DNA of 45,881 bases from Vermamoeba vermiformis (Eukaryota): NCBI GenBank assembly GCA_045837725.1, contig JBEWZL010000043.1, forward strand, positions 186,001-231,881, read 5' to 3'. Below are positions 1 to 45,881 of this stretch, piece after piece. The notes under the pieces were generated by a model that saw only the letters and a program-made list of their open reading frames with translations, was not told the origin of the DNA and did no database searches. Numbering within the stretch: position 1 is the stretch's first letter; every line of letters begins with the position of its first letter. The translations under genes and the position numbers were made by a program.

Positions 1-43
1 ATTTGTTTTAGACAAGTAGTTGAAAATACAAAAAATATTTGTG

Positions 44-2136
44 CTAATTAGGCAAATTTTCATACCTTGAAACGGGAAAAAGCGAAGATCCAGAGCTCGT
101 CTTAGCTGCTATTGCTTTCGCAGTCAATGCTATAATGACAATTAAATATTATTATCATTTTCAATTTGGAAATTTGAGGTCTTACGCAAGAAAGCCTTCG
201 ATCTGCCTCCCATTACTCCGATCCGTCTAATTTGAGCCAACATTTCGTTAAAATTGAGGCATGCGGTGATATTTAGTGTTTATATTTACAAATTTTGAAG
301 CTTAAAAAGAACAGAGCGTCCGGCGAAACTGTTTCCGTAATAATCCCGTTCCGAAACAACGGCGGATCCTGTACGTGTATTCTTCTGGGCCTACAACTTG
401 AGCACTGCATTAATAAATTCCAAGCCCAGTTTTTCTGCCCAGTTTTCTCCGTAAATGTCTCGCCAGCCTAAGTGACCTCCGTTTCTGGTCATGGCGATCA
501 CCATCTGAGAGGAGAGGTAAGGAAGTGAACTCAATGAACTCACAAAGGGAAATGTCTTACATTTGGATGCTTCTCGATAGCTTCAAGAGGCACGCAGCTG
601 ACAGGAACGATGGGATCGTCTTCTGCATTTGCACAAAGTAAGGGAATACCCAGGACAGCGGACTCCTTATTCTGCAGAAAACGATGAGTTGTGGACTAAA
701 AGCAATTGCTTTGGGACGTACCAGGCACATCCTTGAGCTTGCAAGTTCGTAGTAGTGGTTGCCAGACTCGAGTCCGTACAGCGTCGCGCTAAAGTGGTGC
801 GAAAGCTCCATCAACGTTTTTGACTAAAGCACGCAAATTAAAAATAGGCCAACGCATAATAATGATCTCACTTACTTTCGCAATGGCATCCCAGTTCAGT
901 TTCTCAACACCGTGGAACACTTCTTTGTGTCTAATAATAAACGATTGTTAGATGGATCCATCTGTGCAAAGAAGTTCAGAGCTTACCTTAAAATCTTTCT
1001 TCTTACTGCACGAGCTGCACCAAGATGGTAAACGTGATAGGCCATTCGAGCCCAAAACGGCTTGGAATTGTGTACACGTTCCAATTCTAGCAATAACGAG
1101 TTACATACTGGGTTAAAGCGGGCCAAGAGATCAATCTACTTACCTAGAAGATCGAATGGATTGCCAAATGATATTGCTGCTTTGAAGGGTACCTTCTTGC
1201 CTTCTTCGGATAGGTACTTGACCAAATAGTTTGCACCCAGTGAGAAGCCTAGATGGCCGTATTAGCGATACTCTACAACGCTTACATAGCATTCCAGAAC
1301 CGTACCCATGGCAATCAAAGTTTCGCCTTGTGTCTTCTTGACGACCTCGGCCACGCCATCGATCAAATCGCTCGCATCTGAAATGTTGTGTAACTTAGGT
1401 GTCTAGGCAGCGTTAGATTATTGTATGCAGTAGCATCAAATGTCTTACGATTGGTTCGTTGACTGAAGCTCGGAAATTCATCACCACGCACTTATAACCA
1501 TTCTCAGACATCGTGCGTACAAACCTTCGAATGTACGTCGAATTACTTCCACCTTAATATTGCAATATTAGACACAATCAATAATTGTCCTCGCACCTTC
1601 AAATCCAGGCAGGACCATTAAGGTCACGTTGTCCTTGGGCTCTTTCGGTTCCCACCAGTCTAGGCTGACAATACCGCCATCGCGGCAAGTAACGAGTTGT
1701 CTGAGAAATATTAGACAAGGGAATGTGCATTGCAAACAGCCCACCTCAAAAAATGAATTTTCGGCGCGATCGGTAAAAAGATCCCGATTATACTGTGCAC
1801 AACTCCGTTATAGGCGAGGTGAATTGATGGCCAGTAGGGTTTAGTTAGGCTGGGACATAAGGATATCAATTTTTTGTTCTGGGAGGTCTCTGGATGAGTT
1901 GGGAATTAGTTACGCGCCACTCCAACGCGCCAAATTAATTAATTTATTTCCAGCATTTTGTGGTACTTTTTTGTGCACATTCGAAAATGTAAAAATTATC
2001 CTTGTTTTGCAGGATCTAATTGTGAATGTGATTTACCTTGATAATAAAGCTTCGGATGCTTAACCAAGAAAAAGAAATAGTAGACAATATACAATAGTAT
2101 TATCGGCACTACCCCGTAAAGAAGTGTGGTCCACAT
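44..2136 (-). CDS. Multi-exon alpha/beta-hydrolase, ABHD1/2/3 (YheT/EHT1)-like, N-terminal membrane anchor
   Basis: Spliced translation gives hydrophobic N-terminus MWTTLLYGVVPIILLYIVYYFFF, nucleophile motif GFSLGANYLVKYLSEEG, acid motif NAEDDPIVP and His motif TRNGGHLGW; many short GT-AG introns; 3' end approximate. Confidence 0.85.
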
Positions 2137-2259
2137 GCCTTCAAAATAAAAAACTGTTTCACGAAACACGTGCAACTTTTTTTTTGTTGCTTCCGCACTG
2201 CTTAACACAGCACTGAGCCGTATATATTTGTAAATATTTAGTATTATAATTAGTGCAAT

Positions 2260-3652
2260 ATGGCCGCAGTAACGAAAGTTCGCTTGGACAAGTTGCTCAG
2301 TAATCTGGGATTGACAACTAGAAGAACTTATAAGGTAAGAATTTGCAAGACAATACTTATATTATTTTTATAATATTAATGGGTATATCTTCATACGTTG
2401 CGCAGCATGACAAAAGTAGATGCGATCAGATCTATTTTGAATATTTCAAAAGAAATTCACTAGGGACTAACAAATATTTATTGTAGGATTTTATTAAGCA
2501 AAATAAAATTACGGTAAAAGGAAAGACAGTTTTGAGCGGATCGGAACTAGTCGATCCAAACGACCTGTACATGGGGGACAAGCCCTTGCCTTATCCTAAC
2601 GAGTAAGCTAAACTATTAATAAGTAAATTTTAAATGCTAAATGGCTCTAGTTTGTTTATAATGATGCACAAGCCTCGTGGCTTCACTTCCTCACGCGAAC
2701 GTGACTCGCAAACAGATCAAATTGTGTTCGATTTATTGCCCGTAAGTATCACTGTCTCATCGTGTATTATCAATTGTTATTAACCACGACCAGGAAACCT
2801 TCATTAAACGAAGACCACTGCTTGGAGTTGCAGGTCGATTGGACAAATGGGCCTCGGGACTATTAGTGCTCAGCCAAGACGGTACGAAATCATATGATGC
2901 CTATCACTTGCTATCTTTGAAGTGATCTCACGATTGTGCTGTCACAGGCAAGTTTGTGTCGCGATTAATTTCACCAAAGAAGGCAGAACAAGGTCTGGGT
3001 AAAGTTTACGAAGTCACTTTGCAGAAAGATATGACGGGCAAAGAGAAAGAATTGTTTGAAAGCGGCGAAATGTTATTGACGGTACGCACACAGTGCTCTT
3101 ATTAAAGTACGGCCCGCTCATCCATGGATTTTAGGAGTGAAGATAAACCATGTAAACCAGCTAAAATAGAAGTTATCGATGCAGAAAAGAGGATTGTGAG
3201 GTAATTGGCGATGAATATGACCGACCAATGGTATTATTTGTAACACCTTCTCGTGCAGGATCACATTGTTTGAAGGCAAATACCATCAATTACGAAGAAT
3301 GCTTGCCGTGGCTGGTAATCGAGCTGTTGAAATTAAGCGCATTCAAGTTGGACCATTGAAGTTAGGCGATTTGCCGGTACGTTCGCATTTAAATCAGAAA
3401 TATGTTGCTGATATTTACACTGGCCAGGTCGGTCATTGGCGCGAATTAACCAAAGACGAAATCGAATCTGTAAATAACATTGGAAAGGCTTATAGCAATG
3501 TCGAAGCTGATTTTGAAATGGCACGCAAATTAAGAGAGTTCCACGAAAAACAGCGCATACAACGAGCGATTAATGAGACTGTCGTCAAGCCGCATGGAGG
3601 TCAATACAAGAAACCTGGCTCTAAAAACGCGAAAAATAAAGAGCAAATGTAA
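2260..3652 (+). CDS. Multi-exon pseudouridine synthase, RsuA/RluB/E/F family with S4-like N-terminus
   Basis: MAAVTKVRLDKLLSNLG (S4-like), HKPRG, catalytic GRLDKWASGLL, EGKYHQLRRMLAVAG and RIQVGPLKLGDL motifs across exons. Confidence 0.9.
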
Positions 3653-3752
3653 TTAAGAGAAATTTTAATTTTATACTAATAGTACACAGCTACAACTTCG
3701 CGTGACGCGCGACTCGTTTAACTTCATTCTCTTCGTCCTCCTCAGCTCCTAG

Positions 3753-4967
3753 TCATTCATTCGGCTCGGGACTGAAGTTCGCTGCATTCTTCTCGGCCTC
3801 TACTTCTTCTTTTGCGGACTCTTCTTTAAGTTTTTTTTTTTCGTCCTTGCTCCAAGCCTCGATTTCAGGAGGTGGCAGGACTAAGTCACCGCCCACGTCT
3901 TGAGGTAGATTATCGATGTCTACGATCTTCTTGAGTGTCTCTTTGTATTTTTTGTTGTCCAAAAAGTGGATCTGAGCGAGGTATAAGGAAGTGCGGTTAC
4001 TTGAGCTATTTATGGATTTCTTACCTTTTCACGAGTATTTTTGTCCATAAAAGCCTTAATGATTTTCCACTATACACGGTTTAAGGTTAATACTCGTTGG
4101 TATCGTGGATGCGTTTAACTTACAGCAGCCAAAAAAATCCAAGGATGATTCAAGATTAAGGCTGAGCCAAGTCGCTCGGGATAATAGTTTTGGAATACAT
4201 CTAAGCACGCTTTGGCAATGCTAAAGTCGTTGTGTTTGTTTGAGTAGCTCGCAAGATCCATCAGCACGAGAATTCGTTCGACGCCTTTCATTCTTGAAGC
4301 AGTTATTGATTATTACGGTGCGCTCGAGTAATGAGTAACTTACGAGGCAATAAGACTCTCCAATACGTATACAAATAGCCTCACTGTTCCTTCATGATCA
4401 CGTTTGTTCGGATTGTAACGCTCCATGCGCACTGCTCACATTAACAAAGGGTTTGATCATGACGAAAATTACACTTACTATATACTACTGGGCGTCCGAA
4501 TTTGTCTGGTTTTGGAAGCACGTAGTAAACGCCCCACCGACTCACTAGATTGACTTTCGGATCCGAGAAATCAATTACTCCGAACTCCTTTCGCCATTTC
4601 TTAGCAACAAAAAATTAGTGCATGCGAAAAACTCGTATCATGCCGGTTCGGAATTCCGTGGTGGGAATTACAAAATATTTAAATTAAAAATTGTATCATT
4701 ACCACAAAGTTTAGCAGCATCTTCGTTGAGTCCTTCATATTGTATTTTCGTGCGCGCAAAAATCTGTAATAAAATGCATCGTCGTATTGATCTGCTTCGG
4801 TTCCTAAAGCGGTTTTAATGTTGCCTTTAAACTGCTCAAATATCTATAAATGATGTATTGATCAATACCGCCGCATTCCGTGCCACGATATTACTAACCT
4901 TGATTTGCTCGGCAGTAGGCGGATCGAACAAAGGATTGTATTTTCTCTCAATTTCAGGATCGGCCAT
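3753..4967 (-). CDS. Multi-exon CRAL-TRIO (Sec14-like) lipid-binding protein
   Basis: Exon encoding QNYYPERLGSALILNHPWIF and C-terminal IDNLPQDVGG, both typical of CRAL-TRIO; start MADPEIERKY at 4967. Confidence 0.85.
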
Positions 4968-5096
4968 TCTGTGTTGCTTTCTTGATGTTGATCGTAGGTA
5001 CTCACTACGTGGTAGGCATGAAAATAACAATATCCGCAGAACATTTTTTCTTGCGCCCTATTTTTAGTCATGCAATCTTATTGGTTTGGATCGGGT

Positions 5097-6287
5097 TTAT
5101 TTCGAAACACTTTCGAGGTATATTTCGGTCGCACTTACTACATCACTCCAATTAAGTCGTTTTGCTTGCATTTGAATTTCACGGACCACGGCCGCGCTAA
5201 ATTTAGGTGATTTCAAAAGTTCGAGGACTACGGATTCGTGCCTATTTTTGACTGCCATGTGGAGAGCTGAATTGTCTTTGTCCGTGGGATCGACACGAGG
5301 GTCCTGCAGTAACAGGCCTACGATGTCGGTGTGACCTTCTATTGCTGCCCAGCGAATTGGTGAGTTGTGCAAAGCGGTCGGATCCACCCGCTTGTCTTTG
5401 AGCAGCACGCGCACGGCATGGAAACTGCCTTTCATTGCGGCCATGCGTATAGGCTCGTTGTCATTAATAGTCGGATCCACTGACGGAGTAGCAAGTAGCA
5501 ATGGAATTAGCGCGAAATTTCCGTACGTCGCGGCGGTGACCAGCACGCTCGAGCACGCTTCGGCATTGTTCACTCGTCGCTCGTAATCGAGCATCATGAC
5601 CGCTATTTCGTTGTGTTTGTGCTGCACGGCAAGTTGTAAGCCCTGCGTGATATCGACATTAGCTGCTTGTGGTGCTAAGTAGTCTACAATGTGTTTGTAT
5701 CCAAGAGTGCACGCCTGTGTTATTGTCGCTGTGATCGCGTGGCGCTGATTAGCATTGTCTGCAAGGGACTGATAGAGCAGTTTGAAGGCCTCGAGGTGAC
5801 CGTTTTTCGAGGCACGTGGTATGGCTTCTACAGCAAGTAGCTCTTGATCTTGATTGTCAGGGTGCTTCATAATGAGATCGATCACTTCGCACTGATTTAA
5901 ATGTGCACAGCTGAGCAGAATATGTTTGAAAATCGATGCTCCGTTAGACAGAGTTTGCGGTACCAAGTTGTGGTGAAGCAGCAGTTTGATGATTCCGAAC
6001 TGTGCTTGGTCTGCTAGCAACATGACGTATAATGCGACTTCTGCTGGTAATATTTCTGCTTTTGTCTTGGGATTGCCAAGGATCATTTCCAACATGCGAA
6101 GATTGTGAGCCAGAAGGGACATCTTAAATACTCTTTTAACGTCTTCTATAAACCTTGGATCTGATAGTAAAAATTTATAGGCTAAATTCGAGGTCTGCTT
6201 CGAGACAAAGACCCATTCGATCGGGCAGTAGGACAGAACTTCGTTGGCGACTAGCTCGCGTGGTAATAATGCGCCATATTTTGCCAA
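5097..6287 (-). CDS. Ankyrin-repeat protein with F-box-like N-terminus
   Basis: 396-codon ORF with repeats such as VDPTINDNEPIRMAAMKGS and VDPTALHNSPIRWAAIEGH; N-terminal LPRELVANEVLSY..WVFVSK. No in-frame ATG at the ORF start, so the true start is uncertain. Confidence 0.85.
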   Translation of the reverse strand: MAKYGALLPRELVANEVLSYCPIEWVFVSKQTSNLAYKFLLSDPRFIEDVKRVFKMSLLAHNLRMLEMILGNPKTKAEILPAEVALYVMLLADQAQFGIIKLLLHHNLVPQTLSNGASIFKHILLSCAHLNQCEVIDLIMKHPDNQDQELLAVEAIPRASKNGHLEAFKLLYQSLADNANQRHAITATITQACTLGYKHIVDYLAPQAANVDITQGLQLAVQHKHNEIAVMMLDYERRVNNAEACSSVLVTAATYGNFALIPLLLATPSVDPTINDNEPIRMAAMKGSFHAVRVLLKDKRVDPTALHNSPIRWAAIEGHTDIVGLLLQDPRVDPTDKDNSALHMAVKNRHESVVLELLKSPKFSAAVVREIQMQAKRLNWSDVVSATEIYLESVSK

Positions 6288-6610
6288 AAATTCTTCACTA
6301 TTGATCGTTTCATTATCGTTACCTTTGTCTTTTTTAATTATTAATTCAAAAAAAGCAGATCGAAGAAATTAATTTTCAATTTCAGAAATGACCAGATTCT
6401 AACTTTAACAACAAATTTGGTCGTGTTAGGGGCCATTACCGATAATAAAAATAATTTGTTGACAAACTTACGTCTTTTTGCGGCTCTGTCAGTCGCGATC
6501 TTCAATCGGTCTTTTGTGCATCATTCAGTATTTTATAAAACATAAATATTTACAGTTGTGCTCGTGTAAGCTCAAAATTGTACAACTTTATTCACAAAAA
6601 TTTCGCTGAG

Positions 6611-8020
6611 CTATTTTTTGTCTGGCTCACTGGTTTCACCGCACCAAAACCCTTTGCAGGGCTCAAATTCACCTGTGTTCAAATCCCAATTCATATATCT
6701 CGGTGTTACTTTCGAGTAGTCTATCGTGTTGTTGGGCATTTTGACTCCAAGCCATTTCTTTACTACCCTCTCTGGCGGCGCCTTTTTGAAGTTGATGCCC
6801 TCATTCAGGCCAATGTGCATGATGCGACTGACGCGCGGCACCAGCGTGAGCGTTTTTTTGCTATTTCTCCACTAAAATAACAGTTGAAGTTGAGCCTCGC
6901 ACAAAGTAAGATCGTTTGCAACTTACGCGTCCAAGACTAATGTCCCAGTTACCGAACCAACCCCATTCGGGACTCACATCGGCCCATTGTTCGTCAGTCA
7001 TTACCCAGCCAAGCAATGAGGTGTGCTTGTATGGGATCAGCAAATCAATGTTAGGATTGTTTTCCTCTTGGGAGCCAAGATTGAATGACGACACCGTGAA
7101 GACTTGTGGTTTGAGTGTCTTGTTGCGGATAATATGCTTCTCGCTCCACTTCATAAATTCGTAAAAGTCCACGGACGGCTTCAGATCTGCTTCAAGTACG
7201 ATAACTGCGTCAAACTAAAAACAGCATTAGTTCTTTTGACTCGTCTATTTGAACTATATTCGATGTTACCTGGTAGTCGTCGAGTGCTAGGCTGAGTAGA
7301 AAATAAGTGTTCCACGAGACATTCACGTCACCGCCTAACAATCCAAAGTACGGCTGTCTGTGCCTGTAGTGCACGATGTTCAACTTCGATGCAAAAGACG
7401 CAATTACTTCAGCGACTCCTTTTTTGTTGCCGTCTTGTGAAATGATCACTGCAGTCTAATGCGCAAAATATTAATCCGAGTCGTACTATTTGACCGATTG
7501 CAAGTGCCTACCTCATTAATATTTTGACAATTTGAAAGCGCTTCAAGCACTTCTCGTAGCACTTCTGGACGATTATACGCTGGTATTACAATCGGTAAGG
7601 CAGACGTTTGTTTCTTAACGCGCAGTAATAATTCTGAGGGATCGCCTAATTCCCATCGTCCACGAGTAAGTAGCGCCGATATAAATAATATCTCGGCAAT
7701 TAAGAAAAAGGCAGCGACTCCAATAAGTTTCTGAAAAAGTGAATATTTAATAATAAGATTATTTTAATATTTTGTTTAAACATGATAATTACACGACTAA
7801 AGGTCACAAATAAACAAGGTTTGCACCAAACTATAATTAAATAAAATCAAATAAATATTTTACATAATTAGTAAGAATGTCAAAACAATCGTTTGATCCA
7901 AATCTGTTTTGCTTTGAATAAATAGCAAAAAAAACTTTGAAATATTGCAAAAAGTATTATTAGAGTTTAAATTACCTTTTTTGACGTATTGGAAAACATT
8001 CCCGGATCGGATCTACCCAT
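6611..8020 (-). CDS. Multi-exon GT13 family (GnT-I/POMGNT1-like) N-acetylglucosaminyltransferase, type II membrane
   Basis: LPIVIPAYNRP, IISQDG, VIVLEADLKPSVDFYEF, VSSFN, WD and PRVSRIMHIG motifs match the GT13 pattern. Confidence 0.75.
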
Positions 8021-8255
8021 CTTCACAATCAGAGTACTTCCGCCCGAACATTGAAACGTATTGAGTGGGTGCTGCTAACGTGGTTTACACTAGCAAGAAA
8101 AAAAAATAGTTCGGCTTGCAAAAAGTGATTTTTTTTCGAAATTTTAATTTTGGGCGCCTAATTTTGAACTTCACACTACGTTTCTCACGAATACACGTTC
8201 TGTGAAAGTCAATCGAAAACTGTTTACTGCAAGGTTGAATAAAACAAGCAAGTTA

Positions 8256-9464
8256 TTAATAGTTGGCTTGAATGCGCACGTAGCCCTTGGGACGTCTGAC
8301 GTACACTATGACGGCAATAACAGCCACAACAACGACCACGGCTACTCCACCAATGATCAAGTAGACCCATTTGCCGAGACTATCCTTAGGGCCCAAGTTA
8401 ACAACTGAAATGATATGCAAGTTAGATCTAGATTAACGCTCTATTAAGCTATTCAGTCCTTTACGTACTGGCATTGATGTAGAAACTCGAAAACACGGAT
8501 TGCTTGTTCGCGAGGAACGAACTTGATAGTATAATTCTCGAAGCCAGCGTCTTGATTAGATGCATTAGTGCTGCGGTAGATAGCTAGTGAATTATACTTA
8601 CCGAATTGAGCCGTGAAAGTCCAAGTGGTGACGTTACTGACCACGGGGAAGGATTGAAGCTGTAATGCTTCAGCTGCGCAATTTTGACGCGCCTCCATAA
8701 CTACGACATCCATGAAATTATCAAGAGGAACTGCGTGGTAGCGTTAGTGCATATGGTTAAGATGCTCATAGGCGTGCTTACCACCAGAAGAGATAGCGAC
8801 AGTAAATTTCTTCGTGACATCTTTGTCGCCGGTTGAAATCAAAAATGGAAGTCCTTTGAAGGCGTTTGGCACGAGGTTTACAGCTCTTGTTTCGTTATTA
8901 GGAAGATCAAGCGAAGCTATTTTCAGACGTGTTATTCGTTTGTTACAAACAAGAATAATTGAGCAACGTACTTTGCGTAAGTGTCACTTCGTAAGACAGA
9001 TCTGTTGCGCTTTCAAGGTATACATAGTAGCTCATACTATCAGCAGATCCACCTAGTGTGCAAAAGGGAACATATAGTTCGTAGGTAGGGGTGAGAGCCT
9101 AAGATCCGAAATAAAATTAAATCTTGAAATTATTTTATTTAATAAATCAATTAAAATTTAATCGTTTTACGTACGCGACTGATAGTTAAATTATATTTGC
9201 GGTCTCCAACGCCATAAAATACTGTGCCACTTCCTTGGGGAATGTTAAAAGCCAAGTTAACATAACCGTTCGAATATTTTAACGGTTCAACACCAGTTAT
9301 GTTGATAATACGCTCGTTGGGGCCTTGATTTTTCCATGTTTGAGACGATGAAGGGAAGTTTTGACAGATGGCGCAAGCTGGATCGAATTTAATAACAAAT
9401 ACTATCAGCTAACACAAAACTACATACCCACGAAAGCGACTAGAATTATGGTTGTGGCTTTCAT
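8256..9464 (-). CDS. Multi-exon type I membrane glycoprotein with GYxxI tail
   Basis: Signal peptide MKATTIILVAFV; several N-x-S/T sites; TM segment VYLIIGGVAVVVVVAVIAVIVYV; tail RRPKGYVRIQANY*. Confidence 0.7.
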
Positions 9465-9726
9465 TTCGGCTGCTTTGATAAATGAGCTGGAATAACATTT
9501 TGTGCATTTGTCACGAAAAAACGGAAGATCACACAACTCCTGTTGTCCTTTCTGTATTCTACGTTTGAAAAGTCGGGAGAATGGTAGATATCGGCTAATT
9601 ACGACATATTTCGTAATTTTAGCATTAATGAGCTATTTTTGACAAGCGAGGATCTTGAATTTATTACTCTACAACGTTATATTCTTATTATAATTACACT
9701 AAATGCTCGTTCAAGGTGTATTCCCT

Positions 9727-11484
9727 TTAGTTCTTTCGTTGCTTGCTTGGCAGTGTCGGTTCAAAGTCAGCGGGCACTTCAAACAACGCAACGGGACTTT
9801 CGTGCTCGATGTACTTTTCGAAGCAGGCAATGGCAGTCACCGTCGGAAAGACTGGGATTTCTGCAAGGAACAGGTCAGAGGTGTCGCATGTAACCATTTG
9901 CACGTACCAATCTTAAGCGGGAACTCGCCAGGCGGGAGTGCTCTAGCCAGAGTTTCGACGGGTTGGAAAAATCGTTTTGGCAAACCGAGCGACAACAAGC
10001 TGAAAATTTCTTCGACTGAGCGAGGGAACTCTTTACTCGCAAAGATTGTTCCTCGGAACGATTTTTGTTTCACATCAACCGATTCGTTCGGGTGCAACAG
10101 CGGTACTGGTGAGGTCTTAAAGATATTAATTACTGTAAAATACATTTTATGAATTGAATGTTGCTTACTTGTGATGCGAACTGTTGATAATCGAATGGTG
10201 GATTGACCGTCTGTTTCATCAAGGAGCGACGCAACACGCGCAATTCAACACCTTCGAACGAGAACAATTTGCAACGGTAATCGCCAACTTTGCTAGTTTT
10301 CAGCGAACCAAGCCTAGAAATGGTTGAGTTAGCTTCATTCAATTCCGAATCTTTTTACATACCAGTTTCGCATTGAATCCAACTTGACATTTTCCATGTT
10401 CGGAGTTGTGCTTAAAAGTTCTTGTGCCATTAACAAATCAATTTCTTCCGAGATCAGCTAGACAACGACGATTAATACACCAGAATAATGCTCGTGTACG
10501 TTGCTAACCTCTTCATTAACGTTATCCAGCGAGTCTGCCACGTGCTCGTATCGATTTGTGTTGTAGTCCAAGACAATCACAGAGGCACCATTGGGGTCAT
10601 CTACACAACAATACTATTAGTATCGCTACAAAATAACTATGAGGCGAACGTACTCTTGTCTTCTTTGAAAATCATCGAAATATTACCGCGCAACCACTTG
10701 CCGTGTTCTGCATAAGTTAGTGACGTGACCATAATGCTAATAATGCGTCTTACCAAATCCCATGAGTGTGCTGTCGATGCGCAGAGCAGTGCCGCGCTTG
10801 AATATTTTGTACCTATAGTTGCGGGTGAGTGGCTGTTCACGAATCGAAATTGAAGGTAAGGCGTAGCACTTACGTATCGCTAGGGCAAAATCGCCATAAG
10901 AATGGTACCCATGATTTAAATTCCCATCGAAATTCCATTTCAAAGTCTGGCAGCTGTATTTAAGGAGGCATTAAGTACTTAATGCGCTAGGTAATTGCGA
11001 GATCTAGTTTGCAAAATTGCAAAACGATAAATACCTTTCGTAATATTTCTAATAATTGTGGCATTCGTTCTTTGTATTCTTTATTGTTCGTGTGCTGAAC
11101 GCCAACGTAGATCTGTTCTAAAATTTCTTTCAGACCGCTCGCTTGAGCTTCTTCTAATGGAGTCCATCCTGTTGCAAAAAATCAACATAAAAATATTAAT
11201 ATTATTTATGGCGTTCCTATTTAAAATAATTCGTCCCAAAGAAATTTAATAAACGTATCTAGATTGAAAAAGCTGGTACCTGATAAACTTGGCAGAGTGG
11301 GATTAGCACCCTTTGATAGCAAATATTTTACAACGTCCAATTTCTGTAAGTATATCGCAATGTGTAAAGCAGTATTTCCGGCAGGATCGTGCGCGTTGAT
11401 GTCAAAACTGCTATCGCTATCAATTAAATCTTGAATATCCTCAATAGATCCATCAACGATAAGTTCAAATATATTCTTGCTCAT
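9727..11484 (-). CDS. Multi-exon ANKRD13-like protein (ankyrin repeats + GPCR-chaperone-type domain)
   Basis: N-terminal GNTALHIAIYL ankyrin; KWNFDG, LRIDSTLMGF, WLRGNISMIFK, LPPGEFPLKI and LFEVPADF match the ANKRD13 family pattern. Confidence 0.8.
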
Positions 11485-11660
11485 TGTGATAGTGCGCGCA
11501 GTGCCAATTAATCAAAAATATTTTCAGCTTGATTTACGTTGGTTCAATTCATTCCGGCGACAAAAAAGAGTTTAAAGCCGGGCTGCTGACAGCAGCTTCG
11601 TGATCCTTTTTAAGTGCAAGTTCAATTATTTATTTGAACCTTGAGTAAGATTTTACCGAG

Positions 11661-12571
11661 TTAGTCGATCTCGTACACGCTCTGAATTGCTAGTGTTCGA
11701 TGTTCATCGCTGACCACTGTGACTTCCTTATTGATTCCCATACGATACTGCGGTTTGCTAAAATACCCGTTAGTGAAGTTGCATGCCGATGTAAACAAAG
11801 GTATAAACGTACTTTGGATGCGCGCTATGTTTCCATAAGAGCAGCCACCGGTCTACTAATGTCGACAATACCACACGCTTTGTGTGGCAAATTTCGCTAA
11901 AATATTCGATGACTTGTTGCTCTGAAAGCGATTTCGTGTCTGTGATCTGGGATGCAATAATTAACATTGCTTAGGAGAGTTGTTGTTCTTAACCATAATT
12001 ATTACCTTTACACAAGGTCGATAAAATGATATTTCGTATGCCGATTTTATGCCTCCTTCGGTCAGTATTTTACGAGTTTGTTCCAAGATTGACTTGTCGA
12101 CGCGCTGCTCGACCATTTCCAGTACGAACGATATTTTATAGGACTGTCCAAAGGGCACACTGCAATCTATTGTTCTATTCTTCGCATATGTCTTTAAGTT
12201 GTTGCGTAATGCTATGAAATGCTTTTTCCATAATTTGTCATCGAAAAATTCTAGAACCTAGAATTTTAAGTCAGTATTAAATATTCGAGATTACATTAGG
12301 CATAAAACTGAGATTAATTCGTAATTATTCGTATTTTTATGTAATTAATTATCTTACTTGCTGTAGTCTTTTCGAGCACATTTCTACCATCAATAATTCT
12401 CGCCACGATAAATTTGCTATTATTTGAAGGATTATTTCGGAAGGGAGAAGATCGAACACGGGCAGAGTCTGAACTTGGCCTCTTCTGAAAGTGTTGGGGT
12501 GGAAAACGAATTGCATTATGGACTTGATTACATTGCTGTGCAGTGAATCGCAGGTCGCGAGAAATAATCAT
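11661..12571 (-). CDS. Multi-exon hypothetical protein
   Basis: Several minus-strand ORF pieces join at GT-AG introns; basic/Ser-rich N-terminus; no family recognised; start uncertain. Confidence 0.5.
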
Positions 12572-12771
12572 TACAGCAAAATTCTTTCGGAAAAAGAAGT
12601 GTGTCCCGTCAATATAATTATAATTTATGTTTCCGTTTTATTTTGCATCCACGACCACACAAGTAGTAATAACACGGAACACGTAATATCTTCGTTTTAA
12701 GATAATAATGGTGATAATTTTGTTATAATTTGGCAAGAATATTTAATATTTAGTAACGTATCTTGATAGGA

Positions 12772-13841
12772 ATGAAGAGACAAAATAGTGGTGACCTGCC
12801 AAATCAACCACCACTAAAAAAACAAAATATGCGCGACGGAGAATATTTCAACTTACAGGAAGCACTCGAGACTGACTCAATTAGTCCGACTCCTGACACA
12901 TCCGACAGGAAAATGACAGAACTAACAGTGCCAATTCCAGACGACATTATTTGCAATCACCTTGTCCCACACTATTCTCGCACATGGTTGTTCGTATCGA
13001 AAAGGCAGCACGGCATTGCGTTCGCGAATTTGGCGCACGACCCTCGATTGCAAAAGATCTTTTCAAGCATTGAAGAGGCCCTTATTAGTGCTTGCAAAGC
13101 TGGAAATACATTGGCAGTTCAAACGCTGCTGCGCCACGGACACATTAACTATCTTCTCGTGACTGAGAACTACGATGGCGAAGAATTTACGTATTTAGAT
13201 ATGAACGACTTGTCACTAAGCATTTTCGAACGGAACAATTACGCAATCATACAAAGCTTTATCAACGACAAGAGAACACCTTCAAAATTATTAGGAGAAA
13301 TAATGTGCTGGGCTGTAACAAAGGGCCACTACGAAATGGCAGTCAGCTTGTTAAGTGATCGCACGCGGATGGCAGAAGAAATAAAATTCTCAATCAAACA
13401 ACTATTGAATACAGCTACAAGCCACGGCTATATTAACCTCGTGCAATACATCTTGAGAGAACACCGAGAATATTTTCGGCCCATTTCGAGGAACAAGCTT
13501 TGCAATACGCAGCAAATGATGGCAACTACATGATCGTAGACGAGCTGATAAATTACGGATTTGATCCAACGGAGAATTGCAACTACCCTCTGCGCATAGC
13601 TACCTATAGAAAGCACCACGAGATCATTAAGCGTCTCTTACGATGTCCGCAAGTGGATCCAAATGACGCTCGCGTTTACGACTTTGATGGAGACAGTTTT
13701 GTGGGTAGTGCCGTTGAAACAGCGCTCTACGGTGGAGACATTGGCATTATTCAACTGATATTGGCGGATCCTAGAACCATCGTGACACCAGACTTGCAAC
13801 AACTCTTTGCCCATTTATTACCAGGTCAAACAATAAATTAG
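12772..13841 (+). pseudogene. F-box-like + ankyrin-repeat gene with one frameshift near 13475 (pseudogene or sequence error)
   Basis: IPDDIICNHLVPHY..WLFVSK resembles the N-terminus of 5097-6287; ankyrin repeats continue in a second frame (HFEEQALQYAANDGN, FDPTENCNYPLRIA); no intron signals at the switch. Confidence 0.7.
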
Positions 13842-15286
13842 TTGATTCAAGGCTCTTCAGGAGGGTCGAATAGCAATTCTTCGAAAATTGTAGGCTCACT
13901 GGGATAATCAAATTCCTCCATGTGGAGTGTAGTGAGATTCTCAAAAAAGGAGTATTCCTGGTACTCATGCTGATGCCACGGTACGCACAAGCGTACCTAA
14001 TTCTGTGAATCGTGGGATCTTCACGATAAATATAAATACTGTTGTAAACGCCTAAATAAATCATTCTCTCTTTATTACAAACAAATTCTAGGTGGCCAGG
14101 GTTAAAATTGTTGTAACCATGCTTAGCAAAGGCACTTCTGATGAGAGTAAGATGTTGCTCAGGGAGATAAAGAGTAGAAGGAGGATGAGCACAAAGAGAG
14201 TCAGTGATATCCCAAAATTTTATGGCTTGGATTTTTTGATCTCTGATCTGCAAGGCTAATTGCCCTGTTATATTTGTTCTGCCTCAGCCTCAAGCCCAGC
14301 AAGAAGGATAAGACCCCCCTGTCCAAAAGAATGATATCAAGCTTCCAAATGTTCACAATTTTCCAACTGAATTTCGATCTGCCCAAGGAAATTCCCAACG
14401 TTCTTCAAGTTGATGAATAGTTTGATACTGTTTGTTATTTGGCTTGCAAGGAGAAGTGGCTCATGGAAGATTTCTGCTGTGCCATGATTTTGAAATTGCA
14501 TTAATTGTGGGTGATGAGCCTTGTCCTATCTGCCTATATATCATACTTATTCCTTATTTTTGATTTTTAATCTGCTCAAATCTGACCCTATTTTTCAAAC
14601 AGAAAAAAGCAAGTCCCATGAAGTGGAAACTGAAGAAGAAAGAAAGTAAAAAACAAAAGAGGGTCAAGGCAGTGTAACTAAGTTTTGTGACCTGTTCTAA
14701 TTCATGCAGATTCCCAATCCAAAGGCTGGGAACAGATTGCAGCCAGCCTTATTCGATTTTTGAATGAGGTCCAAATGTCTTCAGTTGTCTTTAATGTGGA
14801 TGACTTCCATGAACTGTTGGACTGCTTGAAATTATTCATATATGTAAAAGGGCCTGGCCATATTCCGTAACCAACTACCACGTTAAATTTATTTTTTTTT
14901 GATAACACGACCACTTCAAGCATAGGCACAATAGTAACAATATGTAAACAACTATTACTTCGCTATAGATATAGTAGACTTTGATTGTCTAGAAAGGTAA
15001 GTCCAAATCCAGATTCGTTTTTTAAGATCTTCAGTACTTCTTCCTATTACGAGTTCAATATTCATATATATTATTATTATTATGGATGAACCGATTAAGC
15101 AAATTGTTAGCAGAATAATTAAATTGATTTTAATTAATTATGGTTCAAGCAGATCTCAACTCGTTCGAGTAATTTATCGATCCCGCTTCTAGATTGGGAC
15201 GAACTTTTAACGAGGTGAAAAATATCCCACTATTAAAGTGTAAACTTTACACTTTTAAAATAAACTTTACTTCTAACGTTACAAAC

Positions 15287-17825
15287 TTAAAATGGCCTCA
15301 ATGGAGGAATACAAATGTAAATTGTGTTGTTCTTTGCGCCCACTGAGAACTCAAACAAAGCAAGTGACTTTTCAAGCATCCAATTATGAGCTGTAGCCAA
15401 AGTCTTGAACGCAAGAGTCTCATTCTCGACCTCTTTTGTAATGAAAGAGTACTGCAGCAAAGTGTAGTTGTGATGTGCACCTTCAGGTAATCCAGCACCA
15501 AGCAACACAGAACGCTTTTTTTGGGCAGTAGGTAGCTTGACATTCAGAAAAGCGTGGGTTACTGTAAAGTTGTTAGTGTAAAGTTTACAGTTTACATATT
15601 TCAGTGGCACGTACGGTAGTATAAATACTGGTGCAGGGAAGAGGAGGTAGCCCCCCTGGCTTGCCCAGTAGGGCCCAGCAAAAACGATTTTTGCATCACT
15701 CCTCTTTTTGTTAACCAAAGTATGAACTTGCCAAGCCTGAGTTCCCCTTGAACAGAGATTAGATTAAATAAAACAAGTAATGGGGCACTTACATGCATCA
15801 GTTTTTTCATAGACTGAAGACACTGTGACTCCACATTCATGCGAAAATTCTGAAATGGCGGTTGGTGTTTCTTCAAGGTTATTTTCTTCTTCACCAGATT
15901 CACCAACCTCCCCAGCATCGTAACCGTCTACAGGCTTTTGTTGTTTGGCTGGTGCAGGCCTAGTGCAATTAGTAACAGTGCTTTATGTGTAATTAATATG
16001 CTTACAAAGGTGCCTTTTTATGCTTAGATACAGGAGTACGGGCTTGTTCAGGTTCCCCTTCTTCTATCTCCTCCTCAACATCAATTGGTACCCTGGAAAA
16101 TAAGTAAGTGTAAAGTGTAAAGTGTAAAGTTTACAGTTTCACTTACGATTTCGCTCCCTTTTTGCTCTTCTTTTTTGCACTTTGGGTCACTATTCTCTCC
16201 CCTTTGCCACAATTAGAGCAAATAATGATATTTTGTTTGACTTACGAATTCCAGCAAGCCTCTTTTGTTCTGCCTTGTCCACCATTGAAGTTCCACCCAC
16301 TATGGGTGTGTGTGACGCACGACATCCAACACTGCTCCGAGCTCAATGATTGAGGGACTTTCATCGGAATTCTGAAGGATTAGAGCACCATTGCTAGCTG
16401 TTCGTGCAACTTCCAACCAATCAACAGTCAGATGTGCAGAAGAGGTCTTCTTTTTTGGTGGTGCCTTCACAATAGCATACCATGTCTCTTCACCCTGCCC
16501 CAGAACAGCAACAAGAGACGATTTGTGGACAGTTGCTAAAACATCTGCAGTAGCATATGGTTGGGCTGAGGCGTCACGTAAGCCTGCCAACGAACGCGGT
16601 TAGTGTAAAGTTTACAGTGTAAAGTTTACAGTGTAAAGTCTACAGCTGTACGTACCTTCGGGCAAGGATGTTTGCTTAGTTTTCTTTTCCTGCTGCTGCT
16701 TTGCTGTTGTCTCCCTGCGAGGCTTGCTATTCTTGCTGGTAGTATGATTGCTGCGCTCCTCGCTGCTATTTGCATCACTTAAGTCAGCTGCAGAGCAAAT
16801 TCAGAGTTAGATCACCAAAGATTGTTTTAAATGTAACTTACCTTGCTCTTTTTCTTCATCGGATTTGTCGGAAATGTTTGAGCGATCATTTGTGCGTTTG
16901 CTACGACTATTTGTTTTCTTGGCAGCACCTTTGTTGTCGCGATCTGGTGTGGGATTAGTGAAAGTGGAATTTGTTGAGATTTGAGATGAGACTTACCCGT
17001 ACGCTTCTCAGAGCGGGACTTGCCAGGTGCATGAGCGTGTTGATCATCCTCATCATCGGCATTATTTCCATCAGTTTCAGCAACTTTGGTGTTACGATCT
17101 GGTGCGGGATTAGTGAATGCGAATTCGCTTCAGATTGAGATGAGACTTACCCTTTTGCTGCTTGGGGTGGGAATTGCTAGGCACGTGAGGACGCTGGTCG
17201 TCCTCCTCATCGGCGCTATCACCATCAGTTTCAGCACCTTTGTTGTTGCGATCTGGTGCTAGATTAGCGAAAGTGGAATTTCTTTAGATTTGAGATGAGA
17301 CTTACCTGTTCGCTGCTCGGAGCGGGACTTGCCAGGCGCGTGAGGACGCTGATCGTCCTCCTCATCGGCGCTATTGCCATCAGTTTCAGCTCCATTATTG
17401 TTGTTAGCTGACACGAGATTAGCAAAAAATTAGATTTGGAGATTCGAGATGAGACTTACCTTTTTGCTGCTCAGAGTGAGACTTGCTGGGCGCATGAGGA
17501 CACTGGTCATTCTCGACATCAACGCTATTAGCATCTGCTTCCGCACTGTTGTTGTTGCGATCTGGTGCGGGATTAGCGAAATTGGAATTTCTTTAGATTC
17601 AAGATGAGACTTACCTGTTTGCTGCTCAGAGCGGGACTTGCTGGGTGCATGAGGACGCTGGTCGTCCTTGTTATTGATGCTATCAGCATCGGTTTCTTCC
17701 GCTTTGTTGTTTCGATCTGTTGCGAGATTAGCAAAACTGGAATTTCTTTAGATTCGAGATGAGACTTACCTGTTAGCTGTTCGGAGCGGGACTTGCTGGG
17801 CGCGTGAGGACGCTGGTCATTCTCC
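15287..17825 (-). pseudogene. 5'-truncated multi-exon nuclear protein with tandem 34-aa exon repeats and a Tudor/SH3-barrel-like segment
   Basis: Repeated exon NNNGAETDGNSADEEDDQRPHAPGKSRSEQRT; segment SSLVAVLGQGEETWYAIVK..LTVDWLE; frameshift in a (CA)n run at ~16305-16314; breaks off mid-exon at 17825. Confidence 0.6.
16840..17825 (-). repeat. ~155-bp exon+intron tandem repeat, 5 full copies plus one truncated and one diverged copy
   Basis: gagatgagacttacc (reverse of donor GGTAAGTCTCATCTC) recurs at ~16983, 17137, 17293, 17446, 17601 and 17756. Confidence 0.9.
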
Positions 17826-18221
17826 TTATTATATATACTCTAGGGCTAAAATTTTTGCTAGGGTTTCTTGTGTATTGATTTTTTCAAATAAATAAACAAA
17901 AATTTCAAAACACTGTTAAAAAAAGCGTCCCCACTGAGGGGATGCTTTTAGAAAACCGTCCCCTGCGTGGGGACGCTTTTGGCCTTTTTTCCTTTTATGG
18001 TAATGATAAATTTTTAAATCAAAAGAGAATGGCCTAAGAGCATAGCAATAGAAGGGTAGAGTTGTCTAGCTCTAAACCAGCTTAATAGAAATTTCTTTAA
18101 GATTATTTTTGTTTTTCAGGAGCCCTAGAAGGAGCCAAAAATAGGATCAAGGAAAACCATGCTTCAATTATCTCATTCTATTAAACAAGTGCTGGTAGGT
18201 CTTTTACTAATGTACTGAATC

Positions 18222-18337
18222 TGGCCCCTGCTAGCAGGTTTACCAGGGCTGTTGAAAACATGAAAATTTGGCCCCTGCTAGCAGGTCTACCAGGGCTGTC
18301 AAAAACATGAAAATTCGGCACCTGCTAGCAGGTCTAC
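18222..18337. repeat. 47-bp tandem repeat (3 copies) centred on palindrome CCTGCTAGCAGG
   Basis: Palindrome at 18227, 18274 and 18321 with a shared spacer taccagggctgt..aaaacatgaaaatt. Confidence 0.9.
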
Positions 18338-18423
18338 TATATATATACTTTAGGGCCAGGCTGGCTGACAGGGCTGGCCACACAAAAAAAAAATGGGTTT
18401 GGCCTGCCAAATATCAATGACAA

Positions 18424-18800
18424 CCCCTTTGTGGGGACAGGGTAGGCATCTCCTTCGTGGGGAGGGGGTAGGCATCCCCTTTGTGGGGATGGGGTAGGCA
18501 TTCCTTCGCAGGGACGGGGTAGGCATCCCCTTCGTGGGGACGGGGTAGGCATCTCCTTCGAGGGGACGGGGTAGGCATCCCCTTCATGGGGACGGAGTAG
18601 GCATCTCCTTCGTGGAGACGGGGTAGGCATCCCCTTTGTGGGGACGGGGTAGGCATTCCTTTGCGGAGACAGGGTAGGCATCCCCTTCGTGGGGACGGGG
18701 TAGGCATTCCCTTTGTGGGGACGGGGCAGGCATTCCTTTGCGGAGACGGGGTAGGCATCCCCTTCGTGGGGACGGGGTAGGCATCCCCTTTGTAGGATGC
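18424..18800. repeat. 24-26 bp G-rich minisatellite (gtggggacggggtaggcatccccttc), ~14 copies
   Basis: Directly visible; tcccc-N5-gggga inverted repeat across unit junctions; solo copies at ~17926, ~17977 and ~18872. Confidence 0.95.
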
Positions 18801-18923
18801 ACCTGCCAAAAAGAACACTACACAAACTTATTGAAAGTATTTGCTATGGATATTCTTACAACACAGCACACATCCCTTGTGTGGGGATGCAAAGGTAGAA
18901 AAGGAGTTGAAAAACTGCTTTTG

Positions 18924-18959
18924 TTAGGGCTAGGGTTAGGGTTAGACATAGGGTTAGGG
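18924..18959 (+). repeat. Interstitial telomere-like tract, six in-register hexamers
   Basis: TTAGGG CTAGGG TTAGGG TTAGAC ATAGGG TTAGGG. Confidence 0.75.
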
Positions 18960-19084
18960 GCAGTGGATCAAAGAAGCAGGAGTGTTTACAGCCATCGGGT
19001 TTGGGAGCAAGGAATGGCCCCCAATGGCTGGAAATTGGCATGGAGAGGGCCTGAAAAAGTTTAACAAAAATCAGAGCAAAACAA

Positions 19085-22000
19085 ACGAAATTGAACATGA
19101 ACATCTTAATTCAATTTCGTGACAGCTTAGAAAGATAGCTCCAACAATGAGCTATTGGGACCAGTAAGGGTCCCTGATAAAATTGATAAGGTAAGCGAGA
19201 AATAGCGATGGGTCCCAAGGGCGCTCGAGGGGATCAGGATCGCTAACTTTAAGAGAAATATTCATTTGAGATTTTAATTGATTAGATGTTGTTTAGACTG
19301 CCGAGAAACAACGCGGAAAAATACCAGAAAAATTCTCGGTCCCCAGGAAGTGGAGAAAACGTTGCGGAGATCCGCCTTGTCAAATTGACGGATCGAAGAA
19401 GAGCAATGAACAATTAATGGCTTTAGTATAATTTGGGGTATGTAATAATAACAATTCTGGCAATAATTTATTTTTTGGCTGTTTGAGGTCAGATTTGAAC
19501 CTCGATCTCAATTTAAATCTGCGAGATGAATGAGATTCTCGTTACTCGCGTCATCCAATTGTCTCATTAGTTTAAATAAAATCATTTTAAGAAATTCTGT
19601 GTTTATTACAAACTTAGCCAAGATCGCACCCGTCAATTTTTCTTCAAGTCCGTGACAGATCGACCACAAGGGTCGAATTGAACATTCAGCTGATTTATTA
19701 TTATTATTTAGACGCTATTTCAATTGACAGTAACACGCCACGGCATCAGAGCCGTTACAGCGCGAGTTATTTTTGGAACAAACCGGTTGCGAAATTGGTA
19801 GATCGACCACAAAGGGTCGAATTATTGATTATGTATTAATTATTAGCACCTGTTAGTGACGCGCCACGACGACAAAGTCGTTCAGCGCGAGTAATTTCGG
19901 ATTAATCAAAATCGCACGCGTCAACTTTAGAAACTATTTTTAAAACCTTAGACAGATCGACCACAAGGGTCGTTTTATTTATTTTTCCGTTTATTTACAG
20001 CTGATAGTAACGCGCCGTGGCATCAGAGCCATTCCAGCGCGAGTTATTTTGGAGGATCTGCGGATTAGAGCTGATGCGAAAATGGCGCACGGGCTATTTC
20101 GCATCAGTAATTCAACAGAACAACCACAAAGGTCGTTATATTTATTTATTGTTGTTTATTACCAGCAGACAGTGCCGTGCCACAGTCAACACGGCCGTTC
20201 AGCGAGTTATTTTGAGGATTGACAGTAGCAAATCTAGGATTCGCAACAGATCGACCACAAGGGTCGATTTGGTCAATTAGATTGGTCGTTTATTATTAAC
20301 ACACACGTGCCAAACGACATTCAGCGTTGTTCCAGCGCGGCGTTAAGATCGCGAACAAGTAGGCGAACAATCTCGGTGCAGAGACCGAGAATATTCAAGG
20401 TAATATTTTCTTAATATCCTTCCACCATCTTTATAATTATAATATCGTAAATTCAATTTTTAAGTTTTCAATTAAAAAATCAGATCCGGATCGAGCTTAG
20501 TGCTCGGATTTTATCCGGATTTTTAATTAATAACGATTAAACTATATTAAGTACAACATACTGACACGTAATTTTCTATTTAGATTTTCCTTACGAACTT
20601 TAAGCGCGATCGAAAGTTCCAGCTACTTTCGATGCGCGAGATCCCGACCACCAATGGTCGTTTCATGGTACACTGGCACTTTCCGTTCGTGTACCACTGC
20701 TGGGACCATCACCACTGCTCGCCGACGGCTTCGGTTACAAGATGACGAGATCGGATGCGTTGGACGCATCAAAATAATTGGTAAGTTTGATTTTAATAAT
20801 ACCAACAACCAATAAGACGCAAGGAATGCGTCATTTTCAAATTTAAAATTACACTAATAATTTAAATTAAATTGTTATTACGGATCGAGCTTCGCCCTTC
20901 TGTAAAATTAAAATTGTTGTTCATTTCATTACTAAAACAAAATATTAATCACTATTTAAAAGGCTATTGGAACGTAAGCAAAGATGCGAGTGCTAGATCG
21001 AGCGCGACAGTCGGACCGCTCGATGACTGGCAATGAATCAAGCGTAAGTAGATTAAATCTTATATTTTATTGTAATTTAGTATTTTAATGCGTTTTATTT
21101 AGGTTTTATACATTCACGATGACATATCTCGAACGTGATCTTCTCGCGTTAACAGTTTCGATACTCTGTGAAATATAGCCCTGTAAGTATTCCCAGCCTC
21201 AGATATTGGTAGGTACTAACGTGTTATATCATTAGAAATGGACAATGCAAGCCCTCAAAAAAATTATCAAGCTCGAGATCCACCGCATTCGGATTCAACT
21301 TTTGATAGGGCATCGATCATGCCATGGTGAGTTCAAAGCTTTTACAATAACCAATATATGCTAATACCAATTCTATTACTAATTTTAGTTTATTTAGGAC
21401 TTAAACGGATGAGAGCACAGGATCCCGCTCGGGATAGGAGCTGATCTATCCCGTTATTTAAACGATCGCATGAGGACTCCTAGACGCGGCAAGTAAGTAC
21501 ATAGTTTACCATGGCTAGTACTAACACTTTAATAATCTAGAGTTGCGCAAGGCACTGATTAGACTAGTAGGCGTGGATCCGAGATGCATCGATCTCGATC
21601 CAGTAAGTACTTGACAGTGCGCATCGATTGCGCCAAAAGTAAGTAGATCGCATTAAACACTGATTCTATAACTTACTGATATAGTTTCTACTTAGAGAAG
21701 AGCACATTAGCAGTTTTTACGGATGTTAAAATGCGATCTGACGAGGATTTATTGATTCATGCCAAATTATGGTCCCGTAAGTAATAAAAGACGATCACCC
21801 ATATTATCTCAAACTAATATTTTTACTCAGAGGCTATCAATTCGGCGACATTATAGAGAAATCGAATCCGCAACGACTTTCACCAGATTTTTCGATTTTT
21901 AGAACGCACCAAGATCTGACGAGCAATTTTAAACTTGTAAAAGTATGGTAAACTTGTAATAGAACTTAATAAAGCAATTTCTTGCTTATAAATTGATCTA

Positions 22001-24450
22001 TAAATCTTGCGGTTGGGAATCACGAAAGATTTCGCTGGTTAGTTTTTAAAAACTTTGACAGATCGACCACAAGGGTCGAAATATTTATTAAAAATTGTTA
22101 ATTAACAGCAGACAGTGACGCGCCACGGTCGCCACGGCCGTTCAGCGCGAGTTATTTCGAAGATTAACAATGCGAATCTTGGATTCGCAATAGATCGGCC
22201 ATAAGGGCCGATTTGTGCATTTTCACTGTTTAGATATTATCAGTACACACGCGCCAAACGACATTCAGCGTCGTTCCAGCGCGGCTTTAAGATCGCGAAC
22301 AAAACGCGATCAAATCTCGGTGCAGTGACCGAGATAAATTAAGGTAAGATTTTTTTATACACTTCCGCCATTTATAACATTAATCTATCGTAAATTCAAA
22401 TTTAAAAAATTAATTAGATCCGGATCGAATTAATTAGTGCTCGGACTTTATCCGGATTTTTAATTAATATCGATGAAACAATACTAAATATAATATATTA
22501 ATACTTCATTTTTTATTTAGATTGTGCTCACGATTTTTTACCGCGATCGAAAGTTACCGATGCCATTAATCCGTCAAGACCCTTAAAATAACTCGGTAAG
22601 TTTTTTAATATATTCAATGGTGATAGAATAATCGTACCAATGCGTCGATTATTCATTTCAAAATCAAGTTAAATTTTTTAAAATTATATTGAGTCAGATC
22701 GAGCTTCGTGCTCGTGCAAAGTTTAAATTATTGGTTATTATACTATCAATACAATATAATAATGGTTTTTTGAAAGGTTATTTCGGTGTCGTCTGCGCAG
22801 ACGTGATGTGTGGATCGTTCGCGAAGTCGATCGCTCAATCCCCGCTAATTCTTCAAGCGTAAGTAGTTTAAATTTATTATATTATTACTATTTAATATTC
22901 TAATGCTATTTATTTAGGCGTTAAAAGTTACACGGGACGGATCTCGAACGCGATCTTCTCGCGTTGTTAGATCCATTACATTGCTTGTGGTGGACCGGTA
23001 AGTACATATACATATAGAAACCATCCATAACTAACGCATTATATCAATAGAAATGGCGAAGGAGACTTCTGTTGAACATTTACCAGATCGGGATCCAACG
23101 CGTCTCGATCAGGTAAAATTTCTCTACGGGGCATCGATTGCCTTAAAGGTAAGTGATCCCCCTTATATATTAATATTTTAATCAACTGATGCTAATTTTA
23201 CGCCTAGGAGATGACACGGAGCTGGGGCCAGAGATCGCGCACAACTAACCCGATCTCTCGTAAGTTCAGTGACGCGCATTGATCGCGTCAAAAGTAAGTA
23301 AAATTGATTTTGTATTATTATTGTAAGATACTAACATCTTTATTTCTTATTAGAACCGTTGGATAGAATTTTTGGTGGATTTGGTGGCGTAAATTTTGGA
23401 CTTGGCGCTATCTCGGATCGCTGACAAAAGTACGGCTCTCAATAGGTAAGTTAATTTACGCTTTTATATTATATCTAATCAATTATTAACTCCTTGATAT
23501 TGTAGAGTTGAGGCGTGTTTGATTTCGCCACAGATCCCCGCGGGGCCCCATTGATCCCGCTTCAGTAATTAATTGCGCGCATCGATCGCGCTGAAAGTAA
23601 GTAAAACATGTTAATAACTCTTATTACAACAATTTGATATCATTTTTATTTCTTTTAGATAAGAGTGCGTTAGCATTATTTACGGATGCTGAACGCGATC
23701 TGACGCGAGCAATTCTGATGGTATACGAGAATTTAATGATCCGTAAGTAGCATAAAACGATTAACAGTGTATAATAATCTAATCTATTTCCTCAGAGTCA
23801 TTGAATTTGATGACGCTATAAAGAAATCGGATCCGCAACTTGAACGGATTCACGACTCAAAAACGAAGTTGGAAGCATGAAGGTAAGTTCTTTTAAAGAC
23901 ATTAGTTATTTTTATGGGCTTACTAACGTGGTTTTACGAGTAGATTCAAGTACTATTTATTTACGCCACCGATCTTTGAGGCCCGCGTTGATCCCGTTCA
24001 AGTTTACGCAATTAGCAACGTAAGTATTTACAATTATTAGTATAAATGTTATTGAAAATAAATTGAGATAAAGTAATTGAAATAAATTGTAGGGATCATC
24101 ACCACGAAAATAGATCGGCGCTAAATCTAACATTAACACTGCGCATCGATTGCGCCAAAAGTAAGTTTAAAGCGTACATTACCAAATACAATATTTTAAT
24201 ATCTTTAATTAATTATAGTTTGATAACACGAGACTGACTTAGCGGATGTGCGCGGGATCTGCGCGCTTAATTTTCAAGATAGGCGAAGATTCAAGACCCG
24301 TAAGTAATATATAACGATTGTGCTATACAGTGACTAACATATTATAGCAGTAGATTGGCTAAAACAGTTAAAGTAGCGAAGAAATGCGATCCGCAACTTG
24401 AGCGGATGCGCGATCCTGAAATTGGCGGGTGATTGCTTGGTAAGTATTAT
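19085..24450 (+). ncRNA. Putative long, multi-exon, hairpin-dense non-coding RNA locus (may extend to the AATAAA at ~25855)
   Basis: More than 20 GTAAG/GTGAG donors with CTAAY..YAG acceptors, all on +. Exons 20963-21043 and 24219-24299 have stops in all three frames. Most exons contain stems, and internal duplicates show compensatory changes. Transcription is inferred, not shown. Confidence 0.65.
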
Positions 24451-24600
24451 TTTCGTTTAAATATAATATTAAAGTGTTGGTTTAATTATTATATGAAATT
24501 TAATACTGCCTCGTTAACTTTTTTTTCAGTTTTCTGTCGGTTTTCTGTGATCACAGAAAACTGGCTGACGAGATTTCTTGGCACATGCTTTCGTTTACGT

Positions 24601-28370
<3,770 letters not shown>

Positions 28371-31300
28371 TTTGCCCATGTCAGTTGTGCGGATCGAACA
28401 AACTTTGTTTTAATTGAACCGCTATGTAAAACAGAAAAGCTTGCCTAATGCCCTTTAAAATATACATAAATATATTCTAATGGACTGATAGTCTGCCAGC
28501 GAGCGAATCTGGCAACAGGATTCGCAAAATATATTTCAAAATTTAGTGCGGATATGTTAATAACTTGCTTGGTCATAATATATGTGAAAATTGGTAATAT
28601 TCCGATCGATTTGGAAGGTGCTACAGAACAGCGAGAGACAATTAGATTCAATTTTTTAAATCCGCTTTGGCCCGAAGCTCGCAACTAACCGCACTTCTGC
28701 AGAGTTTCTTGTTTTTGCCGGAGGATTGGGAGCTTGCGACCATTTCAATGCCTGAGGTTGTTTCTATGAAGGTGCCGAACGCTCGCTGTCATACCGGGAG
28801 TTGCCAAACCACTGGTGACGTTTATAAGTAAGTAGCTTCAAAACTGGAGAATCACGCTTAGCCTTCTATCGTAGGTTACCACAGCTGGACAATCTTTACT
28901 GTTTCGGATGTCTCAGCTCTGGAAGCGTATTAATCAAGGAGAACGCTCGTCCTTTTGCCGAAGAAGCTAAACTGAGATATCGGTTGTAAGTTTTGGTTTT
29001 TCTAGCCGATGGCATTTAACCGCACATTGCAGCGAAAACTTTCGGAAGATCGCACGGCACCAGGTCATGAAGCTTATCGAGAAAGCCAAAGTTTGGGACA
29101 ACGCACAGGGAGCAGTGAGCGCAACACTGCTCGTCAACAAGAAAGATAGGTCACAGTTTACCTACAGTGTCTTTGCGGGTAAGTTTCAATAGCATGGATG
29201 CTCGGGATCCCGATCTAACCAAGTACAATTAAGGTCATCACCGAGCTTTTGCCATCCGGCACTTGATGGGGCGGTTGCAGTTTCAAAATTACTGCATAAA
29301 GGTGTTTTTGTTTCCCAATGAAGAGGTAAGCAAGTAGAATCTTAGCAATTTTCATTGGTGCAACTAAATACTCTTTGCATAGGAGCTACGTAAACACAGC
29401 ATCCAATTGCAAGAGCTGGAGGAGATTACCATGGAAATGTGTCCCATGGACAAGGTTGTTGCCGCTCGCAAGGAGATCGAATTAGCCTTCGAAGATAGCC
29501 ATGTAGACAGTTATGATAAACTGTCTGCCGTGATGGTGGCCCACCTGAAACATACATATGGAGGTAAGTAGCTAGCCAATTCTTAATATGTATTTAACTC
29601 CGCACTATTGAACAGCGGAGAACGTCAAAATTGCCTCCGCAATTCCATTGCCTCTGCTCGAAAAATTACGTGAGCTCAGTTTGTTCACGCTTGCCTTTGC
29701 AGATGCGTCAGAGTAAGATCGGCCGAGAATTTAGATGATGTTCTGCTAATCAAATCTTAGAACTCCTTTTCCGAAACGTTCTCTAGCTTCCTTTTGCACC
29801 GGCTCGACCCAAGAAGAGATCTTCGAAGTTATAAGTCCGTTGATCGATGAGTACTGGCAATATTATAAGTACTGTAAGTGTCACCAAGTTATTTAAATTT
29901 TTTAACTTTAGTTTATTTAGTGTATACGTCAAAAAATATGGTACAAAAGAAAAAAGGCCAGTTCACGAAGGCTACGCTGGATGAGTGGCTAAAAGAAGTC
30001 AGGGAAAAGCTGGCTAAAATTGAAATTGAGCCCGGTAAGTTCAATATATTAGTAGAACTTAATAGCTAATTGGTTTATTAGAAAAAACTTACGAAATGCC
30101 CAATGTAAACCACTCGTTGTATTATAATAAGATACAACGACAATTTTTTGATGCTTGCGAGAAAATCTTGGACATGAAACAAGTGAGTATCCGCTGAGAA
30201 TTATTTAACAACTCATTCTTACCGTCTTCAGGCTGCATGGCCAAAAGAGCTGACCTCAAAAGCTAAGGTAGTGTTTGATACCAAGTGTATCAAGCACTTA
30301 AAGGAATGTGAGCAGAAGAAGAGCTACACGCTAATAGCTTGGGATAGTGACCAGTACAAAGCAGATATTCAATCTCTGCAATGTGGCTTGTACTGGCACA
30401 TGCCCAAAGAGACTCTGCTGGAAACGGCCAAAGCCGAAGACCTTCCCGTGGTTTTGGCTTTGCCGAAGTTTCCTCAAGATGCTGACCTTGCCGTTGTTAG
30501 TGGATACAATGGGCTTATACTTGGTACGTAATTCAATTTTGTTTACATTATTCTGACTACCTTTAGTACCAATGGTTGGAAGTCACAACTTTGTCACCGA
30601 GGCAAATACTTTGTTCTTCAACATTGCTGGAACTGCTCTGTCATTGTTGGTGAAGAATCTGAAGCTTCCTAGTGGACAATTAGCGAACGAGTACTTCGTC
30701 GAAGTACTCACACGTTCTTATTTTGCCCTTGCTTCGGTAAGTACGTCAACTACTTAACTGTCGTCTCATGTTGTTTTGTTAGACCGAATTCTTCATGAAA
30801 CAAAGGCTTGATAAAAATAATTTTGAGCAACAGTTGCCAATGACAATTTTATCTTGTTTGAATGCACGTAAGTACTCAAATCCGTTTTAATGATAGTGAC
30901 TAACCCTTGTGTAGTGCATATTTGTTGTGGCAAAAAGTGTGCAAAATTGGCTGTCATTGGAGAGATGACTGAATCTACTATGGTGGACTTAATGCACTAC
31001 TCTCTCTCCATTGCCCATTGCTCAAAGACGGCACTTGGGAACCGCACCATCCCTCTTCCTGCTTGTTTGCCAGAAGTGCAGTCTGTGGTTAAAGTTGCTC
31101 GAAGTTGGCTGCCAGCAGGCAGTCAGCCCAATCAGCCCAATCAGCCCAAGAAGACACTTGCCTACCAAATAAGGCTTGGAGCTTTGGCTTCGGAAATACA
31201 ACGGCAGCCTATTCCCACCCCTGTTGTAGTTGTTTTCAGTGGTCAGCCTGGAGGTGAAAGGCATGACATTAACAACCAGGCATGCATCCCGCCAACTCTC

Positions 31301-33341
31301 CCTTTTCATGGTTCACGTAAGTTACAACGTACCAAGTTTAGACTAGTTTATAATTGTTTTAAATCTAGGATGGTACCCAACCGACAAATTGAGCTTGGAT
31401 GACCTCGAGCAGGTCAGCAAAGGGGAGGATGAGATAATCAAGCTTCTGTGGCCGAATTTATCTTGTAATGTTGCACAATTTTCGTATTTCTATTCTTCTG
31501 GCTGGCAAACACACGGATCCGTAAGTTTGACTAAGCAAATATTTTGTGTTTGTAACATTTGCTTTAGGGTTGTGCTCAAAAATACCTTTTGTTGCCAAAT
31601 TTCAAAGGATCAATATTTTGGGTGGTTGGTAAGGCCAACGCAGGTGATGTTATCCCAGCACGTAAGTAAAATTACGTATAGTCATATCATTTTCTAACTA
31701 ACTTTATGATACAGTCAATGCCGGAGACAAGCTTATGGCGAATTATTCGGCATTCCTACAGTCTCCTGGGGAACAGATCGTTTTACCAATCGCGACAAAG
31801 CGCTATTACTTCTTCGTGCTGCCGTCTTGCAGTCCTGGGGGTGAATGTAGCAGCACAACGGCATTTCTTGTGCGGCAGTGGGTGCTTACAAGGCATGAGG
31901 CTTTTTACATCTCTCTTGCCAAGCAGTCAAAGCTGGATTTCCTATGGATTTTACTACAGTTTGCAAACAAGCCATGGACAATGAGCATATCGAAGAATAT
32001 TTTCGATCTCTTCCGTGAATTTATCAGTGATTGGCTTACGTTGGATGGTCTGACAGCACTTGTCTGTGAGGATAAAAATGGCTTCTCTGGTTGGAAATAT
32101 TGCAGTACTTGCAACAGTGTGATGTCTCTGCTGGTTTTGTACTCCCAGAGTCTCGTAGCTTATTGCATCCGCTGTATGAAGACTGCCTCTGTTAGAACGC
32201 AGAAATGTATCACTGCAGTCGCTCTGGGTCAGAACTCTGCCAAGTTTTTGTTAGTTCAAGTTGCACGGTAAGTGGCAGCGATATTTGTTCAAATAGTAAC
32301 TTGCAGCTTCGCAGGGCAATTTGCAATTTAATTAATGGTCCCCATTATCCTACTACTGAGAAGGAAAAGCACTTGCAGACAGCCAACAAGCATCTTCAAG
32401 TACTTATTGAAAAGGCTAAAGAGTCTAAAAGCGAGATAATTCCAAAATTGCCTATTGCATTTTGGCGTGGAGAACCAACTATGACCTTCCGGCCCAAAGA
32501 TGAGTTGGAAGATATCGAGCCCTACACAGGAAAAGAAGAGCACTTTTCAATGAGTCATCGCGAAGCAGCAAACGACGCAGCGAGCGAGGCAGAGAGAGAA
32601 GCAGAGAAAGGAGCAGCGAGTGAGGAGCAAGAAGAGGAAGAAGAAGAGGATGACAGCGAAAGCCTTCAGGATAGTCGCAAGAGACCAGGAGAGCCACTTC
32701 CAAACCCTCAAGCAATGAAGAAGCCAAGGACGGCATCGCAACCTCAAGCTAAAAAATAATCTTTGTATTCATAAATAAACTACTGTGGAGCAGTTTTAAA
32801 TAGCAAATCGCCCTCTTCAGCATTCTTGGTACTGTACGGCTCTTTGGTCGCACCAGCTGCTAGTTCACACAATTGGTGTAACGAGTACGCAGTACAAAAA
32901 ATTGTACTCTTTCTTTACAACTTTTTTATTGATAAATACTAAGATAATGTAGAATATTTAATATGCATAAAATAAAAGCAATTGATGTGCAGTTATTCAG
33001 TCATTGTAGTTATTCAGGTGCGGATGTGCTGAACAGCTTAGCAAATATGCTTGTCAGGATATCGTGAAGGGTTTTGAGGGCTGTCTGGAGTTTTTTCCTG
33101 GCCGATATAATCCAAATCCAAGTCGAAATCGGTATTTCTCGGGCCTTCATGGTTTGGATCTTGACGCTCGGCTTGTGCTCGTTGCTTTTCCATGTAATGA
33201 TGTTGAAAGTGTGGGTAAGGGTCTTCACTTAAGTCCTCTTCTTCTGATTGGCTGAAACTTTACAAAAAATATCAGTTGTAGCAAAAACCGTTCATTGTTT
33301 GGTCTGTTTTTCATCGTACACCACGCAACTGCCACAACATA

Positions 33342-34817
33342 ATGGAGAAGAACTCTACTACCTCTCAAAGTGTTTCTCAACACTTGGACAACATTCAGGA
33401 AGTGTTCTCTTGGTCAGAAGACAGTGTAAGTTTGGATTTAAGTATACAACAGTTTTTTCTCGAGCATTGCAAGGATCCTCTTTCAAAATTATGTTATTCC
33501 AGATCAATTGAATTCATGCATAAAATAACATTTTATTATTTTATGTATTATTTTGCCCATATCTTAAATTTTACAGTTCCAAAAAACCTTGCAACGCTTT
33601 TCAATCATTCTTGCACTGCCTCCAAATTATTTTTGCAACAATTCAAGGCTAGCCTTAGTCCTGCTAGCCAAGAATTGGAAATACTTCTTTTTACAGGAGA
33701 CCACGGCGACGATTTCTACCTTTTACTATTTTTGGTTGGCTACTGTTCAGGCTTAAAGAGCAAAGTGATTAATGGTCCTTTAACTGTTGAATCCTTGAGG
33801 AAACTAAAGCACATTGCTGTTGTGGATATTGAAAAATACTCTCAACAACTTAAGGCTCTATCACAAGTTATCATCCAAGTTGACGAAAGTTTGCAAACGC
33901 CGGATCAAAGTGACAGTCAAACAAAAAAGCGAAAGTTAGTTGAATCCACTGAAGACAGCCCAGAAAGTAAAAGGAGGAAGATTGCAACTGAAAGTCCCTT
34001 GCAAAGAATTGTTGCAAATGCATCAAAAATAAAACAAAGCCAGGCTCCTGATCCCACATCAAGTCCAACTTCTAAAGGAGTGGTTTCTGGTTCAATTGAT
34101 GAAGATGATGATTCCAGTGAGGGGAGTAGCGAGGACAGCAGTGATGAGAGGGATATTGATGAGAGCAATGATGAGAACAATTCCAACAACAATTCAAACA
34201 ATAATGATTTGGAACCCAAAAAATCAACAAGAAAAAGATCCCTTCCAACAAAAGAAGACAAAGAAAGGTTAATGGAAGTATCTGAAAAGATTAATGGCTT
34301 AATTACTCACCATGGATCTGGAAAAGAGTTTGACTGGGCAGATCAAGCAACATCTTTGGCAGTCAAACTCATGCGCTCATTGGGCCCCTTTGGTGTCTAT
34401 TTTTCAGTGTCCAGAGAAAAAGGAAAACTACTGCTCAACTCAGTTGGCAACATTTACTCTTCAAAGACTATGGAGCTTAGTGAAATGGCCCAAGTTTCAG
34501 TAAAAATGGTTAACAAGCACAAATTAAAGGGATCTTTGCGAGTGGACTCTGAAACCAACCAAAATGAAAAATTTCTTGGCTTGGATCTCTCAAGAGCTCA
34601 GTTTCAATACTTGTCTACTGCTACTTTTGCAAAAAAATTGTATTCTCTATTGGTGAGAGGAGGTCCTGCTTTACACATGTCTGAAGAGCTGGCAAAGTTG
34701 TACTTCAACATTCCAGACATACTTGTAGGATACTTCAAATCTGAGGAAGCACAGAAAGAGATTATAACAAAGATGGACATTAAAGGGTGTTTAGGGCCAG
34801 GGCTGGCCAGTTTTTAA
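33342..34817 (+). CDS. Hypothetical nuclear protein (acidic tract, NLS-like motifs); 3' end possibly truncated by the adjacent repeat element
   Basis: 491-codon ORF that may include in-frame introns near 33426-33576; KKRKL and SKRRKI motifs; final codons overlap the ttagggccagggctggcca motif. Confidence 0.6.
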   Translation: MEKNSTTSQSVSQHLDNIQEVFSWSEDSVSLDLSIQQFFLEHCKDPLSKLCYSRSIEFMHKITFYYFMYYFAHILNFTVPKNLATLFNHSCTASKLFLQQFKASLSPASQELEILLFTGDHGDDFYLLLFLVGYCSGLKSKVINGPLTVESLRKLKHIAVVDIEKYSQQLKALSQVIIQVDESLQTPDQSDSQTKKRKLVESTEDSPESKRRKIATESPLQRIVANASKIKQSQAPDPTSSPTSKGVVSGSIDEDDDSSEGSSEDSSDERDIDESNDENNSNNNSNNNDLEPKKSTRKRSLPTKEDKERLMEVSEKINGLITHHGSGKEFDWADQATSLAVKLMRSLGPFGVYFSVSREKGKLLLNSVGNIYSSKTMELSEMAQVSVKMVNKHKLKGSLRVDSETNQNEKFLGLDLSRAQFQYLSTATFAKKLYSLLVRGGPALHMSEELAKLYFNIPDILVGYFKSEEAQKEIITKMDIKGCLGPGLASF

Positions 34818-34868
34818 AATAAAATTGTACTTCAAACATGGGTAACCTTGTTCTTGGTGCAGCAGGAG

Positions 34869-35805
34869 GGCGTCAGACGGTCTGACGGCCTCTGGCAAGG
34901 GGGGGTGCATCAGACGGTCTGACGGCCTCAGGTGCAAAGGCATTGCACATGCACCTGCACCTGCACCCTCAGTCATGCACTGCAACAGCAAAGGGCGTCA
35001 GACGGTCTGACGGCCTTGGGATGGGGGGGTGCGTCAGACGGTCTGACGGCCTCAGGCAAGGGGGGGTGCGTCAGACGGTCTGACGGCCTCTGGCAAGAGG
35101 GGGTGCATCAGATGCAATGACCATGCACCTGCACCTGCACATGCACATGCATCCATGCACTGCAACAGCAAAGGGCGTCAGACGGTCTGACGGCCTTGGG
35201 ACAGGGGGGTGCGTCAGACAGTCTGACGGCCTCTGGCAAGGAGGGGGTGCGTCAGACGGTCTGACGGCCTCAGGCAAGGGGGGGTGCGTCAGACCGTCTG
35301 ACGGCCTTGGGACAGGGGGGTGCGTCAGACGGTCTGACGGCCTTGGGATGGGGGGGGGGTGCGTCAGACGGTCTGACGGCCTCAGGCAAGGGGGGGTGCG
35401 TCAGACCGTCTGACGGCCTCAGGTGCAAAGGCATTGCACCTGCACATGCACAGGCACCCCCTTTTCCTGCACTGGGGCAGCAAAGGGCGTCAGACGGTCT
35501 GACGGCCTCGGGCAAGGGGGGTGCGTCAGACGGTCTGATGGCCTCAGGCAAGGAGGGGGTGCGTCAGACAGTCTGACGGCCTTGGGACAGGGGGTGCGTC
35601 AGACGGTCTGACGGCCTTGGGACAGGGAGGGTGCGTCAGACGGTCTGACGGCCTCAGGCAAGGAGGGGGTGCATCAGACAGTCTGACGGCCTTGGGACAG
35701 GGGGGGTGCGTCAGACGGTCTGACGGCCTTGGGACAGGGAGGGTGTGTCAGACGGTCTGACGGCCTCAGGCAAGGGGGGGGTGCGTCAGACGGTCTGACG
35801 GCCTC
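34869..35805. repeat. ~37-bp tandem array, 21 copies of the 17-bp palindrome CGTCAGAC-N-GTCTGACG
   Basis: Counted directly; G-rich spacers of two main types (ggccttgggacagggg / ggcctcaggcaagggg); interrupted by TGCACC tracts. Confidence 0.95.
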
Positions 35806-35957
35806 AAGCAAAGAGGTGTTGCATCAATCAAGCTAATACTATTAGAATAGGGAAGTACGTAAGAGAGGCAAACAGTCTAGAGATGATGGCACATAGGTTC
35901 GACTTTGGACTGTAGTCTTTGTGCTTGGGGAAGATGTTAGGGTATGTAAAGGGGGGA

Positions 35958-36124
35958 GGGCGTCCGACACGTCCGACGGTCTCCACGTGCCTCAATTACC
36001 ATATTAGGAAATTCTGGGAATTGTCAGAAGAATTACTTTGCAAAAAAAATTCATGTACTGGAAAAGGGCGTCCGACGCGTCCGACGGTCTCCACGTGCCT
36101 CAATTACCATATTAGGAAATTCTG
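35958..36124. repeat. ~58-bp direct duplication
   Basis: gggcgtccgac(a/g)cgtccgacggtctccacgtgcctcaattaccatattaggaaattctg at ~35959 and ~36067. Confidence 0.9.
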
Positions 36125-36462
36125 AGAATCTGTAGTTTCAAAGAAAAAACATGGAACCGAAGCCTCTGGCAGCAAGCTCCAAAACATAAAATGCACCTGC
36201 ACCTGCCATGCACATGCACCTACCATGCCACAACCACGTAGCCAAGTAAGAAAACGCTAATTAACGAGTTTAATTCTTTATTTTAAACAAAGAACAAAAG
36301 CTACATGCTGGAAGACACTACTCGTGTTGGACATAACCACGAGCTGCCAGTTCTTGGTCGAGGTCAACCAATAGGCCCTCTGCCTCAACATTCTGCCCTG
36401 TAAGGTCTATAGGAATGTTTTAAACAATAAAGAATAATTTTTTAAACAAAGAAGTACTTACA

Positions 36463-36972
36463 CTCAATAAGGGAGCGAATGATTTCGTCTCTCTTGGCTT
36501 GTTCGCCAACCAGCTTGATTCTAGTGCGTTCTCGTAACTTGGCGGCCCTCATGTACAGAGTGGTTGCATGGATGGCATCGGGATGTTGCAAAAAACTATG
36601 CAAAAAAATATTAGAAATAAAAATTAAAAAAATAATTTTTTACTTACAAGTGGTGGTTTGGGAACTGCTCTCTTGCTCTTTGATACTCTTCACTAATGCT
36701 GAGAGACTGCGGAACGAAATTGTGATCCCGAGTTGCACCTGAATTTAAAAAAAATAAATTGCAATTCATAAATATAATTACTTTGTATTTTAATGAAAAT
36801 AAAGTGTGGAATATGTCTTATATATAATATTGTTGAAATTAATTAGATGCTTACACGCAATGAAGGAGGTGATACTCATTTTGATCCGGAGTGTTGCAAT
36901 ATACATCTTGAAATCAAGGCGCTCAATGCGCTCATTCACTCGTTGAAGCTGGGCACGATACGTCTGTTCCAT
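36463..36972 (-). CDS. Small multi-exon hypothetical protein
   Basis: MEQTYRAQLQRVNERIERLDFK followed by two further exons with GTAAG donors; no family recognised. Confidence 0.3.
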
Positions 36973-37236
36973 AATTATCCTTAGTTGTCTATATTTTGAA
37001 CAAAAAATACAGTTAGTCACAAAGTCACGAGAGCTGGATATTTTCAGTTATATTATGCACATAAAAGTATTTAGCACATCAATATTTACTTGAATTGTTT
37101 CTGGAAGCTGCAGAACCTTTCAGATAAACAGTGCACCAGTGCGTGCATCTCATTGGTACTGGTGCACATGCACCTGCACCTGCACTTGTACATGCACCTG
37201 CACCTGCACCTGTCGCAAAGGTAATTTTTATTCTGA

Positions 37237-37773
37237 CTATTCTTGCATAACCTCATTATACAAGTCCAGTGACATCTTCTTTATGGCATAGAGATCACAA
37301 TGATGATTTGCATTCACGATCACCCGAAGTACAGAGGACGATCGATGAGCTGCAGCAATTTGCCAGAGAGAAGTACCAGTGTTCCAACCAACAAAAACGG
37401 CGTAATCAATTATACACCCATGATCTCCAATGGCTGCAGCCTCCAAAGAAACTCCGAGAGGGGCACGAAGAACTGTATGCGAGTAGATCAGGCTGGCAAG
37501 TTGACCATGTAAAGCAGCTGCTTCACATGTATCGCTGGTAGGTTCAACTCCTTGAGCGACAAGTGCCATCATGTACTTGATCTTCCCCTTTGAAGCCAAG
37601 TAATTCAACATCTTGCCATCACAGAGCTGTTTTGTTCTTTTGCAAACCAATCGCACAGCAGAGAGACTCCACAAGCAAGATGAATAATTGGCCATTAATC
37701 TGCTCTTGTCGACCAAGTCAAACTTTGATGGACGTACAATGTGGATCGGATCTAAGTTGCAAGGGTCCAGCAA
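37237..37773 (-). CDS. Divergent ankyrin-like repeat protein
   Basis: TCEAAALHGQLASLIYSH and SLEAAAIGDHGCIIDYA resemble the TC..AA..GHL..L.W.. ankyrin variant; preceded by AVRLVCKR (F-box-like). Confidence 0.5.
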   Translation of the reverse strand: MLDPCNLDPIHIVRPSKFDLVDKSRLMANYSSCLWSLSAVRLVCKRTKQLCDGKMLNYLASKGKIKYMMALVAQGVEPTSDTCEAAALHGQLASLIYSHTVLRAPLGVSLEAAAIGDHGCIIDYAVFVGWNTGTSLWQIAAAHRSSSVLRVIVNANHHCDLYAIKKMSLDLYNEVMQE

Positions 37774-38165
37774 TTTTATACCTATTGTAAGGAGGCCCGT
37801 AATATCAGGGTAGGCTTTCTGAGTAATTAAATGAAGAATAATTAATTATTTAATTTAAATAAAATAGTTCTTGAATTAAGAAAACAAAATTTAAAATTGT
37901 AGAAATGCTTAATTTAAATTGAAACTCACCAAATCTGAGATGAAGAGATTTCCACCAGGCTCTGAGACTGCTTGTATTTCAATAGAGCAAAAAGTAAGCT
38001 TTCTCCTAGTTTGTCCAGATCTGCGATGAAAACCATTGTTAATACTACAACATAGAGTAATAATGAATATTGGATTGATACAGTACTTTTTAAAAGATGA
38101 AGCCATGAGTTTGTTTGGATTCTGCAACAAAAAAAATGTACCGAACAACTACAATTTTTATTTAT

Positions 38166-39417
38166 TTACAAAATATCGCTAGAACGAGAATAGCTCATTT
38201 CAACACTATCACTGCTACTAGCATCATCATCTCCAATATCTTCGTCCATGGGGACATATTCTGATAATGATGAATCCTCGTGCACCAGCAAGTCACTATC
38301 GAGGGACTCATCTGCAGGTGCAGGTGCAGGTGCAGGTGCAGGTGCACGTTCATGTGCACGTGCTTGTGCAACTTCAGCTTCAGTCGGAGGGTACAAGCCC
38401 TGAAACCAATAGCAAGTATCAAAGTTGGGATCTGCTCTCACCTTTAAATTTGGCTGGTACCCCCAAACTTGACATGACTGGGCCGTTTCATCCTGCGTAA
38501 TGCCTTTCAGCATACCTCGAGTTTGTTGTAGGCTCTCTAAGTTTACATTCTCCCCAAAAGTTGGATCTTTTGCTAGCACTTCATCTGTGGCATCTTCGAT
38601 CTTAATAAAATGGTTAGCCCGATCATTAATGTTATACTTATATGTACTTACTCCATAAACATTGGCAATAACTGTTGAATGAATTTGTAATAGAATGCCA
38701 GCGTACTTGACAATGTTGTCCATAGCATCTTGCTCCTCTCTAATCTCCTCCTCCTCGTGTTGTGATTTGGGCACAACATGTGACCGCCATGGCTTTGTTG
38801 ATGCAGTGCCTGTGGTGGCAGCTGCCTTAAAACTGACTACTGTCTCCACCGAATTGCCAGAATAAGTTCGTGTCAACTTAATTTGTCTCTTCCTTTTGAT
38901 CCATTCAACCTTGAAATCATATGCCACTTCGAATAATTTGATCATTTTACTAGTATAACTGGTATTAGACTCAATTTGAGAAATAAAACGTAATAAAAAA
39001 ACTTACTTAATTTGTTCGGTTACGACTGCTGGATCTGAGTCAATCTCTCCAAATATCTTCAGTGCAGTGCTCAATTCCACCCAATTCAAAGAATTAATGG
39101 ATTGAGGCGTTTCAATATTGAGCTTTCGAATAAACCAAGACTGATCTGGTTGAATAAAAAAATAAAATTAAAATCAATTTCTTAGTATTACGATTCAAAT
39201 AATTATTAATTGCACTTACCTAGCTTTGAGTATTTGTCCGAAATTAGTTTTGAAATTTTTGGTGGATCTGCAGAGGACACGCCAGCGATCCAAACATTCG
39301 ACACCCATATCTTACGAGCTGTTCTATCGAACAAAGCTCCATCTATCAGATTGTACCTTTTAATTAAATGTTAGTGACATTCATGTCACTTTCCTTTTAC
39401 CTGTCGTTTTTCTTCAT
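38166..39417 (-). CDS. Multi-exon hypothetical protein with acidic tail
   Basis: ATG at 39417, three GT-AG introns, 259-codon last exon; no family recognised. Confidence 0.55.
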
Positions 39418-39476
39418 GATTCGAATTTACTAAAACATATTTTTTTAATTTTTTACGCCTTGTAAACAGTAACAAA

Positions 39477-40460
39477 ATGTCAAGTAGTGAAAGTGGAGAT
39501 GAGTCAAAAAGAAGAAGAGTTGGTAAAAGAAGAAGATCCACGAGGATTGCTATGATTCCTAAAACCAGCCCACAACCAATTTATGTATTTCCTTCAAAAA
39601 TTATAGTAGCCAAATCTCGAGATAATATACCGATATAGTAAGTAATAATTTAATATTTAATGAACATTACGTAATATTTTATAGTCAAAAGCAAGTAAAG
39701 AGAAAACCTCCACCAATTTCACCTGCAACAAAAACAAAATTGGTAAATGAGGATGAAAGTAAAGATAATCTGCTCATCGAAGAAGAATTTGAGATACACG
39801 TTGAAGAAACAAAGCCGAAGAAAAGTGAAAAAATTAATGAAAATTATGCTAATAATAATGACGAGCCAGTTAATGTTAGATTCAATACGAAAGGACGTGT
39901 TGGTAGCCTCAAAGATTATGTTGATGAATCCGTGGCCATTGATGAAGAAATAGATGAAGAAATGGAGGTGAAAGATAGACATTATCCACAATCAGCAATT
40001 AGATCATTGATTGAAGAGGATATGCCCGCAACAAAGAAAAGGAAGCTTGAACACGAGACATTAGAGCCACAAAAAAAGATCGAGCTTAATTCAACAACAA
40101 TTGCTGACAGCCAAACCACAGAGCAGCAATTGGAAGAAGATAGCGAGCAAGATTTATCCACGGCGATTGCAGAGATTTCATCCGGCAAGTTTTACCTTTT
40201 AAATCTCCAACAACTAATTATGCTAACATCTGTTTAAAGAAGACCCTAGACAGATAGTTGAGTGGCTAAAGGAGGACGCACAACTTGAGGTGGATAAGCA
40301 CGAGTTCCAAAGGGGCGTTCTGACGATCACAAAAAATTTTACAAAGGGTCGAGAAGATGTCGAATGGAGTGGTATTGCTCTTTTTTTTCTTCAATCAGTT
40401 GTTGAAGATTGGGGAAAATATTTGGTGCAAGCACTTTGTGCTAAAGAACAAGACAAATAA
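39477..40460 (+). CDS. Three-exon acidic/basic hypothetical nuclear protein, divergent from the previous gene (59 bp apart)
   Basis: MSSSESGDESKRRRVGKRRRS; TKKRKL; last exon ends ALCAKEQDK*. Confidence 0.55.
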
Positions 40461-40649
40461 ATTTTCGTTAATTTATATGATTTCTGCACCTGCACCTGCA
40501 CCTGCACCTGCACCTGCACCTCATAATTAGCAGGTGCATTTGCTTGAATGGATTGCTCCAATTTTTTTGTGTTATACAAGCATCAAATTCTTATTTCGTT
40601 AATGTATACCTTTATTAATAACAGTAATACACATGTGCGTATTGCTAAA

Positions 40650-41532
40650 ATGAGAGGATATTGTGTTATATGCAAGACCACAACCTCATCGGGCTGGTGG
40701 AAATTGAGGCCAGAATGGGAGTGTTATGCTACAGCCAACATTAATATTAAAGGTAGAAAGAAGAACACTATATGCGCCTCATGCGCAAAATCCCTTTCTA
40801 AAGCAGGAGAAGCAGCAGATCCACTTGTCCAAGAATTCACCAGCTCGACCGCAGAAAAGCCAGCACCAATCATCAGCAATTCACCTATTGAGGGAAAAGG
40901 TATCATTTGTATATTGTATTTGATTTTAATTATTTTTTGTTGATTTTTAAACGCCATCTGCATTCTCGACTGAAGTGTGTTCTCGTACTAACTTACAGTT
41001 TCCAGGGCTGTTTGCAACTAGGGATTACAAGGCTAACGAATTGGTAACCCTTTACCTTGGGAAAGTCCTCTCAAAGGAATACCGAGATCAACTGCTGGAT
41101 GCAACGTACGTTCGAGATGATGGAACCTTCATTATTGATGGCAAGTCACACCTAAATGATCCCAGAGGATATGGAAGGTGGATAAACCACTCTGAAAGTC
41201 CAAATTGCCGCTGGGAATTATTTTGGAGCACAAAGGAAGCATGCCAGTACCGCGGAATTAAGGCTAAAAGAGATATTGCAAAAGGAGAAGAATTTACTAT
41301 CGATTATGGTAATTACAACTTTATTTACATTATGCTTACATTTCTAATACAGCATATAATACCAGGTCGTGGTTACTGGAGAAAGTTTGGAGGCCAATCA
41401 AAGCACCAGAATAAAGCAGGAAGGAAGCGCAAGACCAACAGAATAATAAATAAGGACAAAACTGCTTTAAATAATGTGCAGGAAACTCGGATCTTGCGCC
41501 AAAGAAAAAATATTTCCTACAAGGACATGTAG
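40650..41532 (+). CDS. SET-domain lysine methyltransferase with N-terminal GATA-like C4 zinc finger (3 exons)
   Basis: CVICKTTTSSGWW..TICASC; SPIEGK|GLFATRDY (motif I); RWINHSESPNC and AKRDIAKGEEFTIDYG|RGYW (motifs III/IV); introns 40900-41005 and ~41309-41365. Confidence 0.9.
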
Positions 41533-42174
41533 AACCGTGAACAAAAATAAAGGAACTAACTTTAGACCAATAGGATTGCAGAACAAGGATTTTAGGATAT
41601 TTGGCCAAGAAACGGCTAGTAACTTTTAGGCGGGAAAGTTTGAGTCGGACCAATTTTCAGGTTTTACAGGCTACCAGCAATTGCCTGAGCATTGGGGTAC
41701 AAGAACAATTAACTGTATTTATTATTTAATAAGCTACGAACCCTAACTACCAATTTTTTTTACATTTTTACTTCGAATCTGAGACTGGATCAAGCAACAC
41801 TGCTCTCTTCTCACAGCAAACGTAAGTCATTCCAATACTCAGTTGTAGTTAATATTTTATTTGTGGTTACAGCAGACTAGAGCAGAGCTGCGTATGCTAA
41901 ATGCGCAGCCTTGGGTAGTTGGCCGCAGCTGAGCGTCCGGTCACGGGAGTGAGATAAGCTAGGGCCTCTAGTGGACCGCTATCAACTTCCAATTAAGTGC
42001 AACGGGTGATAGAAGCTGTTCCAGTCCAATTACCCAAGGTTGCACATGTACAGCATTGCATCCCAGCTTGATCCGATAATGCACCTCGAATTGCACCTGC
42101 ACACGTCAATCGCACCCCGTAAGTCGCAGAAACTTGTACTTTATTGTATAATCAAAATAAATGTTTATTTAATA

Positions 42175-43574
42175 TCAAGTAGTGTACAATTGTCTTATTA
42201 ATTCAGCTTTCCTACGTTGCCTTTGATTTTTTCTCTTTTTTCGTTTTTGATCGGATGTTGGATCAATGTTGAAAGTGAGTTCAGTGCAATTGGTCTTTCT
42301 GTTGTCAAGCAACAACTCCTGCGTGCAGTGTCTAATTAACGGGCTCTTTAAAGTATATTAGTAACAAGTGTAAGTTAAGTTGGCCGGATGGACGCACCAA
42401 ATCTGGATCGCTGATTAAGAGGGCTTGACGTAATTCAGCAGCTGCCCACCAGTTAAAAGCTCCAATACCAATATCTTTGGGTCCAATTACATTGACTTCA
42501 ACTTGTTTCCAACGATCTGTTGAGGGTGGTTCCTCCTGCAGAAGTAGCTCTGGGGTGAAGCAGGAACCTCCAGAGGGGATACGCATTGCACCTGCACCTG
42601 CAGTCAATGTCCCTACTTCAAATTTGATTACTTTGGCTCGTTTTCCAGTACGGAGCAACACTGATGGTTGCCTGTAAACTCGTATGAAAATAGATCTGAA
42701 GTCCAACCATCTCCATTCATTGAACTTGACAATTGCAGTGTGGCTATCAGTGTATCGATGTATGTAGTTATCCATGTACGTGAAGTATACTCGCACTATC
42801 TGCACCAGGTTTGCAATCCCACCACAGGCATCAATGACTTCGGTAAAGAGCATCCAAGGGCGTACTGAGAACTGCTCAAACAAGAGCAGGCTAATCTCAG
42901 AAGCAGAGTAGCTACCAATGCCATTGAACAGCGATTGATTGAGTAACGCATGGTGAAGTGAGGCAAGCTGAAAGATAAAACGGTCGGTTAGGTGCAGGTG
43001 CAGGTGCAGGTGCAGGTGCAGAAGTTTGTACTTTGAAGTATTTAGGATACTGAGTTATGGCTGCCTCCAAATATTGTTCAAAGTGATTACAATCGAGTAT
43101 ATCAGGGCCACGGTTATCTTCAAATGCAGGCTGATCTGGTTGTAAGTATTTAAAGGTTGCTTGATTACGAAAACTGTTGCAGTCTATCATAAAAATTGCT
43201 TCATCCCCATCTAATTCGAATATCATGCTTGTTCGGTCATTCATTGGGTAGTTTTTGATATCAGAAATATCTCCAATGTAGAAATTGGCGCCTTGTCCCA
43301 TACTAAATCGGATCTTACTTCCAGTATTATATATATACTTAGGCTTAGTCCTTTTAAGGGTTATAAGCCTTTTCCTGCGGGATAACCCCAAAATTGTAAC
43401 TTTTATAAATAAACTAGAATTTCACTATACAATTTCAAGTTTTGTATATTTGGATTGTGTGTTTTTCTGTGACATAACCCTGAACCATCCAAGATTCAAA
43501 AAATACAGATTCGGTGGTTTATTTTATAAAAGGAGTTTACAATTACAAGAAACCAAGGTGTATCTCCCTGGCAT
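42175..43574 (-). pseudogene. Fpg/Nei (NEIL1-like) DNA glycosylase/AP-lyase homologue, probably disrupted
   Basis: Removing intron ~43030-42969 joins RGPDIL..YPKYFK to LASLHHALLNQSLFNGIGSYSASEI (H2TH motif; cf. NEIL1 LLDQRFFNGIGNYLRAEI). Upstream SRRKRL, RFSMG and FMID..F; in-frame MPG at 43574 is followed by stops. 3' end approximate. Confidence 0.7.
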
Positions 43575-44025
43575 TGCTAAAAAACCAAGGCGTTGGGGTA
43601 AGTCAAAAAAGTTATAAATAAAATTGAAAATTGTATGTTCATTTTATCAAATTTGGTACACTTGAGGCTACAGTACCAAGGCTTGCACGGCAGAAGGGCT
43701 AGCACTAGGGCTTGTGTAGGGGTTAACAAATCTATATATACAAAATCAAAATCCGTATATATATATTTAGTAACTATGCAAAAAGACAGAATGCTCGGTG
43801 CCAATATCCATGTGCTGATGCACTGGTACAGCAACTGGAATTTTTTGTTAATATGTATAAAGAAAAATGATAATTGTATATATGAAAATAAAAGTATCCA
43901 TACGATGCACTTGCCTGCGGCACTTTGCAGTTTTGCTAAGTCGAGTCCATTTCTATATAAACAAGAATCAAATTTGTATATACGAAATATGGGGTTTGGT
44001 TGTGGAACTTGGAAACATTTGCCAA

Positions 44026-44710
44026 AGGTTATACTTTTTATCTAGGGTTATACCTTGACCGTAGTCCAAGGACTACGCTCAAACTCAGAATTCTCAACTG
44101 AGTGTAGTCCGAGGACTACGCTCAAATCAAGAATTCCCAACTGAGCGTAGTCCAAGGACTACAGTCAAAGTATAACCCTGAATAAAAGTATAACCCTTTG
44201 ATGACCGTAGTCCGAGGACTACGCTCAAATCTAGAATTCTCAACTGAGCGTAGTCCAAGGACTACGGTCAAATCCAGAATTCTCAACTGAGCGTAGTCCT
44301 TGGACTACGGTCAAATACAGAATTCTTAACTTACCATCAACATCCAAATGCATTACACAGTTAGGCGTATACCATTGAGAAACTAATATGAATGTATTAG
44401 TATTCGTATATACGAATTTGAAAAGTATTTGTACAAATTACCAACGTATTTAAATTAAGAGTGACCGTAGTCCGTGGACTACGCTCAAATCAAGAATTCC
44501 CAACTGAGTGTAGTCCAAGGACTACGCTCAAATCAAGAATTCCCAACTGAGCGTAGTCCAAGGACTACGGTCAAATACAGAATTCCCAACTGAGTGTAGT
44601 CCGAGGACTACGCTCAAATCCAGAATTCTTGATAATTCCAGGGTTATACTTTTGTATACTTTGAGCGTAGTCCTTGGACTACGCTCGAATTGGAAATTTA
44701 CGGGTTATGC
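44026..44710. repeat. 43-bp tandem array, 11 copies of the 24-bp palindrome GAGCGTAGTCC-NN-GGACTACGCTC, with GGTTATAC/GTATAACC inverted flanks
   Basis: Copies at 44057, 44100, 44143, 44203, 44246, 44289, 44463, 44506, 44549, 44592 and 44663; 44026-44053 is a near-perfect inverted repeat of 44170-44197. Confidence 0.95.
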
Positions 44711-45881
44711 AAAAGGTTGAAAAACTGTGAGAACATACCTAGCACTATTATAGCTGGACTCAATCATTCAACAGCAAAAGAGGAAGGTTGTTGTGACATT
44801 ATCTGCAGGAGTAACGTTAATAGTAATTAATTTTACACGTGAATTAGTTATTTAATTAATGCAAATGTTAATTTCTATATACAAAATTTAAATTCATATA
44901 GTCGATACTGTTAACTTACATGCATAAGCTTTAATTAAGGGTATTATAGGCAGATGCCACACTATATGTGGTGTTTGTGTTGAAAATTGAAAGTTTATGT
45001 TGAAGAAAAAAACTTAGTAATTTTTTTTTTGTCAGGGCACGTGCCTTGCTGAACCAAAACAGACTTGTGTGCACAGTCAGCCATAAATCTTATGCATCAA
45101 CAAAGGCACGCATCAATGCTGCCTTACTACTCAACAATGGCTGCCCCAGCAGCAGCTTGCATGGTCTGATCCAGATCATCAAACCAGATTGGCCGAGGAT
45201 CGGGATCTTGCTGGAAGCTTTGCCAGCTTTCAGAATTAAATATTAAGGTAAGTAATATTATATATATATAGTGGTATGTTTGTGGTGAAGCAGGTTGTAA
45301 ATTCTGTAACGTCCTGCTGAAATTATAATTTATTTAATTGTGGCGGTAAAAGATCTAGCCATTACAAAAATTTAATTTTCATATGTGAAGGTATTTCAAG
45401 CCAATTGTTTAATATGTTATTCACTATGATATTCTAATGAACAGGATATTTTTATTTTTTTTCTATCACCTTTAGTTGCTGAGATTTTGTTGATCCAGGT
45501 ACGCGTGCTCCATCCACGATCGATCACTGCAGACCCTTCTGCATATCCAGTAAGTAAACTGCATTAAGCACAAAAGAATGCTTACTAATGCTCTTCGTGT
45601 ACTAGGGTAGATATAGCTCTGCAATGTCAAGGAAGCCCCCAGTTGGTCAACATCTGGAAGTGACCTGGATCAAGGATCTGCCTTTCATCTTTCTACAGCT
45701 TCCCAAGTTCACTGATGAATATGGATATGGTGGTTTCAACATTAAGGAGGCAACATGAAGATATTGAGAGTCATTCTAAATAACTTATTGTAAGACGTAC
45801 AAATAAATTTATTTTTAAATATACAATTTTCATTTCTCTATATAACAACTATATGATTCAGCTTTTAGTTAAAACAGTAGC

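Follow-up and report, generated by a model that had tools for sequence, protein, structure and literature searches.

The window, a stretch of 45,881 nt from Vermamoeba vermiformis (assembly GCA_045837725.1, contig JBEWZL010000043.1, positions 186,001-231,881 of the forward strand), contains between ~19.1 and 25.3 kb two diverged tandem copies of an intron-rich unit, with exons 63% and introns 66% identical. On the plus strand, 25 GT..AG introns can be placed by the splice model between 20400 and 25159. Their donors are highly uniform (20 GTAAGT, 2 GTGAGT, 2 GTAAGA and 1 GTAATA), 21 of the 25 introns measure 48-90 nt and the remaining four 177-184 nt, and a CTAAY-like branch site lies 10-30 nt 5' of the acceptor in nearly all of them. 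GTAAGT itself occurs 20 times on this strand between 20 and 25 kb, compared with 0-3 per kb elsewhere in the window, and in four exons a second donor (GTAAGT/GTAA) is found 32-36 nt upstream, across a hairpin. The canonical splice signals that an earlier, sequence-only reading had described throughout the plus strand are thus borne out; its end coordinate of 24450 proved too short, the same exon/intron style reaching ~25.3 kb. Both the tandem duplication and the fact that the long first exons are the most structured parts had been missed in that reading.

Organization of the two copies

The most upstream structured element, at 19080-19200, consists of three consecutive hairpins on the plus strand (fold z -4.98), including an 11-bp stem at 19085 and, as detected by motif search, an H1-like hairpin GGGACC/GGGTCC at 19157-19174. 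This block may lie within the transcription unit, as its 5' part, or may be a promoter-proximal region.

The first exon of copy 1 (19600-20399, plus strand; z -5.22), delimited by repeat families D1 and D6-D8, alignment A2 and the folds of its modules, is composed of five tandem modules of ~130-165 nt followed by hairpin H7 and the 5' splice site. It is followed by the long intron 1 (20400-20583; z -3.58), with a hairpin at ~20483-20525, and by exons 2-9 with introns 2-8 (20584-21975), defined by the splice model and exon folds; these exons are 80-197 nt long and, once spliced, fold with z -2.34. An AATAAA at 21968-21973, a putative poly(A) signal, and two TATAAAT boxes at 21987-22005, 35-50 nt upstream of the copy 2 first exon, are both read on the plus strand from the sequence only; the latter suggest that copy 2 may have its own promoter.

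In copy 2, likewise on the plus strand, the first exon (22040-22343) shows the strongest structure anywhere in the locus (z -7.54), its seven consecutive short hairpins, H1-H7, resembling beads on a string; the minus strand of the same interval folds too, with z -4.60. The long intron 1 (22344-22520) contains a conserved hairpin at ~22417-22460, and exons 2-14 with introns 2-13 occupy 22521-24439, as indicated by the splice model and repeat families D4 and D14-D16 (z -3.00 for the spliced exons). Within this part, a ~560-bp three-exon sub-repeat (23506-23882 and 24093-24439) is homologous to 21541-21945 of copy 1. Four more GT..AG introns on the same strand (24440-24529, 24822-24888, 24966-25015 and 25108-25159) mark a continuation at 24440-25300, the exons of which contain a 91-nt hairpin element twice (24600-24690 and 25195-25285); this segment probably belongs to the same transcript.

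Comparison of the two copies reveals 278 transitions and 344 transversions, a spectrum that is not RIP-like. At the same time, 6 of the 8 aligned donors and 7 of the 8 aligned acceptors are retained. Since the splice sites are kept at only 63-66% identity, splicing appears to be under selection, in contrast to most of the exon sequence. A third copy is absent from the rest of the window (40 kb). Elsewhere, or in a different strain, there is at least one homologous locus.

Coding capacity

In the spliced model of 3,826 nt, the longest frame between stops amounts to 107 aa, in agreement with the previous claim that no long spliced open reading frame exists. Stops interrupt all three frames in 11 of the 21 downstream exons, among them both exons for which this had been stated, 20963-21043 and 24219-24299. 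Twenty ORFs have 55 aa or more; a Pfam scan of 10 of them returned nothing at cut-off. With no frame open across the spliced exons and no protein-family similarity among the scanned ORFs, the locus behaves neither as a protein-coding gene nor as a recent pseudogene.

Distribution and stability of hairpins

Hairpins were counted as perfect stems of at least 7 bp with loops of 3-15 nt, and dinucleotide shuffles served as the null. In the interval 19001-24500, 25 such stems are present, compared with 6.3 ± 2.0 in the shuffles. The excess is evident both in the first exons (7 vs 0.7 ± 0.9 expected) and in the downstream exons (9 vs 1.2 ± 1.2), giving 16 vs ~1.9 for the 3.0 kb of all exons, and it is absent from the 1.7 kb of introns (6 vs 5.0 ± 2.3) and from control ORFs totalling 7.6 kb within the window (10 vs 6.5 ± 2.6). 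Stems of at least 5 bp occur in 18 of the 21 downstream exons, where 11.8 ± 2.1 would be expected. Such confinement to exons is not what one would expect from a process acting on DNA only, which should affect the introns as well. The individual stems singled out beforehand are real: those at 19085 and 20071 (11 bp each), 20609 (9 bp), 20666 and 21430 (8 bp each) are present as described, and those at 23079 and 24389 are recovered in the folds.

The folding energies give a more restrained picture. Several blocks are clearly more stable than their dinucleotide shuffles, with z-scores from -3.00 to -7.54 (further examples are 20584-20700, -4.73; 23051-23148, -3.66; 24530-24821, -3.91; and 25160-25300, -3.00), but most single exons are no better than shuffled sequence: the mean per-exon MFE z is -0.52, and only 2 of 20 exons fall below -2, which counts against a structured RNA. 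The statement that nearly every exon folds into hairpins holds for the aggregate excess of exonic stems and is not confirmed energetically. For comparison, z averages -0.46 over nine 800-nt control stretches, only one of which is at or below -2.3, and the short introns (n = 18) have a mean z of +0.07, with none of the 18 below -2. Stems containing G·U pairs show no strand asymmetry (23 on the plus and 25 on the minus strand), which again counts against selection at the RNA level. The whole window is, moreover, hairpin-prone and contains minisatellites with hairpin units, an observation that likewise weighs against an RNA-based reading.

Conserved elements of the first exons and introns

Each module of the copy 1 first exon comprises the hairpin H1 (GATCGACC-ACAAG-GGTCGA), an AU-rich spacer, the nested hairpin H2, with an outer stem CGCGC/GCGCG and a variable inner stem, and one further hairpin. 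The H1 motif GACCA-N3-6-GGTC is found seven times on the plus strand of the locus and nine times on both strands of the window, vs 0.54 expected. Nested H2 persists in all but one of the 7 modules, and its inner stem takes five different forms. Among the five modules that are in register, paired cells account for 95.8% and two pairs change on both sides, a result matched by 17 of 500 shuffles and drawn from a covariation sample of 5-7 internal paralogous copies rather than independent species.

Between the copies, first-exon substitutions affect 21 of 132 stem positions (16%) and 46 of 167 unpaired positions (28%). Comparison of the copy 2 first-exon pairs with copy 1 reveals two compensatory changes, six one-sided changes that keep pairing and eleven broken pairs; this pair loss, 11 of 65 local pairs with five of them in one hairpin, counts against conservation of the fold. 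The intron 1 hairpin of copy 1, with outer stem ATCCGGAT and inner stem CGAGC/GCTCG, has a conserved counterpart in the copy 2 intron 1, the two being nearly identical (alignment A1, columns 383-445).

A second recurrent element, termed X-type (family D4, alignment A4), is located just upstream of the 5' splice site at six positions on the plus strand: 21309-21323, 21619-21633, 23128-23144, 23270-23290, 23575-23591 and 24141-24155. Its CATCGAT centre is conserved and its stems are variable; five different stems surround the fixed centre among the six window copies, and a sixth appears in the homologue detected by RNA-seq. CATCGAT occurs six times on the plus strand between 21.3 and 24.2 kb, and 16 times on both strands of the window vs 4.6 expected. 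Relative to this fixed centre the dyad is displaced by ±1 nt, a behavior that would also fit palindromes renewed by a process at the DNA level.

Transcription of a homologous locus

Three RNA-seq runs carrying the same species label were sampled at ~13 million reads each. No read in these runs fits the window copies end to end; the flanks are readless too, so that silence and a strain difference look alike. Between 19 and 34 reads per run derive from a homologue, matching only five cores of 27-39 nt, at least 95% identical and embedded in unlike flanks. These cores include 22051-22089 in the copy 2 first exon and 22809-22844 and 23207-23239 in the region of copy 2 exons 2-14, all on the plus strand. 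Ten homologue reads over the three runs join the donor 20399|20400 to exon 2. Reads are also joined at the acceptor before 23208, where the preceding letters match the end of the previous exon and not the intron. The homologue is therefore transcribed and spliced at predicted sites, which supports the reading as a spliced lncRNA. The persistence of conserved cores amid unlike flanks points to purifying selection on particular hairpins. Our best reading is that the gene is one of a small family, of which at least one other member is expressed, either elsewhere in the genome or in a divergent strain.

Comparison with known families

In keeping with the earlier remark that no known family could be recognized, Rfam yields no match at gathering thresholds in the whole window. 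At E ≤ 5, the interval 18800-25400 gives only two sub-threshold matches to miRNA models (26.8 vs 52.5 bits and 19.6 vs 90), and no tRNA or tmRNA was found.

With 25 introns, no open reading frame and a homologue that is spliced, the locus has the makeup of a spliced multi-exon non-coding gene, the expression of this copy not having been seen. In this respect it resembles snoRNA host genes of the UHG/GAS5 type, multi-exon non-coding transcripts in which splicing is maintained and the exon sequence drifts. It differs from them in that its introns, mostly 48-73 nt, are unstructured and contain neither an Rfam snoRNA nor any other known RNA, the structure being exonic. On these grounds (no Rfam snoRNA match and unstructured short introns of 48-90 nt), a snoRNA host was rejected.

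Drosophila roX1 and roX2, with their roX-box stem-loops, and the Xist A-repeat are modular lncRNAs whose repeated stem-loops recruit proteins. The likeness to the present locus lies in a fast-evolving long non-coding RNA with several copies of a short stem-loop bearing a conserved motif, in a variable number of modules and in related copies that may be redundant. The presence of H1 seven times, of H2 in 6 of 7 modules and of CATCGAT hairpins six times places the locus with such modular stem-loop RNAs as a functional class, not a homology family. It shares no sequence similarity with them and, unlike them, is split by dozens of minimal introns, occurs as tandem genes and lies in a genome with fungus-like features.

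Schizosaccharomyces pombe meiRNA, with its DSR motifs, and NORAD, with its Pumilio sites, are sponge or decoy lncRNAs carrying arrays of short single-stranded motifs. They too carry a short recognition element repeated many times along a single RNA, a kind of repetition that suggests multivalent binding. However, their motifs are single-stranded, whereas the units described here are stem-loops with a hypothetical partner.

Introner-like elements and the sister stwintrons of fungi, as characterized in PMC9024468, are repeated structured units that constitute introns within coding genes. The likeness lies in the fungal-type splice signals within repeats, internal symmetry, predicted structure and nearby donor pairs; the present structure, in contrast, is exonic, its host is non-coding, and its introns are alike only between duplicated positions. 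This candidate was rejected, the intron-containing repeat families D10, D11, D13, D14 and D17 linking homologous duplicated positions only.

Alternative explanations

The most serious rival, which we nevertheless regard as rather unlikely, is evolutionary debris without an RNA function: a tandemly expanding multi-exon unit, formerly coding or never functional, in a genome prone to minisatellite expansion and palindrome formation. Good signals would keep it transcribed and spliced, and its hairpins would be created and 'repaired' by replication template switching at quasi-palindromes rather than by selection. Template switching can, as reported in PMC8794818, create hairpins together with apparently compensatory changes. 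Short perfect stems, changes of this kind and a hairpin-prone genome are all encountered here; template switching is, however, a mutational process and no gene family, and does not predict an excess limited to exons. Several further observations are consistent with debris. Conservation between the copies is no higher in exons than in introns (63% vs 66%), the neighboring minus-strand gene also consists of tandem exon-plus-intron units (155/309 bp), and several minisatellites in the window have hairpin units. The ±1 nt shift of the X-type dyad, the lack of strand bias among wobble-containing stems and the failure to see expression of the window copies in the three RNA-seq runs point the same way. 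Against it stand introns that match shuffled sequence, which a DNA-level process does not predict. Furthermore, the chance survival of a 6-nt donor at 34-37% divergence is below 1/10, yet both copies have consensus donors almost throughout, and the 27-39-nt cores remain at least 95% identical to the homologue despite unlike flanks.

It is improbable that the palindromes are DNA-level signals, that is, protein-binding sites (for example subterminal repeats of a non-autonomous DNA transposon, or dimeric transcription factor sites in an array) for which the transcript is incidental. Many stems are indeed self-complementary, CpG-containing words (GATC, CGCG, TCGA, ATCGAT, CCGG), GATC reaches 9-16 per kb vs 3.5 expected and CpG is enriched 1.5-2 times. 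The sequence-fixed CATCGAT centre, the variation in module number from copy to copy and the good folding of the minus strand (z -4.60) would also be accommodated. However, there are no terminal inverted repeats, long terminal repeats or other transposon ends: an inverted-repeat search of 18700-26500 found only short internal pairs of 14-25 nt, none at the borders. The other 40 kb of the window contain no second copy, and the scanned ORFs include none resembling a transposase. The half-sites of a protein site should, in addition, keep their sequence, whereas here stems are replaced and pairing is kept, and the excess tracks exon boundaries.

A small-RNA precursor (hairpin RNA, miRNA-like or mirtron-like) or a host of intron-encoded snoRNAs would account for many hairpins on a spliced non-coding transcript, for two long introns with conserved hairpins and for the sub-threshold miRNA-model match in intron 1 (26.8 bits vs a gathering score of 52.5). 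The longest perfect stems, at 19085 and 20071, nevertheless reach only 11 bp and the rest 5-9 bp. Perfect stems of up to 11 bp are too short for Dicer-type processing, which needs ~20 bp or more. With the 18 short introns unstructured (mean z +0.07, none below -2), no Rfam family at gathering score in the whole window and no C/D or H/ACA box arrangement seen on inspection of the long introns, this explanation is very improbable, and the former suggestion of a hairpin-RNA precursor, in the small-RNA sense, is not supported.

Equally far-fetched is a locus that is coding after all, as upstream non-coding exons of a downstream protein gene, a short peptide or a case of unusual decoding, for although both copies conserve an AAATGG exon start after an intron (at 21236 and 23051), the previously reported frame of 56 codons does open from the ATG at 23053 in copy 2 and the exon-intron chain reaches at least 25.2 kb, the copy 1 frame from the corresponding ATG ends after 31 codons, 11 of 21 exons are closed in all frames, the scanned ORFs have no family match and the next 4 kb downstream hold no plus-strand ORF longer than 123 aa.

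Proposed function

On balance, and with slightly better than even confidence, we interpret the region ~19.1-25.3 kb as two old tandem genes for a spliced, structured, non-coding RNA that would act as a multivalent stem-loop platform. The original proposal of a large structured spliced lncRNA thus survives as far as the missing ORF, the kept splice sites, the exon-only hairpins and the spliced homologue are concerned, and lacks the observed expression of this copy; for the window copies, we infer expression, transcript ends and a binding function. The genes probably represent an undescribed family of structured non-coding RNAs.

Each gene copy has its own putative TATA box and opens with a long first exon, in which a variable number of ~150-nt modules form strings of 6-11-bp stem-loops. 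Many short exons (68-115 nt) follow, and the minimal introns between them have splice signals that are close to perfect. The mature RNA may then be pictured as a chain of short GC-rich stem-loops with AU-rich linkers between them, in which H1 and H7 are conserved in sequence, the CATCGAT-centred hairpins keep the loop only, and the inner stem of H2 is replaced as well. According to the platform model, the repeated stem-loops may recruit one stem-loop-binding protein, or a small number of them, in many copies or, alternatively, may pair mutually by way of their self-complementary loops (AUCGAU, GAUC). Having many efficient introns would presumably serve the processing, export or stability of the resulting RNP.

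A bolder proposal, which we consider decidedly unlikely, is that the locus exemplifies an undescribed class of eukaryotic RNA genes: a family of intron-saturated, tandemly modular lncRNAs whose exons are selected for arrays of short stem-loops with fixed, in part self-complementary loops and which assemble large multivalent RNPs or RNA-RNA networks. If such a class existed, assembly would proceed via loop-loop kissing (AUCGAU, GAUC) or a dedicated stem-loop-binding protein, and the near-perfect introns would themselves contribute to the mechanism, perhaps through co-transcriptional loading of complexes at the hairpins beside 5' splice sites.

Organization and Splice Signals of the Tandem Locus

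The hairpin-bearing locus is a diverged tandem duplication, in which the segment at ~20.1–21.97 kb aligns with that at 22.04–23.9 kb. Exons of the two copies are 63% identical and their introns 66%, while splice sites are retained at six of the eight aligned donors and seven of the eight aligned acceptors. The substitutions between the copies comprise 278 transitions and 344 transversions, on which basis RIP was rejected. Two TATAAAT boxes (21987–22005) and, just before them, an AATAAA (21968) lie between the copies, an arrangement of sequence signals that suggests two genes rather than one. No further copy of the locus is present in the remaining window.

The first exons contain modules of ~130–165 nt, five in copy 1 (19.65–20.4 kb) and two in copy 2, built from the hairpin H1 (GATCGACC-ACAAG-GGTCGA), an AU-rich spacer, the nested H2 and additional hairpins; hairpin H7 closes the first exon nine nucleotides before the donor. 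Conserved hairpins also occur inside the two long introns directly after the first exons. The later exons are short (68–115 nt), and they include a three-exon sub-repeat of ~560 bp, of which copy 1 has one instance and copy 2 has two. At the 3′ end of six exons, 4–6 nt before the donor, stands a CATCGAT-centered hairpin (X-type), and in four of these six exons a second donor-like GTAAGT/GTAA lies across the hairpin. The same exon–intron style runs on to ~25.3 kb. There a 91-nt hairpin element is found twice on the + strand (24600–24690 and 25195–25285, 96% identity), perhaps as a small module that is mobile or repeated. It comprises two hairpins with 7-bp stems, GTCTTGC and CCTCCCT, the latter with a GATC-containing loop, and two partial copies lie near 28.3 kb (28254–28343). 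Across the locus, GATC reaches 9–16 per kb vs ~3.5 expected.

The canonical + strand splice signals claimed by the sequence-only reading are borne out: 25 GT..AG introns can be placed between 20400 and 25159, with donors of the type GTAAGT (20), GTGAGT (two), GTAAGA (two) and GTAATA (one). Their sizes fall into two groups, 48–90 nt for 21 introns and 177–184 nt for the other four, and GTAAGT on the + strand occurs 20 times in 20–25 kb vs 0–3 per kb elsewhere in the window. The second long intron (20781–20962; 22596–22776) ends in AAAG, not YAG, in both copies. The same reading had noted the lack of a long spliced ORF, and indeed the longest stop-to-stop frame of the 3,826-nt spliced model is 107 aa. 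All three frames are closed in 11 of the 21 downstream exons, among them the two it had named (20963–21043 and 24219–24299), and of the 20 ORFs in 19.0–24.5 kb that reach 55 aa, the 10 searched against Pfam gave no match at cut-off.

Hairpin Content and Folding Energy

Whether the exons carry hairpins beyond chance depends on the measure: by exon folding energy mostly not, by short-stem counts clearly so. The mean z of whole-exon folding energy over 20 exons is only −0.52, and two of them fall below −2, namely 21541–21638 (−2.48) and 23051–23148 (−3.66). Perfect stems of at least 7 bp (loop 3–15 nt) number seven in the first exons vs 0.7 ± 0.9 expected and nine in the downstream exons vs 1.2 ± 1.2, whereas the introns hold six vs 5.0 ± 2.3, so that the excess is restricted to exons. 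Stems of 5 bp or more occur in 18 of the 21 downstream exons vs 11.8 ± 2.1 expected. As a control, seven long ORFs from other parts of the window (7.6 kb) hold 10 stems vs 6.5 ± 2.6 expected. The folding of the 18 short introns does not differ from that of shuffles (mean z +0.07, with no intron below −2). All stems listed in the sequence-only reading are present; its statement that nearly every exon folds into hairpins is not borne out energetically and is overstated.

Strong folding is concentrated in blocks. The lowest z belongs to 22040–22343, the first exon of copy 2 (−7.54 on the + strand and −4.60 on the − strand), followed by 19600–20399, the first exon of copy 1 (−5.22), 19080–19200 (−4.98), 20584–20700 (−4.73), 24530–24821 (−3.91) and 25160–25300 (−3.00). 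The downstream exons, once spliced, give −2.34 in copy 1 and −3.00 in copy 2. The z values of nine 800-nt control stretches were −1.09, +1.09, −0.94, −0.47, +0.12, −3.99, +1.28, −0.82 and +0.67. The lowest of them belongs to 30001–30800, which lies inside a region with + strand GTAAGT donors and where four of ten 100-nt windows show z below −2. Exon-blind 100-nt sliding folds over the locus average only −1.6 to +0.3 per kb, because such windows mix exons with AU-rich introns.

The window as a whole is mildly hairpin-prone (3–14 stems vs 2.5–5.2 expected in its other parts), largely because the minisatellite units are themselves hairpins. These arrays lie at 18424–18790 (26-bp unit, CCCC..GGGG), 34995–35811 (37-bp, GTCAGAC..GTCTGAC), 44056–44628 (43-bp, with an 11-bp stem) and 18218–18337 (47-bp, CCTGCTAGCAGG palindrome), and they account for the most negative fold z values per kb in the window, −2.9 and −3.9.

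Conservation of Structure

The nested H2 fold is kept in six of the seven modules, with five different inner stems. The formal pair count covers five of the seven, two being out of register in the seven-module alignment; in these five, pairing holds for 95.8% of cells, with two pairs altered on both sides. Such pairing values are reached by 17 of 500 shuffles, and slid controls pair at 12–54%. Comparison of the local first-exon pairs of copies 1 and 2 gives 46 unchanged, six kept after a one-sided change and two kept after a double change, against 11 broken (five of them in one hairpin) and two in gaps. Substitutions between the copies affect 21 of 132 stem positions and 46 of 167 unpaired positions in the first exons. 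The X-type hairpin combines its fixed CATCGAT with five different stems among the six window copies, and its dyad moves ±1 nt around that motif. No strand bias of G·U-containing stems was found (23 vs 25), the G·U vs A·C stem test being uninformative.

RNA-seq Evidence from a Homologous Locus

Three unstranded raw-read RNA runs carrying the same species label were compared with 18800–26500. None of them contains a read that fits this region end to end, and the flanks are likewise without reads. Partial fits occur, 19–34 reads per run, at five cores: 20372–20399, 20636–20662, 22051–22089, 22809–22844 and 23207–23239. Each core shows one fixed base difference and unlike flanks, and since the flank consensuses agree at 0.83–1.0, the reads point to what is essentially a single homologous source, a paralogue or else the corresponding locus in a divergent strain. 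In ten reads (one, three and six per run), 20399, the final base before the predicted donor, is joined to the exon-2 core. Compared by eye, the homologue letters in front of 23207 are more like the preceding exon's 3′ end than the intron, its CATCGAT-centered hairpin included, with a different perfect stem; around 22809–22844, too, the homologous position holds a hairpin whose stem differs. These core-restricted, splice-joined reads indicate transcription of a family member, with splicing at the predicted sites and retention of the hairpins. That evidence belongs to the homologue; the two window copies have no end-to-end read. Exon 2 of the expressed homologue starts ~48 nt downstream of the best acceptor in the window copy, so exon boundaries vary among family members.

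The Surrounding Window

The window is eukaryotic, with a G+C content of ~40%, and its genes show short introns of fungal type, with GTAAGT at the donor, CTAAY at the branch site and YAG at the acceptor. Pfam searches on 18 window ORFs returned only ankyrin and SET domains, the protein-atlas matches of the SET ORF being generic SET clusters; a homologue search among longer proteins returned none. In the middle of a − strand protein-coding gene at ~15.9–17.85 kb lies a tandem array (16923–17826) with units of 155 bp or a 309-bp double (5.8 and 2.9 copies). Each 155-bp unit holds one ~101-nt exon and one 54-nt GTAAGT...CTAAT...CAG intron, which indicates that whole exon–intron units expand in minisatellite fashion in this genome. 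The sole telomere-like tract of the window, short, interstitial and of TTAGGG type (18924–18959), has ~5 imperfect units with the G-strand on + and precedes the locus's first hairpin block by ~130 nt; it may be a subtelomeric marker or a promoter element. CpG is strongly depleted at 14001–15000, 33001–35000, 37001–38000 and 43001–44000 (9–21 vs 30–44 expected per kb); a 511-aa ORF in one of these stretches (33282–34817) has no Pfam match. Within the locus, in contrast, CpG stands at 1.5–2.2 times expectation, a compositional difference that suggests methylated repeats beside an unmethylated island.

Interpretation

No Rfam family or tRNA was found, in agreement with the initial impression that no known family is represented. 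Several resemblances were dropped, the other defining parts being absent from the sequence and no Rfam match being obtained: CTGACGAG words reminiscent of a hammerhead, a CAGUG loop as in IREs, a Sm-site-like AUUUUUGG, a GGGTCGAAT similar to the tRNA B box, and a telomerase template, of which only CTAACCC (7 nt) is present. Metagenome scans with the H1 21-mer and the 22812–22841 core returned 0 stretches each, and searches of the full text of articles yielded no description of such an RNA family.

The structured spliced lncRNA proposed from sequence is supported in outline, and the feature is real and unusual. With moderate confidence in the reading as a whole, we assign the locus to a family of non-coding RNA genes that are spliced and structured and yield a mature RNA strung together from short stem-loops, possibly serving as a multivalent platform; the description deserves more confidence than this, the mechanism less. 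Such a family fits best because the hairpin excess is confined to exons, splice sites are retained at ~35% divergence, sequence-frozen cores are common with a homologue of different flanks, and the hairpins combine fixed loops with variable stems. The mature RNA would most likely act as a multivalent binding platform, either for a stem-loop-binding protein or through loop–loop pairing via the self-complementary AUCGAU and GAUC loops.

It is unlikely that the locus is functionless, still-spliced debris, its palindromes being renewed by template switching, a mechanism described in PMC8794818. We consider it quite improbable that the palindromic sites act at the DNA level or belong to a transposon, and no terminal repeats or transposon ends were found around the locus. 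The small-RNA precursor or snoRNA host can be given very little weight: like snoRNA host genes, the locus keeps splicing while its exons drift, but it lacks intronic snoRNAs. The short introns are unstructured, so that mirtrons were rejected, and small-RNA biogenesis from the hairpin-RNA precursor first suggested is unlikely. A coding function is hardly to be expected of exons about half of which (11 of 21) are closed in every frame.

Among known systems, roX and Xist-A-repeat-type RNAs carry repeated stem-loops bearing a conserved motif, as does the locus, which is however unrelated to them in sequence and far more intron-dense. Unlike the introner-like elements and stwintrons of PMC9024468, it has its structured repeats in exons and a non-coding host.

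Significance

From the sequence alone, three layers can be told apart: introns with near-perfect signals, retained across 35% divergence; drifting exons; and, inside these exons, stem-loops of which some are frozen and others still pair although their stems have been replaced. In spliced lncRNAs, selection is rarely visible beyond the splice sites, and structured ones are rarely so legible. If the locus is debris, it would be a clear example of how a hairpin-prone, repeat-expanding genome can mimic a structured RNA gene, and a helpful warning to ncRNA screens that rely on structure. If functional, it would offer a compact natural system for how stem-loop arrays and dense splicing cooperate in RNP building, and would join, as a non-animal case, the small group of lncRNAs whose architecture is modular and testable.

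Follow-up and report, generated by a model that had tools for sequence, protein, structure and literature searches.

Organisation of the module locus

Examination of the window, by which we mean the whole 45,881-nt stretch analysed, revealed at ~19.1–24.5 kb a CpG- and GATC-rich locus of + strand orientation, apparently a lineage-specific, multi-copy, intron-bearing, gene-like and non-protein-coding transcription unit. The CpG observed/expected ratio is 1.72 at the locus vs 0.86 for the remaining window. Palindromic tetramers are enriched (CGCG 5.4x, GCGC 3.5x, GATC 2.8x), and the donor-type hexamer GTAAGT occurs 21 times against a single ACTTAC, a strand bias of 21:1. Judging by intron type, which appears fungal, the host eukaryote is probably not a mammal. 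No credible ORF was found at the locus and none covers the modules described below; the two longest ORFs of the region formed by the modules and unit A (92 and 93 aa) gave no Pfam family.

The locus carries seven copies (M1 to M7) of a module in which two different hairpins (H1 and H2) are separated by an AT-rich spacer (Table 1). M1–M5 lie in tandem with start-to-start spacings of 143, 154, 163 and 131 nt, that is a period of 131–163 nt, while M6 and M7 stand first in the second unit of a tandem duplication of 1.94 kb, which created the paralogue pairs M4/M6 and M5/M7. Both units have modules at their 5' edge, with five ahead of unit A and two ahead of unit B. At an overall identity of 63%, six of the eight unit-A donors recur in unit B to within one column, and most of the indels that separate the units are of a length not divisible by three. 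The body hairpins are poorly kept from one unit to the other, with 31 pairs disrupted, 6 compensated and 9 one-sided.

When the locus was compared by blastn with itself and with the window, none of the 34 matches listed was in reverse orientation, and no TIR or TSD was seen. A MITE or foldback transposon was rejected on the lack of reversed self-matches among those listed and on the position of all seven modules on the + strand.

Table 1. Coordinates of the modules, tandem units and associated features, in window positions.
Feature	Position	Strand
H1-like stem-loop upstream of the array, GGGACC-AGTAAG-GGTCCC	19157..19174	+
M1 H1, TCGACC-ACAAG-GGTCGA	19658..19676	+
M1 H2, outer stem with one A.C, inner stem ACGGC/GCCGT	19734..19764	+
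M2 H1, loop ACAAAG	19801..19820	+
M2 H2, inner stem ACGAC/GTCGT, a G-C to A-T double change	19860..19889	+
M3 H1	19955..19972	+
M3 H2, inner stem GTGGC/GCCAT, C-G to U-A double change and one G.U	20011..20041	+
Unit A: M4 and M5, two more hairpins, then short intron-separated segments	20115..22057	+
M4 whole, decayed copy; H1 reads GAACAACC..GGTCG	20118..20204	+
M4 H2, decayed, with A.C mismatches and a 2-nt deletion	20176-20204	+
M5 H1, extendable to 10 bp with one G.U	20247..20271	+
M5 H2, outer CGTGC/GCGCG, inner AACGAC/GTTGTT, two G.U pairs	20306..20339	+
H1-like stem-loop in unit A, CGACCA-CCAA-TGGTCG; missing from unit B; DNA word depth 22740	20645..20660	+
Unit B: M6 and M7 with homologous body	22058..24030	+
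M6 H1	22061..22079	+
M6 H2, inner stem extended to 7 bp, ACGGTCG-CCA-CGGCCGT	22119..22149	+
M7 H1, ATCGGCC-ATAAG-GGCCGAT, A-U to G-C double change	22193..22212	+
M7 H2, inner stem AACGAC/GTCGTT	22250..22283	+
Canonical intron, GTAAGT..CTAAT..TAG	22859..22917	+
Canonical intron	23149..23207	+
Partial third copy of the last 290 nt of unit B	24141-24413	

Conservation and pairing of the two hairpins

A search with the H1 query GATCGRCCAYAARGGYCG, allowing up to 3 mismatches, gave seven matches, all on the + strand and starting at the module positions of Table 1 (20249 in M5), against 0.09 expected; none of 100 shuffles attained seven. A covariance model, applied to the entire window with filters off, returned exactly these seven copies (E 3e-22 to 4e-16; next match E 0.12) and so bore out the count of the first-pass annotation, whose coordinates all match the sequence. 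H2 had been listed there for four modules, correctly for those four, and is in fact present in all seven.

H1 consists of a 5–7 bp stem (up to 10 with G.U) closed by an A-rich loop of 5–6 nt, and H2 of a conserved 5-bp outer stem and an internal loop bearing a variable inner stem of 5–7 bp. Identity among the copies is 0.96 in the H2 internal loop, 0.92 in the H2 outer stem, 0.89 in the H1 loop, 0.84 in the H1 stem, 0.72 in the H2 inner stem, 0.56 in the AT-rich spacer and 0.52 in the H2 apical loop. The earlier statement that loops vary freely is thus true of the H2 apical loop and wrong for that of H1. Read from the sequence, this gradient is the pattern expected of a putative recognised motif on a structural support. 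The inner stem of H2, only 0.72 identical, is nevertheless paired, which argues that pairing rather than sequence is kept.

Over 18 pairs (119 cells), 92.4% of stem cells are paired, vs 24–38% when the 3' partners are slid by 1–3 columns. Double-sided changes that preserve the pair affect four pairs (6 cells), and the observed values were attained by 4/500 and 1/500 shuffles. RNAalifold independently gives both hairpins, with 16 pairs, four of them showing double changes. The A-T to G-C swap previously reported at 22193 is genuine (ATCGGCC-ATAAG-GGCCGAT vs ATCGACC-ACAAG-GGTCGAT at 20249), as is the degeneracy of the copy at 20118, M4, whose decay extends to both hairpins. The non-Watson-Crick stem cells comprise four G.U and three A.C, two of the latter in M4, and most of the differences between M4 and its paralogue M6 fall at CpG. 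The hairpins look preserved as structures. The base of compensatory evidence is thin, because with M4/M6 and M5/M7 being duplication paralogues the seven copies amount to ~5 lineages and 3–4 independent double changes; CpG transitions, which are mutationally easy, account for two of the double changes.

The 751-nt array folds with z = -6.6 on the + strand vs -5.95 on the - strand, and the mean for 120-nt windows is -30 and -43 kcal/mol in the two blocks of modules vs about -22 elsewhere. Sliding-window folding shows no strand bias, and single mismatches in near-perfect hairpins at the locus are G.T in five cases vs A.C in three. These strand tests therefore fail to separate RNA from DNA. The earlier proposal that paired substitution indicates selection on structure rather than on codons agrees with the kept pairing and with the lack of an ORF or Pfam family, and would hold for constraint on RNA and on DNA alike.

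Copy number, RNA reads and the spacer

Word depth in a DNA run reveals a multi-copy family. Depth at the hairpins reaches ~100 times baseline and peaks, for the locus, in H2 of M7 (21947–29204 vs a baseline of 273). Reads from three RNA runs, whose libraries look unstranded, match conserved hairpin pieces with foreign flanks and hence come from paralogues; none in these runs lies fully on the present locus, and the neighbouring coding gene (28.7–32.8 kb) also has zero depth. RNA read numbers do not track DNA depth: at 22818 a DNA depth of 1383 goes with 56 reads, and at 22262–22276 a depth of 21947–29204 goes with 5. The family paralogues are transcribed, and the modules with them at least in the paralogue whose reads contain H1. 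After 22844, 46 paralogue reads continue as the next segment and not as the intron 22859..22917, and three others begin their match exactly at the 23207 acceptor, preceded by the upstream hairpin segment; from these flanks, read by eye, we infer that the canonical introns of the paralogues are removed. Reads of one paralogue include H1 together with 10 nt before it and no fewer than 33 nt after it (a loose end shared by 5 reads), which suggests that the AT-rich spacer stays in the RNA, although precursor RNA could explain them.

Rfam gave no match at gathering score across the window, and between 19400 and 24600, with E up to 10, only three weak miRNA-like matches, none of them on modules. A spliced-leader RNA or Sm-class small nuclear RNA was rejected, covariance-model matches at gathering score in the window being zero. 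No relatives were found in three collections.

The spacer measures 38–40 nt in six of the seven copies and 58 nt in M1 because of an 18-nt insertion; in five out of five further genomic copies, reconstructed from contig joints, it measures 38–39 nt with unrelated filler. The linkers from H2 to the next H1 vary from 23 to 76 nt. All seven spacers start with GTCG(A/T), and a YAG directly precedes H2 in five, in line with the earlier remark that they mostly end so. A CTGAY branch-like motif lies ahead of the final AG in four copies and abuts it, and a TTTATTA-like motif occurs ~8–21 nt upstream of H2 in 6/7 spacers, those of M2 to M7 (by eye). Downstream of H2, three copies have AGTTATTTTTGG, AGTTATTTTGG or AGTTATTTTGA (an uninterrupted U4-5, then G), two more have a T3-interrupted run, and M5 and M7 have no U-run.

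Possible origins and functions of the module

We tentatively favour, at rather less than an even chance, a reading in which two structure-constrained stem-loops at fixed spacing lie in the 5' part of a family of spliced non-coding RNAs and are probably repeated docking sites. The seven modules would be duplicated copies of one element, constraint would act at the level of the transcript, and the H1-spacer-H2 units in tandem may offer an RNA-binding factor a multivalent set of docking sites. The logic would be that of Xist repeat A, where hairpin cores are separated by single-stranded spacers and lie close to the 5' end of a non-coding RNA that is spliced. The modules share their orientation with the 21 GTAAGT sites. 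Tandem hairpin cores with unstructured spacers are found here by pairing, folding and RNAalifold. The likeness to Xist repeat A is one of analogy and not of homology: there is no sequence relation, the lineage is different, the modules consist of two distinct hairpins fixed 38–40 nt apart, the locus belongs to a multi-copy family, and protein recruitment by the array is putative. Constancy of spacing to +/-1 nt is more often a trait of composite sites in DNA than of linkers in RNA, which are flexible, and so counts against docking sites on RNA, as do the poorly kept body hairpins of units A and B.

The hairpin richness of the whole window means that a genome-wide DNA process could be at work. 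A DNA-level palindromic repeat, satellite-like or transposon-derived and without RNA function, is a minority possibility to which we give some weight; template switching or gene conversion would make and perfect the inverted repeats, and transcription would be incidental. Hairpin-forming tandem arrays (26-, 37-, 43- and 47-nt units) abound in the window, which contains 234 perfect hairpins vs 102 in shuffles (2.3 times); the enrichment of CGCG, GCGC and GATC, the equally good folding of both strands and the hundredfold DNA word depth at the hairpins point the same way. Replication template switching is reported, in one study (PMC8794818), to create and maintain hairpins having perfect stems and apparent compensatory changes without selection on each side. 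Pairing-driven DNA repair, however, does not explain the conservation of the asymmetric H1 loop and of the H2 internal loop, and template switching explains neither these loops nor why the distance between the two unlike hairpins is fixed. The spacer sequence drifts, yet the order and orientation of the modules and the H1–H2 distance stay the same. In the 43-nt hairpin array an uncompensated mismatch is kept in 10/11 copies (by eye), so that hairpin perfection is not automatic in this genome, and the lack of reversed matches among those listed, and of a TIR or TSD, also argues against such a repeat. Satellites or minisatellites with dyad symmetry resemble the array in their head-to-tail monomers of ~130–160 bp, AT-richness, short inverted repeats, high copy number and low-level transcription; by contrast, the array keeps only the two hairpins and their distance, and sits in an intron-bearing unit. 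Satellite DNA was rejected, since the five tandem monomers are not homogenised (their spacers being the 0.56-identical ones) and have variable linkers of 36–76 nt.

It is unlikely that the module is a DNA-level composite regulatory element, with H1 and H2 as protein-binding or promoter boxes, the monomers as enhancers or promoters upstream of each 1.9-kb unit, and transcription starting downstream of them. The fixed 38–40 nt spacing, the location at the 5' edge of both units, the TTTATTA-like motif and the high CpG ratio would suit such an element, but the inner stem of H2 varies in sequence and length yet pairs, which fits a folded single strand and not a sequence-specific duplex site, and paralogue RNA reads contain H1 and its flanks.

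We also think it quite improbable that the modules are tiny autonomous hairpin-RNA genes, with H1 as upstream promoter box, the 39-nt AT-rich spacer as core promoter, and H2 plus a U-rich tail as a short RNA, possibly Sm-bound or T-run-ended. The fixed H1–H2 distance, the regular period and the U-runs after H2, which we take to resemble an Sm site or a Pol III stop, are consistent with it; the two copies that have no such run, the Rfam results and the reads that pass through H1 and spacer are not.

Least probable is the earlier suggestion that each spacer is an intron whose donor, a non-consensus GTCG, would be sequestered by H1. The spacers are AT-rich as introns are, have the YAG ends and CTGAY-like motifs described, and are less conserved than the hairpins, as introns are relative to exons, but the intron-like intervals of the neighbouring coding gene (28.7–31.4 kb), read by eye as controls, begin with GT[AG][AC]G in 13/13 cases and are at the shortest 46 nt, and the locus itself holds the 21 GTAAGT sites. 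A U2-type spliceosomal intron was rejected on a donor off the genome consensus and a length outside the range and not free to vary; fixed length with drifting sequence, unlike the linkers, argues against an intron, as to some extent does a branch-like motif that abuts the AG, where a distance of 10–40 nt would be expected. At the proposed G/GTCG junction, five reads of run X7 pass from H1 on into the spacer of a paralogue, possibly as precursor RNA, and 13 reads in total cover this border in the same runs that show canonical family introns removed.

Fungal symmetrical (stw)introns and introner-like elements are comparable in being multi-copy, structure-prone and associated with spliceosomal introns in a GTAAGT/CTAAC-type genome, and a study of proliferating fungal (stw)introns proposes that symmetry matters for their spread (PMC8469720). 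Those, however, are bona fide introns of protein-coding genes with canonical signals and terminal inverted repeats of 45–55 nt, whereas here short hairpins lie outside canonical introns, the spacers have no canonical donor and no coding gene is interrupted. An introner-like element or proliferating intron was rejected on the lack of a coding frame around the modules and of a canonical donor, and on the low spacer identity.

Carried further, the docking-site reading would make the locus a member of an undescribed spliced non-coding RNA family of tens to ~100 genomic copies. The segments retained in these RNAs would be GATC-based stem-loops in series, and their tandem-amplified 5' bipartite element, H1 and H2 on either side of a sequence-free AT-rich ruler of 38–40 nt, might act as an array for multivalent recruitment, making it a functional counterpart of Xist repeat A in a non-animal lineage; this fuller picture is speculative, and we hold it at about one chance in four. 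If the constraint acts on RNA, the module would be a compact, repeated and easily mutated structure-defined element of a non-coding RNA in a non-animal eukaryote, a good system in which to identify its binding factor and to study how non-coding RNAs gain function from tandem repeats. Its copies amount to a natural experiment in which pairing and spacing are kept while sequence drifts. If the constraint acts on DNA, the locus would be a case study of palindromic repeats mimicking RNA covariation, and would bear on every covariation-based screen of repeat-rich eukaryotic genomes.

Structure and spacing of the seven modules

Seven copies of one module (M1-M7) lie in the window, each composed of hairpin 1 (H1), an AT-rich spacer and a composite hairpin 2 (H2), in which a small internal loop separates a 5-bp outer stem (CGCGC/GCGCG) from an inner stem of 5-7 bp. 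All the features described in the first-pass annotation were found in the sequence at the places it gave. A search with GATCGRCCAYAARGGYCG, allowing up to 3 mismatches, returned 7 matches, all on the + strand, against 0.09 expected, and none of 100 shuffles reached 7. From M1 to M6 the H1 starts are separated by 143, 154, 163, 131 and 1812 nt. H1-like stem-loops (GACC, 4-7 nt, GGTC) number 9 against 0.70 expected, those at 19159 and 20646 falling within the surrounding locus (about 19.1-24.5 kb).

Pairing with compensatory changes had also been claimed, and it holds on a seven-row alignment carrying an 18-pair structure written by hand: 92.4% of 119 cells pair, and moving the 3' partners by 1-3 columns lowers this to 24-38%. 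Changes on both sides with pairing kept occur at 4 pairs (6 cells), values reached by 4/500 and 1/500 shuffles. RNAalifold, run without the hand-written structure, gave the same two hairpins (16 pairs, 4 with double changes). The covariance model proposed as a check, built from the seven copies and run over all 45.9 kb of the window on both strands with filters off, found only those seven (E 3e-22 to 4e-16), the best other match having E 0.12 and 18 bits. M4/M6 and M5/M7 are paralogue pairs produced by a tandem duplication of 1.94 kb, so that the copies are not independent and amount to about five lineages, over which 3 or 4 double changes are independent. Both hairpins of M4 are decayed, mostly at CpG.

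Identity is 0.96 in the H2 internal loop, 0.92 in the H2 outer stem and 0.84 in the H1 stem, falling to 0.72 in the H2 inner stem and 0.56 in the spacer. The earlier statement that loops vary freely is correct for the H2 apical loop only (0.52), the H1 loop being conserved (0.89). As a repeat, the modules are real, non-random and structure-conserving.

Of the new features, the fixed H1-H2 spacing is the most telling. H1 end and H2 start are 38-40 nt apart in six of the seven copies and 58 nt apart in M1, owing to an 18-nt insertion. In five contigs of X1, a DNA run compared with positions 19000-32800, H1 and H2 are joined by unrelated AT-rich filler, and the spacer (filler plus matched ends) measures 38-39 nt in all five. 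The linker between H2 and the next H1 is variable, with 36-76 nt in the window and 23-50 nt in three contigs. What is conserved is therefore the series H1, a spacer fixed in length and free in sequence, and H2, with order and orientation kept.

Positions of the modules, tandem units and other repeats in the window
Feature	Position	Strand	Detail
M1	19658 (H1 start)	+	
M2	19801 (H1 start)	+	double change G-C to A-U
M3	19955 (H1 start)	+	double change C-G to U-A
M4	20118 (H1 start)	+	
M5	20249 (H1 start)	+	double change G-C to A-U, shared with M7
M6	22061 (H1 start)	+	
M7	22193 (H1 start)	+	double change A-U to G-C; also that shared with M5
Unit A	20115-22057		tandem duplication
Unit B	22058 to about 24030		tandem duplication
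Hairpins with CATCGAT/CATTGAT core	21611-21644, 23121-23154, 23266-23299, 23569-23602, 24133-24166, 21299-21338		
31-nt two-hairpin-half element	24604-24634, 25199-25229, 28311-28341	+	
155-nt tandem repeat	16923-17826	-	5.8 copies
47-nt repeat	18218-18337		CCTGCTAGCAGG palindrome; just upstream of locus
26-nt repeat	18424-18790		14 copies, CCCC..GGGG hairpin; just upstream of locus
TTAGGG-like run	18923-18959		degenerate; just upstream of locus
46-aa open frame	25678-25818	-	closes with stop
37-nt tandem array	34995-35811		GC-rich (63%), about 22 copies, GTCAGAC/GTCTGAC hairpin
TGCACC-type hexamer runs	34.9-43 kb		scattered
43-nt unit, three arrays	44056-44628		11-bp hairpin in each (GAGCGTAGTCC..GGACTACGCTC)

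The duplicated locus and its surroundings

Judged from its sequence, the window is eukaryotic: it contains short AT-rich GTAAGT...CTAAC...YAG intervals, ORFs encoding ankyrin repeats and a SET domain, and a TTAGGG-like run. A tRNA search of the window found none, Rfam at gathering score returned no family over its whole length, and a 511-aa ORF had no usable match in Protein Atlas.

The locus is unlike its neighbours, with a CpG observed/expected ratio of 1.72 versus 0.86 in the remaining window. There are 62 GATC sites in 4.9 kb (about one per 80 nt), mostly at the feet of short hairpins; AGATCG is found 16 times versus 6 for its complement, and GTAAGT 21 times versus one ACTTAC. By blastn, units A and B, the two copies of the duplication, share 78.8% identity across 510 nt at the module end, falling to 71% and 68% beyond it, and overall they are 63% identical over 1801 aligned columns. 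Downstream of the modules, both units consist of short segments parted by GTAAGT...CTAAY...YAG intervals, and six of the eight unit A donors are retained in unit B to within one column, against the 63% background identity. Most indels between the units have lengths not divisible by three. No Pfam family was found for the two longest ORFs (92 and 93 aa) of the module/unit-A region or for the ORFs covering the modules and the largest "exon". Candidate coding frames of about 30 and 72 codons, opened by an ATG common to both units (21236/23053), were rejected, since by eye they are not conserved between units. Nothing in the locus looks coding.

Hairpins of the unit bodies are poorly preserved between A and B, with 31 pairs disrupted as against 6 compensated and 9 one-sided, in a count biased by the picking of hairpins perfect in one copy. 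Well kept in the units are the modules, together with the hairpin that immediately precedes the first donor. Six small hairpins with a CATCGAT/CATTGAT core sit 4-6 nt before GTAAGT/GTGAGT, and in four of them a second donor-like motif (GTAAGT/GTAAAA/GTAATT) lies 32-38 nt upstream, so that tandem donors flank the hairpin. Their stem sequences differ among copies with pairing kept; all six allow a stem of 4 bp or more, but in two registers.

Hairpin-forming repeats are common in the window. A 31-nt element was found three times on the + strand, where none is expected; in it GTCTTGC..GCAAGAC is followed by CCTCCCT, which has an AGGGAGG downstream. A fourth, weaker copy was seen by eye near 28255. 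Each unit of the 155-nt array carries a GTAAGT-type intron on the - strand, and whole exon-plus-intron units have therefore been tandem-duplicated. The 46-aa open frame, whose sequence may resemble methionine aminopeptidase 2, could be a gene fragment.

Relatives of the locus in DNA and RNA reads

In X1 the unique flanks (24.5-32.8 kb) have a summed word depth of about 273, and the locus one of 400-7200 per 461-nt bin. The highest values are at hairpin pieces (8969 at 19757, 22740 at 20644, 16571 at 22081 and 21947-29204 at 22262-22276), H2 of M5 at 20308 being the exception with 870, and spacer and linker positions have 400-1600. Of 670 X1 contigs compared, many have different flanks, and one links a unit end (24405) to a unit start (22058). 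Such results suggest tens to about a hundred related copies elsewhere, arranged alike, with the limits that depth sums do not count copies and that the window may have been derived from the X1 sample. Transitions of the C>T and G>A types account for 60 of the 112 places that differ between X1 contigs and positions 19000-32800, and in one 422-nt contig over 28744-29163 nearly all differences are of this kind. The transition excess on duplicated sequence looks like deamination or a bias of the repeat-induced-mutation kind.

Three RNA runs carrying the same species label (about 38.9 million records) were compared with the 13.8-kb stretch, which 121 reads touch (36, 41 and 44 per run), all as partial matches. 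RNA depth over the neighbouring coding gene at 28.7-32.8 kb, used as a control, was zero in all three, so that the runs are silent on the window copy itself; no RNA joint appeared among the joint-table entries listed. The matches fall on conserved pieces (20372 to about 20400, about 20628-20662, 22051-22089, 22262-22276, 22809-22844 and 23207-23239), and since the read flanks are unlike the window, the reads derive from paralogues. Read numbers do not track DNA depth, with 56 reads at 22818 (DNA depth 1383) and 5 at 22262-22276 (DNA above 21000), which argues for transcription over DNA carry-over.

Read flanks were compared by eye, from printed consensus strings of a paralogue and with no junction calls. 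Forty-six reads exit the window after 22844 and, 13 nt further on, continue with sequence about 76% like the following segment (22918 onward), not with GTAAGT. Three reads enter at 23207, exactly a predicted acceptor, and upstream of it contain a homologue of the 23121-23148 hairpin segment whose stem is different but still paired. Thirteen reads over 22051-22089 take in 10 nt 5' of H1 and then AT-rich spacer, the five with a loose end reading through at least 33 nt of it. On this by-eye comparison of a paralogue, the canonical introns of the family would be removed and the spacer retained. The repeat apparently belongs to a multi-copy, spliced, non-coding family.

Nature of the constraint

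Our leading, still tentative, reading is that the module is a bipartite element under structural constraint, located in the 5' part of a spliced non-coding RNA family, with the tandem copies as putative docking sites. The 751-nt array folds far below its shuffles on both strands (z -6.6 on + and -5.95 on -), module blocks averaging -30 and -43 kcal/mol per 120 nt versus about -22 elsewhere, with no strand bias in sliding 120-nt windows. Stem mismatches comprise 4 G.U versus 3 A.C, two of the latter in the decayed M4. Neither strand test (G.T versus A.C, and + versus - folding) separates RNA from DNA. The conserved asymmetric loops, and an inner stem that covaries, speak for a folded single strand.

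Second in our ranking, and unlikely, is a palindromic repeat acting at the DNA level and maintained by template switching or conversion; template switching (PMC8794818) is the chief non-selective source of apparent compensation. The 43-nt arrays serve as an internal control here: by eye, 10 of 11 copies keep an uncompensated or wobble mismatch at one stem position, and compensation is therefore not general to repeats in this window. A spacing held to +/-1 nt is what one would sooner expect of a composite site in DNA, and a composite regulatory element of that kind, ranked third, strikes us as improbable. Less probable again is that the modules are tiny small-RNA genes; the module family has no match in Rfam. 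The suggestion of the first-pass annotation that the spacers are introns with a GTCG donor comes last and is very improbable, as all seven putative donors are GTCG(A/T) versus 13 of 13 GT[AG][AC]G read by eye in the control gene, the spacer length is fixed and below that of any control intron read, the branch-like motif abuts the AG, and paralogue RNA reads run from H1 into the spacer.

No loci were found for the H1 21-mer in metagenome contigs or prokaryote genomes, nor for the H2 32-mer in metagenome contigs; a single viral-contig match of the 21-mer, inside a GC-rich phage-like coding region, was set aside as chance. Hammerhead and other ribozymes, box C/D and H/ACA snoRNAs, IRE- and histone-type stem-loops, the telomerase RNA template and a U2-like 5' end were dropped without any match. 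A literature search for a description of this family, made by terms other than the organism name, found none. The proliferating symmetrical introns of Hypoxylaceae have intron context and symmetry in common with the modules but, as outlined in PMC8469720, are true introns within coding genes.

For the RNA element that we favour, the closest known architecture, as an analogy only, is Xist repeat A, which according to the outline in PMC8786293 has seven and a half hairpin-forming motifs with single-stranded regions between them near its 5' end and acts as a protein hub. The tandem modules of V. vermiformis may likewise offer a series of docking sites.
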